Positions 1 through 64,000 of a stretch of DNA of 64,000 nucleotides are shown one piece after another. Positions within the stretch are counted from its first letter, which is position 1. Every line of letters starts with the position of its first letter. Location of the stretch: the NCBI GenBank assembly GCA_041916775.1, contig JAYRYZ010000001.1:295825-359824 (forward strand), read 5' to 3'. Below the pieces are notes generated by a model. It was not told the origin of the DNA, made no database searches, and saw only the letters and a program-made list of their open reading frames with translations. Origin of the DNA: Rhodocyclaceae bacterium (GTDB taxonomy: Bacteria > Pseudomonadota > Gammaproteobacteria > Burkholderiales > Rhodocyclaceae). Made by a program: the position numbers and the translations under genes.

Positions 1-480
1 GCGCTGTCGGTGGCGGGGTTCGAGGCGGGCGGGTTTCTGTTCGTCGGTTTCCTGCCGGTGAAGTCGGCCGCACGGCGCACGGCGCTTGCGGAACTGCGTT
101 CCCAGTCGGCGGCGCTGGTGTTCTACGAGTCTCCGCATCGCATCCTCGAGTGCGTGGACGACCTCGTCGCGGTGCTGGAGCCCGAGCGCACGCTGGTGGT
201 GGCGCGCGAACTCACTAAGCGCTTCGAGCAGGTCGCGAGCCTGCGTCTCGACGAGGCGCCCGCCTGGTTTGCGGCAGATGGCGACCGGACCCGCGGCGAG
301 TTCGTGCTGCTGGTATCCGGTGCGCCACCTCGGGAAGGACCGGACGCGGAGGCGGAGCGGGTGCTGCGCCTGCTGCTCGCGGAGATGCCCTTGAAGGGCG
401 CAGCCAGGCTCGCGTCCGAGATCACCGGTGTGTCGCGCAATGCGCTCTACGCACTGGGGTTGGCGCTCAAGGGGGATTGA
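1..480 (+). CDS. rsmI: 16S rRNA 2'-O-methyltransferase RsmI, C-terminal part (5' end outside window)
   Basis: ORF 10..480 open to window edge; C-terminal region ALVFYESPHRILECVDDL...TKRFEQV is RsmI-like; TGA stop 478-480. Confidence 0.75.
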   Translation, partial: ALSVAGFEAGGFLFVGFLPVKSAARRTALAELRSQSAALVFYESPHRILECVDDLVAVLEPERTLVVARELTKRFEQVASLRLDEAPAWFAADGDRTRGEFVLLVSGAPPREGPDAEAERVLRLLLAEMPLKGAARLASEITGVSRNALYALGLALKGD

Positions 481-539
481 GGCGGTGCCCTGCAAGCGGC
501 GCTATACTTGAGCCAGTTCATCCTTGAAGCGCCCTGAGC

Positions 540-1574
540 ATGCAGACGATTTCCCTGATCCGGCCCGACGACTGGCATCTCCATGTGCGCGACGGCGCAG
601 CCCTCGCGACCGTGGTGCCGCATACTGCCAGGCGCTTCGGCCGTGCGCTGATCATGCCCAACCTCAGGCCGCCGGTCACGACGGCTGCCGCAGCGCTTGC
701 TTACCGTGAGCGCATCCTCGCTGCGGTGCCGGTGGATTGCAGCTTCGATCCGCTGATGTCGCTCTACCTCACCGACAACATGCTGCCGGACGAGGTGGAC
801 CGCGCGGTGGGGAGCGGCCATGTCGTCGCGGCCAAGCTCTACCCCGCCGGCGCGACCACGAACTCGGATGCCGGGGTCACCGCGGTCGAGAAGATCTACC
901 CGGTGCTCGAGCGCATGCAGGCACGCGGGCTGGTTCTGTGTGTGCATGGCGAGGTCACTGGTGGAGACGTCGACATCTTCGATCGCGAAAAGATGTTCAT
1001 CGACACGGTGCTCACACCCTTGACTGCACGCTTTCCGGACCTGCGCATCGTGTTCGAGCACATCACGACCGCCGATGCAGCGGATTTCGTGCTCGCGTCC
1101 GGACCGAACATCGCCGCGACGATCACCGCGCACCACCTTCTCTACAACCGCAACGCGATCTTCACTGGCGGCATCAGGCCACACTATTACTGCCTGCCGG
1201 TGTTGAAGCGCGAGACTCACCGCAAGGCCCTGGTCGCGGCGGCGACATCCGGAAGCGGCAAGTTCTTCCTCGGCACCGACTCCGCGCCGCATGCCCGCGA
1301 CACTAAGGAGAACGCCTGTGGCTGCGCGGGTTGCTATACCGCGCACGCCGGCATCGAGCTGTATGCCGAAGCCTTCGAGATGGCCGGCGCGCTGGACCGA
1401 CTTGAAGCCTTTGCCAGCCTTAACGGCCCTGCGTTCTATCGGTTGGCGCCGAATGCCGACCGGATTACCTTGCTGCGCAATGCCTGGGAGGTTCCGGCCG
1501 CCTATGACTATCTCGAGGGCGAGTCGCTCGTGCCCCTGCGTGCGGGCGAGGCCCTCTCCTGGCAACTGGCCTGA
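540..1574 (+). CDS. pyrC: dihydroorotase (homodimeric type)
   Basis: 344 aa; [35 protein letters not shown] motifs align with E. coli PyrC along full length; ATG at 540. Confidence 0.9.
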
Positions 1575-1585
1575 AGGAGGTTGCG

Positions 1586-2002
1586 ATGAAGGCAAACCGC
1601 GCGCTTCGGTTGGCGGTCATGTTCACACTGGCGCCGGTGCTGGTGGCGTGCGAGAACAGTGCCACCGCATTCATGGTGGATACCAACCAGCACGCGGTTG
1701 TCCTCGCGCGTGAACAGCCCTACTTCTGGAGCGACGAGGTCGAGCAGTACGTGGTCGTATCGCGGTTGCCGCATTGCCAGCGCAAGGTGCGCATCCATCC
1801 CGGCTCGGTGAACATGGCCGAGATGGAGGTCTACGAGGCGGGTGACCGATTGTGGGCTTTGCGCCAGGGGCAGCGCTGGTATCTGGCGAGTACCGAAGTC
1901 TGTCAGGTGCAGGACTGGAATAGCCCCGGTGGCCAGGGGGCACTGGTCGGCAGTTTCCGCATGCAAGACGGGGTGCCGACATTCGTTGCGGTGCAGCAGT
2001 AA
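1586..2002 (+). CDS. hypothetical lipoprotein (signal peptide + lipobox LVAC)
   Basis: 138 aa ORF; AAGGAGG RBS 8 nt upstream of ATG 1586; N-terminal MKANRALRLAVMFTLAPVLVAC lipoprotein signal. Confidence 0.65.
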   Translation: MKANRALRLAVMFTLAPVLVACENSATAFMVDTNQHAVVLAREQPYFWSDEVEQYVVVSRLPHCQRKVRIHPGSVNMAEMEVYEAGDRLWALRQGQRWYLASTEVCQVQDWNSPGGQGALVGSFRMQDGVPTFVAVQQ

Positions 2003-2010
2003 GGCGCAGG

Positions 2011-2016
2011 TATAAT
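2011..2016 (+). promoter_or_regulatory. TATAAT -10 box about 7 nt upstream of predicted rnpB 5' end
   Basis: perfect TATAAT at 2011-2016 immediately before rnpB P1 helix start; candidate -35 TTGCGG at 1986-1991 (long spacer). Confidence 0.4.
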
Positions 2017-2022
2017 CCGGGC

Positions 2023-2408
2023 GGGAAGTTCGTCAGGCAATCGCTGCGCAGTCTTTGTGCGTGGAGGAAAGTCCGGGCCCCGCAGGGCAGGATGCCGGCT
2101 AACGGCCGGGCGCCGTGAGGCGACGGAAAGTGCAACAGAAAGCAAACCGCCGATGGCCGCCGCAAGGCGGATCAGGTAAGGGTGAAACGGTGGGGTAAGA
2201 GCCCACCGCGGGTCTGGTAACAGCACCTGGCACGGCAAACCCCATCCGGGGCAAGGCCAAATAGGGGGGCAATGGCGTGGCCCGCGTTGCTCCCGGGTAG
2301 GCTGCTTGAGCGCCGTGGTAACACGGCGCCCAGAGGAATGATTGCCCGGCGCCTATGGCCGTAAGGCCGTTGGCGCTCGACAGAACCCGGCTTATCGGCG
2401 AACTTCCC
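2023..2408 (+). ncRNA. rnpB: RNase P RNA (bacterial type A), rnpB
   Basis: near-identity to E. coli M1 RNA universal blocks: GGAGGAAAGTCCGGGC, AGGGCAGG, AGGTAAGGGTGAAA, GGTAAGAGC-CACC, GGTAACAG, CAAGGCCAAATAGGGG, CCCGGGTAGGCTGCTTGAGC, ACAGAACCCGGCTTATCGG; P1 helix GGGAAGTTCG / CGAACTTCCC closes 2023-2408. Confidence 0.88.
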
Positions 2409-2606
2409 CAATTCTTCAGTTTCGGCAGCGCTTTCCGAGCGCTGTGCCACCTCGCTCCACTTTCCCCCACTTGGCGGGGATTTTCCTCGCTCCTCACGCT
2501 GCGCGACATCAATTCGCGCTATCTGCATTGATTTTTCAGGCTTTATTCATTTTCGCCAGTTTGCGATAAGTCATTGTGTCACAACGAAAAACCCTGGTTT
2601 GTCGGC

Positions 2607-2635
2607 TTGACCGGTGAGGGGCTTTGCACTAGAGT
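2607..2635 (+). promoter_or_regulatory. candidate Pmra promoter TTGACC-N17-TAGAGT
   Basis: TTGACC 2607-2612, 17-nt spacer, TAGAGT 2630-2635, about 70 nt upstream of mraZ ATG. Confidence 0.5.
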
Positions 2636-2669
2636 GGGAATAAGTGGATAAAAGTGGGTGAAAGTGTCG
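2634..2669 (+). promoter_or_regulatory. MraZ operator-like direct repeats (GTGGGA / GTGGAT / GTGGGT / GTGTCG at 10-bp phasing)
   Basis: GTGG(G/A)N hexamers at 2634, 2644, 2654, 2664 exactly 10 bp apart, directly downstream of the -10; MraZ is known to bind phased TGGGN repeats in Pmra. Confidence 0.55.
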
Positions 2670-2704
2670 TTCAGGCGCTTCGCCGGGTCGAATCAGGGGG
2701 GTCC

Positions 2705-3144
2705 ATGTTCCAGGGGGCTGCTGCGCTCAGTCTTGATGCCAAGGGTCGCATTGCGATTCCTGCGCGGCATCGGGATGCGCTCGTCCCTGACGGGGCGCCG
2801 CTGGTGATCACCGCTCATCCACACCGGTGTCTGCTTGTGTATCCGCAGGCTGCCTGGGCGCCGATCAGCGAAGAGATCGGGCGCATGCCGGGGCTGGATC
2901 AGCGCACCGCGACCCTGAAGCGTCTGCTCATCGGTTTTGCGCAGGTCGAGGAACTCGATTCGGCCGGCAGGGTGCTGGTGGCGCCATCGCTACGGCAATG
3001 GGCGAGTCTCGACAAGCAGCTTTGGCTGGTGGGGCAGGGGTCACATTTCGAGCTCTGGTCGGATGCCGGCTGGACGAAGCAGCAGGAAGCCATGCTGGCC
3101 CTGGATGGCGAGACGCTGCCTGCCGGTTTCGAGAGCCTCTCGCT

Positions 3145-3148
<4 letters not shown>
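2705..3148 (+). CDS. mraZ: transcriptional regulator MraZ
   Basis: [26 protein letters not shown] matches MraZ N-terminus; tandem DUF/MraZ repeats; ATGA overlap with rsmH. Confidence 0.9.
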
Positions 3149-4076
<928 letters not shown>

Positions 4077-4080
<4 letters not shown>

Positions 4081-4343
4081 TCCGCATTGACGCCTTCCTG
4101 TTGATGATCGTGGTTGCGAGCGCGCTCGGCGTGGTGGCTGCACAACATCAGTCGCGCAAGCTCTTTGTCGCGCTGGAGCGCGAGCAGGCGCGGGCAAAGG
4201 AGCTGGAAGTGGAGTGGGGGCAGTTGCAACTTGAGCAGAGCACCTGGGCGTCGCATGCCAGGATCGAGCGCATTGCCCGTGAGCGGCTGGGCCTGCAGGA
4301 GCCGAAACCGGGACAGGTCGTGGTCATCGAGGGGGTGCGATGA
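4077..4343 (+). CDS. ftsL: cell division protein FtsL
   Basis: 88 aa, single TM then coiled coil; position between rsmH and ftsI; ATGA overlaps both sides. Confidence 0.85.
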
Positions 4344-6184
4344 AAAAATCCGATACCGTCACCTTCAATCACAATCCATTGCTGGAGAAGGGGTTGCCGG
4401 CCTGGCGTCCGCGCTTCATCCTGATCGGATTGCTGGGGTGTTCGCTCGCGCTGGTGGGGCGTGCCGCCTACCTGCAGGGTTTCAACGACGAGTTCCTCCA
4501 GGCGAAGGGCGAGTCACGCTACGCCCGCGTGCTGGAAGTGCCCGCGACGCGTGGCCGCATCACCGATCGCCATGGCGACGTGATGGCGGTGAGCACACCG
4601 GTGCGGTCGATATGGGCCATTCCCGGTGACGCCAAGCTGTCGCCCTCCGATGCTCGACAGCTTGCCGGCTTGCTGGAGATGGATGTCGACGAGCTCAACC
4701 GTCGTCTCTCGGTGCAGGGTGATTTTGCTTACCTCAAGCGCCAGGTCTCGCCCGACGTGGCAAGCCGCATTGCGGCTCTCAAGTTGCCCGGCATTCACCA
4801 GCAGAACGAGTTCCGGCGCTTCTACCCGGGTGGTGAAGTCATGGCTCACGTGCTCGGCTTCACCGGCGTTGATGACAGCGGCCAGGAGGGGGTCGAGCTC
4901 GCGTTGGATGCACAGTTGAAAGGCGTTCCCGGATCGCGCCGCGTGATTCGCGACCGGCGCGGCCAGATCGTCGAGGAGGCGACCGCGATCCGCGATCCGA
5001 GGAACGGTGCCGATGTGGCCCTGGCGATGGATGCCAAGCTGCAGTACCTCGCCTACACCGCCTTGCAGCAGGCTATCGAGACGCACAAGGCGAAGGCCGG
5101 CGCGGTGGTGGTGCTGGATGCGCGTAGCGGCGAGGTACTTGCGCTGGTGAACGCGCCCACCTTCAACCCCAACAACCGTGCCAACCTCAGCGGTGCCCAG
5201 CTGCGCAACCGGGTCCTGACCGACATCTACGAGCCGGGCTCCACAATGAAGCCCTTCATCGCCGCCCTCGCGCTGGAGCGTGGCTTCGTCAAGCCCGAGA
5301 CGGTGATCAACACGGACCCGGGCAGGATCACCATCGGCCGGGCGACGATCTCGGACACGAAGCGTCATGGCCCGCTCACGGTCGCGCAGGTGATCCAGAA
5401 GTCGTCCAACGTCGGTACCGTGAAGATGGCGCAGTATTTCCCGGCAGAGGAGATGTGGAAGATGTTCCACGCGCTCGGCTTCGGCGCGCCGCTCAACCTC
5501 GGCTTTCCGGGCGAGGCGGCGGGCAAGCTGCGCGCGGCCAAGACTTGGAAGCCGATCGAGCAGGCGACGATGTCCTTCGGGCATGGCATCGCGACGAGCC
5601 TGATGCAGATGGCGCACGCCTACCTCGCGTTCGCCCGCGACGGTGAACTGCTGCCAGTGTCACTGACGCGCCTGGACAGTGTTCCGAGCGGTGGCAAGCG
5701 CGTGTTCTCGGTGGAGACCGCGCGCACCATGCGCGACATCCTGGAGATGGCGACCGGGCCGGGTGGCACCGCGCCAAAGGCTCAGGTGCCCGGCTACCGT
5801 GTCGCAGGCAAGACAGGTACAGCACACAAGCTCGAAGGTGGGCGCTACGCGAACAAGTACGTGTCTTCCTTCGTCGGCTTCGCGCCCGTATCCAATCCGC
5901 GCATCGTCGTGGCAGTCATGATCGACGAGCCGAGCGCAGGTGCGCACTACGGCGGCACGGTGGCTGCGCCGGTCTTCGCCCGCATTACCGAAGGCGCCCT
6001 GCGCGCGCTCGGGGTTGCGCCGGATGCGCCACTCGCCCCGCTGCATTTTGCCGGCGCGTCCAATGCGCCAGCTCAGGCCGGAACACCTGCCGCCAAGCCC
6101 GCGCCTGGCTCCAAGTCCGCGCTGAAGCCGGTGAGCGGTGCTGGTACGACCGTGCACCGCCCGGCTGCGAAGGAGAATCTGTGA
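4340..6184 (+). CDS. ftsI: peptidoglycan D,D-transpeptidase FtsI (PBP3)
   Basis: 614 aa; N-terminal TM, dimerisation domain, transpeptidase motifs STMK (SxxK), SSN, KTG(T) all present. Confidence 0.92.
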   Translation: MKKSDTVTFNHNPLLEKGLPAWRPRFILIGLLGCSLALVGRAAYLQGFNDEFLQAKGESRYARVLEVPATRGRITDRHGDVMAVSTPVRSIWAIPGDAKLSPSDARQLAGLLEMDVDELNRRLSVQGDFAYLKRQVSPDVASRIAALKLPGIHQQNEFRRFYPGGEVMAHVLGFTGVDDSGQEGVELALDAQLKGVPGSRRVIRDRRGQIVEEATAIRDPRNGADVALAMDAKLQYLAYTALQQAIETHKAKAGAVVVLDARSGEVLALVNAPTFNPNNRANLSGAQLRNRVLTDIYEPGSTMKPFIAALALERGFVKPETVINTDPGRITIGRATISDTKRHGPLTVAQVIQKSSNVGTVKMAQYFPAEEMWKMFHALGFGAPLNLGFPGEAAGKLRAAKTWKPIEQATMSFGHGIATSLMQMAHAYLAFARDGELLPVSLTRLDSVPSGGKRVFSVETARTMRDILEMATGPGGTAPKAQVPGYRVAGKTGTAHKLEGGRYANKYVSSFVGFAPVSNPRIVVAVMIDEPSAGAHYGGTVAAPVFARITEGALRALGVAPDAPLAPLHFAGASNAPAQAGTPAAKPAPGSKSALKPVSGAGTTVHRPAAKENL

Positions 6185-7689
6185 GCATTGTCGCAGCGAC
6201 CGAGGTGCTCGACCGACTGGCCGAGGCGGGTGTCCGTCCTACGGTCATTACGTCTGATTCGCGTGGAGTCGCGCCGGGGGACGTCTTCGCCGCTTGGCCG
6301 GGCCACGCCACGGATGGGCGGAAGTACATCGCGGCGGCGGTCGGTAGTGGCGCGGGTGCCGTCGTCTGGGAGTGCGGCGACGGCTTCGACCCCGGGGCGC
6401 TTGCTGTGCCATCCATTGCCGTACCCGGGCTGAGGCAGCTCGCAGGGCACCTCGGCAACCTCGTGTTCGGACGGCCGTCGGAATCGCTATGGATGGCGGG
6501 CGTCACAGGCACCAATGGAAAGACTACGGTCAGCCAATGGCTGGCGTTGGCGCTCGGGGAACTCGGCGCCCGCTGTGGCGTGATCGGCACACTCGGCAAT
6601 GGTTTTCCGGGCCTGCTGAGCGAGGCGGCGAACACCACGCCCGGCCCGCTCGAGCTGCACCGTTGCCTCGCCGGATTCGTGCGCGATGGTGCGGTCGCCG
6701 CGGCCATGGAGGTGTCGTCGATCGGCCTCGAACAGGGCCGGGTGAATGGCGTGGCCTTCGATGTGGCGATCTTCACCAACCTCTCGCGCGATCATCTGGA
6801 TTATCACAAGAGCATGGAGGCGTATGCCGCCGCGAAGGCGCTGCTGTTTACATTGCCTGGTGTCGCGCATGCAGTGCTGAACCTTGACGATGCCTACGGC
6901 CTGCGGCTTGCGCGAAGCCTGGTCGAGCGCGGCATGGACGTGATCGGCTACACCCGCAGCGAGGCGAACGCGGCCGCGCTCACCGGGGCAAGAATCCTCC
7001 TTGCGCAGGATGTGCGCATGATCGGCGCCGGCCTGCGCTTCAGCGTGGTATGGGGCGGCGAGAAGGCCGAACTACAGGCGCGCATGGTGGCGGCCTTCAA
7101 TGTTTCCAACCTGTTGGCGGTGCTTGCGGCCCTGCTCTCCAAGGGGGTACCGCTTGACGAGGCGGTGCGGGTCGCCTCCAAGCTGACGCCGCCTGCGGGA
7201 CGCATGCAGTTGGTCGGTGGTGTCGGCGAACCGCTGGTGATCGTGGACTATGCGCATTCACCCGATGCACTCGCCAAGGTGCTCGAGGCCGCGCGGCCGA
7301 CCGCAGATGCACGTGGCGGGCGACTCGTGTGCGTGTTCGGTTGTGGCGGCGACCGTGATCCAGGCAAGCGCCCGATGATGGGCGGGATTGCTGCGCAGCT
7401 CGCCGACCACGTGGTCGTTACCAGCGACAACCCGCGCACCGAGCAGCCTCGGGCGATCATCGAACAGATTCTGACAGGCATCGACAGGCCGATTGACGTC
7501 ATCGTCGAGCGCGCCCGCGCGATCGACGCCGCCGTGGCTCACGCGGGCGCGGACGACGTGATCGTACTCGCAGGCAAGGGGCACGAGCCCTATCAGGAGG
7601 TGATGGGACAGCGCCTTCCCTTCAGCGACGAGGACGAGGCGCGGCGGGCGCTCGCTGCCTGGCAGCGCGCCCAGGGGGGGGTCCGATGA
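6181..7689 (+). CDS. murE: UDP-N-acetylmuramoyl-L-alanyl-D-glutamate--2,6-diaminopimelate ligase
   Basis: 502 aa Mur ligase; [11 protein letters not shown]-loop; DNPR motif (meso-DAP specificity); GTG start overlapping ftsI stop. Confidence 0.9.
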   Translation: MSIVAATEVLDRLAEAGVRPTVITSDSRGVAPGDVFAAWPGHATDGRKYIAAAVGSGAGAVVWECGDGFDPGALAVPSIAVPGLRQLAGHLGNLVFGRPSESLWMAGVTGTNGKTTVSQWLALALGELGARCGVIGTLGNGFPGLLSEAANTTPGPLELHRCLAGFVRDGAVAAAMEVSSIGLEQGRVNGVAFDVAIFTNLSRDHLDYHKSMEAYAAAKALLFTLPGVAHAVLNLDDAYGLRLARSLVERGMDVIGYTRSEANAAALTGARILLAQDVRMIGAGLRFSVVWGGEKAELQARMVAAFNVSNLLAVLAALLSKGVPLDEAVRVASKLTPPAGRMQLVGGVGEPLVIVDYAHSPDALAKVLEAARPTADARGGRLVCVFGCGGDRDPGKRPMMGGIAAQLADHVVVTSDNPRTEQPRAIIEQILTGIDRPIDVIVERARAIDAAVAHAGADDVIVLAGKGHEPYQEVMGQRLPFSDEDEARRALAAWQRAQGGVR

Positions 7690-9116
7690 TGCGCGTGGAC
7701 GAGCTGCGCGCCGCCTTGGCCGTGCCGCCGGGCGACGATACGGGCGCCGGGGTCGTGTTCGACCGGGTCGAGACCGACAGCCGCACGCTTGCGCCAGGGG
7801 CGCTGTTCGTCGCATTGCGCGGCGACAACTTCGATGGCCACGATTTCGTCGCGGCAGCGGCAGAGCGCGGGGCGGCGGCGGCGCTCGTGGATCGCGCCTG
7901 GTTCATGGGGCAGTCGCGGGAGAGCCTGATGCTGCCCGTCGTGGCAGTGGACGATACGCGGATTGCGCTCGGACAACTCGCCGGGTGCTGGCGTGTGCGA
8001 TTCCGGATTCCACTGATCGGCGTAACGGGAAGCAACGGCAAGACCACGGTGAAGGAAATGTGCGCCGCGATCCTGCGCGCGCAGGCGGCCCGCGAGGGTG
8101 CCAGCGCCGAGGACGTGCTTGCCACCGGCGGCAACTTCAACAACGACATCGGTCTGCCGCTCACCCTGTGCAGGCTGCGTGCTCATCACCGCGCTGCGGT
8201 CATCGAGATGGGCATGAACCATCCGGGTGAGATCGCTTACCTGACGCACATTGCGAGGCCCACCGTGGCGGTGGTGAACAACGCCCAGCGTGCCCATCTC
8301 GAGGGCATGGGCTCCGTGCAACAGGTGGCGGAGGAGAAAGGAACGATCTACGCCGGGCTGGGTGACGACGGCATTGCGGTGATCAATGCCGACGATCCGC
8401 ACGCCGATTACTGGCGTGGATTGAACACCGGGCGGAACTGCGTGGTGTTCGGCATGCACGGTGACGCCGACGTGTGTGGTGACTTCCGCTCTCATGGTCT
8501 TGGCGGCGTGCTGGAGATCCGCACCGCCACCGAGTCGGTCGAGGTGTCGTTACGCGTTGCTGGCCAACACAATGCGGCCAACGCTCTCAACGCCGCAGCC
8601 TGCTGCCTCGCCGCGGGGGCGACGCTTGCGGACGTCAGCGCCGGGCTCGCCGGGTTCGAGGGTGTGAAGGGGCGCTTGCAGCGGGTGGCCGGACCGCACG
8701 GCGCGCTCATCCTCGACGATACCTACAACGCCAATCCGGACTCGGTGCGTGCCGGTATCGATGTGCTCGCCAGCACCCCCGGACATACCGTGCTGGTGCT
8801 CGGCGACATGGGCGAGGTGGGCGAGACCAGTGCCCAGGTGCATGACGAGATCGGTGGCTATGCGAAGAGCAAAGGCGTCGACGGCCTGTTCGCGCTGGGT
8901 GAGATGAGCACGGTGGCGGTGCGCAATTTCGGTGAGGGTGCGCATCACTTCAGGACGCCGGAGACGCTCGTCGCCGCGCTCGTGCGGCAGCTCGGCGCGG
9001 ACACGGTTGTGCTCGTCAAGGGTTCGCGCTTCATGCGCATGGAGCGTGTGGTGAATCTGCTTGCCGCAGTGCACAATAGCGCCCCTTCGATCAATGGGGG
9101 CTCCCATGCTGCTTGA
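7686..9116 (+). CDS. murF: UDP-N-acetylmuramoyl-tripeptide--D-alanyl-D-alanine ligase
   Basis: 476 aa Mur ligase; [11 protein letters not shown]-loop; dcw position. Confidence 0.9.
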
Positions 9117-10194
9117 ACTTGCGCTCTGGCTCGGGCAGGACATCCGCGCATTCAACGTCTTCGGCTACATCACGCTGCGCACCGTGCTCGCAGCGATGAC
9201 CGCGTTGGTGATTTCGTTCGTCTTCGGTCCGCCGCTGATCCGTTGGCTGATCACCAAGAAGATCGGCCAGGCAGTGCGCGACGATGGCCCGAAATCGCAC
9301 CTCACCAAAGCCGGTACCCCGACGATGGGCGGCGCGCTGATCCTGATCGCAATCGCCGTGACGGTGCTGCTGTGGGGTGACCTGCGCAACCACTATGTCT
9401 GGGTGACCCTGTTGGTCACGCTCGGTTTCGGCGCAGTCGGTTGGGTGGACGACTGGAAGAAGGTGGTGCATCGCGATCCCAAGGGGCTGGCGAGCCGCTG
9501 GAAGTATCTGTGGACCTCGCTGATTGCGCTGGCGGCAGCGACCTTTCTCGCGGTCTCTGCAACCGAGCCGGCACAGACCGAGCTGATTGTGCCGTTCTTC
9601 AAGTCGATCACGGTGCAACTCGGGGTGCTCGGCTTCATCGCGCTCTCCTACTTCGTCATCAACGGCACCAGCCACTCGGTGAACCTCACCGATGGGCTGG
9701 ACGGGCTCGCGATCATGCCCACGGTGATGGTGGCCGGCGCGCTCGCGATCTTCGCTTACGTCGCGGGCCATGCAGGGTTCGCGAAGTATCTGGGGGTCCC
9801 CTACATCGCCGGCGCGGGCGAACTCGCCGTGCTGTGCGGCGCGATCTGCGGTGCCGGGCTGGGATTCCTGTGGTTCAACGCCTACCCGGCAGAGGTATTC
9901 ATGGGCGACGTGGGCGCGCTCGCGTTGGGTGCTGCGCTTGGTACCGTGGCGGTGATCGTGCGCCAGGAGATCGTGCTCTTCATCATGGGCGGTCTGTTCG
10001 TCGCCGAGGCGATGTCTGTGATGCTGCAAGTCACCTATTTCCGTGCCACCGGCGGCAAGCGCATCTTCCGCATGGCGCCGCTGCACCATCATTACGAGCT
10101 GGGCGGCTGGAAGGAGACCCAGGTCGTGGTGCGCTTCTGGATCATCACGCTGATGCTGGTCCTGTTCGGTCTCTCCACCCTCAAGTTGCGATGA
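9106..10194 (+). CDS. mraY: phospho-N-acetylmuramoyl-pentapeptide transferase
   Basis: 363 aa polytopic membrane protein; [11 protein letters not shown]-terminus, [13 protein letters not shown] and [15 protein letters not shown] motifs of MraY; start placed at ATG 9106 (6-frame ORF starts 9061). Confidence 0.9.
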
Positions 10195-11588
10195 ACACGC
10201 TCGCCAACGTCTCCGTGCTGGTGCTGGGTCTGGGTGAATCCGGCCTTGCGATGGCGCGCTGGTGCGCGCGTAGCGGTGCGCGCGTGTGCGTGGCCGATAC
10301 CCGTGCCGACCCGCCCGGCCGCGAGCAACTCGTACTGCAGGCCGCCGGTGCGGAGTTGGTGCTCGGGCCGTTTGCGGAGGCCTTGCTCGATGGCGTCGAG
10401 CTGGTCGCGATCAGCCCCGGCATCGATCATGGCATTGCCCTGGTCGCGGCCGCGCGCGCGCGCGGCCTGCGCGTGGTGGGCGAGATGACCCTCTTCGGTG
10501 AGGCGCTGGTCACGCTGGGCGCACGCGCACAAACACGCGTGATCGCGATCACCGGCACCAACGGCAAGACCACCACCACCGCGCTCACCGCCGCGATGTG
10601 CCGTGCCTCGGGGCTGGATGCGGTCGCCGCCGGCAACATCAGCCCGGCCGCGCTGAGCGTGTTGGCCGACAGACTCGACGCAGGGCAGGTGCTGCCGCAA
10701 TGCTGGGTGCTCGAACTGTCCAGTTTCCAGCTGGAGACGCTGTCCGCACTGGAGATGGATGCCGCGACGGTGCTCAACGTCAGCGATGACCACCTCGACC
10801 GTCACGGTGACATGGCGAGCTATGCGGCGGTGAAGTCGCGCATCTTCACGGGTGACGGCGTGCAGGTGCTGAACCGTGACGATGCGCTGGTGATGGCGAT
10901 GGCAGGCAAGGGGCGCGACGTGCGTACCTTCGGGACCAATTCGCCAGCCGCGCGGGGCGCCTATGGGCTGATCGAAAAGGATGGCGAAACCTGGCTGGCC
11001 TGTGGCGACGAAGCGCTGATCGCCACTTCCGCGCTGCAACTCGTCGGGCGCCACAACCACAGCAACGCGCTCGCCGCACTCGCCCTGTGCGAGGCGATCG
11101 GCTGCAAGCGCCCCGCTCTGTTGCATGCGCTGCAGCACTTTCGTGGGCTCGCACATCGAGTCGAGCCCGTCGGCATGCGCGGCGATGACGTGACCTACTA
11201 CGATGATTCCAAGGGCACCAATGTCGGCGCCACCCTTGCCGCCATCGAGGGCTTGGGTCGCCCTGTGGTGCTGATTGCGGGCGGCGACGGCAAGGGGCAG
11301 GACTTCACCCCGTTGGCGGACGCCGTGGCAGCGCATGCACGCGCGGTGGTCCTGATCGGCCGTGATGCCGCCAGGATCGAAGCTGCGTTGGCGTCTGCCG
11401 GCGTGCCTCTGGTGCATGCGGCTGACATGGATGCGGCGGTGCAGGCGGCCAGCCAGCTCGCCGAGGCGGGCGACGGCGTGCTGCTCTCGCCAGCATGTGC
11501 GAGCCTGGACATGTTCCGTAATTACGCGCACCGCGCTGAAGTTTTCATCGCTGCGGTTCGCGCGCTGCCCGGAGTGACTGCCGCATGA
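10191..11588 (+). CDS. murD: UDP-N-acetylmuramoylalanine--D-glutamate ligase
   Basis: 466 aa; [18 protein letters not shown] Rossmann N-term then GTNGKTTT; ATGA overlap with mraY; listed 715-aa ORF is an upstream out-of-gene extension. Confidence 0.9.
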
Positions 11589-12814
11589 GCATGCTTTCCG
11601 GACTCATTTCCCGCGGCGGGCGGTCGGCGCGCAACAGCCCCGAGGCGAGCCGCGCGGTCGAGCGCCTGATGCGGCCGGCGGATACCATTCGCGAACTCGA
11701 CCCGGTGGTGCTGTGGGCCGCGATCGGCCTACTGATGCTGGGCATGGTCATGGTGTTCTCTTCGTCGATCGCCATTGCCGAGGGCAGCCGCTTCACCCGC
11801 AACCAGCCGCACTTCTTCCTGATGCGCCACGCGATCTTCGTCGGCGTCGGCGTGGCGGCCGGATTGCTTGCGTTCCGAGTCACGATGCGCCAGTGGCAGC
11901 AGTATGCACCATGGCTTTTCCTCGGCGGTGTCGCGCTCTTGATCCTGGTGTTGGTGCCGGGCATCGGCAAGGAGGTCAATGGTGCACAACGCTGGCTCAA
12001 TCTCGGCCCGGTGAACCTGCAGCCGTCCGAGCTGATGAAGATCTTCGCCGTGCTTTATGCGGCCGACTATACCGCACGCAAGCTTCAGGACATGGGCAGC
12101 TTCGTACGCGGCTTTGTGCCGATGGCGGCGGTCATCCTGCTAGTGGGCTTCCTGCTGCTGAAGGAGCCGGATTTCGGTGCCTTCGTGGTGATCAGCTGCA
12201 TCGCTTTCGGCGTGCTCTTTCTCGGCGGCATCAACGTGCGGGTGTTTTCCTTGCTCGCCGTGGTGGCGGTGATCGGCTTCATCCTGCTGATCTGGCTGTC
12301 GCCCTATCGCCGCGACCGCATCTTCGGCTTCATGGATCCTTGGCAGGACGCCTACGGCAAGGGCTACCAACTCTCACACGCGCTGATCGCTTTCGGACGG
12401 GGGGAGTGGTTCGGCGTGGGACTCGGAGCGAGCGTCGAGAAGCTCTTCTACCTGCCCGAGGCGCACACCGACTTCCTGCTCGCGGTAATCGCCGAGGAAC
12501 TCGGCTTCGTCGGCGTGCTGACCGTGATCGTGCTGTTCGCGCTGCTGGTGCACCGCGCTTTCGCGATCGGACGTGAGGCCTTGAAGCTCGAGCGCTACTT
12601 CAGCGGATTGGTGGCGATGGGCATCGGCTTGTGGCTGGGTGTGCAGTCCTTCATCAACATGGGCGTGAACATGGGGCTGTTGCCGACCAAGGGCCTGACC
12701 TTGCCGCTGATGAGCTTCGGTGGCTCGGCCATCGTCGCCAACTGCCTGGCGCTCGCAATCTTGCTGCGGGTGGATTGGGAAGTGCGGCAAATGAAGCGTG
12801 GGGTCGCATCATGA
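11585..12814 (+). CDS. ftsW: peptidoglycan glycosyltransferase / lipid II flippase FtsW
   Basis: 409 aa SEDS-family polytopic membrane protein; dcw position; ATGA overlap with murD. Confidence 0.88.
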
Positions 12815-13881
12815 GGACCTTGATGGTGATGGCGGGCGGTACTGGTGGCCACATCTTCCCCGGGATCGCCGTCGCCGAGGTCCTGCGCGCACGCGGCTGG
12901 CGCATCGTATGGATGGGCAACGCGCAGGGCATGGAGGCGCGCCTCGTCCCGGGCTACGGTTACGAGACCGCCTGGGTGCGCTTCTCGGCGCTGCGCGGCA
13001 AGGGACTGCTGACCAAGCTGCTGCTGCCGTGGAACCTGCTGCGTGGTTTCTGGCAGGCGCTCGGCGCGCTGCGCCGGGTGCGCCCCGACGTGGTGCTGGG
13101 TATGGGCGGCTACGTGACCTTCCCCGGCGGCATGATGGCGAGCCTCATCGGCCGGCCGCTGGTGCTGCACGAGCAGAACTCGGTGGCGGGTCTCGCCAAC
13201 CGAGTACTCGCACGGGTGGCCGACCGTGTGTTGAGCGGTTTTCCCGAGGTGCTGCCGGCGGCACAGTGGGTGGGCAACCCGGTGCGTGCCGACATCGCCG
13301 CAATCGCGCCGCCCGCGGCGCGGTTCGAAGAACGCAGCGGGCCGCTACGCGTGCTCGTCGTTGGTGGAAGCCTGGGCGCCGCTGCACTGAACGAAGTCGT
13401 GCCGCGGGCGCTGGCGCGCATCCCGGTGGAGCAGCGTCCGCTGGTGACCCACCAGGCTGGTGCGAAACAGATCGAGGCGCTGCGCTCGGCCTATGCGGCG
13501 GCGGGCGTGGAGGGCGAACTGCTGCCCTTCATCGACGACATGGCGACGCGTTATGCCGAGGCCGACCTGGTGATCTGCCGCGCAGGCGCGCTGACCATCG
13601 CGGAGCTGGCAGCGGCGGGCGTGGCGAGCGTGCTCGTACCCTACCCGCACGCAGTGGACGACCACCAGAGCGGCAACGCGCGTTTCCTCTCGGAGCGCGG
13701 CGCGGCGCGGCTGATGCCGCAGCATGGATTGGATGCCGCGGCGCTTGCGGCACTCCTGATGGACTTGGACCGGCAGACCTTGCTGGGGATGGCGGAGAAG
13801 GCACGCGCGCTGTCGCGCGCCGACGCCGCCGAGGTGGTGGCGAGCGCCTGCGAGGCAGCTGCAGCCAAGGAAAGAGCATGA
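12811..13881 (+). CDS. murG: UDP-N-acetylglucosamine--N-acetylmuramyl-(pentapeptide) pyrophosphoryl-undecaprenol GlcNAc transferase
   Basis: 356 aa; [24 protein letters not shown]-terminus typical of MurG; ATGA overlap with ftsW. Confidence 0.9.
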
Positions 13882-15293
13882 AGCACAAGGTCAAGCACAT
13901 TCACTTTGTGGGCATCGGCGGTGCCGGCATGAGCGGTATTGCCGAGGTGCTGCTCACGCTCGGTTTCACCGTCAGCGGTTCGGATCTCGGCGACAACACC
14001 GCGACGCGGCGACTGAGGGCCCTCGGCGCGCGCGTGATCACCGGTCACGACGCGGCGAACATCGCCGGGGCGGATGCAGTCGTCACCTCCACTGCGGTGA
14101 AGAACGACAACCCCGAGGTGCAGGCCGCGCGTGGGCGCCATGTGCCGATCGTGCCGCGCGCTCAGATGCTGGCCGAGCTCATGCGACTCAAGCAGGGCAT
14201 TGCGATCGCCGGCACCCACGGCAAGACCACCACCACCTCGCTGGTGGCGAGCATACTCGCCGAGGGTGGGCTGGACCCGACCTTCGTGATCGGCGGGAAG
14301 CTCACCGCAGCCGGGGCGAACGCGCGGCTTGGCAAGGGCGATTTTCTGGTGGCCGAGGCGGACGAGTCGGACGCATCCTTCCTGCTCCTCAACCCGGTGA
14401 TCTCGGTGGTGACGAACATCGACGCGGATCACATGGACACCTACGGCCATGACTTCGCACGCCTCAAACAGGCCTTCATCGATTTCATCCAGCACCTGCC
14501 GTTCTATGGCGTCGCGGTGCTGTGCGAGGACGACCCGCACGTGGCCTCGATCATGCCGATGGTGTCGAAGCAGATCGTGCGCTACGGCCTGTCGCCGAAC
14601 GCCAACATCCGCGCCGAGAACGTGCGCGCAGAGGGCGGCCGCATGCTGTTCGACGCGGTGCGCGTGAATGGCACCACCACTCGCCTCCCGATTCAGCTCA
14701 ACTTGCCGGGCATGCACAACGTGCTGAACGCGCTTGCTGCGATCGCGGTGGCGACCGAGGTGCAGGTGCCGGATGAGTCCATCATCAAGGCGCTCGCCGA
14801 TTTCCGCGGCGTCGGGCGGCGCTTCCAGCGCTACGGCGAGATTCTGCTGGCACACGCCGACGGTAGCCCGCGCGGCAGCTTCACGTTGGTGGACGACTAC
14901 GGCCATCACCCAGTCGAGATGGCCGCGACGATCGCCGCGGCGCGCGGTGCCTTCCCCGGACGGCGATTGGTGCTGGCCTTCCAGCCGCACCGTTTCACGC
15001 GTACGCGCGACTGCTTCGAGGATTTCGTAAGGGTGCTCTCCGGGGTGGACGCGCTGTTGCTCGCCGAGGTGTATGCGGCAGGCGAGGCGCCCATCGTGGC
15101 GGCGGACGGCCGTGCGCTGGCGCGCGCGATTCGCCTCGCGGGCAAGGTCGAGCCGCTGTTCGTCGAGCACATCGACGAAATGCCACAGGCGATCCTCTCT
15201 GCTGCTCAGGATCGGGATGTCCTGATCACGATGGGTGCCGGTTCGATCGGTGCAGTGCCGGGCCGGATTGCGAATGCGGAGGATCAGGGGTGA
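13878..15293 (+). CDS. murC: UDP-N-acetylmuramate--L-alanine ligase
   Basis: 471 aa; [25 protein letters not shown] and [10 protein letters not shown] Mur ligase motifs. Confidence 0.9.
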
Positions 15294-15301
15294 GTGGGGA
15301 T

Positions 15302-16213
15302 ATGAAGCGCTTCGGCAAGGTCGCGGTGCTGATGGGGGGCTCGTCCGCCGAGCGGGAGGTCTCGCTGATGTCGGGCGGTGCAGTGCTTGCTGCGTTGTGC
15401 GGCGCGGGTGTGGATGCGCATGCGTTCGATCCGGCCGAGCGCGATCTCGCAGCGCTCCGCTCCGATGGCTTCTCGTCCGCGTTCATCGTGCTGCACGGAC
15501 GCGGTGGCGAGGACGGCACCGTACAGGGGGCGCTGGAAGTGCTCGGCATCCCCTACACCGGCAGCGGCGTGATGGCCTCGGCGCTGGCGATGGACAAGTG
15601 GCGAACCAAGATGGTGTGGGCGGCTGCGGGCTTGCCGACGCCGCGCTACGCGATCCTCAGTGAGGGCAGTGACTGGGCTGCAATCGAGGCGGAGTTGGGC
15701 CTGCCGATTTTCGTCAAGCCGGCCCATGAGGGCTCCAGCATGGGGGCGACCAAGGTCACCCGCCATGGCGAGTTACAGGCCGCCTGGGCACTTGCGGCCC
15801 GTTACGACAACCTGGTGTTGGCCGAGGCCTTCATCGAAGGGGCAGAGCTCACCGCGCCCTTCATCGGCGATCGCGCTCTGCCGCTGGTGCGCATCGAGGC
15901 GCCGGACGGCAACTACGATTACCAGCACAAGTACTTCAGCGACGACACCCGCTATCTGTGCCCGAGCGGGCTCGACCCGGCCCTGGAGGCGCGCCTGCAG
16001 GAGATGGTGATGCAGAGCGCGCGCGTGCTCGGCTGCCGCGGCTGGGGTCGTGCGGACCTGATCCTGCAGCCGGACGGCAGCCCGTTCCTGCTGGAGATGA
16101 ACACCGCGCCCGGGATGACGGGGCACTCGCTCGTACCGATGTCGGCACGCGTAGCGGGCATGAGCTTCGAAGCGCTATGCCTCGCAATTCTGGAGGATGC
16201 GCGTCTTGGCTGA
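15302..16213 (+). CDS. ddl: D-alanine--D-alanine ligase
   Basis: [25 protein letters not shown] matches Ddl N-terminus; ATP-grasp; start taken at ATG 15302 (ORF listed from GTG 15290). Confidence 0.9.
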
Positions 16214-17030
16214 CATGCGCACGCCCCGACGCCTTGCTCCGGGGGTCGAGCCGCGCCCGCGGCGCGCCTCGCGTCCGACAGTCTGGGATCGGCCGGAGGT
16301 GCTGGATCTCCTGTCGGACCTGCTGCTGCTGTTCGCGGCGCTGGCGCTGGGGTATGCGCTCGTCGTGTGGTTCCTGACCCGGCCGTTCTTTCCGGTACGC
16401 GAGGTCACGGTGCTGACCCCGCCCGGACAGGTCACGACGGCGCAGATCGAGTTTGCCGCGCGCTCGGCGATCAAGGGCAACTTCTTCCTGCTCGATCTGG
16501 AAACCGTGCGGGGGACGTTCGAGAAGCTGCCCTGGGTGCGGCGCGCTGAGGTGCGCCGGCGTTGGCCGGACGCGCTGGAGCTGCGTCTGGAGGAGCATCA
16601 GGCGGTGGCGTACTGGAGCAGCAACGACGACGAGGCCGCGCATCTGGTGAATCGCCAGGGCGAGGTGTTCGTCGCGGCGAGCAACGCCAACCTGCCTGCA
16701 TTCACCGGTCCGCAAGGCTCCGCGCCTTACCTGCTGCAGCGCTTCGGTGTGTTCAACGAGGCGCTGTCCGCGCTCGGCAAGCGTGTCGTCGGCGTTCGCT
16801 TGTCGCCGCGCGAGGCCTGGCAACTGGAACTCGACGACGGGCTGGTGCTGGTGCTCGGGCGTGACCAGGAGAAGGCACCGCTGCAGGACAGGTTGGCCAG
16901 GTTCATCCGCGCCTGGCCGCAAACCATGGAACAGGTCGGCGTGCAGGTGGCGGTCGTCGATTTGCGTTATCAGGGCGGGTTCGCGCTGACTCCCGAACCG
17001 CCCAACCCGGAAGTGAAGGCCAAGCAATGA
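16197..17030 (+). CDS. ftsQ: cell division protein FtsQ
   Basis: 277 aa; N-terminal TM ([19 protein letters not shown]) then POTRA domain; exact start uncertain (16197 or 16215). Confidence 0.8.
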
Positions 17031-18256
17031 GCAAGGATTACAAGGATCTGATCGTCGGTCTGGATATCGGCACCTCCAAGGTGACCTGCATGGTCGCGGA
17101 GGCCAAGCCCGATGGGCGGATGAACGTGGTCGGGCTGGCTTCGCATCCGATGAGCGGGCTCAAACGTGGCGTGGTGGTGAATATCGAAGCCACCGTGGAT
17201 GCGATCTCGCGCGTGATTCAGGAAGTGGAGTTGATGGCGAACTGCAAGGTTCGCGATGTGTATACCGGCATCGCCGGCAGCCACATCAAGAGCTTCAACT
17301 CCAACGGCATGGTGGCGATCAAGGAGAAGGAGGTGACCCCGACCGATGTCGAGCGGGTGATCGAGGTCGCGCGCGCGATGCCCATCCCGGCGGAGCAGCA
17401 GATCCTGCACATCCTCACCCAGGAGTTCATCATCGACGGGCAGGGCGGCGTACGCGAGCCGATCGGCATGAGCGGCGTGAAGCTGGAAGTGAAGGTGCAT
17501 ATCGTCACCGGCGCGGTCTCCGCCGCGCAGAACGTGGTGAAGTGCGTGCGCCGCTGCGGGCTCGAGGTGATGGACCTGATCCTGCAGCCGCTTGCGTCGA
17601 GCTACGCGGTGCTCACCGAGGACGAGAAGGATCTGGGCGTCTGCCTCGTCGATATCGGTGGCGGTACTGCGGACATCGCGGTGTTCACCCAGGGCGCGAT
17701 CCGCCACACCGCCGTGCTGCCGGTGGCAGGTGACCAGATCACCAACGACATCGCGATGGCGCTTCGCACACCTACCGCAGAGGCCGAGGAGATCAAGATC
17801 CACCGTGGCGTGGCAATGCACGCGCTGGCGGACCCCGAGGAGATGATCGAGGTGCCTGGCGTGGGCGACAGGCAGCCGCGTTCCCTGTCGCGGCAGCGGC
17901 TTGCGGACGTCATCGAGCCGCGTGTCTCGGAGTTGTTCGAGCTCGTTCAGGCGGAACTGCGTCGCAGCGGCTACGAGGAGTTGCTGTCGTCGGGCATCGT
18001 GCTCACCGGCGGCTCTTCGGTGATGCGCGGCATGGAGGAACTCGGCGAGGCGGTTTTCCACATGCCGGTCCGTGTGGGCTCGCCACAGTACGAAGGCAGC
18101 CTCGCGGATGTGGTCTGCCAGCCCTATTACGCGGCCGCCACCGGGCTCGTGATCGAGGGCATGGCACAGCGTCGGCGCGGCATCATGGCGCGCGAGACGC
18201 GCAGCGTCTGGCAGGTGTTCGGCAGGATGAAGTCATGGTTCGAGAGAAACTTCTGA
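17027..18256 (+). CDS. ftsA: cell division protein FtsA
   Basis: 409 aa actin-like ATPase; LIVGLDIGTSKV N-terminus; ATGA overlap with ftsQ. Confidence 0.92.
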   Translation: MSKDYKDLIVGLDIGTSKVTCMVAEAKPDGRMNVVGLASHPMSGLKRGVVVNIEATVDAISRVIQEVELMANCKVRDVYTGIAGSHIKSFNSNGMVAIKEKEVTPTDVERVIEVARAMPIPAEQQILHILTQEFIIDGQGGVREPIGMSGVKLEVKVHIVTGAVSAAQNVVKCVRRCGLEVMDLILQPLASSYAVLTEDEKDLGVCLVDIGGGTADIAVFTQGAIRHTAVLPVAGDQITNDIAMALRTPTAEAEEIKIHRGVAMHALADPEEMIEVPGVGDRQPRSLSRQRLADVIEPRVSELFELVQAELRRSGYEELLSSGIVLTGGSSVMRGMEELGEAVFHMPVRVGSPQYEGSLADVVCQPYYAAATGLVIEGMAQRRRGIMARETRSVWQVFGRMKSWFERNF

Positions 18257-18393
18257 GGCGATGACGGGCGGTTGACACAATATTTTATCGATGGCTGTTT
18301 CGAGCCTTTATTTAGTTGTAAACTTGCGCGCGACTACTAGATCTTGAGTGGTGGCGATCTGGCGAAGTGTGTGTTTTCGGGAGGCACTGACTG

Positions 18394-19536
18394 ATGTTCG
18401 AAATTATTGAAAAGGAACAGACCGGGACCGTGATCAAGGTCATCGGTGTGGGCGGCGCGGGTGGCAACGCGGTCGATCACATGATCCGCGAGGGTGTGCA
18501 GGGTGTCGACTTCGTCGTCGCCAACACCGACGCGCAGGCGTTGCGCCGCTGTCTCGCGGGTAACAAGGTGCAGCTGGGTGTGACCGGGCTGGGCGCCGGC
18601 TCCAAGCCGGAAGCCGGCCGTGCGGCTGCGCTCGAGTCGCGCGAGGCGCTCGCGGCGGCGCTGGAGGGGGCGCACATGTGCTTCATTACCGGCGGCATGG
18701 GTGGGGGCACCGGCACCGGTGCTGCGCCGGTGATCGCCGAGATCGCCAAGGAGATGGGCATCCTCACGGTTGCCGTGGTCACCAAGCCGTTCGACTTCGA
18801 GAATCGCCTGCGTGTGGCCGAGAGCGGTGTCGAGGAGCTGACCCAGCACGTGGATTCGCTGATCATCGTGTTGAACGACAAACTGCTCGAGGTGTTCGGC
18901 GATGACGCCGGCTTCGAGGACTGCTTCCGTTCCGCCGACAACGTGCTGAAGAGCGCCGTCGGCGGCATTGCCGAGATCATCAATGTTCCCGGTCTGGTGA
19001 ACGTCGACTTCCAGGACGTTCGCACCGCGATGGGCGAGATGGGCCGCGCGATGATGGGTTCCGCCGAAGCCGCCGGTCTCGACCGCGCGCGCATCGCCGC
19101 AGAGCAGGCGGCGGTGAGCCCGCTGCTGGAGGGCACCGAGCTTTCCGGTGCGCGCTGCGTGCTGATCAACATCACCGCCAGCCGCTCGCTCAAGATGTCG
19201 GAAGTGCGCGACGCGGTGAAGACGGTGCAGGCCTTTGCGGCGCCGGAAGCCTTCGTCAAGTACGGCACGGTGTTCGATGAGTCGATGGAGGATCGTGTTC
19301 GCGTCACCGTGGTCGCCACGGGCTTGGGCATGCCGCGTGCCGCCTCGCTCGAGAAGCCGGTGATGCAGGTGGTGAAGGGCACCGGCACCTACGGACCGAC
19401 GATCGGTGCGATGAGCAACGACCTCGACATCCCGGCGGTGATCCGGCAGGGTCGTCGCACCACGGTCGAGGCGATGAGCGCCAACGGCATGGGCACCTAC
19501 GACATCCCGGCCTTCCTGCGCAAGCAGGCGGACTGA
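18394..19536 (+). CDS. ftsZ: cell division GTPase FtsZ
   Basis: 380 aa; GVGGAGGNAV and tubulin signature GGGTGTG; GGGAGG RBS. Confidence 0.95.
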   Translation: MFEIIEKEQTGTVIKVIGVGGAGGNAVDHMIREGVQGVDFVVANTDAQALRRCLAGNKVQLGVTGLGAGSKPEAGRAAALESREALAAALEGAHMCFITGGMGGGTGTGAAPVIAEIAKEMGILTVAVVTKPFDFENRLRVAESGVEELTQHVDSLIIVLNDKLLEVFGDDAGFEDCFRSADNVLKSAVGGIAEIINVPGLVNVDFQDVRTAMGEMGRAMMGSAEAAGLDRARIAAEQAAVSPLLEGTELSGARCVLINITASRSLKMSEVRDAVKTVQAFAAPEAFVKYGTVFDESMEDRVRVTVVATGLGMPRAASLEKPVMQVVKGTGTYGPTIGAMSNDLDIPAVIRQGRRTTVEAMSANGMGTYDIPAFLRKQAD

Positions 19537-19699
19537 GCGTCGAATCGATCGGGCGGTGAGCAACGCACCGGGCCACGCCTCCGGCCCGGGCGCTTCCGCG
19601 TCGCCAGCGCGGCCGCCCGATAGATCTTTTGTATCAAAGCGGTAGCAAGAGCCGCTTGCCCTGCCGTGGTACCATCCAGGCTGTCACCAGGATGTCACG

Positions 19700-20635
19700 A
19701 TGATCAGGCAGCGCACCCTCAAATCCATAGTCAAGGCAACCGGCGTCGGCCTCCACGGCGGGCAGAAGGTGCAACTCGTGCTGCGTCCGGCCGCACCGGA
19801 TACCGGCATCGTTTTTCATCGCGTCGATCTGGATCCCGTCGTCTCCCTGCCCGCGGACCCCTACTCGGTGTGCGATACACGCATGTGCTCCGGCCTGCAG
19901 TCGGGTGGCGTCAAGGTGGGTACGGTGGAGCACCTGATGTCGGCGCTCGCTGGCCTCGGCATCGACAACCTTCATGTGGATGTGGATGCAGCCGAGATCC
20001 CCATTCTCGACGGCAGCGCGTCGCCCTTCGTGTTCCTGCTGCGCTCGGCCGGCATCGTCGAGCAACCGCTCGCAAAGCGCTTCCTGCGGGTGAAGAAGCC
20101 GGTCGAGTTTCGCGATGGTGACAAGTGGGTGCGGCTCGAGCCGCACGATGGCTTCATGCTCGACTTCTCCATCGTGTTCAACCACCCCGCAATCGACAGC
20201 ACCTCGACCCGGGTGCGCATCGATTTCTCCGAGCATTCCTATGAGCGCGACGTCGCGCGCGCGCGCACCTTCGGCTTCATGCAGGATGTGGAGTTCATGC
20301 GCGCCAACGGGCTCGCGCTCGGCGGCAGCCTCGACAACGCGATCGTCATGGATGAGTACCGCGTGCTCAACAGCGAGGGTCTGCGCTACGCCGACGAGTT
20401 CGTGAAGCACAAAGTGCTGGATGCGATCGGTGATCTCTATCTGTGCGGCCATCCACTGCTCGCAGCCTACTCCGCGCACAAGGCGGGACACGCGATGAAC
20501 AACGAGGTCTTGCGTGCCCTGCTCTCCGACCAGGAGGCCTGGGAGTACGTCAGCTTCGATGCGCAAGCCGTAACGCCCGTCTCGGTTGCCCATCAGTTCC
20601 TGCTGCATGCCGCGCCGGAAAGTCGTCCGTGCTGA
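19700..20635 (+). CDS. lpxC: UDP-3-O-acyl-N-acetylglucosamine deacetylase
   Basis: 311 aa; [21 protein letters not shown]; HKxLD and zinc-binding residues conserved; AGGA RBS. Confidence 0.92.
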
Positions 20636-20814
20636 TCGTCCGCGTCCTGGCCGTGCTGGCCTTGCTTGGTATCGGTGGGGCCGTGATTGCATGGCTGATG
20701 ACGGGTGATCGGCGCTTCCTGAGGTGGGCGCTGCGCGCATTCCAGGCCCTGCTCGTCGTTGTGTTCGGTTTTCTGGCGTTACTCTTCATCGAGCGCGCGC
20801 TGATCGCGATCTGA
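20629..20814 (+). CDS. small hypothetical membrane protein (two hydrophobic helices), GTG start overlapping lpxC stop
   Basis: in-frame GTG at 20629 overlapping lpxC TGA; product about 61 aa [24 protein letters not shown]...[14 protein letters not shown]; weak, could be non-coding. Confidence 0.35.
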
Positions 20815-20828
20815 ACCTGTTTTGCCGC

Positions 20829-21263
20829 TCAGCGCCTGCGGCTGCGCTCGATCAGGCGCTGCAGCGATTCCCGCAGTGGTGCGTCGGCCGGCAGCGAGGC
20901 GGCGAGTCCTGCGAGCGCGTCCTGAGCTGCCGCAGGAATGCTGCGCACCGGCGGAGCCTCGCGTGCTGGTGGGTCGTACGCGACCCGCACCCTGACCTGA
21001 ATCTCTCCCACCGCGAAGCCCTGCTGTTGCAACTGCTGCAACAGCGTCGGCGCCATCTGTTTGATCCGCGCAGCACCCGCCCCATTGCGGGCGAGCAGGA
21101 TGAGTTTGTCAGACTTCAGGTTGGCAACGTCGCAACTCCCCGCCAACCCCTCGGGCAGCAGGCGCGCCAAGGCCTGCTGGAGGCGAACCAGCCGCTGTGC
21201 GTGAGCTTGAAGGCGCTCGAGTGCATCGCCGCTACCGAGAAAGCGGTAAAGGGGTTGGCTCAT
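20829..21263 (-). CDS. dciA: DUF721 / DciA-like protein (putative replicative helicase loader)
   Basis: 145 aa from internal Met ([10 protein letters not shown]...); conserved position between lpxC and secA in betaproteobacteria; divergent from secA. Confidence 0.55.
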
Positions 21264-21469
21264 CGTTGAAGGTGTCGCTGAAGCAGGGGGGCGTATGCGG
21301 ATGGAAGCACGTCGGATCGCAAGGAGCAAGTCCCGCGCTGTTGCAAGGTGTCGCCCGCTCGCGTCGGGGAGCAGACGCGCGAATTGCCCTCCGCACATCG
21401 CGCCCGGTTAGGGGCATCGTCGGTGGCGTGCTAGAATCGCGCATTTGCCGTATCGACCTGACCAAACAC

Positions 21470-24184
<2,715 letters not shown>

Positions 24185-24322
24185 GCCCCACCACGGTGCG
24201 CGCCGACGCTGTCGGTACGCACCTGGCAGGGCACGGACTACGCCGATCCCTTGCCTCCAGCCTCTCCGGGCGCTGCTACAATTCGGGTCCGTTCAAGTTT
24301 CCAACCGAATCTGGAGTCTCGC

Positions 24323-25561
24323 ATGCCCGTGAATTACGCCACCCCCGCTCCGTCCGAACTCTTTCCGGTCGCCGGGGTGCGACTCGGCGTCGCCGAGGCA
24401 GGCATCCGCAAGCTCAATCGCCGCGATCTCACGCTCATCGAGCTCGCCGAGGGCAGCCGTGTTGCCGGCGTGTTCACGCTCAACCGCTTCTGTGCCGCGC
24501 CGGTGCAGGTGTGCCGTGCGCATCTGCCGCAGGGCAAGGTGCGCGCGCTGGTGATCAATACCGGGGTCGCGAACGCTGGCACGGGTGAGCCGGGGCTTGC
24601 GAACGCGCTTGCCACCTGTGCGGCTGTCGGCAATCTCATCGGCATCCCGGCCGAGGCGGTGCTGCCGTTCTCCACCGGCGTCATCCTCGAACCTCTTCCT
24701 GTCGATCGCCTCATCGCCGGCTTGCCCGCCGCGCATGCCAATCTCGCTGCAGACGGCTGGCACGCCGCGGCGCACGGCATCATGACCACCGACACGGTGG
24801 CCAAGGCGGTGTCGCGTCAGATCGAGCTGGATGGTCGCACCATCACCATCACCGGCATCAGCAAGGGCGCCGGCATGATCAAGCCGAACATGGCGACCAT
24901 GCTCGGCTTCCTCGCCACCGACGCCTGCGTGTCGCAAGCGCTGCTCGACGGTTTGACCAAGGAAGCAGCAGATCTGTCCTTCAACAGCATCACCATCGAC
25001 GGTGATACCTCCACCAACGACTCCTTCATCGTCATCGCCACCGGCGCCGCCGGCAATGCCGAGATCGCGGATCAAGCCTCCGAGGCCTTCAAGGTGTTGC
25101 GCGAGGCGGTCATCGATGTGTCGGTGAGGCTCGCGCAGGCCATCGTGCGCGACGGCGAGGGCGCGACCAAGTTCATGACCGTCGCGGTGGAAGGCGGCAG
25201 AACGCGCGAGGAGTGCCGCAAGGTGGCGTATGCGATCGGCCATTCGCCGCTGGTCAAGACCGCCTTCTTCGCTTCCGACCCCAACCTCGGGCGCATCCTC
25301 GCCGCGATCGGCTATGCCGGTATCGACGACCTCGACAGCGCCGCGCTGCGCGTGTGGCTTGCGAACGATGCCGAGTCGGTGCTGGTCGCCGAAAAGGGTG
25401 GCCGCGCCGCGAGCTATCAGGAGGAAGCCGGCGCCCGCGTGATGAAGGGGGCCGAGATCACCATCCGCGTCGACCTCGCCCGCGGCGATGCGGCGGCAAC
25501 CGTGTGGACCTGCGATTTCTCGTACGACTATGTGAAGATCAACGCGGATTACCGGTCGTGA
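24323..25561 (+). CDS. argJ: bifunctional glutamate N-acetyltransferase / amino-acid acetyltransferase ArgJ
   Basis: 412 aa; autoproteolytic ATML site ([15 protein letters not shown]) and overall ArgJ architecture; GGAG RBS. Confidence 0.9.
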
Positions 25562-25565
25562 TCGA

Positions 25566-28500
25566 CTATCTCGCCCGATCCCCGCTGCCGGGTGCGTCCG
25601 GACCGCCCGGCAGCAGGCCGCTCATGCGCTCGACCAGGCCGGACAGGCGCTTCATCTCGTCCCACATCGCGTGATCCATGCGCATCTTGCTGTAGGTGGC
25701 GGTGACCAGTGGTGCGATGACCTTCTCGTAGATCTCGTGCATCTCGCGTAGCGTGTCTGTGAGGCAGTCCACATTGGGCGGATCGATCTCGATGTGCGGC
25801 TCGATCGCACGGATGCCGGCGGCGAGCTCCGCCAGCCCTTCTCGCAGGCTGGTTTCGAGCGCTGGTGCGGCGCGCAGGCCTTCCACCGCGCGCGCGATGT
25901 CGAGCAGCGTGCCGGCGATGCGGGTGCTGCCGTCGGTGTCGTCGCCACCCAGCTTGCGCCGGCGCACGAACTCTTCCTTGATCTCCGTCCAGCGGGCCGT
26001 TTCCTCCGCGGTCTGGCTGCCGAGCAGTTCGGCGAGCCGCAGCAGGTTCTCCTCGGCGCCGCTGGTGAGCGTCTGCGCCTCACCGCGGTAGTGGTCGCGC
26101 AGCAACGCATCGAGCTCCTCGTCTCGCATGAGCGGGGTGATCGCGGTGGCGAGCTTGGCCATGTTGCGATAGCTGCCCTGCAGCTTGAATGGCGGCTCGT
26201 TGCGATAGGCGTCGTCCTGGGCGGCCGACTCGATGTAGGCAAGATTCACCTTCAGGAGCAGGTCGCGGGCGCGGAAGAGGCGCTTCACCAGGCTCGCGAG
26301 CTCGTTGAGCTCGGCGCTGCTGTAGCCGTGACTGAAGGCGCTGTCGGCGAGGTCCTCGCCCTCGGCGAGGCGCACCAGGCGATGCACATCGGCCGGGTCG
26401 CGCGAGGCGAGCGGCAGCAGCAGCGGGTTGGCGGTGAGGCTGTTCTCGATGTACGACAGCGCGAAGAGGTCCTCACGCCCGGCGAGGACGTCGCCCAGGT
26501 TGTAGATATCGGCGCGGTTGGCGAGCATGTCGGGGATCTTGAACACGTCGCCGGACTCGGTGTAGGGGTTGCCCGCCATCACCACCGCGAAGCGCTTGCC
26601 GCGAAGGTCGGCGGTCCATGGCGTGCCGTTCTGCACCGCCTCGATGCGGCGCGTGCCGTCGGCGAGCGCGATGAATTTCTGCAGGAACTCCGGGTTGGTG
26701 TGCTGGATGTCATCGAGATAGAGCATCACGTTGTTGCCCATCGCGAGTCCGAGGTTGAGCTTCTCGAGCTCCTGACGGGCGGCGCTGTGGGTGGCGCCGG
26801 CCGGGTCGATGGCGGTGACGTCGTGCCCCAGCGCCGGGCAATTGATGCGTACGAAGATCATGCCGAGGCGGTCGGCGACATACTCCATGAGCGTGGTCTT
26901 GCCGTAGCCTGGCGGCGAGATCAGCAGCAGCAGGCCGGAACGGTCGGAGCGGCTGGCATCGCCCGCGGCGCCGATCTGACGGGCGAGGTTGTTGCCGATG
27001 ATGGGCAGATACACCTCGTCGATGAGGCGGTTGCGCACGAAGGAGGACAGCGGCTTGGCGCGGAACTGGTCGAGCTGCAGGCGACGCTTCTCGTCCGCGA
27101 CGAGTTGCAGGCGCAAGGCCTGGAGGCGTTCGAAGGCGGGCACATGGGTCGCGCGATGCTGGCGGAAGCGGCGCCAGAAATCGTTGAGGTTGAGCGCAAG
27201 CGTGCCGCCTGCGATGCTGGCATGCTCACCCAGGAGGCCGGATACCACCTTGTCTAGCGCGACGTTGAGGCGTTTGCGCTCGCCGCTGCCCAGCCACAGC
27301 GTGGCGGCGTCCGGCACCCACGGCAGCAGCCGGTCGTGCGCCGCGCCTGACGCGTTGGCCGCCTGCTTGTCGGCCTCGGCATCGCGGTGTGCGGCAAAGG
27401 CCGAGAGCCATTGGCGTGCCAGCTGCCAACGCTCGGCCGGTGCAGCGGCTTCGAGGTCTGCACGCAGCTCGGCCAGCCGGGCACTGCGCTCCAGTTGGCG
27501 TTGCAAGTCCTCGCTCAGTGTCGCGCCGCTGCCGGCCACCACCCAGGCCTCATGGCCGCGCGGTTCGGCGATCTGTCGCACCAGGTATTGTGCCGCCTCC
27601 TGCAGCAGGGCCTCGTCCGGGGCGAAGCCGAACCCGGGCGCGAAGGTGGCGAGCTTGCGGGCCGCGTCCTGTTCCGCCTGCCGCAGCGCCGCGTCATGGC
27701 CGAACAGCGCGTGCATCTGCAGCGCGGCGCGCGCCTGGCGCTGCAGGCTGTCGCGGTCCTGCTCGAAGCCGCCGAACTGCCAGTAGCAGAACGCGAGCGC
27801 GCGCGCCTCCGGGCCGTAGGCGAGCAGTTGCGCGTCGGCCTGCATCACGACCAGCGCGCGCAGGAGCCAGGCCGCGTCATGGTCGTGCACACCGCGCTGG
27901 TAGCCTTCCTGATAGCGGCTGGCGCTGCTGCGGCGGACCAGATCGAGGAGCGGATCGTGGCCCTCGGCGGGGCTTGCGCAGAGCGCCTGCAGGCTTGCCC
28001 AGTCGATGTCGCCACGCCCTTCCAGCGCATCGACGAGCAGGCTGCCGGCGAGGTATTCGGCGCGGCAGAGGCCGCCGCTCTCGGAGACCAACGAGACATC
28101 CCACCACGGGCGCAACGCCTCCAGCGCGGCGTCGTTCGCGGGCGCGAAGTAGTCGGTGCCGGTGAGGTGGAAGGCGAGCCCGCCCTGGCGTGGGACCAGG
28201 GTAAGGTCCAGCGTCTGGCGGTTGACGGTGAAGGCGTGGCGGCCGAAGCGCAGCGTATTGCCGTCCTCGGCGACCAGCTCGCGGCGGTCGCGTACCGCGC
28301 GCACCGCCTGGTCGCGTGCGGTACGCAGGCGGGTGTCGAGGTCGTCGGCCGCGACGCTGGCGCCCAGCGCGCGCAGCTCGGCGATCTGGCTGCGGAGCTT
28401 GGTGAGCAGCGGATCACCGGCGAAATAGCTGTGCACCTGCTCCAGCTCGCCGAACTGTGCGATCCGGCGGGGAATGCCTTCCAGCACCCGTGCCGCCGCA

Positions 28501-30860
28501 TCGGCGAGGGCCTGGCTGCGGCGCTGGCGGGCCTCGCTGAGTGTCTGGCGGCGGGCCGCGACGGCTTCCACCAGCGCCTCGCGCTTGTTGGCGAGGGTTT
28601 CGATGAAGCCCTCCTGCTCGGCGAAGCGGCCCTCGATCTCTTCGAGCTGCGCGAGCAGGCGGGTCAGCGCGTCATCGCACTTCTCCGGGGTGTCGGCGAG
28701 CGCCAGCGCGTTCTCCACCGCCTGGCCGAAGAGCTGGATCTGCGCGCCGAACTCGGCGGCGGCTTCGCGGCTGCCGAGCGCACGGCCGAGCTTGCGTGCC
28801 TCGGCGCGCAGGCGATTCACCTCGGCATAGACCGCCCCGATGCCATCGAGGATGCGCGTGCGCAACAGCGCGTCGCCGCCGGGCAGGTTGCCGAGCTGCT
28901 CGGTGAGGAGGTCGAGGCCGCTGCCGGTGTCGTCCAGCAGCTTGACCTGCGCCGCGATCTCGCTGCTGTTCGCAGCCTGCGGCAGGGTGGCGGCGACCTG
29001 CGCGAGGGTGCTGCGGTAGCCGTCGAAGGCGTGCTCTTCCGACAGGAAGCGCAGGGCGCGCTCGGAGACGCGCTGCTGCGCCTCGTCCACCGCGGCTTCG
29101 AGCGCGGCGATACCGGGGATGTCGGCGTAGCGCAGCTCGCGCAGCATCTGCAGCCGTCCGCGTTGCTCGCGCAGCTGGCCGAGGGCGCGGACGAAGTCGT
29201 CCGGCTTCTGCCACAACATGCCGGCGATGCGGGTCATCAGCTCGCGCTGGGCCAGCTCGGCGGTGTCGAGTGCCTGTCGGGTGTCGCGGCGGATGCTCTC
29301 GATCTTCTCGAACTCGTCGAGCGTGTTGCGCGCGCCGTCCTGGATGGCGCGGACATCCTCGGCGAGCTTGCCGGCTTCATCCGAATCCAGCCAGAAGTAG
29401 GCGTCCAGCGCGCGGCCGCAGTGGCGGATGAGCGCGTCGTAGGCGTTGCGGGTCGGCGTCTGCTCGGCCACCGCGCGTGCGATCGCGGTGAGCTCGGCGA
29501 TGCCGCGCACCAGCTCAGGGTTGCCGATGCGGGCGAAGAAGCCCTGGCTGCTGCGCTCGGCGGTGGCGTGCTCCTCGCTCACGTAGGGTGTCTGCCAGAG
29601 CTGCATCGGGTGGTTGCGCGTGGCGTCCGGCCCCTCGGCCTGGAACACCAGCATGCGGCCATCCTCGAAGCGCGCGTAGCCGTTGCAGAGAATGGGCGTG
29701 GTGAGCGACTTCTCGATCAGGTTGTAGGAGAAGAGCGCGTAGTGGCCCACGCCGGGTTGGTAGAACACGTACAGCACGTCCTCGCCATTGGGCGAGCGCA
29801 GCATGCGCTTGAAGCGCAGCCCGTCGCGCATCTCGGCGGGCAGGTCGAAGCGCTTGGTCTCGCCCGACTGCAGGTAGTAGCCGCCGGGAAAGATGATGCC
29901 GTGATCCTCGGGCAGCTGGATGCACGAGCGGCCGATGGCATCGATGCGGGTGGCGGTGAGGGTGCGGGTGTTGAACACCAGGTAGCGCTCGTCCTTCTCG
30001 CGATACGGACGGATGCGCAGGAGGATCAGCGATCCGATGCGGGCGTAGGCGATCTCGGCATCGGTGAGCGACTGGCTCCTGTCCTCGACCGGCTCGGAAT
30101 AGATACCGAGGCCGGATTCGGTGTTGTTCTCGACCTTGATCGTGAGATCACCGCCGATCGTCTCGACGAACACGGTGTCGAGGATGTTCACATGCGGATG
30201 GCGCCCGCCGACATGGTTGTCGCGGGTGGTCTGGGTCCATTCGAAATCGTGCGTCGGGGGCAGGGCGATGTCGCGTTCGCCGCGATTGTCGATGTAGCTC
30301 AGACGCCCGCCCGGTTCGACGCTCCAGCGGAACACGCGCAGGTCGGTCGCCTGCTGGCCGATCTGGAACGCCGCCAGCAGCTTGTGCTGGTGCACACGCA
30401 GCTGGATCAGGCTGGCCTGCCTGTAATAGGTGTAGAGCTCGCGGAAATCGGCGACGAAGCGTGTGTCGTCGAGAAAGCTGCCGGCAATCGGCACGGCGAG
30501 CAGATCCTCGCTGCCCGGGCCGCCTTCCTCGTCCAACCGGTAGAGTCCGAACACGTCCGAGACCGCGGTCTCCTTGCGCAGTCCGATGAAGACGTTGTAG
30601 CCGAACAGCAGCAGGTCGCCGATGCGCACCAGGTCGCGGGCGATGCAGTTGTTCTCGGTACGTGCGCGGGTGCGCCCGATCAGCGCCTGCTCGGCGCGGC
30701 CGAACTCCTCCAGCCGCGCCGTGTTGAGCGCCGTGGTCTTGCGCAGCAGCTGGCCGCCGAGGTCGGTGAGGCGCTTCTTCAGCAGGGCATAGCTGCCGCT
30801 GTCGGCGACGAGCGCCTCGGTGGCGTCGGCTGCAACGGCGGCGCTGGCTTGGTCGGACAT
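25566..30860 (-). CDS. very large (1764 aa) conserved hypothetical protein with one AAA+ ATPase core of MoxR/AAA_5 type near the C-terminal third and long alpha-helical/coiled-coil central region
   Basis: single uninterrupted ORF; Walker A ISPPGYGKTTL, Walker B VMLYLDDIQ, sensor-like VVMAGNPYTESG...ADIY; about 330 aa of helical heptad-like sequence in the middle; antisense 1203-aa ORF judged spurious; last gene of the PspA/flotillin operon. Confidence 0.8.
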   Translation of the reverse strand: MSDQASAAVAADATEALVADSGSYALLKKRLTDLGGQLLRKTTALNTARLEEFGRAEQALIGRTRARTENNCIARDLVRIGDLLLFGYNVFIGLRKETAVSDVFGLYRLDEEGGPGSEDLLAVPIAGSFLDDTRFVADFRELYTYYRQASLIQLRVHQHKLLAAFQIGQQATDLRVFRWSVEPGGRLSYIDNRGERDIALPPTHDFEWTQTTRDNHVGGRHPHVNILDTVFVETIGGDLTIKVENNTESGLGIYSEPVEDRSQSLTDAEIAYARIGSLILLRIRPYREKDERYLVFNTRTLTATRIDAIGRSCIQLPEDHGIIFPGGYYLQSGETKRFDLPAEMRDGLRFKRMLRSPNGEDVLYVFYQPGVGHYALFSYNLIEKSLTTPILCNGYARFEDGRMLVFQAEGPDATRNHPMQLWQTPYVSEEHATAERSSQGFFARIGNPELVRGIAELTAIARAVAEQTPTRNAYDALIRHCGRALDAYFWLDSDEAGKLAEDVRAIQDGARNTLDEFEKIESIRRDTRQALDTAELAQRELMTRIAGMLWQKPDDFVRALGQLREQRGRLQMLRELRYADIPGIAALEAAVDEAQQRVSERALRFLSEEHAFDGYRSTLAQVAATLPQAANSSEIAAQVKLLDDTGSGLDLLTEQLGNLPGGDALLRTRILDGIGAVYAEVNRLRAEARKLGRALGSREAAAEFGAQIQLFGQAVENALALADTPEKCDDALTRLLAQLEEIEGRFAEQEGFIETLANKREALVEAVAARRQTLSEARQRRSQALADAAARVLEGIPRRIAQFGELEQVHSYFAGDPLLTKLRSQIAELRALGASVAADDLDTRLRTARDQAVRAVRDRRELVAEDGNTLRFGRHAFTVNRQTLDLTLVPRQGGLAFHLTGTDYFAPANDAALEALRPWWDVSLVSESGGLCRAEYLAGSLLVDALEGRGDIDWASLQALCASPAEGHDPLLDLVRRSSASRYQEGYQRGVHDHDAAWLLRALVVMQADAQLLAYGPEARALAFCYWQFGGFEQDRDSLQRQARAALQMHALFGHDAALRQAEQDAARKLATFAPGFGFAPDEALLQEAAQYLVRQIAEPRGHEAWVVAGSGATLSEDLQRQLERSARLAELRADLEAAAPAERWQLARQWLSAFAAHRDAEADKQAANASGAAHDRLLPWVPDAATLWLGSGERKRLNVALDKVVSGLLGEHASIAGGTLALNLNDFWRRFRQHRATHVPAFERLQALRLQLVADEKRRLQLDQFRAKPLSSFVRNRLIDEVYLPIIGNNLARQIGAAGDASRSDRSGLLLLISPPGYGKTTLMEYVADRLGMIFVRINCPALGHDVTAIDPAGATHSAARQELEKLNLGLAMGNNVMLYLDDIQHTNPEFLQKFIALADGTRRIEAVQNGTPWTADLRGKRFAVVMAGNPYTESGDVFKIPDMLANRADIYNLGDVLAGREDLFALSYIENSLTANPLLLPLASRDPADVHRLVRLAEGEDLADSAFSHGYSSAELNELASLVKRLFRARDLLLKVNLAYIESAAQDDAYRNEPPFKLQGSYRNMAKLATAITPLMRDEELDALLRDHYRGEAQTLTSGAEENLLRLAELLGSQTAEETARWTEIKEEFVRRRKLGGDDTDGSTRIAGTLLDIARAVEGLRAAPALETSLREGLAELAAGIRAIEPHIEIDPPNVDCLTDTLREMHEIYEKVIAPLVTATYSKMRMDHAMWDEMKRLSGLVERMSGLLPGGPDAPGSGDRAR

Positions 30861-30946
30861 GGTCGTTCGTTTCCGTTGGCGAGGTCGTCACTGAGCGGGC
30901 GCTGGCGGTCGCAGCACCCGCTCCGGATTGCGCATGGCGTGCGCGA

Positions 30947-33055
30947 CTACGGCTTGCCGCGGAAGCCGTCCAGCAGCGTCTGCAGTGCGGCCTTCTGACT
31001 GTCGTTGCCGTCGCGCAGCACCTTGGTCAGGAGTGCAGCGACCGAGAGGTTCTGCAGCTCGCCCGATGCGCCACCCAGCGCGCCGACGATGTCGCGCACG
31101 TCGCTCACCATGTCGCGCTCGCCATCGAGGTGATCCTTCAGGCCGATCTGCAGCGTCTGGCTCTTGGCGATCGCACCGTCTATGCCCTTGCCCACGGACA
31201 GCGCGTTGACGAAGCGGTCGAAGTAATCGCCCTGGCCGCCGACGATGTCGATCTTCGCGTTGGCGAGCGCAGTGCCGAGCACGTCCGCCTGCTCGCGGGC
31301 GATGGAGGTCTGGGCGTCGATGGCCTTGAGGGTCTCGACGTGCGCGTTCTCCAGGCGCATGCGGAATTCCTCGTGGGCGCGGGTGTCCTCGCTCATCGCC
31401 TTCATCGCCTCGAACTTCTCGCGCAGGCCCTTGGCCTCGGCGTTGAAGCGGGCCTCGACCACCTGCGCCTCGGCCAGTCCGATCTTGATCACCGCGTCGG
31501 CGTCGGCCGCCTTGACGCCGACATCGGCAAGCCCCATGCGCTCCTTGCCCTCGGCTTCGGCGCTCAGGCGCGCCTGCAGCGCTTCGGCTTCGGCATGGCC
31601 GTACTTCACCACCGCTTCGGCCTCGGCGATCTTCACCTTGGCATCGACCAGACCCTGCTTCTCGCGGGCGTCGGCGGTCACCATCATGACCTTCGCTTCG
31701 GCAAGACCCTCGGCCGCGGTCATGGCCTCGATGCCCTCTGCTTCGCGCTTCTTCGCCTCCGCCTGCTTCTCGGCGATCTTCAGGCGCGCCTCGGCCATCG
31801 TCAGCTCTTCGGACGCGGCGTGGCGGGCGCGGCGTTCGAGCGCTTCGGCGGCCTTGACCTCCATGATCATCTTTTCCTCGGCCTGGCCTTCGGCGAGAAT
31901 GATGGTCGATTTCTTGGTGCGATCGGCTTCGGCGAGCACGCGCAGCTCCTTGATCGCCTCTTCCTGTTCCGCGACGGTGCGCTCGACCACGATGCGCTCG
32001 CGCACCACGTCGGCGATCGCCTTCTTCTGCACCTCCACCGCACGATCCTTGTCGATGCGCTGCAGAGTGACTTCCTTCTCGCGGTCGACCACCTCCAGCT
32101 CACGTGCGCGGATGACCTTCTCTTCCTCGATCGCCACGGCGCGCAGGCGGTTGTTCTCGGCGACTTCCTTCTCGCGCAGCACGTTCTCCTGCTGCACGGT
32201 GATGAGCTGTTCGGCCTGCAGGCGGGCGAGCTCGGCCTTGGCGTGTTCTTCCGAGCGGATGCGTTGGGTTTCGGCCTGCTCGCGGGCCTTCACCGATTCG
32301 ACCTCGCGGGACTGGCGCGCCTCGGCGTCGGCCTGCTGGCGCTCGAGCTCGAGCAGCGCCTCGCGCGTCTCGACGTCCTTCTTCTTGATCTGCATCTCCT
32401 CGTTGCGACGCAGCTCGTTGGTGCGCACGTTTTCCGCGGCGGTGAGCTCGGTGATCTTCTTGATGCCCTGGGCGTCGAGGATGTTGCTCGGGTCGAGCTT
32501 GGAGAGCGGGGTTTGCTCGAGGTAGTCGATCGCCGCATCCTCCAGCACGTAGCCCGAGAGGTCGTCGCCGATCTGCGCGATGATCTCGTCGCGGAAGCGG
32601 TCGCGCGCCTGATAGAGCTCGACGAACTCCATCGACTTGCCCACCGTCTTGAGTGCCTCGGAGAACTTGGCGGAGAAGAGCTCCTCCAGCGTCTCGGGGT
32701 TGGAGGCGCGGGCGCAGCCGATGCCCTGCGCAACCTTGAGCACGTCCTCGGCGGTCTTGTTCACCCGCACGAAGAACTTCACCTTGATGTCGGCGCGGAT
32801 GTTGTCCTGGCAGATCAGTCCGTCGTGCCCGGTGCGGTCGATCTCGACCGTCTTGAGCGCGATGTCCATCATCTCGGCCTTGTGGATGATGGGATACACC
32901 ATGCGGCCGGTGAAGGTGACGTCCGGCTCGCTGTTGAGGGTGTTGACGATCATTGCGTAGCCTTGCTCGACCTTGCGGTAGAACTTCGCAAGCATCACGA
33001 ACAGGCTGAGCACGATGAAGGCCACGATGCCGGTGACGATCAGGATGAGCTCCAT
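30947..33055 (-). CDS. flotillin-family SPFH (band 7) protein, long form (702 aa) with extended Ala/Glu-rich coiled coil
   Basis: N-terminal TM MELILIVTGIVAFIVLSLFVMLA then SPFH domain (YRKVEQGYAMIV...) then several hundred aa of EA-repeat coiled coil; GGGGA RBS before ATG 33055; YqiK-like. Confidence 0.85.
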   Translation of the reverse strand: MELILIVTGIVAFIVLSLFVMLAKFYRKVEQGYAMIVNTLNSEPDVTFTGRMVYPIIHKAEMMDIALKTVEIDRTGHDGLICQDNIRADIKVKFFVRVNKTAEDVLKVAQGIGCARASNPETLEELFSAKFSEALKTVGKSMEFVELYQARDRFRDEIIAQIGDDLSGYVLEDAAIDYLEQTPLSKLDPSNILDAQGIKKITELTAAENVRTNELRRNEEMQIKKKDVETREALLELERQQADAEARQSREVESVKAREQAETQRIRSEEHAKAELARLQAEQLITVQQENVLREKEVAENNRLRAVAIEEEKVIRARELEVVDREKEVTLQRIDKDRAVEVQKKAIADVVRERIVVERTVAEQEEAIKELRVLAEADRTKKSTIILAEGQAEEKMIMEVKAAEALERRARHAASEELTMAEARLKIAEKQAEAKKREAEGIEAMTAAEGLAEAKVMMVTADAREKQGLVDAKVKIAEAEAVVKYGHAEAEALQARLSAEAEGKERMGLADVGVKAADADAVIKIGLAEAQVVEARFNAEAKGLREKFEAMKAMSEDTRAHEEFRMRLENAHVETLKAIDAQTSIAREQADVLGTALANAKIDIVGGQGDYFDRFVNALSVGKGIDGAIAKSQTLQIGLKDHLDGERDMVSDVRDIVGALGGASGELQNLSVAALLTKVLRDGNDSQKAALQTLLDGFRGKP

Positions 33056-33140
33056 GGTTTCCCCTTTGTGAGGGCCGGCATGCGCCGGCCGGAAAGTGTG
33101 AAGGCGAGGGTGGTGAGAGTCGGTCTTGCGGACGAGGGGG

Positions 33141-33770
33141 TCAGGCCTCGGCCTGCACCCGGTAGCGTGCCGAGGCCGGGTCGTAGTCGATGATGATGGC
33201 CGTGCCACCGCGCTTGAGCGTGTTGGGCGAATCCGCCACGACCCGGATGTTGATCGATGCGCCGCCCGTCTCCACCTCGGCGCGGCCAAAGGATTCATCC
33301 ACCTTGCCGGTGAGGATGCGGCAGCTGCGCCCGACCAGCGAGGCGTTGGAGACTGCGCTGTGGGTGACGAACAGCCGGCGCATCGGGCGGATCGCGATCG
33401 CGGTGAGCGGGATCGACACCGTGATCGCCACGAGCAGCGCCACGGTGCCCGCAACGAGGCTCAGTATCGCGGTGGGAACCAGCGGCAGCAGCCACAGCCC
33501 GGCGGCGCAGGTGATCGTCCAGCCGGTCAGCACGAGCAGGCTGGCGACGATGGAGAACGGTACGCCACCCAGGCCGAAGGCCACCAGCTTCGCGGCGATC
33601 GAGTCGATCTCGCCGAGATCGGCATCTGCGTCGAGCTCGAGCGCAGGACCGCCGTGCTCGAAGTCGACGAGGCCAACCAGGGCCAGCAACCAGTAGATCA
33701 GCACCACCCCGAGCAGCACCGTGTAGATCGCGGCGGGATAGCTGATGACGACATCGGTGAGGCTGGGCAT
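33141..33770 (-). CDS. NfeD-like / YqiJ-like membrane protein (membrane helices + C-terminal OB-fold)
   Basis: 210 aa from Met at 33770; 3-4 hydrophobic helices then soluble beta-rich C-terminus (GRSCRILTGKVDESFGRAEVETGG...), the arrangement seen upstream of flotillin genes (yqiJ-yqiK). Confidence 0.7.
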   Translation of the reverse strand: MPSLTDVVISYPAAIYTVLLGVVLIYWLLALVGLVDFEHGGPALELDADADLGEIDSIAAKLVAFGLGGVPFSIVASLLVLTGWTITCAAGLWLLPLVPTAILSLVAGTVALLVAITVSIPLTAIAIRPMRRLFVTHSAVSNASLVGRSCRILTGKVDESFGRAEVETGGASINIRVVADSPNTLKRGGTAIIIDYDPASARYRVQAEA

Positions 33771-33822
33771 GGTGCGTATGGTCCTGTGTTGCGGCTTCGT
33801 CAGCGGCTTGCGGTGAGCGGCC

Positions 33823-34176
33823 TCACGGTTCGCAGCCTGCATCGGCCGTGTTGCCGGCGCGTGACCGCGCAAAGGCGATCAAGGCCTCGGTGACGCGCTC
33901 CTTGATCGCGAGGCGGTCTTCGGCGGGAAGCCCGAAGCGCGCCGCCAGCAGCTGGTAGTCGGCCTCGGTGAGCGACACCGTGAGGCGCGGGCGCTTGGGT
34001 CGCCGCGTCACCGACAGACCGAGCAGCTGGCGGATCTGGTCCGGCGTCGACAGGTTGCTCTCGAACGCGGCGTGGCGTACCGCCTCCAGCACCGCGTTCT
34101 CGACATCGAAGGCCACCTGCACCGCGCGGATCGCAGCGTCCGAACCCTGCCAGCGGGCGGGTTTGTCGCGACTCAC
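33823..34176 (-). CDS. hypothetical 117-aa soluble protein, translationally coupled to pspA-like gene
   Basis: ATGA stop/start overlap with upstream PspA gene (34173-34176); no recognisable motif. Confidence 0.5.
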   Translation of the reverse strand: MSRDKPARWQGSDAAIRAVQVAFDVENAVLEAVRHAAFESNLSTPDQIRQLLGLSVTRRPKRPRLTVSLTEADYQLLAARFGLPAEDRLAIKERVTEALIAFARSRAGNTADAGCEP

Positions 34177-34874
34177 GCCGCCCCCTGATCCTTGCGTGCG
34201 CGGATGCGGGCCATCACCTGGCGCTTGCGCTCGGCGTCGCCGCCGATGCCGGCGTCGGCGAGCTTGGTCTCGAGCGCGCGGGTTCCGGTCTCCTTGTCCA
34301 ACGTCTCGGCCGCAGCGAGGCGGTCGGCCATCTCCTCGTGGCGGCGCTTGATGCGCTCCAGCGAGTCCTTGGCATTGGAGAGCTTGGAGCCGCTCGCGAC
34401 GATGCTGTCGGAGATCGAGCGGGTGGCCTTGTAGACGCTCTCGGTGGTGCGTGCCATCGCCACCTCGCGCTCGTGCTCGCGCACCTTGGTCTCGGCGGTG
34501 CTGATCATGTCCCTGAGCTTGCCGACCTGCAGGGCGTAATCTGCATGCGCGCGCGTCTGCTCGTCGAGCTCGGCTTCCGTGGCTGCGATCTTTGCGGCAA
34601 CTTCCTCGGCCAGGTCGTCGCGGCTCTTCTCCAGCGCCTCCAGCGCCAGGCCCTCGAGGCGGACGATCTCCTTGCGGATGCGCTCGATCTCGCGGGCGCT
34701 CTGCATCTCCTTCGCCATCACGCCGGTGAGGTCGTTCCTGGCCTTGAGGATGGCGTTGCGTGCGTCGATGATCTCCTGCTCGTAGATGCGGGTGGCGTTG
34801 GCGTCGACCACGCTCTCGCCGATTTCACGTGCGCTGCCGCGCACCAGGGTGAGGATCTTTCCCAAAACGCTCAT
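34173..34874 (-). CDS. PspA/IM30 (Vipp1/ESCRT-III superfamily) phage-shock-protein-A-like protein
   Basis: 233 aa all-helical, MSVLGKILTLVRGSAREIGESVVDANATRIYEQEIIDARNAILKARNDL... typical PspA/IM30 N-terminal helix and coiled coils. Confidence 0.85.
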   Translation of the reverse strand: MSVLGKILTLVRGSAREIGESVVDANATRIYEQEIIDARNAILKARNDLTGVMAKEMQSAREIERIRKEIVRLEGLALEALEKSRDDLAEEVAAKIAATEAELDEQTRAHADYALQVGKLRDMISTAETKVREHEREVAMARTTESVYKATRSISDSIVASGSKLSNAKDSLERIKRRHEEMADRLAAAETLDKETGTRALETKLADAGIGGDAERKRQVMARIRARKDQGAA

Positions 34875-34885
34875 GTTCGCCTCCT

Positions 34886-35302
34886 TCAGGCAAGGTAGTC
34901 CGACAGGGCCTCCAGCGCATCGAGGGCGTTGTCGCTCAGCGCGGCCACGTCCAGTGCGATGTCCTCCATGCGCGCGTCAGCGGACAGGGCGCCGAACAGC
35001 ACGTAGCGGTCATCGACCCTGCCGAACGACGACAAGGGGATGGACACGTTCAGGTCGAGCATCGCCTCGAGAAGCCCGGTACGCTTCGCCGGGGCGACCT
35101 CCAACTCGGTCCATAGGTAGCAGATGCAAAGGATCTGGGCGTCGGAGGTGGTGATGAAGATGGGCAGCTCGTTGCGTCCTTCGATCACCACCTGGATCAC
35201 CGGCACCTCGCCTGCAATGGGCTGCAGCTCGACGCCGACGCCCCCGAGCCTCGCGCCGACCAGTGTGTCTAGCCCTGCGATCCGTTGTTGCAACGTGTTC
35301 AT
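34886..35302 (-). CDS. 138-aa conserved hypothetical, first gene of the operon; tentative match to DUF2170/YjfI family that accompanies PspA-like YjfJ
   Basis: 11 nt upstream of the PspA-like gene; acidic soluble protein; family assignment from memory only, not verifiable here. Confidence 0.5.
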   Translation of the reverse strand: MNTLQQRIAGLDTLVGARLGGVGVELQPIAGEVPVIQVVIEGRNELPIFITTSDAQILCICYLWTELEVAPAKRTGLLEAMLDLNVSIPLSSFGRVDDRYVLFGALSADARMEDIALDVAALSDNALDALEALSDYLA

Positions 35303-35344
35303 CGCCTGTTCTCCCCTGACGTTTAGAAGTGCATCGACATGTGC

Positions 35345-35395
35345 AATCTAGGGAGTCTGACATAAGATGTCAAGACATTTTATGTCAGACTCCCT
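35345..35395 (-). promoter_or_regulatory. sigma70-type promoter TTGACA-N17-TAGATT (minus strand) embedded in a perfect 16-bp inverted repeat AGGGAGTCTGACATAA-N14-TTATGTCAGACTCCCT
   Basis: read on minus strand: TTGACA (35374-35369), 17-nt spacer, TAGATT (35350-35345), about 40 nt upstream of the operon ATG at 35302; IR arms 35350-35365 and 35380-35395; locally AT-rich in GC-rich DNA. Confidence 0.55.
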
Positions 35396-35573
35396 CCGTG
35401 CTGTTCCTGCTTGCCGTCCGCAAACAGCGCTTACGAAAGCCGGGATTATCTCATCGGCATGAACGAAGGTGGCGGAAGAATCGCGTGCGGTATTCCGTTG
35501 GCAAAGTCATTGCGGGTGTCTTTTCGCCTAGGCGGCTGGCAGGGCGCCCGACTGCCGCTGCCGTCCAGCCCGC

Positions 35574-38300
<2,727 letters not shown>

Positions 38301-38319
38301 GCTTGTCCTCCGTGCTTCG

Positions 38320-41300
38320 TCATTCGGCCCCCAGATTGCGCAACATTGTGCCGATGCTGCGCTCCGCGCGCGCGAAGTCGAAGCCGTCGAGCGCTGACAT
38401 GAGGATTCGCCATTCATCCAGGAGCGTTTGCGGCAGTGCGACTGCGATCGCCTCCAGGCGGGCCTCATCCACGAACTCGTGGTTGCGCGCGGCGTCGTGC
38501 AAGGACTTGAGTGCGCGCACCGGGTCGACTGCGGGCGGCACATCGCGCGCGCGCGAAGCTTTCGCGTCAGGCCGCGCCAGCCATGCGCAAATGGCACTGG
38601 TGGTGCGTACCAGGGTCGTCTCGAAGTCTGCGATCGCCTGCGGCGACGGTAGGAGCCCGGACTTGAGTGCCTCGTCGAGCGTCGCTGTTGCCGACGCGAG
38701 CGGGGCAAGTGCCAGGTTGCCTGCAACGCCTTTGAGGCTGTGTGTGTGTTGCTGCAGTGCGGCCCGGGTGGCCGGCGAGGGGGCGGCCGACAGCGCGACG
38801 AGTTGCTGCGGCAAGGCCGCGTAGGTGCCGCGGAGCTGCGTCAGCAGCTCATCCAACAGGCGTTCATACAGGGCTTGGTTGCCGTCCAGCATGGCCACGC
38901 CAAGAGTCGGCGAGAAGAGTGCCTCGACGGCCAGTGTTGCGGATTGCCCGGAAGTAGGCGCGGAACAGGGCCCGGGGACGTCGGCAGGGGGCATCCTCGG
39001 GCCGGCGGACGTCTCTGCCGCTGCGGGTAGCCAGCGCGCGAGCGTGGCATGCAGCGCGACCGGGTCTATCGGTTTGCCGAGGTGATCGTTCATGCCGGCG
39101 GCACGTGCCTTGAGCTTGTCGTCCGACATCACAGCCGCAGTGAGCGCGATCACCGGCAGGGTGAAACCGTGGGCACGTAGCCGGCGAGTCGCCTCGTACC
39201 CGTCCATGATCGGCATCTGGATGTCCATGAGGACCAGATCGAAGCTGCCCTTCTCGGTCTCCTGGAGTGCCTCCCAGCCGTTGCGCGCGGTCACGACTTC
39301 AAGGCCCAGGGCGCGTAGCTGTGCAGTGGCCACCTCCTGGTTGATCGCGTGGTCCTCGACCAGCAGCACCCGGCCGACGAGCCGGCGAAGCGACAGGCCG
39401 TCGCCGGCGCTGCGCGCGAGCAGCGCGCGCATCTCCTCGGCGCTGCAGCGCCCGAGTGCAAGCGTGAAGCTGAAGGCTGCACCCTGGTTGGATGCGCTCG
39501 CGAGTTCGATGCCTTCTCCGCCCATCGCCTCCACCAACCTCTGGCTGATTGCAAGCCCGAGGCCGGTGCCGCCGTGCTCGCGGGTGATGGAGGCGTCTGC
39601 CTGCTTGAATGCCTGGAATAGCCGCGGTTGTTGTGCCGGGTCGATGCCGATGCCGGTGTCGCTGACGCTGAAGCGGAGCCGGTCGGCGACGCCATCCGTC
39701 GAGTCGCACTCCACCTGCACGATGACCTGGCCGTGATCGGTGAACTTGATCGCATTACCGATCAGGTTGGTGAGGATCTGGCGGATCCGAAGTTCGTCGC
39801 CGACGTAGCCCGGTGCAGCCTCGGGCGCTACGACCAGCGCGAGCTGCAGCCCCTTTGCGCTGGCCATGGGTTCGAACAGGTCGCGCAGGGCGTCGATCAG
39901 CACCGCGAGGAAGAAGGGCTGTGGGGCGATCGCCAGTTTGCCCGCTTCGATGCGCGAGAAATCGAGGATGTCGTTGAGGATGCCAAGCAGCAGTTGGCCG
40001 GACTGGTGGATCTTCTGCAGCGCTGCGCGTAGCGCGGCTGGGTCGCGCTCGCCGGCTGCCAGCTGACTGAGGCCGATGATCGCGTTCATCGGCGTGCGAA
40101 TCTCATGGCTCATGTTGGCGAGGAACGCCGACTTGGCCAGGTTGGCCTCGTCTGCCGCCAGCCTGGCGGCCTCGAGCGCGTGTTCGGCTTCCTTCTGCAC
40201 CGTGACGTCGCGACCGCTTCCGCGGTAGCCGGTCAGCGAACCCGCGTCATCCAGCGTCGGGAAGCCGTCCGTGGACATCCACACGATATGCCCGTCCTTA
40301 TGCACGACCGGATTGACCATGCCCTTGATCGACTGCCGCGCCTCCATCAGCTGCATGGCTGTCTGTGCAAACGCGCTACGTCCGGCCTCGGGGTGGAGTT
40401 CGAAGAAGTGCCGTCGGCCGACCAGCTCATCGCGGCGAAAGCCCCACACGGCCTCACAGACGGGGCTTACGTAGGTGTAGAGGCCGTCGCGGTTCACCTC
40501 CCAGCTGACGGTGCCACTCTGCGCGGCGAGTTGCATCAGGCGAAGTTCGTTGTCGGCGATGGCCTGTTGCGCGCGCTTGAGCTCGGAGATGTCCTGCACG
40601 AAGGACCAGATCACCGGCCGGCCTTCGCTGGTGGTGGTGCCGAACCCCTGCACGAGTACCGGGTAGCGGCTGCCGTCCTTTCTGACGAAGGTGCGCTCGA
40701 AGGGGCCGAAGCGCCCGCTTCGCTCGAGCGCCTGGCGCTGCAGCGCCTCCTGGTCTGCATCGCCTGCAGGCGCGATATCGTTGGGGTGGAGCTGTGCGAA
40801 CGCCTCGGCCGTGTATCCGGCGGGTTCGTTGATGGCAGCGTTGAACTCGAGGAGGGCGCCGCTGAGCTGGTCGTTCATCGCAATGCCCACCGGTGCGTTC
40901 TCGAACAGGTTGCGGAACTTGGCCTCGGCGGACTTGAGCTGGGTGATGTTGGTGTGGGTGCCGAGCATGACCGCGGGGCGGCCGTCCTCATCCCACTCGA
41001 CCACGCGTCCGCGGCTCTCGACCCAGACCCACTCGCCGTGTGCGCTGCGCAGGCGAAAGGCGGTGCTGAAGGCGTTGTCGCGCGCGATGCTATCGGTGGC
41101 CTCGTCGAGCACCCGCGCGCGATCCTCCGGATGCAACTGTTCGGTGAACACGGCGATGTCGAGCGTGAAGGCGTCGGGCGGATAGCCGAGCTGGCGGAAG
41201 GCGCGCGCCGACCACTCGACCTTGTCCGAGCGCAGGTCCCAACGCCACATGCCGGTGTCGGAAGCCTCCATCGCGAGTTCCAGGCGCAGCTTGGTGTCTT

Positions 41301-41751
41301 CCAGGGCGAGCTGCTGGAGCTTGCGCTCGGTGATGTCGTAGATGTAGCCGTTCCACAGCGTCGAGCCGTCCATCAGCCGCTCTGGCGTGGCGCGGCCTTG
41401 TAGCCAGCGCTCGCCCTTCGCGGGGTGACGGTAGCGGTACTCGCACTCCCACACCGAGAGGGTCTCGGCGGAGTGGCGGATGCTCTGCGCCACCTCGGCG
41501 AGATCGTCCGGGTGCAGCCCGGCGAACACCGGCGCGGCGGACTCGCGCACGGCTTCGGGTGTCAGCCCGTACATGTCCTCGATGCCTGCCGTGCTGTATG
41601 GAAAGCAGCTGCGGCCATCGGGATACTGGCGGAATTGGTAGAGCATCCCCGGCGTGTTCGCAGCGAGCCGGGAGAGCTGCCGCTTTTGCTCGTGTTCGGC
41701 CGTGCCGTCGGTGTGGGCGCCGCTTGCGCCCTGCGAGTCGAGGTTGGTCAC
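38320..41751 (-). CDS. soluble multi-PAS hybrid histidine kinase: 4x PAS - HisKA - HATPase_c - REC - HPt
   Basis: 1143 aa, no TM; H-box [17 protein letters not shown]; receiver LVLMDIQMP...LGKP; C-terminal HPt [14 protein letters not shown]; GTG start. Confidence 0.85.
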
Positions 41752-41817
41752 GAGGTCCGCCAGAGTGGCGATGCTGCGGACGGGGTGCGGCCGCGTGTTA
41801 CCAGGGTCGTCATGGCG

Positions 41818-44462
41818 TCAGCTATCCTTCGCAAGCTGCGCTCCGCCGGGCAGCGCGTGCCGCCCGGGGGCGGCGATGCCATGTGCGGCGAGCTGCTCGG
41901 GCAGGTCGGGTTCGAGCAGCGGGTGCGCGAACAGGTAGCCTTGTCCGATGGTGCAGCCACTGTGCTCCAGGAACGCGAGCTGTAGCGGCGTCTCGATCCC
42001 CTCCGCGATCGTCTCCAGGCCAATGGTCTGGGCGAGCTGGATGATGGTGCGGCAGATCGCCTCGTCGTTCTGGTCCAGCCCGATGTCTCGGATGAAGGCG
42101 CGGTCGATCTTGAGCGCGTCGATCGGCATGGTGTTGAGATACGCCAGCGATGAATAACCGGTGCCGAAGTCGTCGATCGACAGGCGTACCCCCAGTGCCT
42201 TGAGCATGCGCATCTGCCGCACCGCGAGCTCGGGCTGCTTCATCGCGACCCGTTCGGTCAGCTCGATCTCGAGCAGATGCCCGGGGAGGCCGTGGCGCAG
42301 CAGCGACTCTTGTACCTCGTCCACGAAGTCGTTGCGCCAGAACTGCACGAAGGAGATGTTGACCGCGACGACGAAGTGATCGAGTCCGTGGTCCAGCCAC
42401 GCCTTGCGCTGCAGGATCGCACGATCCAGCACCCAGCGCCCGATCTCGGTGATGAGGCTGGACTCCTCCGCCACCGGGATGAAGGTGTCGGGCGGGATGA
42501 AGTGGCCATCACGCTGCCAGCGCAACAGCGCCTCGACGCCGGTGATGCGGCCGTCCGCAAGGGCGAGCTGGGGCTGGAAGCGCAGGCTCATTTCGTCGCT
42601 GGCGAGCGCGCGCTTGAGACTGATCTCGATCGCGAGCCGCTCGGAGGTGGTCCGTGCCATGTCCTCGTTGAAGTAGCGCCAGCCATTGCGTCCGGCACTT
42701 TTCGCCTGGTACATCGCCATGTCCGCTTGCTGCAGCAGGGTGTCGAAGGCCTTGCTGTCCTGCGGGTAGAGCGCGATGCCGAGCGAGGCCGACACCGACA
42801 CTTCGGTATCACCCACCGCCATTGGCCGACAGATCGCTTGCACCAGGGCGGTGGCGCGGCGATCGAGCTGAGCTTCGCTGAGCCCCTCCAGCAGCACGAA
42901 CTCGTCGCCACCCAGGCGGCAGACGGTGTCGTCCTCGCGCACCAGCGATCGGATCCGTTGCGCCACCTCTTTCAGGATCTCGTCGCCCGCAGCGTGTCCG
43001 AACACGTCGTTGATGGTCTTGAAGCGGTCGAGGTCGATGAAGCACACCGCGAAGCCATTGCCGTTGCGTTCCGCCGAGCGGATCGCCTGGGCGGCGCGGT
43101 CGTGCAGCAGGTAGCGGTTGGGGGTGCCGGTGAGCGGGTCATAGAAGGCGAGCCGCTCGATCTCCTCTTCCGCCATCTTGCGGTGGGTGATGTCGCTGAA
43201 CACGCCGATGTAGTGGGTGACCTCGCCGGCGGTGTTCATGACCCGGCTGATCGACAGCCACTCGGGATATACCTCGCCGGATTTGCGCCGGTTCCAGATC
43301 TCGCCGGCCCATCGGCCGCTCGTCTCGATCGCCCGCCACATCTCGGCGTAGAAGCTCTGCGGATGGCGCCCGGAGGCCAGGATGGAGGGTTTCTCGCCGA
43401 GCACATCGTGTTCCTCGAAGCCGGTGATCTGGCAAAAGGCGTTGTTCACCGAGATGACCCGCTGCTCCGCGTCTGTGATCACGATGCCTTCGGTGCCGGC
43501 GCGATAGATCTGGGCCGCGAGCTCCAGCCGGATGTCCTTCTGGCGGCTCTCGGTGATGTCGGTGGTGATGCCGCCGATACCGAGCACCGCGTTATTCTTG
43601 TCCAGTAAGGGAAACTTGTGGCTCAGGAAGTATCTGACCTCCGCGCCCGGCCGGTGCAGCTTCTCCTCGTAGAGCATGGCCTGGCGGTTGCTCATCACCA
43701 AGCGGTCGTTCTGCTCGTGTTGCTCGGCATCCTGTGTGGGCAGCCAGCCGGTGCGGCGCCGGCCGATCAGCTCCGATTCGTTTTGGCCAACGAGCTTCTG
43801 CAGCGCCTTGTTCGCGAGTAGGCACCTGCCCTCCGGGTCGAACGCGTAGATCAGGGCGTCGCTGTTGTTCAGCACGGTCGAGAAGATGCTGCGGGTGCGC
43901 GACAGCTCGGAGTCCGCGGTGCGGTCGAGGCACAGCGCGAGGTAGTGGGCGTCGAGGTGGTAGTCCTGCGGCAGCAGGCACAGATGCACCTCCATGTGGC
44001 GCTCCTCGCCCTCGTGGCCGCGGAAGGCGAGATCGAGCGGGCTGCGGTTGACGGGCGTGGTCGTGGCGCGCAGCCTCGCGATCAGCGCTGCTGCACCGTC
44101 GTGCAGCACGAGGCGCAGCAGCGAGTGCTGCCGCAGCGTTTGCACGCTGCTGAAGCCGAAGACCTTCGCGGCAGCCTCGTTGGCCTCCTCGACGATGCCA
44201 CGATCGTCTATGACGAGTGCGGGCATGGGCAGGGCGGTGAATAGCAGCTGGTAGCGACGGCGTACGCTCTCTTCCGCGAGTCGGGACGCGATCAGCTCCT
44301 GGTTCTGGATATCGAGCTCGGCGTGATACACACGCAACTCGTGCATGAATTCGCCGAAATCTGCAGCAGCGCCCTCGTCCAGCCGGCCGATGCCGGCCTC
44401 GCCGCGCGACAGCGCCCGCTCTGCGCGCAGGCGCAGGGTGTCGACCCGGGAGCGGCTTTCAC

Positions 44463-44466
<4 letters not shown>
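41818..44466 (-). CDS. PAS(x3)-GGDEF-EAL c-di-GMP turnover protein
   Basis: 882 aa from ATG 44466 (ATGA overlap with upstream gene); GGDEF motif RLGGDEF; EAL motifs EALLRW and DDFGTGYSS. Confidence 0.85.
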
Positions 44467-45506
<1,040 letters not shown>

Positions 45507-47252
45507 CTACTCGTCGCCGCGCGGCTGCATGGGACGCACGCTCAGCCGGATCACCTTCTCGCTGCCGTCGTCCTGCGTCACGCGCAGCAGGTCCGAGACC
45601 ATCGCCTCACGCTCCTTCGAGGCCTTGAAGAGCAGCGCCGATGCGACCGGTACGAGGTTCTCGGGCAGGATGCGCGACAACTCCAGGCTGGCCGAACCCT
45701 CTCTGGCCCGGAAGTAGGGCTGCACTCGGCCGAAGAGGTGGATCGCCTCGTGCCGGTCATTGACCAGGATCGCAGGCGGCACGTACTTCTCGAGCAGGAC
45801 GTTCATGGCCTCGTCGGTGGCGACACCATCCTCCTGCAGCCTGTGGCGTTCGCTGGCGCGCCGCAGTGGCGCGCGCTCCGTCATGTATGGACCGCGGGCA
45901 CCCGGCACGCCCAGCCCCAGGTTGACGCTGGTGGCCGCTTCCGTTCTGCGGAAGAGCTTGTGCTTGCCATGGATGGTGGCGAAGCCGCTGCTCTGGCCCG
46001 AAAGCGATTCGCTCGAACCGAGCAGCATGTAGCCCTGTTGTTCGATTGCGTACTGCAGCCGGTCCAGCGCGCGCTTCTGCGCATCGGGGGTGAAGTAGAT
46101 CAGCGTGTTGCGGCAGCTGACCAGGCTCATCCGGGTAAACGGCGGATCGCTCAGCAGGTTGTGGCGTGCGAACACGATGCACTGGCGAAGCTCCTGCTTC
46201 ACCACATACTGGTTGCCGTTGCGGGTGAAGAAGCGTTCCAGACGCTCGGGCGTGAGCTCTGCCGCAGCCGACTCGGGGTAGCGTCCGGCCGCGGCGAACT
46301 CGACGTTGTGCTGGTTCACGTCGGTTGCGAAGACCTTCAGGCTCGGCCAGCGCCGCAGCCGCTCGAAGGCCTCGAAGAAGGTGATCGCGATCGAGTAGGC
46401 CTCCTCACCCGTGGAGCATCCCGCCACCCAGACCCTGAGTGCTCCGCCGGCGACGGCCTGGCCGACCAGTTCGTCGACGACTCTGCGCGCGAGCGTGTCG
46501 AACACCTCCGGGTCACGGAAGAAGCTCGTCACCGGGATCAGCAGCTCGCGGCGCAGCACTGCGACCTCGTTCACATCCTGCTCGAGCAGCCCGAGGTACT
46601 CGGCGAAGCTGCGCATGTGCCGAACCTGCATGCGCCGCTCGATACGGCGGTTGAGCGTCGCGGATTTGTAGTCGTTGAAGTCGATGCCGCTGATCTGCAG
46701 CAGCAACTGGATGATGCCCTGGCGCGCCTCGTCCTCGGTGAGCGGTGTGTTGGCGCTGCCCTCCCGCTGTGGCAGCTCATCCTCCGGCGGCAGGTTGCCG
46801 ATATGCGACTGGATGCGTGCGGCCAGCTTGTCGGCGCCGAGCACGGCATCCACCAGTCCGGTCGCGATCACGCTGCCGGGCATGCCGTCGAACTTGGCTT
46901 CGCGCGGTTCCTGCGCGAGCAGGAAGCCTCCGGCAGCGTTGAGTGCAGTCGCGCCGCGCGTGCCATCGGAGCCGGTTCCCGACAGGATGACGCCGATGCT
47001 GCGGCTGCCGAAGTCGTCGGCCAGGGCGCCGAAGAAGATGTCGATCGGCAGGGTCAGAAGGTGGGGATGTTTGGGTGTCAGACGGAAGCGTCCGTCCTGG
47101 ATACGCATGATCGTGCCCGGTGGGATCAGGAAGATCTGGTTGGCACCGATGGGCAGGTCGTCTTCCACCATGCGCACTTTCATGCGGGTGTAGCGCGCCA
47201 ACAGATCGGTCATCATGCTCTTGTGGTCGGGCGACAGATGCTGGATGACCAC
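45507..47252 (-). CDS. CheB methylesterase catalytic domain - CheR methyltransferase fusion (as annotatable ORF from GTG 47252; N-terminal beta-strand lies upstream of an in-frame TAG)
   Basis: CheB catalytic motifs (VVIQHLSPD..., GSDGT) then CheR N and SAM-methyltransferase domain ([16 protein letters not shown]); in-frame TAG at 47295-47297 separates it from the 47298-47417 fragment encoding ...[15 protein letters not shown]. Confidence 0.75.
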   Translation of the reverse strand: [581 protein letters not shown]

Positions 47253-47297
47253 GAAGGCGGCCCCGGTGTCAGGTGGGCAATGGTTGAAGAAGCGCTA

Positions 47298-47417
47298 GAG
47301 CGCCTCCAGCCCGCCTGCCGAGGCACCAATGGCAACGACGAACCCCTGGAAGGCGCCCTCCGTGGTCTCACAGTCTTCCCTGGCAGACGTCGTCGGTGCG
47401 GCTTTCCTGCGGGTCAT
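47298..47417 (-). pseudogene. 5' fragment of the CheB-CheR gene (encodes MTRRK...[20 protein letters not shown], the CheB N-terminal strand), cut off from the body by an in-frame amber codon
   Basis: same reading frame as 45507..47252; ATG 47417 forms ATGA overlap with stop of upstream MerR/B12 gene, GGAG RBS; TAG at 47295-47297. Confidence 0.5.
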
Positions 47418-48349
47418 TCGGTACTCCGGTGCGTTCTTGTACGGTGTGGTAGATGTCCCGCAAGGGCACGCCGAATGGACTCGGCATCGCCACAGACCGT
47501 GATCTCCTGCTGGTCGCGGGTGCGCGCGCAGGATGCGCCAGCGCCGCCCAGCCACAATGCGCAGCGTGCCGGCAGCGTAGCGCGCAGCGCCCGCGCGAAG
47601 CGATGGATGGCACGTGCTGCATAGGCTCTGCTGACCGAGAGCCCGACGATGTCGGCGCCGCTGTCGCGTGCGGCTGCGGCGAGTTCCTCCAGCGGTGTTT
47701 CGGCGCCGAGCGTGATACAGGCGACGCCCTCTGCGAGCAGGATCCGCTTCGCCATGTCGAGCCCCAGCACATGTCGTTCGCCCGGCGGCGTGCTGAGCAG
47801 AGCGAGCGGCTGCCCGGTCCGGGACTCGGGAGGGTGTTTGCCGGAGGATACGGCGAGGACGTCATGCACGATCCCGCTGATCGCATGCTCCTGCCACACC
47901 CGCAATTGCCCTGCTGACCAAGCCTGCCCCACCGCCTGCATCAAGGGTGCGGCGCAATCCTCGATGAAGCCCACCTCATCCAACTGCGCGCGCAGCGCGA
48001 GCAACTGCCCGCGCAGCATGGTGAAATCGCCCGCGCCCGCGAGCGCGACGAGTGCCTCGACCTGAGTGGACTTCTGCGGCAGCGTTTGGGTGGCGGGCTC
48101 CCCGCGGTGGGCCATCGCGAGCGCGTCGGCCACCGGGTGGCCGCACTGCATGAGGCGTCGCGCAATCAGCAGCTGACGCCGTTGCAACTCGTCGTACTGG
48201 CGCTTGCCGCCGACCCGGTAAGGCACTGGCCAACCGTGCCGTGTTTCCCATTTGCGCAGCACATCCGGACTGATTCCCAACTGAGCAGCGACGGTACCGA
48301 TTGCAAGCAAGTGACCTTCTCCAGACACACGGCGGGCGCAGGTGAGCAT
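47414..48349 (-). CDS. CarH/LitR-like MerR-family transcriptional regulator with cobalamin (B12)-binding domains
   Basis: N-terminal MerR HTH LLAIGTVAAQLGISPDVLRKWETRHGW; B12-binding_2 helical bundle carrying W-x9-EH (AWSAGQLRVWQEH); Rossmann B12-binding domain with E-x-H-x-x-G (GERHVLG) and GG motif; start taken at Met 48349. Confidence 0.78.
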   Translation of the reverse strand: MLTCARRVSGEGHLLAIGTVAAQLGISPDVLRKWETRHGWPVPYRVGGKRQYDELQRRQLLIARRLMQCGHPVADALAMAHRGEPATQTLPQKSTQVEALVALAGAGDFTMLRGQLLALRAQLDEVGFIEDCAAPLMQAVGQAWSAGQLRVWQEHAISGIVHDVLAVSSGKHPPESRTGQPLALLSTPPGERHVLGLDMAKRILLAEGVACITLGAETPLEELAAAARDSGADIVGLSVSRAYAARAIHRFARALRATLPARCALWLGGAGASCARTRDQQEITVCGDAESIRRALAGHLPHRTRTHRSTE

Positions 48350-48376
48350 CCCTGTGTCCGTGTCACAGAATTTTAC

Positions 48377-48395
48377 GTCCAGGTTGGACCTGGAC
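48377..48395 (-). promoter_or_regulatory. 19-bp palindrome GTCCAGGT-TGG-ACCTGGAC next to a TAAAAT -10-like box upstream of the CarH-like gene (candidate operator)
   Basis: perfect 8-bp arms with 3-nt centre; minus-strand TAAAAT at 48375-48370 about 20 nt before ATG 48349; lies inside coding sequence if the gene instead starts at Met 48397. Confidence 0.35.
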
Positions 48396-48538
48396 ATTGA
48401 TGCATGTCATGAGTCGGAGACGACACACGCCGTCGGGAGCCGCTCGCGTTGCGCAGATGCAACAGCGATCGGCTCCCCGGCGGCAGTTCGCGCGCGCATC
48501 TCTCAGTAGCCTGCGGTGAAGCGCCTCCCGGTGTGGCG

Positions 48539-48781
48539 CGCCTGCGGACGGACTCGGCGACAAGCCTGAGGGCCTTGCTGCAGCAGGGGGCGGGTGTTTC
48601 GATACTCGACCAGCTCAGCGCCGAGGCGGGGCTGAAGAGCGGCGTGCTCTCGCGACTGTTGCCGGACTGGGCCTTGCCAACTGGCGGCGTGTATGCCGTA
48701 TTTCCGCCCGGCCGACATGTGCCCGCAAAGGTGCGGGCCTTCATCGCGTTCCTGCGCGAGAACCTCGCTGGCCGGGTGTGA
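48539..48781 (+). pseudogene. C-terminal remnant (about 80 aa) of a LysR-family regulator substrate-binding domain
   Basis: ...LRALLQQGAGVSILDQL...LSRLLPDWALPTGGVYAVFPPGRHVPAKVRAFIAFLRENL is the canonical LysR C-terminus; no room upstream for the HTH and the rest of the effector domain (CarH-like gene abuts at 48397). Confidence 0.5.
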
Positions 48782-48808
48782 GCGCGCCGGTCGTTCGAGC
48801 GCGGTGAC

Positions 48809-49195
48809 TCAGTTGAGCATGCCGGGCACGGCCAGGGTGAAGGGCGGAATCTCGGCGTCGAAGTGCATCCCATCGTCGGCGATCATCTGGTAGCTGCCCT
48901 GCATCGCGCCGACCGGGGTCTCAAGCACCGAGCCGCTGGTGTAGCGGAAGGATTCGCCCGGCGCGAGATGCGGCTTCTCGCCGATGACGCCTTCGCCGCG
49001 CACCTCCTGGCGCTTGCCCGAGCCATCGGTGATGATCCAGTGGCGGGTCAGCAACTTCGCCCTGACCTCGCCGACGTTGGTGATGGTGATGTGATACGCA
49101 AAGACGTAGCGTCCATCCTCTGGCGCGGATTGGGCTGCCACGAACTCCGCTTTCGTGCTGACGGCGATGCGGTATCTGTTGTCCTGTTCCGGCAT
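48809..49195 (-). CDS. apaG: ApaG (DUF525) protein
   Basis: 128 aa from Met 49195; aligns along its length with E. coli ApaG (RYVFAY..ITN.G...LL.RHW.ITDG.G...V.GEGV.G..P.LAPGE...YTSG...TP.G.MQG.Y). Confidence 0.8.
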   Translation of the reverse strand: MPEQDNRYRIAVSTKAEFVAAQSAPEDGRYVFAYHITITNVGEVRAKLLTRHWIITDGSGKRQEVRGEGVIGEKPHLAPGESFRYTSGSVLETPVGAMQGSYQMIADDGMHFDAEIPPFTLAVPGMLN

Positions 49196-49259
49196 GCTGG
49201 TTCTCTGGGGTTGGGCGACGCCACCGATCGGGTGGGCGTCGGGTTGCTTTGAACGGTAA

Positions 49260-50660
<1,401 letters not shown>

Positions 50661-50677
50661 GCGGGGAGGACCGGCGC

Positions 50678-50995
50678 ATGGCTTTCGCGGACAACCTCAA
50701 GCAGCTACCCAAGGTGTCGCATCTCGCGGCACTGAACCTGATCGACGACACCGATGAGGTGGTCGCGACGATAGAGAACAAGGCCGGCCAGGCCGGCTCG
50801 CTGGCGGTATACAACCATCTCGCGCAGGTTCATGGCGCGATCACGCCCGATGCGGCGAAGAAGGGGCTGGAGCTCTACGCCGAGCACAGCGAGGATGCAC
50901 GTCTCAATCCCGGCAAGCATCCCAACATCGACCGCCTGATCGGCCTCATCGAGCGCAACCAGACCCTGCGGGTGAAGCAGGTCTTCGCGGTCTGA
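50678..50995 (+). CDS. conserved hypothetical 105-aa protein downstream of purB
   Basis: compact ORF 18 nt after purB, followed by a strong hairpin; no assignable motif. Confidence 0.55.
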   Translation: MAFADNLKQLPKVSHLAALNLIDDTDEVVATIENKAGQAGSLAVYNHLAQVHGAITPDAAKKGLELYAEHSEDARLNPGKHPNIDRLIGLIERNQTLRVKQVFAV

Positions 50996-51039
50996 CCCGC
51001 TAGCGCAGCCTCGGGAGCCCTGACGACAATCCGGGCCAC

Positions 51040-51084
51040 AATGCAATCGGGCGCCCCTGGTGAAAGTGGGCGCCCGATTGCATT
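51040..51084. terminator. perfect 17-bp-stem hairpin AATGCAATCGGGCGCCC-N11-GGGCGCCCGATTGCATT between convergent genes (likely bidirectional terminator, no U-tract)
   Basis: arms 51040-51056 and 51068-51084 exactly reverse-complementary; sits between the 50678-50995 (+) ORF and secF (-) ends. Confidence 0.5.
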
Positions 51085-51109
51085 CGTGAATCCCGAGGCA
51101 TGCTGTGGC

Positions 51110-52042
51110 TTACACCACTGCTTCTTCCTTTTCCTTCTTGGGCTTCACGAACTGCTCGCGCGACACGCCCAGCCACATCACCAGCGGTGCGGCGACCAGC
51201 ACCGACGAGTAGATGCCGAAGACGATGCCGATCACGAGCGCGAGCGCAAAGTAATACAGCGTCTCACCGCCGAAGATCAGCATCGCCAGCACCATCGCCA
51301 GCGTGCTGCCATGGGTGATCATGGTGCGCGAAATCGTGGCGGTGATCGCATGGTCGAGCACCTGCGGGGTGGTCATGCCGCGCTTTTTCTTGAAGGTCTC
51401 GCGCACGCGGTCGAACACCACAACCGACTCGTTCACCGAGTAGCCCAGCACCGCGAGCACGGCAGCGAGCACCGCAAGCGAGAACTCCCACTGGAAGAAC
51501 GCGAAGAAGCCGACGATGATGATCACGTCGTGCATGTTGGCGATGATCGCCGAGACCGAGAAACGCCACTCGAAGCGCATCGCGAGGTAGATCATGATGC
51601 CGGCGAGCACCATCAGCAACGCCATTGCGCCGTTCTCGGCGAGCTCCTTGCCGACCTGCGGCCCGACGAACTCCACCCGCCGCAGTTCGGGCTTGGGGCC
51701 GGCCACGCTGTTGAGCGTGGCCATCACACGGTCGGCGACGTCCTTGGATTCGAGACCGTCACGGTTGGGCAGGCGCACCAGGATGTCGCGCGAGCTGCCG
51801 AAGTTCTGCACCTGTGCGTCGGCGTAGCCATCGCGCGCGAGCGCCGTACGGATCGGTTCGAGCTGAGGGGCCTCGGCATAGGTCACCTCGACCAGTGTGC
51901 CGCCGGTGAACTCCACCGACAGGTGCAGGCCCTTGAATACGATGAAGAACACCGCCAATACGAAGGTCACCATCGAGATGATGTTGAACTTCAGCGCATG
52001 GCGCATGAAGGGGATGTCTTTCTTGATGCGGAAGAATTCCAT
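51110..52042 (-). CDS. secF: protein translocase subunit SecF
   Basis: 310 aa; MEFFRIKKDIPFMRHALKFNIISMVTFVLAV... and RND-like TM bundle; follows secD. Confidence 0.95.
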   Translation of the reverse strand: MEFFRIKKDIPFMRHALKFNIISMVTFVLAVFFIVFKGLHLSVEFTGGTLVEVTYAEAPQLEPIRTALARDGYADAQVQNFGSSRDILVRLPNRDGLESKDVADRVMATLNSVAGPKPELRRVEFVGPQVGKELAENGAMALLMVLAGIMIYLAMRFEWRFSVSAIIANMHDVIIIVGFFAFFQWEFSLAVLAAVLAVLGYSVNESVVVFDRVRETFKKKRGMTTPQVLDHAITATISRTMITHGSTLAMVLAMLIFGGETLYYFALALVIGIVFGIYSSVLVAAPLVMWLGVSREQFVKPKKEKEEAVV

Positions 52043-52063
52043 GATCTGCTCCTTGCCCGGCGC

Positions 52064-53923
52064 TCAGTTGCCCGGTTTCCAGACCTGCCCGATCGATACC
52101 GAATCGATCTTGCGGCGACGTCCGTAGATGAAGTTCACCAGCATCCGCGATACCAGCACCGCGCTGAACATCGAGGTGAGGATGCCGAGGCAGTGCACCA
52201 CCGCGAAGCCACGCACCGGCCCGGAGCCGAACACCAGCAGCGCGACACCGGCGATGAGGGTGGTGATGTTGGAGTCGAGGATGGTGTCGAAGGCGCGGTC
52301 GTAGCCTGCTGCGATCGCAGCCTGCGGCGGAACGCCGTTGCGCAGTTCCTCGCGGATGCGTTCGTTGATCAGCACGTTGGCGTCGATCGCCATGCCGAGC
52401 GTGAGCGCCATCGCAGCGATGCCGGGCAGCGTCAGCGTGGCCTGCAGGAGCGACAGCAGCGCGACCAGCAACATCAGGTTGGCCGCGAGCGCGATCACCG
52501 ACACGGTGCCGAACAGTGCGTAGTAGACGATCATGAACACCGCAATCACGACGAAGCCCCACAGCGTGGAGTTGAAGCCCTTGGCGATGTTCTCCGCGCC
52601 GAGGCTGGGGCCGACGGTGCGCTCCTCGATGATCTCCATCGGGGCGGCAAGGCTGCCGGCGCGCAGCAGCAGCGCGACGTCGGTGGCCTCGGTGGTGGTC
52701 ATGCGGCCGGAGATCTGCACGCGGCCGCCGCCGATCTCGGTACGGATCACCGGCGCGGTGACGACCTCGCCCTTGCCCTTTTCGATCAGCAGGATCGCCA
52801 TGCGCTTGCCGACGTTCTCGCGCGTGACGTCGCGGAAGATGCGCGCACCGGCAGCATCAAGCGTGAGGTGCACCGCGGGTTCGTTGGTCTGGCCATCGAA
52901 GCCGGGCTGGGCGTCGGTGAGGCGGTCTCCGGTGAGCACAACCTGGTTGCGAACCAGCAGCTGGCTGCCGCCGCGCTCGGTGTAGATCTCGGTACCGAGC
53001 GGCACCTGGCCGGCCAGCGCGGATTCGAGTGCGCCCGGGGTGTCGTCGACCATGCGTACCTCCAGCGTCGCCGTGCGGCCGAGGATGTCCTTGGCCTTGG
53101 CCACGTCCTGCACGCCCGGCAACTGCACGACGATGCGTTCCGCGCCCTGCTGCTGGATGACTGGCTCGGCGACGCCGAGTTCGTTGATGCGGTTGTGCAG
53201 GGTGGTGATGTTCTGCTTGAGCGCGAAGTCACGCATCGTCTGCTGGGCCTGCGGCGTGAGCGTTGCGATCAGCCGCAGCTCGCCCGGGCCGTCGTCGCGG
53301 TCGGTGAGCTGCAGGTCATTGGTGCTGTCGCTGATGGCCTTGCGCGCCGCCTCGCGCTGCGCAGCATCGCGAAAGCGCACATGCACCGTGTTGCCTTCAC
53401 GGCTGATGCCGGCGTGGCGCACGCTCTTGTCGCGCATCAGGGTGCGCAGGTCGCCGGCGGTGGCGTCCATGCGCTTCACCAGTGCGCCCGGCATGTCCAC
53501 CTCGAGCAGGAAATGCACGCCGCCGCGCAGATCCAGCCCCAGGTACATCGGCAGCGCGCCGATCGAGGTGAGCCAGTTGGGCGAGGCCGAAAGCAGGTTG
53601 AGCGCGACGACGTAGGTGGGGTCCTTCGGGTCGGGGTTCAGCCGGCTCTCGATCAGGTCCTTCGCGCGCAGTTGGTTGTCGGTGCTGTCGAAACGGAAGC
53701 GGATGCTTGTGGCGTCAATGAACATGCCCTGGTGGGCAATGCCCGCAGCTGCGAGGGTGTCCTCGATCGGCTTGGCGAGTGCGGCATCGACCTTCACGGT
53801 GGCCTTGGCGCTGGATACCTGGACTGCGGGTACTTCGCCGTAGAAGTTCGGCAGCGTGTAGATCAGACCGAAGAACAGGACCACGCAGATCAGGATGTTC
53901 TTCCACAGCGGATATCGGTTCAT
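52064..53923 (-). CDS. secD: protein translocase subunit SecD
   Basis: 619 aa; MNRYPLWKNILICVVLFFGLIYTLPNFYGE N-terminus typical of SecD; large periplasmic domain. Confidence 0.95.
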   Translation of the reverse strand: MNRYPLWKNILICVVLFFGLIYTLPNFYGEVPAVQVSSAKATVKVDAALAKPIEDTLAAAGIAHQGMFIDATSIRFRFDSTDNQLRAKDLIESRLNPDPKDPTYVVALNLLSASPNWLTSIGALPMYLGLDLRGGVHFLLEVDMPGALVKRMDATAGDLRTLMRDKSVRHAGISREGNTVHVRFRDAAQREAARKAISDSTNDLQLTDRDDGPGELRLIATLTPQAQQTMRDFALKQNITTLHNRINELGVAEPVIQQQGAERIVVQLPGVQDVAKAKDILGRTATLEVRMVDDTPGALESALAGQVPLGTEIYTERGGSQLLVRNQVVLTGDRLTDAQPGFDGQTNEPAVHLTLDAAGARIFRDVTRENVGKRMAILLIEKGKGEVVTAPVIRTEIGGGRVQISGRMTTTEATDVALLLRAGSLAAPMEIIEERTVGPSLGAENIAKGFNSTLWGFVVIAVFMIVYYALFGTVSVIALAANLMLLVALLSLLQATLTLPGIAAMALTLGMAIDANVLINERIREELRNGVPPQAAIAAGYDRAFDTILDSNITTLIAGVALLVFGSGPVRGFAVVHCLGILTSMFSAVLVSRMLVNFIYGRRRKIDSVSIGQVWKPGN

Positions 53924-54122
53924 GACTTTAGCAGTGGGTGGTTGTGACGAGGTGCGGGGCGTCCCGCACGGGGGTGGGGCGTGCGCGACGCGGCGGCGGC
54001 TGGGCGCTGCGCGTGTGGCGCACTGGCATGTCTTCGCGGTGGATGTGGTGCAGGGCTGGCACTCTGCAGCAGGCCGGCGTCCGGCGAGCCTGAAGTGGAT
54101 CCGGGCTCGCCATGATGCCGGG

Positions 54123-54446
54123 TCAGAGACCCTTCAGCGTGCCCTTGGGCAGGACGGTGGCAACTGCCTGGCGCTGGACCAGGATGTTCACCTTGTCGGC
54201 AACCTCGATGTGCAGGAAGCTGTCCCCGAGTTCGACGACGCGACCCGCCATGCCGCCCTGCGTGACCACTTCGTCGCCCTTTGCGAGCGCTTCGACCATG
54301 GCCTTGTGCTCCTTGGCGCGTTTCATCTGCGGCCGGATCATCAGGAACCACAGCACGATGAACATCAGGACCAGCGGCAGCAGCCCCATCAGGCCACCGG
54401 TCGGATCCCCACCAGCGGCTTGCGCATAAGCGTTGGAAATGAACAC
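54123..54446 (-). CDS. yajC: preprotein translocase subunit YajC
   Basis: 107 aa; LLPLVLMFIVLWFLMIRPQMKRAKEHKAM YajC signature. Confidence 0.9.
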   Translation of the reverse strand: MFISNAYAQAAGGDPTGGLMGLLPLVLMFIVLWFLMIRPQMKRAKEHKAMVEALAKGDEVVTQGGMAGRVVELGDSFLHIEVADKVNILVQRQAVATVLPKGTLKGL

Positions 54447-54526
54447 TCTGAACTCCAGTTGAATTTACAGAACAGCGGATTATAGCAGCTCAATGTTGCG
54501 AACCTCGCGTGCGACCCGAGCGCTCA

Positions 54527-56672
<2,146 letters not shown>

Positions 56673-56718
56673 GCGCTTGATGCGTTCGGGGTTCTTGTGG
56701 ATAATGATGGGCTTCCCA

Positions 56719-56803
56719 GCCGGGATGGCGGAATCGGTAGACGCAGCGGATTCAAAATCCGCCGCCGCAAGGTGTGGGGGTTCGAGTCCCCCTCCCGGCA
56801 CCA
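56719..56803 (+). tRNA. tRNA-Leu (anticodon CAA), type II with long variable arm, CCA encoded
   Basis: acceptor GCCGGGA/TCCCGGC, 3-bp D stem, anticodon stem GCGGA/TCCGC with loop TTCAAAA, variable arm CGCCGCAAGGTGT, T arm GGGGG-TTCGAGT-CCCCC, discriminator A + CCA. Confidence 0.85.
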
Positions 56804-56948
56804 CAGCCTCGGGTCGCAAGCAGACCGCGGTTTCGCTCTGGCGTTCCAGCCGTGATTGAGCGTCCCTTCCGCGTCAGCGCTGCGAGGGGCGCGATTATAG
56901 GCTGAAGCAGCGACACTTGGCGTGCCCGGCTTCAGCCTTGCCTCTGGA

Positions 56949-57845
56949 TCAAGTCCTCGCATCGGTGATGTCGGTCAGCCCGCTGATCGCCTGTACCGCC
57001 GGATGCGCGAGACGTCGTTCCACCGAGATCGCATAGACCGACTCATGCACCCCCGGTGCCTGGCCGAACGCTCGCACGTGGTATTGCGCTTCGACCTGGG
57101 CGGCGATGTGGCTGGGTGCGGGGAACACGCCCACACCGCTCTCACCGAAGGCCTTCATCAAGGCGCTGTCGTCGAACTCGCCGACGATTCGCGGCGACAG
57201 CTTCTCCTGCTTCAGCCAGTGCAGCAAGGGTCGGCGCAATGCCGCGTCGGCGCCGGGCAGTAGCATGGGCAGGTGGTTCAGGCATTCGGGAAACGTCTCG
57301 TCGAGCTTCTCGCCGAGCGCTGGCGACGCAAAGAAGCTGACCGAAGATTCGAACACCTTGTGGCTGAAGCCGCGCACGTCCATGTCCGCGGGCAGCGGCC
57401 GATCGGCGAGCACGACGTCGAGCTTGTGGATCGCCAGTTCGCCGAGCAGGCGCTCCAGTTTGTCCTCGCGGCACATGATCCGCACCGGCTCGCTGAGCTG
57501 CATCGCAGGGCTCAACACCAGCGCGGCGATCGCCTTGGGTACGACGTCCGCGACGCCGACGCGGAACGGGATCGCACGCCCGCTGGCGCGATTCTTCAGC
57601 GCCGCCTCGAGCTCGGCGCCGATGCTGAAGATCTCCTCGGCATAGGCCTGCACCATCTGCCCGGTCTCGGTCAGCGCCAGTCTGCGCCCCTGGCGGCGGA
57701 ACAGGGTGACGCCGAGGTCGGCCTCCAGCGTGGCGATCTGGCCGGAGAGGGTCTGGGGCGCCAGGCCCGAGCGCTCGCTCGCCCGGGTGATGCCGCCGGC
57801 GCGCGCGACGCTCCAGAAGTGGTGTAGCTGCTTGTAGTTGATCAT
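56949..57845 (-). CDS. LysR-family transcriptional regulator (NhaR-like N-terminus)
   Basis: 298 aa; MINYKQLHHFWSVARAGGITRASERSGLAPQTLSGQIATLE HTH typical of NhaR-type LysR regulators. Confidence 0.8.
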   Translation of the reverse strand: MINYKQLHHFWSVARAGGITRASERSGLAPQTLSGQIATLEADLGVTLFRRQGRRLALTETGQMVQAYAEEIFSIGAELEAALKNRASGRAIPFRVGVADVVPKAIAALVLSPAMQLSEPVRIMCREDKLERLLGELAIHKLDVVLADRPLPADMDVRGFSHKVFESSVSFFASPALGEKLDETFPECLNHLPMLLPGADAALRRPLLHWLKQEKLSPRIVGEFDDSALMKAFGESGVGVFPAPSHIAAQVEAQYHVRAFGQAPGVHESVYAISVERRLAHPAVQAISGLTDITDART

Positions 57846-58033
57846 GATGACTCTTCGGATAAACCGGAGAAAGATTCTGATGAACTCGTATTTTATCGGA
57901 TAGTCTTAGCGTACGATTCGCCAGCATCGACGTCGCCGTCATCCCGTGCGCAGTTCGCGCTGCAACGTCCGATCGAGTTGGTGAGGTTGGATTCGCCCGG
58001 ACAGGGCCTTGAACCCAGACTAGGAGAACTACC

Positions 58034-58699
58034 ATGGAAACCCGCAGCATCCCAATGAACCGTGCCGAAGCCTCGGTTCTATCGACCAACAAGGTCATCC
58101 GCAACACCTACACCCTGCTGTCGCTGACGCTGCTGTTCTCGGCGGTCACGGCGGGGCTGTCGGCGGCGCTGAAGCTGCCTCACCCCGGCATCATCATCAC
58201 GCTGGTGGGCTATTTCGGGCTGCTGTTCCTGACGATGAAGCTGCGTAACAGCGTTGGTGGTCTGTTCTCGGTGTTCGCGTTGACCGGCTTCATGGGCTAC
58301 ACGCTCGGCCCGATCATCTCCGCCTATCTGTCCCTGCCCAATGGTCACGCGATCGTGATGCAGGCGATGGGCGGTACGGCGGCGATCTTCCTTGGTCTGT
58401 CGGGATATGCGCTGACCACCCGCAAGGATTTCTCCTTCATGGGTGGTTTCCTGATGGTCGGCATCCTGGTGGCCTTCCTCGCCGGCCTGGGGGCGATCTT
58501 CTTCGAGATCCCGGCGCTGTCGCTGGCGGTGTCCGCGATGTTTGTGCTCTTGATGTCCGGCCTCATCCTTTATGAGACGAGCAACATCATCCACGGTGGC
58601 GAGACCAACTACATCATGGCAACGGTGTCGCTGTATGTGTCGATCTACAATCTCTTCACCAGCCTGTTGCACCTGCTTGGCTTCATGAATAGCGATTGA
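58034..58699 (+). CDS. Bax inhibitor-1/YccA-family membrane protein (FtsH modulator-like)
   Basis: 221 aa, 7 TM helices, AGGAGA RBS; LRNTYTLLSLTLLFSAVTA... typical BI-1/YccA. Confidence 0.8.
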   Translation: METRSIPMNRAEASVLSTNKVIRNTYTLLSLTLLFSAVTAGLSAALKLPHPGIIITLVGYFGLLFLTMKLRNSVGGLFSVFALTGFMGYTLGPIISAYLSLPNGHAIVMQAMGGTAAIFLGLSGYALTTRKDFSFMGGFLMVGILVAFLAGLGAIFFEIPALSLAVSAMFVLLMSGLILYETSNIIHGGETNYIMATVSLYVSIYNLFTSLLHLLGFMNSD

Positions 58700-58840
58700 T
58701 CGCACCTCGTTCGAAGCGGTTGTGGGCAAAGGCGGCGCGAGCCGCCTTTGCCGTTTTCCGGCGCCTGGCATGTGCTCGCGTGCTGCGTCGCAATGCGGCT
58801 GCGGGTACAATGAGCGTCCTTTGTTAGCTGGAAATGGCAG

Positions 58841-59806
58841 ATGAAGATCGCCTTTCTCGATTTCGAACAGTCGATTGCCGAGCTCGAGGCGAAGATCGAC
58901 CAGTTGCGCTTCGTCCAGGACGACCCTGCAGTCGATATCTCCGGAGAGATCGCGCGGCTGGAGAAGAAGAGCCTGGGCCTTGCGAAGGATCTCTACGCCA
59001 AGCTCACGCCGTGGCAGATTTCTCAGGTGGCGCGCCACCCGCAGCGCCCCTACACGCTCGATTACGTGCGCCTGATGTTCACCGACTTCGATGAGTTGCA
59101 CGGCGATCGTGCCTTTGCCGACGATCGCGCCATCGTTGGCGGGCTCGCGCGTTTCAACGGGCAGAGCTGTGTGGTGATCGGGCACCAGAAGGGGCGCGAC
59201 ACCAAGGAAAAGATCCTGCGCAACTTCGGCATGCCGCGCCCCGAAGGCTATCGCAAGGCGCTCAGGCTGATGCGCCTCGCGGAGAAGTTCGGCATCCCGG
59301 TGTTCACCTTTGTCGATACGCCGGGCGCCTATCCAGGTATCGGCGCCGAAGAGCGCGGGCAGTCGGAGGCCATCGGGCACAACCTCTATGTGATGGCCGA
59401 GCTCAAGGTGCCGATCATTTCCACCGTGATCGGCGAGGGCGGCTCCGGGGGGGCGCTGGCGATTGCAGTGGCCGATCAGCTTCTGATGTTGCAGTACTCG
59501 ACCTATTCGGTGATCTCGCCCGAGGGGTGCGCGTCCATCCTGTGGAAGAGTGCGGACAAGGCCGCGCTCGCGGCCGAGGCGATGGGAATCACCGCGCCGC
59601 GCCTCAAGGCGCTGGGGCTGATAGACGAGGTTGTGACCGAGCCGATCGGCGGCGCGCAACGCGATCATGCCGCGATGGCGCAGTCGCTCAAGGGGGCGCT
59701 GCAGGACGCATTGCGCCAGGTGGCGGACCTCTCGCCGGCGGAGTTGGTCGAGCGCCGGCTTGCGCGCCTCATGAGCTATGGCAAGTTCAAGGACAAGGCG
59801 GCCTGA
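58841..59806 (+). CDS. accA: acetyl-CoA carboxylase carboxyltransferase subunit alpha
   Basis: 321 aa; [24 protein letters not shown] and carboxyltransferase core highly similar to AccA. Confidence 0.95.
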
Positions 59807-61145
59807 GACGGCGCTTGTCGAGCATGTCGAGGCTGTGCTTGCCCGGGCTGGCGTCGCGGCAGGGCGACGGGTATGTCTGGCGCTCAGCGGCGGCATGGAT
59901 TCCATGGTCTTGCTCGCCGTTCTGGTCGAGTCGCGCGCCCGCAGTGGAATCGTACTTGCTGCAGCACATGTTCATCACGGCCTGAGTCCGAACGCCGATG
60001 CCTGGGCGGAATTCTGCCGGCGGCAATGCCGCCTGTTCGATGTGCCGCTTCAGGTCCTGCGAGTCGAGGTGGCGCGCGATACCGGTGCCGGGTTGGAGAG
60101 CGCGGCGCGCGATGCGCGCCTGCTTGCGTTGGGTGCGGTCGCGGCCGACTGGCTCGTGTTCGCACATCATCGTGACGATCAGGCGGAGACGGTGCTGTTC
60201 AGGCTGGCGCGCGGCGCTGGTGTATCGGGCGCGGCGGCGATGCAGGAGGTCGAGCCGGGGGCGCCCGGTCGCCTGCGCCCGCTGCTCGAGGTGCGGCGCA
60301 GAGAACTCGCCGCATGGGCGGCGGCCCGCCGGCTGGAGTGGGTCGAGGATGAGAGCAATGCGGATATCCGCCATGCGCGCAACCGCCTGCGCTTGCGGGT
60401 ATTGCCTGAGTTGGAGCAGGCGGTGCCGGGTGCGTCGCAATCGCTGGCGCGGGCTGCAGCCAATTTTCGCGACTCCGAACGGCTGCTCGATGATCTGGCG
60501 GAGTTCGATGACGAGTGCGCAAGGATGGGTGGGGTCGCGTGGCGTCGCTCGGCCTTGCTTGCCATGCCGGACAGGCGGCTGGCCAATCTGCTGCGCTGGC
60601 GGTTGAAGCGGGACCGGGTGCGTGCGCCATCGCGGGCGATGCTCCTGGAGTGCATTCGGCAGTTGCGCGCCGCTGCCGGGGATGTGCTGCTGGCGATCGG
60701 GGCGTGTGCACTCGCCACCCATCGGGATGTGGTGTTGTGGCTGGTGCGTGCCGATTGCGCCGTGCCCGCGCCGCGAGCGTGGGACGGAAGCGCTCCGATG
60801 CAGTGGGGTTTGGGGGCGCTGAGGGCTGCGGCGGCGAACGGTCTCGGGCTCGATGCGGGTCGTTTCGCACGCGAGCGAGGCTTGGTCGTTCGTACTCGCT
60901 GGCCGGGGCTCCGCATGCGCGTTGCGATTGGCCGGCCGCGCCGGACCTTCAAGAACCTGTGTCAGGAGGCAGGTATTCCCGAGTGGTTGCGCCCGCAATT
61001 GCCCGTTTTGTGCGTTGACGGTGCCCCGGTCTGGATCGCCGGAATCGGAGTCGCGGCGGAGTGGCGCTGTCCCCCGGGTGTGCCCGGGCTGCTGCCCGAG
61101 TGGTCGGCTGTGGGCTTGCTGGGGACCGATATCGCGGTCTCCTGA
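59778..61145 (+). CDS. tilS: tRNA(Ile)-lysidine synthetase
   Basis: 455 aa; PP-loop SGGMDS; overlaps accA 3' end by 29 nt (start may be slightly downstream). Confidence 0.8.
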
Positions 61146-61273
61146 TCGTCTCCGGCTGGTGGCATGCCGTATCTGCTGACAATTTGTTGATGAATTCGTC
61201 GGCGCGCGTTGCGCTTGCTGCTAAAATCTCGGGTTTGACTTCAATCACCCATAATTCACTGGAGAACAGCCAA

Positions 61274-61699
61274 ATGGCCATCGAACGCACCCTTTCCATC
61301 ATCAAGCCGGATGCCGTCGCCAAGAACGTGATCGGCAAGATCTATCAACGCTTCGAGGACGCGGGCCTGAAGATCATCGCCTCGAAGATGGCCTACCTGT
61401 CGGCCAATGAAGCCGGTCAGTTCTACGCAGTGCACAAGGAGCGTCCCTTCTTCAAGGATCTGGTGAGCTTCATGACCTCCGGCCCGGTGATGATCCAGGT
61501 GCTGGAAGGCGAGAGCGCGATCGCCAAGAACCGCGAGCTGATGGGCGCGACCGATCCGAAGAAGGCCGACAAAGGTACCATTCGTGCCGATTTCGCCGAT
61601 TCGATCGACGCGAATGCGGTGCATGGCTCGGATGCACCCGAGACTGCCGCGGTCGAGATCGCGTTCTTCTTCCCGGGCATGAACGTCTATTCCCGCTGA
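61274..61699 (+). CDS. ndk: nucleoside diphosphate kinase
   Basis: 141 aa; [15 protein letters not shown]...NAVHGSDA with active-site His; GGAGAA RBS; listed ORF from 61061 is an upstream extension. Confidence 0.95.
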
Positions 61700-61771
61700 A
61701 CGCAACCTGGTTCAGTGCGTGCGACGGTGGTCGTCCGGCCGCCGTCGCGGTGTACAGCTGGCTGTGAAGGC

Positions 61772-62917
61772 ATGAGCGCGTCCGTCAATCTTCTGGATTT
61801 CGATGTCGAAGGGCTCGTCGCATGGTTTGCCGAACGCGGCGAGAAGCCGTTTCGTGCGCGCCAGGTGCTGCGCTGGGTGCATCGCGAGGGGTGTGACGAC
61901 TTCGAAGCGATGAGCAACGTCGCGAAGTCGTTGCGTGCCCGCCTGCACGCCGAGGCGTGCGTGCGCCCGCCGGTGCCTGTGCGTGACAGCCTTTCCGCAG
62001 ACGGCACGCGCAAGTGGCTGCTCGACGTCGGCAATGCGAACGCGGTCGAGTGCGTGTTCATCCCGGAGCGCAACCGCGGCACCTTGTGCATCTCGTCACA
62101 GGCGGGTTGTGCGCTCGATTGCGCGTTTTGCTCTACTGGCAAGCAAGGGTTCAACCGCAACCTCTCCGCGGGTGAGATCATCGGTCAGTTGTGGCTCGCG
62201 AACCGTCTTCTCGGCGCCGCGGCAGGTGGTGACGAACACGCCTCCGCAAACGACGAGGACGGCGGCGACGGGCCAGGCAACGGCCGCGTGATCAGCAACG
62301 TGGTGATGATGGGCATGGGCGAGCCGCTCGCGAACTTCGACAACGTCGTCACCGCCCTGCGGTTGATGCTGGACGACCATGCGTACGGTCTGTCGCGCCG
62401 GCGTGTGACGGTATCGACGTCGGGAATCGTGCCCGCGATGGATCGCTTGCGGGACGAGTGCCCGGTCGCGCTTGCAGTGTCCTTGCATGCGCCGGACGAC
62501 GCCCTGCGCGACCGGCTCGTGCCGATCAACCAGAAGTACCCGCTGCGTGAGCTGATGGCCGCGTGCCGGCGCTATCTCGAGCGTGCGCCACGCGACTTTG
62601 TGACTTTCGAATATGTGATGCTCGACGGTGTCAACGACTCGGACGCGCATGCCCGCGCGCTGGTGTCGCTAGTGGCGGACGTTCCCTGCAAGTTCAACCT
62701 GATCCCTTTCAACCCGTTCCCCAATTCGCCGTTCCACCGCTCTCCGTCGGAACGCATCAAGCGATTTGCGGGCATACTGCTCAATGCTGGTGTCGTGACC
62801 ACCACGCGCAAGACGCGTGGCGACGATGTCGATGCGGCCTGCGGGCAACTTGCCGGGCAGGTCAAGGACAAATCCAGGCGCACCATCCGGCTGCGTGAGG
62901 AAGGGAGGACGGACTAG
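61772..62917 (+). CDS. rlmN: 23S rRNA/tRNA m2A methyltransferase RlmN (radical SAM)
   Basis: 381 aa from Met 61772; CALDCAFC radical-SAM cysteine cluster, MGMGEPL; about 20-aa Gly/Asp-rich insertion relative to E. coli RlmN. Confidence 0.9.
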
Positions 62918-62931
62918 TGCGAACGGTACAA

Positions 62932-63747
62932 ATGGCAGGAATGCCCCATCGTCTGCGGTCTGGGTTCGCCACCGCGTTCATGGTCGCGGCGCTCGCAGGT
63001 GGCTGTGCGACGCTGCCGGGTGGCAGCATAGACGGCTCCGCGGTACGACCGCTCTCGGACATGCCGCCTTCGTCAGCGGCGCAGAATCGTGCAAAGATCA
63101 GCGTCGAACTCGGCATGGCCTACTTCGAGGTTGGCCGTTTCGATATTGCTCTCGACGAAGCGCGCGCGGCGTTGGGGCATGACGGCGGGTATGCGCCTGC
63201 ATACCATCTGATGGGGCTGGTCTATATGTACCTGAATGACCAGGCCGCCGCGCGGCAGAGCTTCGAGCGTGCCATTGCAGCAGCCCCCAACGACCCCGAA
63301 TTCAACAACAGCTACGGCTGGTTTCAGTGTGCGACGGGGCAGGAGCAGGACGGGCTGCAGCGCCTGGCCGCAGCGGCGCGCAATCCCTACTACCGCTTTC
63401 CTGCGCGCGCGTTGACCAATGCCGGGCTGTGTCAGCTGCGGCTGCGTGACGAAGCTGCGGCTGCCGAGCAGTTTCGGCGTGCCCTGATGCTGGATCCGGC
63501 CAACGAGCAGGCGAGCTACCAACTCGCGGCGATTGCCTATCGCGCCGGTGACCTCGATGGCGCGCGCAAGCGCGTTGCAGAGATGCACCGTGTGCGTGAG
63601 CCGTCTGCCGCGACACTTTGGCTCGCGCTGCTGATCGAACGCAGGGCGGGTAACACTATGGGTGAGGCGAACTATGCCTCGCAGTTGCGAAGTCGTTTTG
63701 CGGATAGCCCCGAGTACCAGGCATTGAGCGAGGGACGGTACGAGTGA
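62932..63747 (+). CDS. pilW: type IV pilus biogenesis/stability TPR lipoprotein PilW (PilF-like)
   Basis: signal peptide with lipobox LAGGC, TPR repeats; conserved rlmN-pilW-rodZ synteny; start ambiguous (GTG 62917 / ATG 62932 / ATG 62941). Confidence 0.7.
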   Translation: MAGMPHRLRSGFATAFMVAALAGGCATLPGGSIDGSAVRPLSDMPPSSAAQNRAKISVELGMAYFEVGRFDIALDEARAALGHDGGYAPAYHLMGLVYMYLNDQAAARQSFERAIAAAPNDPEFNNSYGWFQCATGQEQDGLQRLAAAARNPYYRFPARALTNAGLCQLRLRDEAAAAEQFRRALMLDPANEQASYQLAAIAYRAGDLDGARKRVAEMHRVREPSAATLWLALLIERRAGNTMGEANYASQLRSRFADSPEYQALSEGRYE

Positions 63748-63752
63748 GTGAG

Positions 63753-64000
63753 ATGAAGTACGAGCATGGCGACGGGGCGCACGTGGGCGTCGTATCGATA
63801 GGTGCGGCGCTCCGTCAGGCGCGCGAGGCGCGTGGCGAGTCGCTCGGCGACGTCGCGCATGCGCTGAAGCTCAACCCCCGCCAAGTGGAGGCAATCGAGC
63901 AGGAGCGCTTCGATCTCCTGCCGGGGAAGGCTTTTGTCCGCGGGTTCGTGCGCAACTACGCCCGTCATGTCGGACTGGATGCCGAACAACTCGTCGCCCA
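63753..64000 (+). CDS. rodZ: cytoskeleton protein RodZ (XRE-type HTH), N-terminal part (3' end outside window)
   Basis: MKYEHGDGAHVGVVSIGAALRQAREARGESLGDVAHALKLNPRQVEAIE... HTH_XRE at N-terminus; open to window end. Confidence 0.7.
   Translation, partial: MKYEHGDGAHVGVVSIGAALRQAREARGESLGDVAHALKLNPRQVEAIEQERFDLLPGKAFVRGFVRNYARHVGLDAEQLVA

Follow-up and report, generated by a model that had tools for sequence, protein, structure and literature searches.

Background

How the polymers formed by bacterial PspA, an ESCRT-III-like protein, and by flotillins are dismantled or recycled is an open question. According to a 2025 review, a Vps4-like ATPase appears to be absent in bacteria. The locus described here lies in a stretch of 64,000 nucleotides from a Rhodocyclaceae bacterium (the 'window') and contains six genes, G1 to G6, which place a PspA-type protein and a flotillin beside a giant AAA+ protein. 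The initial annotation saw in them a plausible undescribed system for membrane remodelling, repair or defence, and likened the giant protein to Vps4. We have considered what each gene encodes, which of the genes stay together in related genomes, how the block could be regulated and whether similar systems have already been described.

Organization of the locus

The six ORFs are co-directional and occupy the minus strand from 25566 to 35302 (Table 1). An independent gene caller returns the identical six, in agreement with the initial annotation. Direct reading of the sequence shows an AGGAGG ribosome-binding site in the 11-nt spacer between G1 and G2, and a 4-nt overlap between the stop of G2 and the start of G3. 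This overlap had been noted previously as ATGA; the coupling stands, but its sequence is GTGA. The remaining spacers are 52 nt (G3-G4), 85 nt (G4-G5) and 86 nt (G5-G6). A scan of positions 25000 to 36000 finds a lone sigma-70-like site (TTGACA-17-TAGATT; 0.6 sites expected by chance), as would suit the single promoter proposed initially. The predicted 5' UTR, about 35 nt in length up to the ATG of G1, carries a GGGGAG ribosome-binding site. The short spacers and the single promoter-like site are consistent with co-transcription of G1 to G6 as one operon-like block. An Rfam scan across the operon and its spacers returned nothing.

The argJ gene adjoins the block, converges on G6 and lies 4 nt from its stop. 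No effector gene is present after G6 in the window. A look as far as position 47 kb did not turn up apaG, the second flanking gene that had been named. Housekeeping and signalling genes surround the block in the window, none of them of a defence type. Two related Rhodocyclales contigs contain the same six-gene cassette, but there the flanking genes are unrelated.

Table 1. Coordinates of genes, protein domains and predicted regulatory elements (numbered from the first nucleotide of the window)
Feature	Position	Strand	Description
Predicted operator, 46-nt near-perfect palindrome	35350..35395	.	Centred on -35 box
Predicted sigma-70-type promoter	35345..35373	-	TTGACA-17 nt-TAGATT; 10/12 positions matched
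G1, 138 aa, DUF2170/YjfI-type	34886..35302	-	Pfam DUF2170 E 3.8e-30
G2, 233 aa, YjfJ-type PspA/IM30	34173..34874	-	Pfam PspA_IM30 E 2e-32
G3 (orf117), 117 aa	33823..34176	-	Conserved; two ribbon-helix-helix-like halves; GTG start
G4, 209 aa, YqiJ/NfeD-like	33141..33770	-	Polytopic membrane protein, soluble C-terminal domain
G5, 702 aa, YqiK-type flotillin	30947..33055	-	N-terminal anchor, divergent putative SPFH region, very long coiled coil
G6, 1764 aa, soluble giant AAA+	25566..30860	-	Pfam DUF3686, DUF7902, AAA
G6 DUF3686 N-terminal domain, aa 38-489	29394..30749	-	Pfam E 1e-197
G6 DUF7902 segment, aa 610-690	28791..29033	-	Pfam E 5.6e-21
G6 AAA+ core, aa 1307-1440	26541..26942	-	Pfam AAA, AAA_22, AAA_5

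The PspA and flotillin modules

Homology bears out the initial view that a PspA module of the yjfIJ type and a flotillin module of the yqiJK type are here joined to a giant AAA+ protein. The C-terminal part of G1 is 43% identical to Escherichia coli YjfI, and proteins of the DUF2170/YjfI type have a CesT/T3SS-chaperone-like fold according to the literature. G1 is a short form without the basic N-terminal domain of Pseudomonas BacA. With the NCBIfam BacA equivalog model (NF050185) it scores 52 bits, covers model positions 84-202 only and fails the cut-off of 300, whereas the Pseudomonas G1 proteins pass, with 328-348 bits and a match that runs across positions 1-206. The long G1 ORFs might have been over-extended calls. 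This was rejected because their N-terminal 55 aa or so are conserved across genera and lie inside the NCBIfam BacA model. G2 is, by its sequence, a member of the ESCRT-III superfamily (PspA/IM30): it matches Pfam PspA_IM30 over residues 3-228 (113 bits against a gathering score of 33.9) and E. coli YjfJ over its full length (29% identity, E 1e-22).

In the flotillin module, G4 has no Pfam match, and among 45 members of its family Pfam gives only weak matches (YqiJ_N in two, YqiJ_OB in one). When the G4 family profile is aligned with E. coli YqiJ using hhalign, the two match over 132 collinear columns (93% probability, E 3e-7). The hydrophobic segments of G4 are located between residues 4 and 130, approximately. 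G5 matches E. coli YqiK by BLASTP over 459 aa (residues 5-446; 28% identity, E 3e-37), and its homologues are named 'flotillin family protein / YqiK' in the source databases. YqiK itself matches Pfam Band_7 and Flot; the Pfam scan of G5 finds neither. G5 has one TM-like segment (residues 1-29). An AF2 model from a 28-sequence alignment has a pLDDT of 58, which drops to less than 50 in the putative SPFH region, and this low-confidence model contains long helices in residues 216-599. Searches of the PDB with G5, by sequence and by profile, returned nothing. G5 is a YqiK-type flotillin by homology, with a putative SPFH fold.

The giant AAA+ protein

G6 is about ten times the size of its AAA+ core. 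Its composition profile favours helix over about 700 aa (residues 500-1200, approximately) between the N-terminal domain and the core, a stretch that encloses DUF7902. No TM segment was found in G6. The possibility that such a long ORF is a fusion artefact of assembly, raised initially, is rejected: G6 homologues make up more than 6,286 protein clusters of about 1,720-1,800 aa with one shared architecture and occur in at least 585 species genomes. DUF3686 alone has 732 representatives of 50% clusters. A literature search on 'DUF3686' found no papers. Ravi et al. 2024 (PMC11237479) call the equivalent N-domain a beta-propeller; searched by sequence against the PDB, the N-domain of G6 has no relative with a solved structure.

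The AAA+ core contains a Walker A motif (GYGKT, residues 1318-1322) and a Walker B motif (LYLDD, 1380-1384). N1431 and R1449 are probably its sensor-1 and arginine finger. Both motifs and both residues are invariant across 22 diverse family members, and the AAA+ region is 56-78% identical to that of relatives in other phyla, including Actinomycetota. Together these features argue for a working nucleotide-dependent machine. In Walker B, Asp takes the place where the catalytic Glu is usual, and does so in all 22 members. An Asp at this second acidic site might point to slow hydrolysis that serves as a switch, not as a motor. Against the PDB, matches of the AAA+ region are limited to approximately 35-68 residues around Walker A of classical AAA proteins, the best of them (Rix7, NVL, p97 and Rpt) being weak.

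Gene linkage in related genomes

The Vps4 analogy depends on which partner G6 keeps. Linkage was counted in the 80 best-matching of at least 585 G6-bearing genomes, a locus being 'informative' if it includes enough flank. As the counts cover the best-scoring 80 loci, more distant members of the family might break the linkage. Within this sample, the co-occurrence of the giant gene with an SPFH gene suggested by the initial annotation has no exception: a G5-type flotillin gene lies directly upstream of G6 in all 76 informative loci. A YqiJ-like G4 gene precedes the flotillin gene in 72 of 72. This linkage spans Proteobacteria, Myxococcota, Actinomycetota and Acidobacteriota. The DUF2170-PspA pair (G1-G2), on the other hand, accompanies G6 in 33 of 72 informative loci, all from Proteobacteria. 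In the other 39, no PspA-like ORF was found up to 10 kb away at a threshold as lenient as E<=10, and every Actinomycetota, Myxococcota and Acidobacteriota locus of the sample is among them. The PspA module of Marinobacter is transcribed divergently from G4-G6.

G4-G5-G6 is an invariant triad in these loci, and G1-G2 (together with G3 in the window) is an optional proteobacterial addition. The tie of G6 to flotillin and the YqiJ-like protein rather than to PspA, now quantified, redirects the search for its substrate. The genes directly after G6 vary: a PLDc_2 gene is found there in 13 loci, a rhomboid gene in 7 and TelA in 9.

A predicted regulator and its operator

G3 represents a family of 504 protein clusters. 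Single members have weak Pfam matches to RHH_1 (E 7.6e-4), RHH_10, RHH_9 and RHH_5, and two homologues are named CopG-domain proteins in UniRef. With hhalign, the N-terminal half of G3 aligns in register with CopG (E 5.8e-4, with a probability of only 29%). An AF2 model of low confidence (pLDDT 62) is all-helical. G3 is probably a ribbon-helix-helix protein and a predicted DNA-binding autoregulator of the operon.

The predicted operator has arms of 22 nt that are 95% complementary, and consists of two tandem 13-bp GACAT-N3-ATGTC sites (35359-35371 and 35374-35386). The motif occurs nowhere else in the window (0.04 expected). Across the related loci, 17 of its 18 occurrences are in loci that carry G3, and 16 are located immediately ahead of G1. 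G3 itself was found in 13 related loci, beside PspA in 12 and after G6 in one (Methylomonas). This co-variation of G3 with the operator indirectly supports DNA binding by the protein. In loci without G3, BacA is longer and has a MazE-like N-domain, and the operator is of another kind; the sampled Pseudomonas-type loci have T[TC]ACATGT[GA]A sites. Homology between G3 and the N-terminal extension of BacA was considered and rejected (hhalign probability 0.1%). The result is a testable regulatory model in which either G3 or the BacA N-domain is paired with a defined operator. It may account for the over-production of BacB-F in the P. aeruginosa bacA mutant.

Proposed mechanism and alternative explanations

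We consider it probable that the block belongs, as a betaproteobacterial (Rhodocyclales-like) representative, to a published class of PspA-flotillin-AAA+ envelope-stress operons and is the counterpart of P. aeruginosa bacABCDE, and that its two modules act as follows. G3, bound at the -35 box to both GACAT-N3-ATGTC sites, would hold the operon off, and membrane damage would lead to its derepression. G4 and G5 would then form an SPFH/flotillin assembly on the inner membrane, while PspA (G2), handled by G1, would coat or repair the damaged bilayer. The N-domain and helical region of G6 would attach it to the flotillin assembly and, via this, to PspA. With ATP, G6 would remodel, open or recycle flotillin/PspA polymers that are otherwise very stable. 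Gene content, homologies, the strict G4-G5-G6 linkage and the regulator-operator co-variation are observed directly in these genomes; we infer the protein-protein contacts, the substrate of G6 and the binding of G3 to DNA. A role in membrane remodelling or repair, as suggested initially, is a sensible reading of the locus.

G6 is the obvious candidate for dismantling PspA and flotillin polymers, and its candidacy is already in the literature. A stronger version of the proposal is put forward only tentatively, since we think it has well under an even chance of being correct. G6 would be a dedicated ATP-driven remodeller, the first for bacterial SPFH/flotillin assemblies, which it would open, disassemble or recycle; where PspA is present, it would couple this activity to ESCRT-III-like polymers. 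In addition, two non-homologous autoregulators (the stand-alone RHH-like G3 or the MazE-like domain that forms part of BacA), each acting on an operator of its own, would control the same operon in different lineages. If this is true, the 'no Vps4 in bacteria' gap is filled by a non-homologous machine.

A closer analogy with Vps4, in which G6 is its functional analogue, the PspA polymer is the primary substrate and flotillin is a mere membrane platform, is in our view unlikely. PspA and G6 do share an operon in the window and in 33 related loci. The best PDB matches of G6, albeit weak, are classical AAA proteins, the Vps4-like role is unfilled in bacteria according to the 2025 review, and the passages of Ravi et al. 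(PMC11237479) on PspA-linked AAA+ proteins make the same analogy. However, in the sampled loci G6 is always linked to flotillin but to PspA in only 33 of 72, which weakens this explanation, as do the 39 loci without a nearby PspA-like ORF and the divergent Marinobacter module. The protein itself also differs. A Pfam scan at E<=0.01 finds neither an MIT nor a Vps4_C domain, Vps4 is absent from the 60 best PDB matches, and by direct reading the segment after the Walker A strand (ALGHDVTAIDP) lacks the aromatic-hydrophobic-Gly pattern of a Vps4-type pore loop.

G6 might instead be a nucleotide-gated scaffold or switch and not a motor, with an N-domain that senses the state of the membrane or of flotillin and recruits or releases PspA, a PLD-type hydrolase or a rhomboid protein. 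The Walker B DD in place of DE in all 22 diverse members, the very long helical region, the lack of a TM segment and the locus-dependent effector-like genes after G6 (PLDc_2, rhomboid, TelA) would fit this. On the other side, the invariant probable sensor-1 and arginine finger within a highly conserved core form a pattern typical of active oligomeric ATPases, and the window has no effector gene after G6. We judge this explanation quite unlikely.

There is little probability that the operon provides anti-phage defence or abortive infection through membrane disruption. In its favour, the Pseudomonas genes PA3728-PA3732 are phage-induced, the cassette is non-syntenic among close relatives and some loci add a PLD-family gene. 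But phage induction is expected of any envelope-stress system of the phage-shock type, the genes around the block in the window have housekeeping and signalling roles, and the phenotypes published for mutants relate to biofilm, rhamnolipids and virulence. The defence role mentioned in the initial annotation also finds no counterpart among known defence-system models: a search of the operon against PADLOC-DB 2.0 gave no real match, only weak coiled-coil or P-loop matches (E 1.7e-4 to 7.6e-3). Finally, G6 can hardly be a DNA-repair ATPase, as its NCBI product name ('DNA repair ATPase') and the Pfam description of DUF3686 have it, placed beside membrane-protein genes by chance, given that flotillin and YqiJ-like genes accompany it without exception in all sampled phyla, that clustering of the flanks yields no conserved DNA-metabolism gene (the sole nuclease-like candidate being the PLD-family gene of 13 loci), and that the weak Rad50 and RuvB matches (E 8e-4 to 5e-3, far below curated cut-offs) fall in the coiled coil and in the P-loop only, respectively.

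Comparison with known systems

In E. coli, homologues of G1 and G2 (YjfI, YjfJ) and of G5 (YqiK) are present, together with YqiJ, a distant relative of G4 of equal length (209 aa). However, yjfIJ and yqiJK are about 1.2 Mb apart there and have no DUF3686-AAA+ partner alongside. G5 exceeds YqiK in length by 150 aa and, unlike it, escapes both Pfam Band_7 and Flot. In Bacillus subtilis, there is functional coupling at the membrane between PspA and an SPFH protein (pspA-ydjGHI, SamGHI), and yuaFG/floT has an NfeD/YuaF-type partner gene upstream of flotillin, as in G4-G5. Neither B. subtilis operon includes an AAA+ ATPase or a DUF2170 protein.

The ESCRT-III/Vps4 systems of archaea and eukaryotes likewise pair the gene of an ESCRT-III-superfamily polymer with that of an AAA+ ATPase, and a membrane remodelling role is plausible here as well. 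G6 differs from Vps4 in having no MIT domain, Vps4_C domain or Vps4-type pore loop, and is genomically tied to flotillin, not to PspA.

The studied counterpart of the block is bacABCDEF of P. aeruginosa (PA3732-PA3727 / PA14_16140-16200; Macé 2008, PMC2587700; PMC10948618). In Pseudomonas loci whose G1 passes the BacA model, bacABCDE encode, in order, a DUF2170 protein, PspA, a YqiJ-like protein, a flotillin of about 700 aa and a DUF3686-AAA+ protein, as do G1-G2-G4-G5-G6. For this homologue co-transcription has been shown (a single six-gene transcript by RT-PCR in strain PA14; PMC10948618), as have induction of PA3728-PA3732 upon phage infection, the BacA fold and the over-production of BacB-F in a bacA mutant. 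The window differs in several respects. It adds G3 between PspA and the YqiJ-like gene, its G1 is short and fails the BacA equivalog model, and it has no bacF-like gene after G6, where Pseudomonas loci hold PLDc_2 and/or rhomboid genes. The window also combines a predicted sigma-70-type promoter with GACAT-N3-ATGTC sites, whereas a sigma-54 promoter was proposed for the P. aeruginosa operon by its authors and Pseudomonas-type loci carry T[TC]ACATGT[GA]A; regulation would therefore differ between lineages.

The system is not undescribed, as had been supposed. In the passages of Ravi et al. 2024 (PMC11237479) that treat it, the operon class comprises CesT/DUF2170-PspA, a TM-band-7-flotillin, a YqiJ/YuaF-like protein and a "novel AAA+ ATPase", a domain inventory identical to that of the window operon. 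The window has the DUF2170 gene followed by a YjfJ-type pspA, the anchored flotillin and the YqiJ-type multi-TM protein, as well as DUF3686, DUF7902 and AAA in G6, where the beta-propeller is putative. The same passages describe abbreviated flotillin-YqiJ(-AAA+) operons as more widespread, and the addition of a PLD (HKD) hydrolase in some Proteobacteria; both points are reproduced in the related loci. The gene combination is already published and the window adds no new kind of system. As to regulation, these passages contain neither G3 nor operators, and refer to an RHH factor only for a separate spermidine-synthase operon. The apparently new detail contributed by the window is G3 and its co-varying operator on the -35 box.

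Organization of the operon

Six consecutive ORFs, here called G1 to G6, occupy 25566-35302 on the minus strand (see table). Gene calling carried out independently on the public contig that encodes an identical giant protein gave the same six products, and the single co-directional block proposed in the initial annotation is therefore upheld. From a reading of the sequence, G1 and G2 are separated by 11 nt including an AGGAGG ribosome-binding site, G2 and G3 overlap by 4 nt, and the remaining spacers are 52 nt (G3-G4), 85 nt (G4-G5) and 86 nt (G5-G6). The overlap reads GTGA and not ATGA, as had been reported. A consensus scan of both strands of 25000-36000 gave one sigma-70-like site (0.6 expected), located just upstream of G1, in agreement with the single promoter suggested previously. 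A scan of the operon block detected no intrinsic-terminator-like site on the operon strand, and Rfam identified no known RNA in the block.

Features of the operon, of its giant ATPase and of related loci (L numbers) recovered with the giant ATPase profile
Feature	Location	Strand	Details
G1, DUF2170 protein	window 34886-35302	minus	138 aa
G2, PspA	window 34173-34874	minus	233 aa
G3, orf117	window 33823-34176	minus	117 aa, GTG start
G4, YqiJ-like protein	window 33141-33770	minus	209 aa
G5, flotillin	window 30947-33055	minus	702 aa
G6, giant AAA+ protein	window 25566-30860	minus	1764 aa
Sigma-70-like promoter	window 35373-35345	minus	TTGACA-17-TAGATT
46-nt palindrome	window 35350-35395		promoter embedded in it; arms of 22 nt, 95% complementary
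DUF3686 of G6	aa 38-489		Pfam, E 1e-197
DUF7902 of G6	aa 610-690		Pfam
AAA+ core of G6	aa ~1307-1440		Pfam
Walker B of G6, aa 1380-1384	window 26706-26720	minus	LYLDD then IQH in 22/22 diverse members
Class A	13 loci		G1 short (~138 aa); G3 present; operator upstream of G1 GACAT-N3-ATGTC
Class B	20 loci: L020-L022, L027-L028, L030-L033, L035-L037, L039, L041-L042, L048, L053-L055, L076		G1 long (~206 aa, BacA); G3 absent; operator upstream of G1 T[TC]ACATGT[GA]A
Genes downstream of giant ATPase (examples)	L005 15193-15885; L020 15253-15819; L059 16059-17216		

The argJ stop (plus strand, ending at 25561) converges on that of G6 (minus strand, ending at 25566) with 4 nt between them, and no terminator-like hairpin was found at this convergence (25559-25568). 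Thus, one of the two core genes thought to flank the block does adjoin G6, while the other, apaG, was not found up to 47 kb. The impression of an accessory region is in agreement with two related Rhodocyclales contigs, where the six-gene cassette lies among unrelated genes. Directly upstream, and on the same strand, is a run of signalling genes (35574-47252, minus strand) specifying a PAS-HK-RR-RR-GGDEF protein, a PAS hybrid HK with Hpt, a PAS-GGDEF-EAL protein, a PAS protein and a CheB-CheR fusion. Since no terminator was found in the gap of about 200 nt that separates this run from the operon, read-through from its first gene (PAS-HK-RR-RR-GGDEF) may occur.

Identity of the smaller gene products

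G1 belongs to the DUF2170/YjfI type (E 3.8e-30) and G2 to PspA/IM30 (E 2e-32), the latter having 29% identity to Escherichia coli YjfJ over its full length. For G5, Pfam gave no match even when E values up to 10 were allowed, and neither sequence nor profile searches found a related solved structure. It includes a single, N-terminal TM-like segment, and its residues 5 to 446 align with E. coli YqiK (28% identity, E 3e-37). This alignment, the presence of Pfam Band_7 and Flot in YqiK itself and the name given to G5 homologues in the source databases ('flotillin family protein / YqiK') together indicate that G5 is a divergent, longer YqiK-type flotillin. The subfamily of about 700 aa to which it belongs is highly conserved, with identities of 76-91% within the Betaproteobacteria; almost every member is nevertheless missed by Pfam Band_7 and Flot, a Band_7 match being present in only one of 120 listed clusters. 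G4 has no Pfam match and no BLAST similarity to YqiJ. It is identical in length to YqiJ (209 aa), and a profile of 45 members of its family is collinear with the E. coli protein (hhalign probability 93%, E 3e-7, 132 columns). Its hydrophobic segments lie roughly between residues 4 and 130 and the C-terminal part is soluble.

The giant ATPase

More than 6,286 clusters homologous to G6 share its architecture, those listed being of about 1,650-1,820 aa, and its N-domain family includes 732 representatives of 50% clusters. The possibility raised initially, that the giant ORF is a fusion artefact of assembly, can on this evidence be considered as ruled out. No TM segment was found in G6. Across 22 members, whose overall identity to G6 is only 32-53%, there is no variation in the Walker A (GYGKT) and Walker B (LYLDD) motifs or at the residues assigned as probable sensor-1 (N1431) and probable arginine finger (R1449). 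Relatives from other phyla, Actinomycetota among them, match the AAA+ region at 56-78% identity. In all 22 members, Walker B carries Asp in place of the usual catalytic Glu. With the following IQH, it resembles LIDDIQF of DnaA.

'DNA repair ATPase', the name attached to G6, is simply a database name, and no paper concerning the biochemistry of the giant ATPase was found in the literature. Judged solely by the linked genes and by its domains, G6 would most likely use ATP to remodel or recycle the flotillin/YqiJ assembly; PspA would be an optional client. That G6 acts instead as a switch or scaffold is a live alternative because its Walker B is DD and not DE. The initial comparison with Vps4 and ESCRT-III is weakened on four counts: the ATPase follows flotillin and not PspA; a Pfam scan of G6 revealed neither MIT nor Vps4_C; resemblance to classical AAA proteins does not extend beyond the neighbourhood of Walker A; and, at the expected position of pore loop 1, the segment ALGHDVTAIDP is without the aromatic-hydrophobic-Gly signature.

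Conservation of the gene neighbourhood

A profile built from 22 diverse G6 relatives gave matches in at least 585 species genomes. We examined the best 80 loci with 10-kb flanks, searching their six-frame ORFs with the window proteins (phmmer and two profile rounds). They come from Beta-, Gamma- and Zetaproteobacteria, Myxococcota, Actinomycetota and Acidobacteriota, together with one MAG labelled Clostridia. The predicted co-occurrence of the giant gene with flotillin is clear: in 76 of the 80 loci the gene immediately upstream, on the same strand, is a G5 homologue, and in the other four the upstream sequence extends for under 300 nt. G5 is in turn preceded by a G4 homologue in 72 of these best 80 loci (the remainder are cut by contig ends). 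The predicted association with PspA extends to only 33 of the 72, all proteobacterial, in which G1 and G2 occur together; no PspA-like ORF was found within 10 kb in the other 39, even at E<=10. This difference, between a G4/G5 linkage in all informative loci and a G1-G2 pair in 33, makes the system modular, with an invariant YqiJ-like/flotillin/AAA+ triad and an optional DUF2170/PspA module. In two Marinobacter loci (L065 5536-7018 and L070 5483-7109), G1-G2-G3 is divergent from G4-G5-G6, which shows that the PspA and flotillin/AAA+ modules are separable units.

The genes directly downstream of G6 are variable (PLDc_2 (HKD) in 13 loci, rhomboid in seven and TelA in nine Xanthomonadales loci). 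None of these follows G6 in the window, where argJ converges. A Denitromonas halophila contig (L084 9171-9963) carries two extra small genes, for products of 79 and 182 aa without a Pfam match, between those for flotillin and the ATPase; here, a PLDc_2 gene follows the giant ATPase.

Two predicted types of operator and regulator

Two GACAT-N3-ATGTC sites in tandem make up the palindrome surrounding the promoter, and the -35 box is formed where they meet. The 64-kb window contains no further copy of the motif (0.04 expected). The Marinobacter loci have it upstream of G1, within the intergenic region common to the divergent modules or at its edge.

The G3 family includes 504 clusters, and G3 orthologues in 13 related loci adjoin PspA in 12 cases and follow G6 in one (Methylomonas, L026). 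G3 is a real, conserved gene. The protein has two beta-alpha-alpha-like halves, single family members give weak RHH Pfam matches, and the N-terminal half and CopG align in register (hhalign probability 29%, E 5.8e-4). The AF2 model is poor and the RHH fold is putative.

The 33 loci with G1-G2 were sorted into two mutually exclusive classes (see table). The class A motif occurs 18 times in 1.76 Mb (17 in class A loci, 16 just upstream of G1) and the class B motif 30 times (29 in class B loci, 28 just upstream of G1). The latter sites are present upstream of G1 in most class B loci, usually as two copies about 23 bp apart. The long BacA of class B has a conserved basic N-terminal region of about 55 aa (consensus KSSAHYQRLFRQRLREQGLVKKEVWILPE) with weak MazE-like (PF11455) matches in six of 14 members. 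It may be a DNA-binding autorepressor domain, for which two copies of TTACATGTGA may be the target. G3 and this domain are predicted to be alternative autorepressors of the same operon. Homology between the two was considered and rejected, none being detectable.

BacB-F are over-produced in a P. aeruginosa bacA mutant. Autorepression by the BacA N-domain, if true, could provide a direct explanation; a polar or transposon-promoter effect is also possible.

Comparison with known systems

The initial annotation considered the system to be plausibly undescribed. The gene combination is, in fact, already in the literature, and the window locus is a further instance, real and correctly delimited. 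Ravi et al. (mSystems 2024, PMC11237479) describe an operon class with CesT/Tir(DUF2170)-PspA, a TM-band-7-flotillin protein, a novel AAA+ ATPase and a 3TM YqiJ/YuaF-type protein, to which a PLD hydrolase is added in some Proteobacteria, and note a wider distribution for abbreviated flotillin-YqiJ(-AAA+) operons. The membrane-remodelling part of the original proposal is reasonable and common to this published comparative work; as to defence, no known defence model was matched.

The P. aeruginosa counterpart, the 'biofilm-associated cluster' bacABCDEF (PA14_16140-16200), is a six-gene operon by RT-PCR over every junction (PMC10948618). The crystal structure of its BacA is T3SS-chaperone-like. 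The authors of the Pseudomonas work proposed a sigma-54 promoter. Phage infection induces PA3728-PA3732, of which PA3728 is listed as an ATPase. In the Pseudomonas loci that the G6 profile identified, G1 scores 328-348 bits over its full length with the NCBIfam BacA equivalog model (cut-off 300).

The regulatory layer of operator-regulator pairs appears to be new and, together with the flotillin-first linkage, provides useful leads. The Pseudomonas loci share the order G1-G2-G4-G5-G6 with the window but are devoid of G3; compared with the bac operon, the BacA of the window variant is short and the small regulator is encoded by a gene of its own.

Follow-up and report, generated by a model that had tools for sequence, protein, structure and literature searches.

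The window analysed here, a stretch of 64,000 nucleotides from a Rhodocyclaceae bacterium, carries at 25566..30860 on the minus strand a complete gene for a 1764-residue AAA+ ATPase of the DUF3686 family (a BacE/PA3728 orthologue). The gene is one ATG-initiated ORF of 1764 codons, and the original prediction of a real and intact protein is borne out: a protein with 100% identity is present in public collections (P0001), and more than 6000 homologues align full length, over 98-100% of the ATPase; the gene is neither an artificial fusion nor several genes run together by frameshifts. The GC content of the gene region is 67-70%. A 1203-residue ORF on the opposite strand (27387-30998, plus) was dismissed as a shadow ORF of GC-rich DNA, since all of the homology sits in the minus-strand frame. 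The predicted single nucleotide-binding site likewise stands, with exactly one P-loop (residues 1315-1322) and one Walker B motif (residues 1379-1384) in a motif scan, as does the predicted lack of a membrane helix: the most hydrophobic 19-residue window has a Kyte-Doolittle value of only 1.29, and therefore no such helix is predicted.

The statement that the protein matched no nameable family was wrong, since Pfam DUF3686 is matched from end to end and the homologues bear names, although the family itself is uncharacterised. Residues 38-489 align to profile positions 2-448 of 448 in DUF3686 (PF12458; E = 1e-197; 657.6 bits, cut-off 25), and residues 610-690 match DUF7902 (PF25472; E = 6e-21; 75 bits, cut-off 26). 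The homologues are 1600-1820 residues long, have identical precomputed domains, and are called 'DNA repair ATPase' by NCBI and 'MoxR-like ATPase' by JGI; the Pfam label of PF12458 reads 'ATPase involved in DNA repair'. Each of three homologue searches gave more than 6000 matches at E ≤ 1e-5 or better among 8000 scored candidates, and an exhaustive HMMER search with the N-terminal domain returned 715 clusters (50% identity). The full-length matches have this domain N-terminally in a protein of 1600-1900 residues, and it therefore appears to be restricted to the giant-ATPase architecture. At least 597 species carry a relative of the ATPase, with one genome scanned per species; the family also occurs in pathogens, P. 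aeruginosa and Stenotrophomonas among them. Literature searches for DUF3686, PF12458 and DUF7902 found no papers, no work on the biochemistry or genetics of a family member, and nothing backing the name 'DNA repair ATPase', which is probably misleading. The ATPase is an ordinary orthologue within this family, which is catalogued and whose operon context has been published.

The domain layout follows from two AlphaFold2 models, built from alignments of 106 sequences, in which betaproteobacterial homologues are mixed with actinobacterial ones (mean pLDDT 84.5 for residues 1-1200 and 85.5 for residues 861-1764). All of the domains, motifs and operon genes given below lie on the minus strand. The DUF3686 region (residues 20-440, 29541..30803) consists of an N-terminal helix, residues 22-53, and a beta-rich domain of about 26 strands, approximately residues 59-423, for which a profile search against the PDB gave no match and a comparison of putative blades with hhalign gave no internal repeats. 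It is followed by an all-alpha arm of long helices and helical bundles (residues 441-865, 28266..29540), modelled as 13 helices over residues 441-862, the longest of 45-58 residues, and containing DUF7902 (residues 610-690, 28791-29033). The middle domain (residues 866-1250, 27111..28265) comprises a small beta unit, residues 869-907, and a helical domain up to about residue 1250, mostly with pLDDT above 90; a long connecting helix spans residues 1225-1261. It is the least conserved domain of the protein, at 28-53% identity, and has no match in Pfam or in PDB profile searches; neither this domain nor the N-terminal one recognisably resembles, in structure or in sequence, anything from which a ligand could be guessed. 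The middle domain does contain an invariant motif, R982-x3-G986-Y987-x2-G990-x-H992-D993-x-D995, and its HDxD could be the mark of a second activity. The protein ends in a helical tail (residues 1601-1764, 25569..26060; pLDDT 45-80), and the last 120 or so residues are poorly conserved in the conservation profile.

The AAA+ module (residues 1251-1600, 26061..27110) is the most conserved part of the ATPase. Its AlphaFold2 bounds are residues 1276-1575, with helices from there to the C-terminus, and it contains helix alpha0, Walker A and B, a pre-sensor-1 beta-hairpin seen in the model, sensor 1, the putative arginine finger, and a lid into which about 90 residues are inserted ahead of sensor 2. 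The Walker motifs, whose conservation the original prediction had proposed to check, are kept throughout 34 diverse homologues from at least five phyla: the Walker A sequence SPPGYGKT (residues 1315-1322, 26895..26918) is invariant, as are K1321, D1383, D1384, N1431, R1449 within IPDMLANR and R1565 within QGSYRNM. K1321 is read as the Walker A lysine, D1383 and D1384 as Walker B (MLYLDD, residues 1379-1384, 26709..26726; of the form hhhhDD and not DE, inside an invariant DDIQH), and N1431 as sensor 1. The stretch VMAGNPYTESGDVFKIPDMLANR (residues 1428-1449, 26514..26579), with N1431 and R1449, has the form NP..E.G..F.IP....NR, which we take to resemble the MoxR pattern, and the invariant QGSYRNM (residues 1561-1567, 26160..26180) presumably corresponds to the G(S/T)PR motif of sensor 2; from position and this likeness to MoxR and RuvB motifs, R1449 is the candidate arginine finger and R1565 the candidate sensor-2 arginine. 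With the residues of nucleotide binding and hydrolysis invariant, the protein looks competent as an ATPase, although the DD form of Walker B could point to a switch-like, weakly hydrolysing enzyme and not to a motor. The beta2-alpha2 loop (CPALGHDVTAIDPAG; CPALGHDVTAIDPAGATHS) has no aromatic pore-loop residue, a feature that is conserved in the homologues and that, like the DD of Walker B and the lid insertion, is unusual.

As to the class of the module, the nearest structural matches of the fold are CbbQ, NorQ, midasin and dynein, the first two at the top. In sequence, the Pfam families AAA_22, AAA and AAA_5 match residues 1307-1440 weakly but above their cut-offs (AAA_5 marginally, at 24.3 bits against 22), whereas AAA_3 stays below its own (15.6 bits against 27), and PDB searches with the full protein and with a profile of the module reached no further than the P-loop region of Rix7, p97 and RuvB. 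The original prediction of a dynein/MoxR-type core was thus roughly right as to the class of ATPase, its error being the absent family: the module belongs with the MoxR/dynein proteins as a divergent relative, and it is probably not a bona fide MoxR because AAA_3 remains sub-threshold, a partner gene with a VWA domain is absent from the operons of the window and of L081, and about 1250 residues lie ahead of the module.

The genetic setting of the ATPase points towards the membrane. Its gene is the last of a tightly spaced six-gene membrane-stress operon, which starts with a DUF2170/YjfI-like (CesT/Tir-like) gene (34886..35302; PF09938, E = 4e-30; orthologue of BacA/PA3732) and continues with a PspA/IM30 homologue (34173..34874; PF04012, E = 2e-32; orthologue of BacB/PA3731). 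The next gene, a 117-codon ORF (33823..34176) whose start overlaps the pspA stop, is possibly a ribbon-helix-helix regulator, judged by inspection of its sequence, and is followed by a 209-residue YqiJ/short-NfeD-like membrane protein with three transmembrane segments and a beta-rich C-terminus (33141..33770; orthologue of BacC/PA3730); neither of the two has a match in Pfam, NCBIfam or PDB searches. Between the latter and the ATPase lies the gene for a flotillin-like SPFH protein of 702 residues (30947..33055; orthologue of BacD/PA3729), with an N-terminal transmembrane segment, a Band_7 domain and long helices rich in Glu, Ala and Lys. A Pfam scan of the full-length flotillin-like protein gave no match, and Band_7 was found only with the first 230 residues scanned alone (E = 6e-10; Flot is weak, at E = 0.023). 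Upstream of the DUF2170 gene, a sigma-70-like site, TTGACA-17-TAGATT (35373-35345), lies in a palindrome with 22-nucleotide arms (35345..35395) and is the only such site in the 25-36 kb region; together they form the probable promoter and operator of the operon, and related GACATnnTATGTC palindromes are located upstream of the DUF2170 gene also in loci L009, L016, L018 and L029. A search for a sigma-54 promoter (TGGCAC-N5-TTGC-like, up to two mismatches) on the minus strand of 35303-35573 found none. On its other side the ATPase gene faces a convergent argJ, the two stop codons being 4 nucleotides apart, and then secA, a DciA-like gene and ftsZ.

The same arrangement recurs far beyond the window. 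In the 80 best loci of the at least 597 species with a relative, drawn from Beta- and Gammaproteobacteria, Zetaproteobacteria, Myxococcota, Actinomycetota, Eremiobacterota and a MAG labelled as Clostridia, the flotillin gene stands directly upstream of the ATPase gene and on the same strand in 69 of the 71 loci with enough flanking sequence, and 67 of 68 loci have a YqiJ/NfeD-like gene. By comparison, PspA (31/68) and DUF2170 (37/68) are facultative, and a small ORF of the 117-residue type occurs in 15/68. The conserved core is therefore NfeD-flotillin-ATPase, with DUF2170-PspA as an optional add-on. The counts over 68-71 loci agree with Ravi et al. 2024 (PMC11237479), who described abbreviated flotillin-YqiJ-ATPase operons as more widespread and arrived independently at an equal contextual reading. 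Genes recurring downstream of the ATPase in other loci encode a PLD-like HKD protein (7 of the examined loci, plus P. aeruginosa), a rhomboid protein, an MscK-like channel and, in Xanthomonadales, a 258-residue protein; the PLD-like, rhomboid and MscK-like genes are also membrane-related.

A P. aeruginosa locus, L081, links the window to experimental data. It runs in the order DUF2170, PspA, a 213-residue gene, a 688-residue gene, the DUF3686 giant, PLDc_2, YaeQ, RecJ and LasB, and by this gene order the giant (P0402, 1746 residues, 3222 member sequences) is PA3728/PA14_16190, that is BacE, and the PLD protein is BacF; the cluster bacABCDEF is known as the 'biofilm-associated cluster'. The window ATPase is 48% identical to its L081 counterpart over the full length, and five window proteins are collinear with their L081 orthologues at 29-56% identity. 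In PA14, RT-PCR joins bacD to PA14_16190, which is co-transcribed with bacA-D (Wallart et al. 2024, PMC10948618), and in a bacA mutant the PA14_16190 protein is increased 8.9-fold along with BacB, BacC and BacD (PMC10948618). The published reverse primer for bacD/16190 (PMC10948618) encodes PKNNCI, which holds the invariant NNC of the family (residues 70-72). PA14_16160 has been named a short NfeD, and deletion of the flotillin paFlo3 in PA14 gave only marginal phenotypes (PMC13086221). In the literature searched, no paper assigns a function to BacE, and PA3728 is otherwise mentioned only where genes with mutations in cystic-fibrosis isolates are listed.

Since its gene almost always directly follows that of a flotillin, the ATPase most likely acts on membrane scaffolds and not on DNA, and the name 'DNA repair ATPase' is contradicted by the gene context. 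The reading that we favour, with a confidence somewhat above even, is a ring-forming remodeller of the flotillin/NfeD scaffold and, where present, of PspA. For its oligomeric state, its substrate and the direction of remodelling, we infer the following. The giant ATPase would be cytoplasmic and would oligomerise, probably as a hexamer, through the C-terminal MoxR/dynein-like AAA+ module, with each subunit sending out a helical-bundle arm, about 860 residues in length, with the DUF3686 beta-domain at its tip. The arms and beta-domains would engage the cytoplasmic part of the flotillin/NfeD assembly, and ATP binding and slow hydrolysis would then remodel the scaffold on the inner membrane face, be it by assembly, disassembly or turnover; a PspA polymer, where there is one, would be remodelled too. 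ATP would in this way be spent on assembling, reshaping or recycling scaffolds during membrane stress. CbbQ, NorQ, midasin and dynein are remodellers of complexes and not processive unfoldases, and a pore loop devoid of an aromatic residue is consistent with such a role for the ATPase. Against this reading speak the marginal phenotypes of the paFlo3 deletion, the N-terminal and middle domains without ligand-suggesting relatives, the invariant HDxD motif and the DD form of Walker B. The tight pairing with flotillin and NfeD gives a concrete lead on how bacterial flotillin scaffolds assemble or recycle. A bolder version, which we regard as possible but rather doubtful, sees in the ATPase a dedicated ATP-driven machine for the assembly and disassembly of flotillin (SPFH) cages, in the DUF3686 beta-domain a new flotillin- or NfeD-binding fold, and in HDxD a second active or regulatory site. 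If true, energy-dependent regulation of a flotillin scaffold would be known for the first time, and the ATPase would stand to flotillin as Vps4 does to ESCRT-III or NSF to SNAREs.

The closest competitor keeps the remodelling activity and narrows the substrate: the ATPase would be a PspA-specific disassemblase, the bacterial equivalent of Vps4, with an ESCRT-III-like polymer as its target and flotillin merely as its membrane anchor. Such a role is unlikely, as it is weakened by the optional presence of PspA, which less than half of the loci contain (31/68 as given above). Still less probable is the core of a conflict or anti-phage system of the abortive-infection kind, where the scaffold would sense a perturbation of the envelope and the ATPase would activate an effector such as the PLD protein. 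Giant NTPases with helical arms are common among defence systems, PLD-like genes do follow the ATPase gene in the loci counted above, and one of the PLD proteins has a sub-threshold match to Effector-associated domain 1 (20.1 bits against 24.2, E = 9e-4). However, the full protein has no significant match in PADLOC-DB v2, LmuB being matched on the helical region only and IetA, the best match of the AAA region (E = 0.008), on the P-loop only. The effector gene (bacF) is moreover missing in the window, where the convergent argJ takes its place, and in most loci; the ATPase gene sits amid the housekeeping genes ftsZ, secA and argJ; and flotillin and NfeD are near-universal partners while PLD is not. 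The negative PADLOC result and the optional PLD gene thus weaken a function in defence. A canonical MoxR-type maturation chaperone, inserting cofactors or activating enzymes via an adaptor with a VWA domain, is very improbable. The top structural matches CbbQ and NorQ, the AAA_5 score just over the Pfam threshold and the JGI name agree with it, yet none of the operon genes in the window or in L081 encodes a VWA domain. Least credible of all is an SMC/Rad50-like coiled-coil ATPase acting in DNA repair, since beyond the Pfam and NCBI name it has only weak, coiled-coil-driven matches to LmuB (PADLOC, E = 1.7e-4) and Rad50 (NCBIfam, E = 8e-4; 17.8 bits, the cut-off being 1087, over helical residues 503-784 only), the NCBIfam scan of the whole protein having no match above threshold. 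A single AAA+ fold holds both Walker motifs, with 60 residues between them, whereas in an SMC/Rad50 ABC head Walker A is N-terminal and the signature motif and Walker B are C-terminal, an antiparallel coiled coil with a hinge or hook lying between. Pfam and NCBIfam scans show no domain of a nuclease or helicase and none that binds DNA, the conserved neighbours are all membrane proteins, and no supporting paper was found in the literature. The remaining probability falls to some explanation other than the scaffold remodeller and these four.

Among known AAA+ systems, the MoxR proteins (CbbQ, NorQ, RavA) and the midasin/dynein AAA_5 group are the nearest, from which the window ATPase differs by the missing VWA partner, a single AAA module placed behind about 1250 residues, the DD in Walker B, the lid insertion of about 90 residues and the sub-threshold AAA_3 match; its sequence profile reaches only the P-loop region, where it matches the classical-clade Rix7 and p97. 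Classical-clade unfoldases such as Vps4, p97 and FtsH have an aromatic-hydrophobic-Gly pore loop 1 and no pre-sensor-1 hairpin, and the window ATPase is the opposite on both counts. A functional precedent for the pairing of flotillin with an ATPase is provided by HflK/C, a cage of SPFH proteins at the bacterial inner membrane that pairs with an AAA+ machine, the protease FtsH. The likeness does not go beyond function, as FtsH is a membrane-anchored protease of the classical clade, whereas the window ATPase would be a soluble protein of another AAA+ group and has no protease domain. Much closer is the bac operon of P. aeruginosa: BacE shares the Pfam architecture DUF3686, DUF7902 and AAA with the window ATPase, and BacA-D are 29%, 39%, 31% (BacC, E = 1e-23) and 56% identical to their window orthologues. 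The window operon differs in having no gene for BacF (PLD), in the extra 117-codon ORF between pspA and nfeD, and in its sigma-70-like promoter with a palindrome, instead of which a sigma-54 site has been proposed in P. aeruginosa. Finally, both the composition of the operon and the architecture of its proteins are equal to those of the CesT-PspA-flotillin-YqiJ-AAA+ operon class (Ravi et al. 2024, PMC11237479).

Expression of the operon in the window is probably governed from a single region upstream of the DUF2170 gene (35345-35395, minus strand). The only sigma-70-like promoter upstream of this gene, TTGACA-17-TAGATT, is overlapped by a near-perfect palindrome with two 22-nt arms (35350-35371 and 35374-35395) that are 95% complementary. 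Similar GACATnnTATGTC palindromes are also found 5′ of the DUF2170 gene in four related loci of other genomes (L009, L016, L018 and L029), all of which carry the 117-aa ORF. Three loci of the Pseudomonas type that were inspected (L019, L021 and L033) have neither such a palindrome nor this ORF. The 117-codon ORF itself (33823-34176, minus strand) separates pspA from the NfeD-like gene, with its start overlapping the pspA stop codon (ATGA), and is kept in 15 of the 68 related loci at 34-76% identity. Its product has no matches in Pfam, NCBIfam or the PDB; judged by eye, its sequence resembles a tandem ribbon-helix-helix protein (for example in RLTVSLTEADYQLLAARFG), and because of this resemblance it is a candidate repressor that would act on the 35350-35395 palindrome. 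Directly upstream of the operon and on the same strand is the gene for a 1050-aa hybrid sensor (35574-38726), with PAS, HisKA, HATPase_c and GGDEF domains and two receiver-domain matches. At the opposite end, the stop of the giant ATPase gene (minus strand, ending at 25566) is separated by 4 nt from that of the convergent argJ (plus strand, ending at 25561), and no hairpin resembling a terminator was seen in this gap.

Within the giant ATPase, the middle domain contains a RYxEGYxxGxHDxD motif (residues 982-995; 27896-27937, minus strand) that is invariant from Betaproteobacteria to Actinomycetota and may represent a second functional site. Outside the motif this is the least conserved domain of the protein, with 28-53% identity, and searches returned neither structural nor sequence relatives for it. 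The Walker B motif (26709-26726, minus strand), an hhhhDD within an invariant LDDIQH, ends in DD instead of the usual DE, which may point to slow, switch-like hydrolysis; the LDDIQH string is similar to the DnaA/DnaC-type Walker B.

The flotillin-like protein (30947-33055, minus strand) gave no matches to Pfam or NCBIfam at full length, and Band_7 was recovered (E=6e-10) only when the N-terminal 230 residues were scanned alone. The E/A/K-rich helical region likely triggers the HMMER composition filter and thereby hides the domain, and for this reason the protein may escape automated annotation.

In other genomes, several genes recur immediately 3′ of the ATPase gene (e.g. L021 14253-14819, L046 14262-15038 and L060 14482-17970). 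A rhomboid protease and a 258-aa protein without a family match, the latter confined to Xanthomonadales, occupy this position in six loci each, and an MscK-like mechanosensitive channel in two; the rhomboid and the channel, the two with family matches, are both membrane proteins. A PLD-like (HKD) gene also follows the ATPase (L004 14195-14911, L019 14219-15499 and L081 12260-12952), and the N-terminus of the L004 protein matches Effector-associated domain 1 (PF19955) below threshold, at 20.1 bits where the cut-off is 24.2, which hints faintly at a link to conflict systems. Compared with the P. aeruginosa bac locus (L081), the window operon has no sigma-54 site on the minus strand between 35303 and 35573, upstream of its DUF2170 gene, whereas a sigma-54 promoter has been proposed for bacA, and the PLD-like gene downstream of the ATPase in P. 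aeruginosa is BacF.

Follow-up and report, generated by a model that had tools for sequence, protein, structure and literature searches.

The window, that is, the whole stretch of 64,000 nucleotides analysed, harbors an operon of six genes on the minus strand. Gene 1 (34886..35302) encodes a YjfI/BacA-like protein of 138 residues with a DUF2170 (CesT/Tir-like) domain (Pfam PF09938, E = 3.8e-30), which also gives a partial match to the NCBIfam BacA model. [quoted passage not shown] Gene 4 (33141..33770; extent from translation and orthologue length) codes for a hydrophobic protein of 209 residues without a Pfam match, which probably corresponds to the YqiJ/YuaF-type membrane protein described for operons of this class (PMC11237479). 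Gene 5 (30947..33055; extent from orthologue length) codes for a protein of ~702 residues that the initial annotation had called a flotillin. This label receives no support from Pfam, as no match, to the band-7/flotillin domain or any other, is found at E <= 0.1; it rests on the published description of the operon class, in which the gene is called band-7/flotillin-like by profile-profile methods (PMC11237479). Gene 6 (25566..30860) encodes a giant protein of 1764 residues with DUF3686, DUF7902, and AAA+ ATPase domains (Pfam PF12458, E = 1e-197). The same gene order is found at loci L001, L004, and L005. With its DUF2170, PspA_IM30, and giant AAA+ ATPase genes on one strand, the operon belongs to the bac-like class.

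The yjfI-pspA operon class is widespread in Proteobacteria and includes the bac cluster of P. aeruginosa, implicated in biofilm formation and virulence. This cluster, bacABCDEF (PA3732-PA3727), likewise starts with the YjfI/BacA gene, followed by genes for PspA, a membrane protein, a large flotillin-like protein, and a giant AAA+ ATPase. What has been published on the regulation of the class amounts to a sigma-54 site derived from sequence and an unexplained "negative control by BacA". The sigma-54 promoter of the Pseudomonas bac operon was proposed from sequence only, and the papers cited here neither describe an operator nor mention an RHH gene for this class (PMC10948618, PMC2587700, PMC11237479). 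In the window, neither the operon nor the gene upstream of it shows a sigma-54 activator domain in a domain search, and no -24/-12 element is apparent on reading positions 35303-35573.

The intergenic region displays instead a sigma-70-type promoter embedded in a palindrome, as the initial annotation had recognized. On the minus strand, a -35 hexamer TTGACA (35368..35373) is followed, 17 nt further, by a -10 hexamer TAGATT (35345..35350). The distance from the -10 box to the ATG of gene 1 (35302), previously given as about 40 nt, is exactly 42 nt. With 10 of 12 positions matching and 0.2 sites expected, this is the sole sigma-70-like site in 34800-36000, and its hexamers, its spacing within the 16-18 nt range, and its location upstream of a gene make it, as judged from sequence, a sigma-70 promoter. 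Transcription is predicted from promoter geometry to start at ~35338, in a minus-strand region (35336..35340) located ~7 nt past the -10 box that overlaps an extra ATGTC half-site. A Shine-Dalgarno sequence GGGGAG, read from the sequence, lies at 35311..35316, 8 nt before the ATG. The region forms a local AT-rich island, also noted earlier, with a GC content of 0.47-0.50 over 35300-35450 against 0.62-0.74 in the flanking genes.

The palindrome spans 46 bp (35350..35395). Its plus strand reads AGGGAGTCTGACATAA at 35350-35365, and positions 35380-35395 are the exact reverse complement, so that the perfect 16-bp inverted repeat announced in the initial annotation is confirmed, together with its near-palindromic 14-nt centre, GATGTCAAGACATT. 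In a repeat search, the arms grow to 22 nt at 95% complementarity around a 2-nt centre, and a 14-nt direct repeat, GACATAAGATGTCA / GACATTTTATGTCA, appears with a spacing of 15 bp. The palindrome can be described as two tandem 13-bp dyads, surrounded by lineage-specific outer arms. The promoter-proximal dyad, D3 (35359..35371), reads GACAT-CTT-ATGTC on the minus strand, is centred at about -27, and extends over part of the -35 hexamer into the beginning of the spacer; the -35 hexamer itself consists of the central TT of the palindrome and the first four bases of D3. The promoter-distal dyad, D1 (35374..35386), reads GACAT-AAA-ATGTC on the same strand, is centred at about -42, and adjoins the -35 hexamer on its upstream side. 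The two dyads thus present four GACAT 5-mers of alternating orientation, the centres of which are 8, 7, and 8 bp apart.

Conservation was assessed over a non-redundant set of 140 regions upstream of yjfI, taken from Alpha-, Beta-, Gamma-, and Zetaproteobacteria and from Thermodesulfobacteriota. The motif TTGACAT-N3-ATGTC is perfect in 139 of them, with variable N3 and flanks. The -35 hexamer TTGACA is invariant, its TT being retained even at loci lacking the upstream dyad, and a TAnnnT sequence occurs at the exact 17-nt spacing in 73% of the regions. This promoter geometry is kept although the upstream neighbour genes differ between orthologous loci. At locus L218, a longer gene cluster with yjfI in its interior, the motif still lies directly upstream of yjfI. 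No other non-coding element is as conserved at these loci as the dyad over the -35 box and the spacer; this dyad is more conserved than its flanks and shares four bases with the -35 box, features by which it would qualify as a repressor operator, in line with the geometry proposed earlier. As for the inverted repeat taken as a unit, the dyad symmetry is real, but the selected unit is the 13-bp GACAT-N3-ATGTC, present twice, rather than the 16-bp arms. The conserved functional unit is thus, on comparative grounds, this 13-bp dyad fused to the -35 box. The motif TTGACAT-N3-ATGTC can serve as a search motif for defining a regulon in any genome.

The number and the position of the dyads vary. Among 69 loci picked by protein similarity alone, 56 possess a single 13-bp dyad and 13 the tandem arrangement of D1 and D3; D3 is also the dyad of lineages with only one. 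A genome scan for double dyads finds D1 at no fewer than 67 yjfI-linked loci, and in all such sites listed TTGACA is oriented toward yjfI. Carriers of the double dyad include the cultured relatives Parazoarcus communis (L123), Denitromonas halophila (L196), and Azovibrio restrictus (L175). The layouts observed comprise one dyad alone and two dyads, the second being located either upstream (the type of the window) or on the downstream side of the -10 box, and one locus displays three dyads. Such variation would resemble that of auxiliary operators, D1 being a putative second, auxiliary operator. The position of D1 at about -42 is also the classical class II position of an activator, and some RHH proteins, AvtR among them, can act as activators as well as repressors (PMC5569661); a protein bound to D1 might then turn the operon on. 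We hold this to be very unlikely, since the promoter, with its consensus -35 box, its spacer of the optimal 17 nt, and its usable -10 box, calls for no activator, most lineages lack D1, and the universal dyad is D3, which lies within the -35 box and the spacer, so that a protein bound there should exclude sigma region 4.

A conspicuous palindrome in an intergenic region could also stem from a dispersed repeat of the REP, BIME, or MITE type. In the 64-kb window, however, a search for the 16-mer with up to 3 mismatches returns just the two palindrome arms (0.14 matches expected), and no further single dyad is found in it at 1 mismatch. Among the matches listed in the genome scan, each proteobacterial genome has one double dyad, located upstream of yjfI, except for one metagenome-assembled genome (MAG) with two. 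An unrelated core, GACATGTCATGTCTAGACATGACATGTC, fits the degenerate search pattern and is multi-copy in three Bacteroidota MAGs, but these repeats have a different sequence and no linkage to yjfI. A REP or MITE identity, which the initial annotation had named as a possible refutation, is rejected by the window and genome scans, and the dispersed-repeat origin is barely credible. The second site of the exceptional MAG precedes a gene for a YgaP-like inner-membrane protein, which speaks for a trans-acting factor whose regulon is small.

The initial annotation stated that no regulator is encoded in the operon, for which the analysis gives no support. Gene 3 encodes a small RHH-like protein that travels with the motif: all 65 loci chosen for protein similarity contain it, as do distant alpha, zeta, and Thermodesulfobacteriota loci with a different, four-gene layout, so that gene 3 and the motif co-occur in at least two operon layouts. 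Conversely, yjfIJKLMC of E. coli has YjfI and PspA, with neither gene 3 nor the motif. This negative control for co-occurrence stems from one lineage, the Enterobacteriaceae, and it stays so because a homologue search with E. coli YjfI returned enterobacterial relatives only; moreover, the observations linking gene 3 to the motif are phylogenetically dependent, as co-occurrence lies largely within one operon family. No GACAT dyad lies in the vicinity of two distant gene 3 homologues that belong to other contexts (L208, L209), and three further loci of distant homologues (L211, L219, L220) are too short for the co-occurrence check. A spermine-synthase-type operon (L214/L215), the only class in which a survey of PSP systems noted a terminal RHH gene, carries a divergent gene 3 homologue together with a symmetric variant dyad, GTCAT-AAT-ATGAC, directly after a TTGACA-17-TAAATT promoter; such a dyad occurs in 4 of 20000 shuffles. 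Protein and site may possibly have co-varied in this case.

Gene 3 itself has no Pfam or NCBIfam match, and its fold was approached by prediction. The AlphaFold2 model based on a 66-sequence alignment reaches a pLDDT of 87.5. It shows a first unit composed of an extended segment (18-26) and two helices (27-39 and 44-51), and a second unit composed of a segment (52-70) and two helices (71-81 and 88-113). DSSP assigns no β-strand in either monomer model; the models are single chains, and the two strands are not paired within one chain, whereby gene 3 might dimerise unit-to-unit instead. With Foldseek, the model superimposes at 0.8 Å over 34 columns on both CopG bound to DNA (1ea4) and the Rv0298 antitoxin; for NikA and Arc, the fit is 1.5 Å over 36 columns. 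RHH proteins are prominent among the top matches, with global E-values of at least 0.5, below significance. An earlier model from a 32-sequence alignment was mostly helical, with a pLDDT of 74, and Foldseek was uninformative with it; F relaxosome chains of 110 to 118 residues, perhaps those of TraY, were among its matches.

Among 66 members of the gene 3 family, Pfam matches comprise NikA-like (9/66, best E = 7.7e-6), RHH_1 (5), RHH_10 (4), and FitA-like (3) domains, and two homologues are named "RHH CopG domain" proteins in UniRef. A PDB profile search with gene 3 aligns FitA, NikA, and AvtR to the same segment at E = 0.6-1, below significance, while PHROGs returns matches to families of unknown function only. 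Comparison of the N-terminal unit with the C-terminal unit by hhalign gives a weak signal on the deeper alignment (P = 0.0036, with reference RHH sequences); the hhalign internal-repeat test on the shallow alignment detected no repeat. The only invariant or nearly invariant strand residues of the family are Q20, F23, R62, and R64, which would fit as DNA-reading residues facing the invariant half-site. Gene 3 thus apparently adopts, according to the models, an RHH-like fold with two β-α-α units.

CopG of plasmid pMV158 is a small RHH repressor of the operon that encodes it; it recognizes a 13-bp (pseudo)symmetric element over the -35 box of Pcr, next to which further CopG copies bind cooperatively. 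The promoter region of the window would be analogous, with a 13-bp element over the -35 box and a candidate RHH repressor from its own operon. CopG, however, is a single RHH motif of 45 residues that dimerises, compared to the 117 residues and two β-α-α units of gene 3; the operator sequences are unrelated, and CopG controls plasmid copy number instead of a chromosomal membrane-stress operon. The met-boxes of MetJ and the heptads of omega are short units repeated every 7-8 bp in direct or inverted orientation, each read by one RHH β-ribbon, and the 8, 7, 8 bp spacing of the GACAT 5-mers resembles them, although sequences, cofactors (S-adenosylmethionine for MetJ), and biological roles differ. 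A spacing of 8 bp between half-site centres is unusual for helix-turn-helix dimers. Two RHH motifs are found within one polypeptide in TraY of the F plasmid (PMC12117103) and in the archaeal-virus protein AvtR, which represses its own gene (PMC5569661); a monomer of this type can read an asymmetric half-site. AvtR is matched by gene 3 in both the structure and the sequence searches, in all cases below significance.

Binding of the gene 3 product to the dyads, and repression thereby, may be proposed on this basis. Our preferred reading, which we regard as fairly probable, is that the sigma-70 promoter of the six-gene yjfI-pspA-type operon contains two tandem 13-bp operators and that gene 3 reads them in a process of autorepression. 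One or more copies of the gene 3 product would sit on the four alternating GACAT 5-mers. The proximal operator D3 has its first four bases in the -35 hexamer and reaches into the spacer, with D1 upstream, and the occupied operators would keep sigma region 4 off the -35 box. The outcome would be negative autoregulation of a membrane-stress operon, and the tight repression and induction suggested in the initial annotation may apply. That repression would be relieved by a partner switch, in which the chaperone-like YjfI and/or PspA take part, is a guess only. As in the classical Psp system, a PspA-family gene would be held down until needed; in E. coli, this system relies on the enhancer-binding protein PspF, on sigma-54, and on PspA as an anti-activator (PMC2587700). 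The window operon differs in having a sigma-70-type promoter with a repressor-type dyad, and neither PspF, PspB, nor PspC. A conserved operator on a sigma-70 promoter and a candidate operon-encoded RHH repressor together offer a concrete, cheaply testable regulatory model.

The dyads might, however, be a repressor operator with another binder, either a regulator encoded elsewhere or a complex with YjfI/BacA or PspA. The constant location of the motif directly upstream of yjfI, even in the longer cluster of L218, would agree with this, as would the fact that DNA binding by gene 3 is supported at the fold level and below significance. When bacA, the P. aeruginosa homologue of yjfI, carries a transposon, the downstream Bac proteins (BacB-F) increase 6- to 13-fold, and the annotated bac operon has no 117-residue gene between bacB and the gene for the 23-kDa membrane protein (PMC10948618, PMC2587700). 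YjfI-dependent control thus exists, or may exist, without gene 3. The bac operon thus shows signs of negative control, as is proposed for that of the window; the former, however, has a proposed sigma-54 promoter and, as annotated, no 117-residue gene, the latter a sigma-70-type promoter and gene 3. The transposon result may nevertheless be polar, or come from a promoter inside the transposon. Furthermore, neither YjfI, with its fold of the CesT/T3SS-chaperone type, nor PspA, a coiled-coil membrane protein, is presented as a sequence-specific DNA binder in the papers cited here (PMC10948618, PMC11237479), and E. coli possesses both without the motif. The occurrence of the element across five bacterial classes with varied neighbours requires a factor travelling with the operon. 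A binder other than gene 3 is therefore unlikely. A literature search for the operator strings retrieved nothing relevant.

Beyond the dyads, the palindrome possesses outer arms of 9 bp, which read AGGGAGTCT on the minus strand in the upstream flank of D1 (35387..35395) and AGACTCCCT on the same strand at 35350..35358, the latter filling the spacer through the first T of the -10 hexamer. The outer 9 bp of each 16-bp arm are not the same in close relatives, and most lineages lack them. Compared to L001, the YjfI protein of which is 96% identical to that of the window, the outer arms show three compensated changes. Extensions of at least 4 bp are present in 16 of 75 double-dyad sites, with 0.74 expected and a maximum of 4 in 2000 shuffles, and the covariation score of 0.157 (0.100 +/- 0.009 in shuffles) is attained in 0 of 500 shuffles. 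Judging from these comparisons, the perfect outer arms are a lineage-specific extension outside the conserved recognition site, and the palindrome has been extended into its flanks repeatedly and independently in separate lineages.

That the outer arms vary in sequence yet stay complementary would suit a functional hairpin or cruciform, either a supercoiling-sensitive cruciform hiding the -35 box or an RNA hairpin insulating the operon from upstream read-through. The AT-rich centre and GC-rich arms, the compensated changes, and the excess of extensions and covariation all favour pairing, and the window hairpin has, as single-stranded DNA, a dG of -18.4 kcal/mol (z = -7.3), within a range of -18 to -25 kcal/mol for extended sites compared to -11 kcal/mol without extension. 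The lone 13-bp dyad of the 56 similarity-chosen loci, however, has a negligible hairpin potential (-2.7 kcal/mol, z = -1.1), ~80% of the double-dyad sites display little or no extension, and conservation bears on the 5-mers instead of on pairing. The hairpin would lie outside the transcript if the start is at ~35338. It is followed by TAGATTGCAC, devoid of a T-run, and no intrinsic terminator-like site is found in 34800-36000. Extension shows no clear difference with upstream gene orientation (10/15 vs 19/41), the orientation calls, made from the longest ORF, being crude, noisy, and wrong for the window itself. In Rfam, only three microRNA-precursor models are matched, at 17-21 bits versus gathering scores of 53-90; these generic hairpin matches are all sub-threshold, so the palindrome is not a known RNA. 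A hairpin as the functional entity is consequently improbable, and operators read by gene 3 remain the preferred reading of the conserved dyads.

A bolder version of the proposal sees in gene 3 a single-chain, two-unit RHH repressor that reads the asymmetric GACAT 5-mers and acts as a master switch, overlooked so far, of a widespread PspA/flotillin/AAA+ membrane-stress module independent of PspF, its release from DNA being governed by a YjfI and/or PspA partner switch. Separately, the tandem operators would form a self-extending palindrome, one flank being copied onto the other time and again by template switching, which would make the promoters of some lineages prone to cruciforms. We consider this combination doubtful. 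Recurrent lineage-specific growth of the palindromes constitutes a small natural data set, which could separate mutational (template switching) from selective (hairpin function) causes in promoters. Work by Ripley and Lovett reportedly describes the correction of quasipalindromes by intramolecular template switching. Such switching would generate perfect, lineage-specific complementary flanks around a palindromic core, often through multi-base changes. Template switching, or alternatively selection for a hairpin, may have produced the outer-arm extension, and the replacement of GAG/CTC by CGC/GCG between the window and L001 resembles a change of the quasipalindrome-correction type.

On the forward strand, positions 35350-35395 read AGGGAGTCTGACATAA-GATGTCAAGACATT-TTATGTCAGACTCCCT. 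A repeat search describes this region as an inverted repeat with 22-nt arms, 95% complementarity, and a 2-nt centre, in which a 14-nt unit is also directly repeated with a 15 bp spacing. The minus strand carries the sole sigma-70-like site found between 34800 and 36000, TTGACA (35373-35368), 17 nt, and TAGATT (35350-35345); no terminator-like site was found in that interval. The GC content is 0.47-0.50 at the palindrome region versus 0.62-0.74 in the flanking genes, and the ATG of the first gene, preceded by GGGGAG, lies at 35302. The palindrome, promoter, and AT-rich island of the initial annotation are correct in every detail. The core reads GACAT-AAA-ATGTC TT GACAT-CTT-ATGTC on the minus strand, one 5-mer used four times with its orientation switching from copy to copy, which can also be viewed as two 13-bp dyads in tandem, the distal D1 (35374-35386) and the proximal D3 (35359-35371). 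The -35 hexamer consists of the central TT and the GACA of D3.

Orthologous loci, taken by protein identity and from metagenomes, have different upstream neighbours and an identical core upstream of yjfI, the first gene. TTGACAT-N3-ATGTC is perfect in 139 of 140 usable non-redundant yjfI upstream regions, with one mismatch in the remaining one; the sole apparent exception (L070) is a locus without upstream sequence. TAnnnT follows at the 17-nt spacing in 73% of these 140 regions, and the median distance from the element to the start codon is 73 nt. Among 69 metagenome loci chosen by protein similarity only, D3 is found in all and D1 in 13, the Comamonadaceae-like majority having a single dyad. 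What is conserved is therefore a 13-bp dyad that merges with the -35 box, and the long palindrome of the window is the outcome of two such dyads side by side. The operator-type dyad on the promoter proposed initially is thereby retained, while the 16-bp inverted repeat is replaced as the unit. That the dyads form a protein operator on a real promoter is considered highly probable. In the single-dyad lineages of L044, L050, L054, and L074, the stretch between the -10 box and the ribosome-binding site contains another perfect GACAT-N3-ATGTC, downstream of the -10 instead of upstream of the -35, so the position of the auxiliary operator appears evolutionarily flexible.

A scan with GACAT-N3-ATGTC-N2-GACAT-N3-ATGTC, using one genome per species, yielded at least 119 matching stretches. 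At least 67 double-dyad sites are yjfI-linked, 18-115 nt upstream of a YjfI homologue with 38-75% identity. Among the matches listed, the TT is oriented toward yjfI in all 67, which belong to Beta-, Gamma-, Alpha-, and Zetaproteobacteria and one Thermodesulfobacteriota MAG, with one site per genome except in a two-site gammaproteobacterial MAG. The motif might instead have been a REP/MITE element dispersed over many unrelated loci, as the initial annotation had envisaged; this is rejected for the present element because, among the matches listed, a single yjfI-linked site is found per genome. The search for other copies of the 16-mer, proposed at the same time, returned none elsewhere in the 64-kb window with up to three mismatches (0.14 expected). 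The other matches listed are mainly unrelated palindromes, present in many copies in three Bacteroidota MAGs, and the 15-bp tandem repeat of one spirochaete MAG, plus a few single sites unlinked to yjfI (L114, L127, L139, L172, L178, and L183).

The two-site MAG carries one site at yjfI (L125) and the other elsewhere (L183:7500-7600). The latter displays D1 and D3 with outer arms of 7 bp, a TAAAGT -10 hexamer, and then a third dyad, GACATAATATGTC, upstream of a gene for an 85-aa YgaP-like inner-membrane protein (PF11127, E = 3.8e-6). It fits a small regulon of a trans-acting factor and suggests that the regulator may control more than its own operon. The Bacteroidota repeat (MAGs Co_bin.344, Saprospiraceae IP29b_bin.15, and SRP141376_co5_36; ~40 loci within L088-L204) has a multi-copy, palindromic 28-bp core, GACATG(T/A)CATGTCTAGACATG(A/T)CATGTC, often within TTAA...TTAA and unrelated to yjfI. 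Its variable flanks are complementary to each other, over 4 bp or more in 16 of 38 copies and with a maximum of 20 bp. It resembles either a REP/MITE-type element or a core that has inserted into hairpins. In Spirochaetaceae MAG RUG14230, 15-bp tandem repeat arrays, GACATTTCATGTC(G/T)T, occur at many contig ends (L112, L121, L163, L164, L167, L181, L191, L194, and L205) and fit the scan pattern by chance of its design.

The outer arms, which in the window take up 9 bp on each side of the double dyad, extend the palindrome by at least 4 and up to 9 perfect bp in 16 of 75 double-dyad sites, each with a different sequence (0.74 expected; 2000 shuffles of the flanks gave 4 at most). Compared with a relative whose YjfI is 96% identical, the window shows three adjacent arm changes that are compensated (GAG/CTC to CGC/GCG), with one difference in the 50 nt downstream. 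In a 66-sequence alignment, 75.4% of cells pair versus 71.1 +/- 0.8% in shuffles. The covariation score of 0.157 (against 0.100) was reached by 0 of 500 shuffles, and every slid control was lower. Part of this pairing signal is a C...G preference next to the core, which suggests that the operator may really be YGACAT...ATGTCR; the remainder is lineage-specific. In several lineages, the extension ends exactly at the -10 hexamer. A hairpin or cruciform may have a role in some lineages, the dG of the DNA hairpin being -18 to -25 kcal/mol when extended, compared with -11 when not. Most sites lack the extension, which is therefore dispensable for the conserved function. Intramolecular template switching at a pre-existing quasi-palindrome is regarded as the most economical cause of this recurrent palindrome growth, an additional curiosity. 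The same kind of flank extension in the unrelated Bacteroidota repeat is compatible with a general mutational tendency as well as with insertion into existing hairpins.

Six minus-strand genes lie downstream of the promoter, encoding a DUF2170/YjfI-like protein, PspA/IM30, a 117-aa protein (gene 3), a 209-aa hydrophobic protein, a ~702-aa protein (30947-33055), and a 1764-aa DUF3686/AAA+ protein. The ~702-aa protein, initially labelled flotillin, has no Pfam or NCBIfam match at E <= 0.1; flotillin/band-7-like is also the term used in the literature, and such a domain, if present, would be too divergent for standard models. The operon belongs to the "CesT/Tir-PspA + band-7/flotillin + AAA+ + YqiJ" class of Ravi et al. 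(PMC11237479), as does the P. aeruginosa bacABCDEF cluster (PMC10948618, PMC2587700). The nearest YjfI homologues carry the names Zoogloeaceae, Azoarcus, and Denitromonas, which makes the source a Rhodocyclales-like betaproteobacterium. Directly upstream of the operon, and co-directional with it, are two consecutive large ORFs (35574-41751, minus strand), the nearer of which (35574-38726) is a PAS-histidine kinase-receiver-GGDEF hybrid according to Pfam. In the close relative L001, the counterpart of this hybrid gene is preceded by a PAS-histidine kinase-receiver gene; relatives further away do not share these neighbours. In the relatives L004 (10442-10990) and L005 (10316-10879), the 700-aa and AAA+ genes are separated by an additional gene of 180-190 aa, with a faint Zn-ribbon match in L005, which neither the window nor L001 has.

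Since the element is kept across five bacterial classes with differing neighbouring genes, it would need a factor travelling with the operon. No regulator gene had been recognized in the operon, a statement revised here: gene 3 is a ribbon-helix-helix (RHH)-like candidate that accompanies the motif. In all 65 loci selected by protein similarity with enough sequence, the gene comes after pspA, and it is also found in distant loci, including a four-gene YjfI-PspA-DUF4178-like-p117 layout. E. coli yjfIJKLMC, which has YjfI and PspA, contains neither the 117-aa gene nor any GACAT dyad. The AlphaFold2 model, based on a 66-sequence alignment (pLDDT 87.5), is built of two units in which an extended segment leads into a pair of helices. 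Foldseek local fits, with E-values that are not significant, superimpose it on CopG-DNA (1ea4) and the Rv0298 antitoxin (0.8 A over 34 columns) and on NikA and Arc (1.5 A over 36 columns); further matches are VapB, FitA, AtaR, AvtR, and single-chain Arc. Pfam detects NikA-like domains in 9 of the 66 aligned family members, obtained from a search of cluster representatives (best E = 7.7e-6), as well as RHH_1, RHH_10, and FitA-like ones; two homologues are labelled RHH CopG-domain proteins in UniRef. In a PDB profile search, the matches to FitA, NikA, and AvtR all fall on one N-terminal segment (E = 0.6-1). With hhalign, using RHH reference sequences, the N- and C-terminal units match CopG with 62% and 29% probability, and aligning the two units with each other places them in register (P = 0.0036). 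The modelled fold thus resembles RHH, and single-chain tandem RHH proteins are documented in TraY (PMC12117103) and AvtR (PMC5569661). At a mean column identity of 27%, only Q20, F23, R62, and R64 are invariant or near-invariant strand residues, which would fit the invariant GACAT half-site. That gene 3 encodes the binding protein and acts as repressor is judged somewhat likelier than the contrary. Similar two-unit domains form the C-terminal 80-90 residues of 330-620-aa proteins that otherwise lack annotation and have no Pfam matches (P0325, P0337, P0346, P0352, P0355, P0380, and similar); at the one such locus examined (L208:4001-5440), the gene follows smpB and no GACAT dyad is found.

The gene 3 protein would occupy D3, plus D1 where present, probably cooperatively, and thereby exclude sigma region 4 from the -35 hexamer; with the candidate repressor gene inside the operon, the circuit would be a negative autoregulation. 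A design in which a repressor operator overlaps a sigma-70 promoter and the operon encodes its own RHH-type autoregulator is a textbook kind of element. The 8-7-8 bp spacing of the half-sites is nearer to that of RHH arrays such as MetJ boxes and omega heptads than to that of typical helix-turn-helix dimers, and CopG covers a -35 box with a 13-bp element in the same arrangement as D3. The predicted transcription start coincides exactly with an extra ATGTC half-site (35336-35340, minus strand; TAGATT-GCAC-ATGTC), which L001, L005, and L042 share but the family as a whole does not; the candidate repressor could make a further, weak contact there. YjfI itself is a type III secretion chaperone-like protein, and a P. 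aeruginosa bacA transposon mutant over-produces the rest of the operon (PMC10948618), which makes a role for YjfI in control plausible; the over-production could also be a polar effect. The Pseudomonas operon is annotated without the 117-aa gene (PMC2587700), and sigma-54 has been proposed for it (PMC10948618, PMC2587700). No description of this specific operator-gene 3 pair was found in the literature searched. The model provides a widespread, poorly understood PspA-type module with a testable regulation and a precise search motif.

In the PSP survey, an RHH gene is listed only for the spermine-synthase-type operon, as its last gene, and none is mentioned for the flotillin/AAA+ type (PMC11237479). 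The former operons follow the order AdoMet decarboxylase - DUF350 - spermine synthase - DUF2170 - PspA - X - p117-like - K+ channel, and harbor variant dyads, GTCATAATATGAC or GACATAATATGAC, directly downstream of the first gene's -10 box (L214:1600-1645, L215:520-565). In one of them, the symmetric variant GTCAT-AAT-ATGAC directly follows a TTGACA-17-TAAATT promoter; such a dyad arises in only 4 of 20000 shuffles. The gene 3 homologue of this operon has altered strand residues, a hint of possible co-variation. In L218 (dyad regions 2920-2950 and 8120-8135), the first gene has GACATAATATGAC immediately behind a TATAAT box, and a canonical GACATAATATGTC dyad lies directly upstream of the internal yjfI.

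Follow-up and report, generated by a model that had tools for sequence, protein, structure and literature searches.

Amber codons in a CheB–CheR–PAS fusion gene of a Rhodocyclaceae bacterium: a probable young pseudogene

CheB/CheR fusions and the interrupted gene

Proteins that join CheB, CheR and PAS domains in a single chain have the JGI annotation 'two-component system, chemotaxis family, CheB/CheR fusion protein' (KEGG K13924). A literature search on these fusions gave two incidental mentions and nothing of use. The other point of reference is canonical CheB, with an N-terminal receiver domain ahead of the catalytic domain; solved structures are PDB entries 1A2O, 1CHD, 3SFT and 6YMZ. The gene described here was found on the minus strand of a 64-kb stretch of DNA from a Rhodocyclaceae bacterium (the window), and it was first noticed as a CheB gene with an in-frame TAG codon inside its catalytic domain. 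The TAG is there, and it recurs on other contigs. The gene around it is larger than was thought, however, and of the fusion type.

Read through its stops, the gene comprises 984 codons (44463..47417, minus strand) and specifies, in order, CheB_methylest (residues 28–202), CheR_N (235–281), CheR (296–486), a coiled coil (around 690–730), PAS_10 (745–850) and PAS_4 (862–965), the domains being assigned by Pfam on the conceptual translation. It shares with CheB/CheR-PAS fusion proteins the same domain order, a Ser-His-Asp triad and EExx[A/S][S/T/V] heptads. It differs from them in that its frame is broken by two TAGs, and no intact protein can be made from it by standard decoding. The CheB domain is homologous to the catalytic domain of the canonical enzymes (E = 1e-15 to 1e-18) and matches PF01339 over its full length (profile positions 1–174 of 174), scoring 176.6 bits where the cut-off is 24. 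The GASxGG serine, QH histidine and GxGxDG aspartate of canonical CheB all have counterparts here: Ser33 (GASAGG), His60 (IQHLS) and Asp151 (GTGSDG) align with the GASTGG, QHM and GMGxDG of 6YMZ and 3SFT. To this extent the initial naming of the gene as CheB is right. The esterase domain begins at residue 28, though, Pfam finds no Response_reg domain in the conceptual translation, and CheR and PAS domains follow; the gene is therefore not a canonical CheB gene but a CheB–CheR–PAS fusion without a receiver.

The first stop, TAG1, occupies codon 41 (47295..47297, minus strand), in the reading ...GGG CTG GAG GCG CTC TAG CGC TTC TTC..., between the codons for the catalytic residues Ser33 and His60. 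The CheB_methylest domain spans it, and so is not encoded by one uninterrupted frame: Ser33 is parted from His60 and Asp151. Upstream lies a 40-codon fragment (47295..47417) with the GASAGG serine motif (47327..47310) and what is evidently the native start. A GGAG Shine-Dalgarno-like motif (47424..47427) sits 6 nt 5' of the ATG at 47417..47415, and this ATG shares bases with the upstream gene's TGA (47416..47414) in the form ATGA (47417..47414). The ribosome-binding site and coupled start assigned earlier to the 40-codon piece are thus both visible, and translation from ATG 47417 through the stop yields exactly the peptide first reported.

Where the original prediction saw a single TAG replacing one residue, it overlooked a second, in-frame with the first, at codon 637 (TAG2; 45507..45509, minus strand). 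This is a C-to-T transition; sister strains and near relatives have CAG (Gln). Between the two stops lies a 581-codon ORF (45507..47252, minus strand) that runs from GTG 47252 to TAG2 and comprises the remainder of CheB, without Ser33, together with CheR_N and CheR. Its GTG is the first in-frame start after TAG1, and is a Val codon of the conserved FVVIQH motif; gene callers annotate the ORF as a protein in its own right (P0121). Directly 3' of TAG2 come the codons ATG ATG, and from there a 347-codon ORF (44463..45506, minus strand) encodes the coiled coil, with its four heptads, and PAS_10 and PAS_4. The gene ends in TGA (44465..44463), which overlaps the ATG at 44466 of the next gene.

The coiled coil deserves a remark of its own. 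Within 45228..45356 (minus strand; codons 688–730) are four tandem heptads—SNEELQAT, TNEELMAS, SNEELQSS and SNEELQSV—each of which fits E-E-x-x-[A/S]-[S/T/V], the consensus classically given for methylation sites in methyl-accepting chemotaxis proteins. Column by column, conservation here exceeds 90% across 120 aligned sequences, and 108 of the 120 have at least four such motifs. Judging from this pattern, the CheB–CheR fusion may carry its own methyl-accepting substrate.

The fusion gene is the second of five in a minus-strand signalling cluster: a MerR/B12-binding regulator, the fusion gene, a PAS-GGDEF-EAL gene, a hybrid histidine kinase and a kinase-REC-REC-GGDEF gene. The first of these (47414..48310, minus strand) combines a MerR helix-turn-helix and B12-binding domains in the manner of CarH/LitR; it is intact, according to Pfam and to the gene calls in the Logan loci, and is translationally coupled to the fusion gene. 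The third (41818..44466, minus strand), PAS-PAS-GGDEF-EAL by Pfam, is coupled to it in turn through an ATGA overlap. The arrangement suggests that the CheBR, GGDEF-EAL and kinase genes may be under B12 or light control. Elsewhere in the window (2025..2410, plus strand) is a class A RNase P RNA (312 bits).

Orthologues and sister strains

Intact versions of the gene are plentiful. A scan of species-representative genomes found uninterrupted genes in Pseudothauera lacus (80% identity) and in an Azoarcus MAG (72%), and a protein search found more than 100 homologues of the same architecture, 57–90% identical, mostly about 960–1030 aa long, and likewise uninterrupted. The 120 best of these all have CheB_methylest, CheR_N, CheR, coiled coil, PAS_10 and PAS domains. 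Because homology to these uninterrupted proteins of about 980 aa continues unbroken on both sides of TAG1, the interrupted frame is not a chance juxtaposition of ORFs.

Comparison with orthologues was among the checks originally proposed, and its outcome is clear. Codon 41 specifies Glu in 118 of 119 aligned homologues and Asp in the other; in P. lacus the codon is GAG. Canonical CheB differs at this position: of the two chains shown aligned, 6YMZ has Arg and 3SFT has Asp, where the fusion family has Glu. Codon 637, by comparison, is variable among the 119, with Gln in the nearest relatives; in the P. lacus and Azoarcus proteins, codon 41 is read as Glu or Asp, and codon 637 as Gln or Lys. The possibility that orthologues naturally begin at the downstream GTG proved false: orthologous proteins start at the upstream ATG and include GASAGG, and none among the homologues compared starts at the GTG.

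Among the sequences compared, TAG1 occurs only in strains that match the window at about 99% identity; every homologue at or below 90% has a sense codon in its place. The closest lineage with an intact gene (980 aa) is represented by an ENA MAG, L093, whose copy of the gene is 88.7% identical in nucleotide sequence. Across the sampled TAG1 lineage the stop is ubiquitous. The 40-aa product that ends at it has exact matches on 21 contigs in a protein collection, and 10 of the 21 were fetched for comparison of the whole locus. All 10 of these Logan loci have TAG1; they come from as many SRA runs, spread over four accession series, and are 99.1–100% identical to the window.

They differ in what else they have. 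An independently assembled contig from SRR9673766, 99.7% identical to the window, has TAG1 but CAG at codon 637. Four loci (L083, L086, L087 and L088) have TAG1 alone. TAG1 and TAG2 occur together, in this sample, solely in the window and in L085 (SRR26835462), which is 100% identical to it. Two more (L084 and L089; Logan SRR28981362 and SRR28981387) are without TAG2 and have, instead, a third independent amber, TAG3, at codon 447 (46077..46079, minus strand). The window has CAG here; in the two sister strains a change at window position 46079 has made it TAG. The residue struck, Gln447 of the CheR domain, is invariant, being Gln in 119 of 119 homologues. Through all of this, the roughly 2.95 kb of the gene has accumulated no frameshift or indel in the loci compared.

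No allele above 99% identity to the window turned up with sense at codon 41, and so TAG1 looks fixed in the sample—as would also be expected were it tolerated, or useful. Two further searches add little: an exact-pattern scan of JGI metagenomes around codon 41, with NNN in place of the stop, gave 0 matches and is uninformative about an intact allele, and a search for a near-identical intact N-terminus with the first 147 aa, Glu at 41, gave a best match of 70%, a weak result as it also missed the known 90% relative. One contig is odd in another respect. At the end of the L089 Logan contig, equivalent to 48007..48085 of the window, 13 differences cluster within 80 bp; this is probably chimeric sequence where the contig ends, or else a segment recombined from another strain, and it was left out of the polymorphism counts below.

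Selection, mutation and the course of decay

Measured against the sister lineage L093, the fusion gene has a dN/dS of 0.092 at a dS of 0.49, much like the downstream PAS-GGDEF-EAL gene (0.11); the upstream MerR-B12 gene is comparatively high, at 0.30. For nearly all of the time since these lineages parted, then, the fusion gene was under purifying selection, and TAG1 must be recent. Within the TAG1 lineage, the picture changes. Polymorphisms in the fusion gene number 8 synonymous, 5 missense and 2 nonsense, and this 8:7 spectrum is incompatible with an omega of 0.1 (P = 0.011). Changes in two flanking genes, MerR-B12 and adenylosuccinate lyase, total 9 synonymous to 1 missense (Fisher P = 0.088 against the fusion gene), the MerR-B12 gene itself having 6 to 0. 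In the fusion gene dN/dS has risen from 0.09 to about 0.3, and by the direction of this small sample, selection within the lineage looks relaxed. The synonymous share, 8 of 15, is somewhat above strict-neutral expectation (P = 0.02–0.10, depending on the mutation model, and from few sites), and partial residual constraint on the part downstream of TAG1 is possible, on a restarted CheR-PAS product in the TAG1-only strains, for example.

That every stop is amber follows from the composition of the gene. It contains 63 GAG, 36 CAG, 20 TCG, 18 AAG and 17 TAC codons, but just 3 CAA and 2 CGA, and under several mutation models 70–74% of random nonsense mutations in it would produce TAG. In so GC-rich a gene an all-amber pattern is thus to be expected; the probability that three of three nonsense mutations are TAG is about 0.34–0.41. 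Both secondary stops, at codons 447 and 637, are CAG-to-TAG transitions. There is a caution here for others: a nonsense mutation in a GC-rich genome is nearly always amber, and several TAGs in one gene are not by themselves a sign of recoding.

Taken together, these observations make it very probable that the gene is a young pseudogene of a CheB–CheR–PAS fusion of about 984 aa, still in the course of decay, that codon 41 is not a recoding site and that TAG1 is not an artefact. A nonsense mutation was among the explanations first offered, and it is the one that the data favor: orthologues have Glu (GAG in P. lacus) at this codon, there is a second TAG here and a third in sister strains, and selection is apparently relaxed. 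The founding event would have been a G-to-T mutation, GAG (Glu41) to TAG, now carried by every sampled member of this Zoogloeaceae/Rhodocyclales lineage. The adenylosuccinate lyase sequence, with its best named match at 90%, assigns the bacterium to the Azoarcus/Thauera/Pseudothauera group. Ribosomes entering at the native, coupled ATG (47417) would terminate after 40 codons, and because termination falls between the codons for Ser33 and His60, no methylesterase could result; restart products, if there are any, would be without Ser33. Most of the remaining 2.8 kb or so would go untranslated, a length that may have polar effects on the signalling genes further down. Once the gene was dead, selection on it would relax and further, independent hits would be free to accumulate in sub-lineages. 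Such later hits are what we observe: CAG637 to TAG in the window strain (45509..45507), and CAG447 to TAG in others. Loss of the gene would have been either neutral or favored.

Decay is not confined to the fusion gene. Upstream, on the plus strand (48449..48781), is the remnant of a LysR-family gene, of which nothing is left but the substrate-binding domain's C-terminal half (Pfam profile positions 112–208 of 209). Compared with L093, a deletion of about 1.38 kb (alignment gap L093:2493-3873), with its junction near 48535..48544, has removed the N-terminus of LysR together with an NmrA-like NAD-binding gene. This truncation is further decay beside the pseudogene.

For annotation the consequence is simple: the ORFs of 40, 581 and 347 codons should be entered as one flagged CheB/CheR-PAS pseudogene, not as separate proteins. 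For biology, the locus offers a small, clean case, from a natural population, of a gene decaying step by step, with one nonsense mutation in common and differing second hits. It also suggests that the lineage now does without one of the input modules in a signalling cluster built from a B12 regulator, c-di-GMP enzymes and histidine kinases.

Other readings and known systems

Of the alternatives, the one that survives best, though we consider it unlikely, is that the gene still functions in pieces. Reinitiation after TAG1, at GTG 47252 or at the ATG codons 68/69, would yield a CheR-PAS protein dead as an esterase; in the window strain, termination at TAG2 and reinitiation at the adjoining ATG ATG would yield a separate coiled-coil-PAS protein, and translational coupling to the downstream PAS-GGDEF-EAL gene would be kept. 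The CheR and PAS domains do lie entirely downstream of TAG1, indels have not accumulated, and the synonymous share within the lineage is, as noted, a little over the neutral expectation. The ATG ATG immediately after TAG2 would fit this reading, but it is ancestral—relatives with an intact gene read QMMLL at this point—and so is not a new adaptation for reinitiation. GTG 47252 and ATG codon 68 encode Val and Met in conserved motifs, and neither has a clear GGAGG-type Shine-Dalgarno sequence ahead of it. Of the 15 polymorphisms, 7 are missense or nonsense, and TAG3, moreover, strikes an invariant residue inside the CheR domain, from which it appears that the CheR part is expendable in L084 and L089, at least.

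Recoding is less likely still. By this account amber suppression, or programmed read-through, decodes the TAGs, and the full-length protein is made, possibly at a reduced and regulated level. Each of the three disabling mutations seen in the lineage is a TAG; TAG1 stands in all the strains sampled, with the rest of the frame intact; and it is followed by C, and in E. coli UAG-C terminates comparatively weakly. The first of these points loses its force once composition is considered, since chance alone would make all three TAG quite often. The stop is absent, too, from every orthologue at 90% identity or less, and it replaces a Glu that hardly varies, whereas the amber suppressors commonly obtained in a single step put in Gln, Tyr, Ser, Leu, Lys or Trp.

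What lies around the stops gives recoding no support either. In the 86 nt 3' of TAG1 and TAG2, predicted RNA structure is no better than that of shuffled sequences (MFE z = -0.07 and -0.34, respectively), and Rfam has no match 3' of either stop. The 64-kb window contains no tRNA-CUA, nor any other suppressor tRNA or pyl gene. The one tRNA that it does contain, tRNA-Leu(CAA) (56719..56803, plus strand), is on the other strand from the long ORF that includes queA (55629..56819) and sits at that ORF's 5' end, from which we conclude that queA probably starts downstream of the tRNA.

TAG is, besides, a normal terminator in this DNA. The statement that the locus uses TGA stops almost exclusively is roughly right, but TAG ends three other real genes in the window: a DUF3686 ATPase gene (25566), an 835-aa ORF (30947) and rlmN (62917). 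The fusion gene apart, none of the window's genes is interrupted by a TAG. Genome-wide reassignment of the codon was rejected in the same way: when the window was rescanned with TAG as sense, internal TAGs in a real frame appeared in the fusion gene only, an apparent pair on the minus strand (12595..13890) proving to be antisense to murG/murC. The first two TAG-terminated genes are curious for another reason. They adjoin one another (25566..33454, minus strand), the ATPase being a DUF3686/DUF7902/AAA protein of 1764 aa and the 835-aa ORF having no Pfam match, and they lie near PspA and DUF2170 genes; PADLOC gave only marginal LmuB-like matches to this cluster, nothing meaningful.

A variant of the recoding idea gives TAG1 a use. 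If UAG were partly decoded, by a natural suppressor tRNA or by read-through at UAG-C, TAG1 could act as a translational attenuator of the full-length sensor, and would set a very low level of this CheB–CheR–PAS protein within a B12/light-linked, c-di-GMP signalling operon. The idea is very improbable.

Sequencing or assembly error, finally, with a sense codon in the true sequence, can be set aside almost entirely: nothing favors it for TAG1, which recurs unchanged in 10 separately assembled SRA runs whose sequences depart from the window elsewhere, and although TAG2 is known only from the window and from L085, which might be the window's own strain or even derive from its very reads, a second, independent assembler recovered it, and both stops are substitutions rather than homopolymer indels.

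Set beside systems that are already understood, the fusion gene resembles programmed read-through and natural amber suppression—of the supE-tRNA or pyrrolysine kind—in one respect, an in-frame UAG in an otherwise intact and conserved frame. It is unlike them in several: its UAG is not conserved, no RNA element lies downstream, UAG serves as a terminator in neighboring genes, and nonsense has struck invariant residues. With ordinary nonsense pseudogenes, in contrast, it shares a sense codon in orthologues, a mutation confined to a shallow clade, independent secondary nonsense mutations and an adjacent deletion. It is slightly unusual among these in being present in every sampled strain and yet still free of indels. 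What the population data at this locus provide is an unusually well-documented example of what is very probably an ordinary pseudogene.
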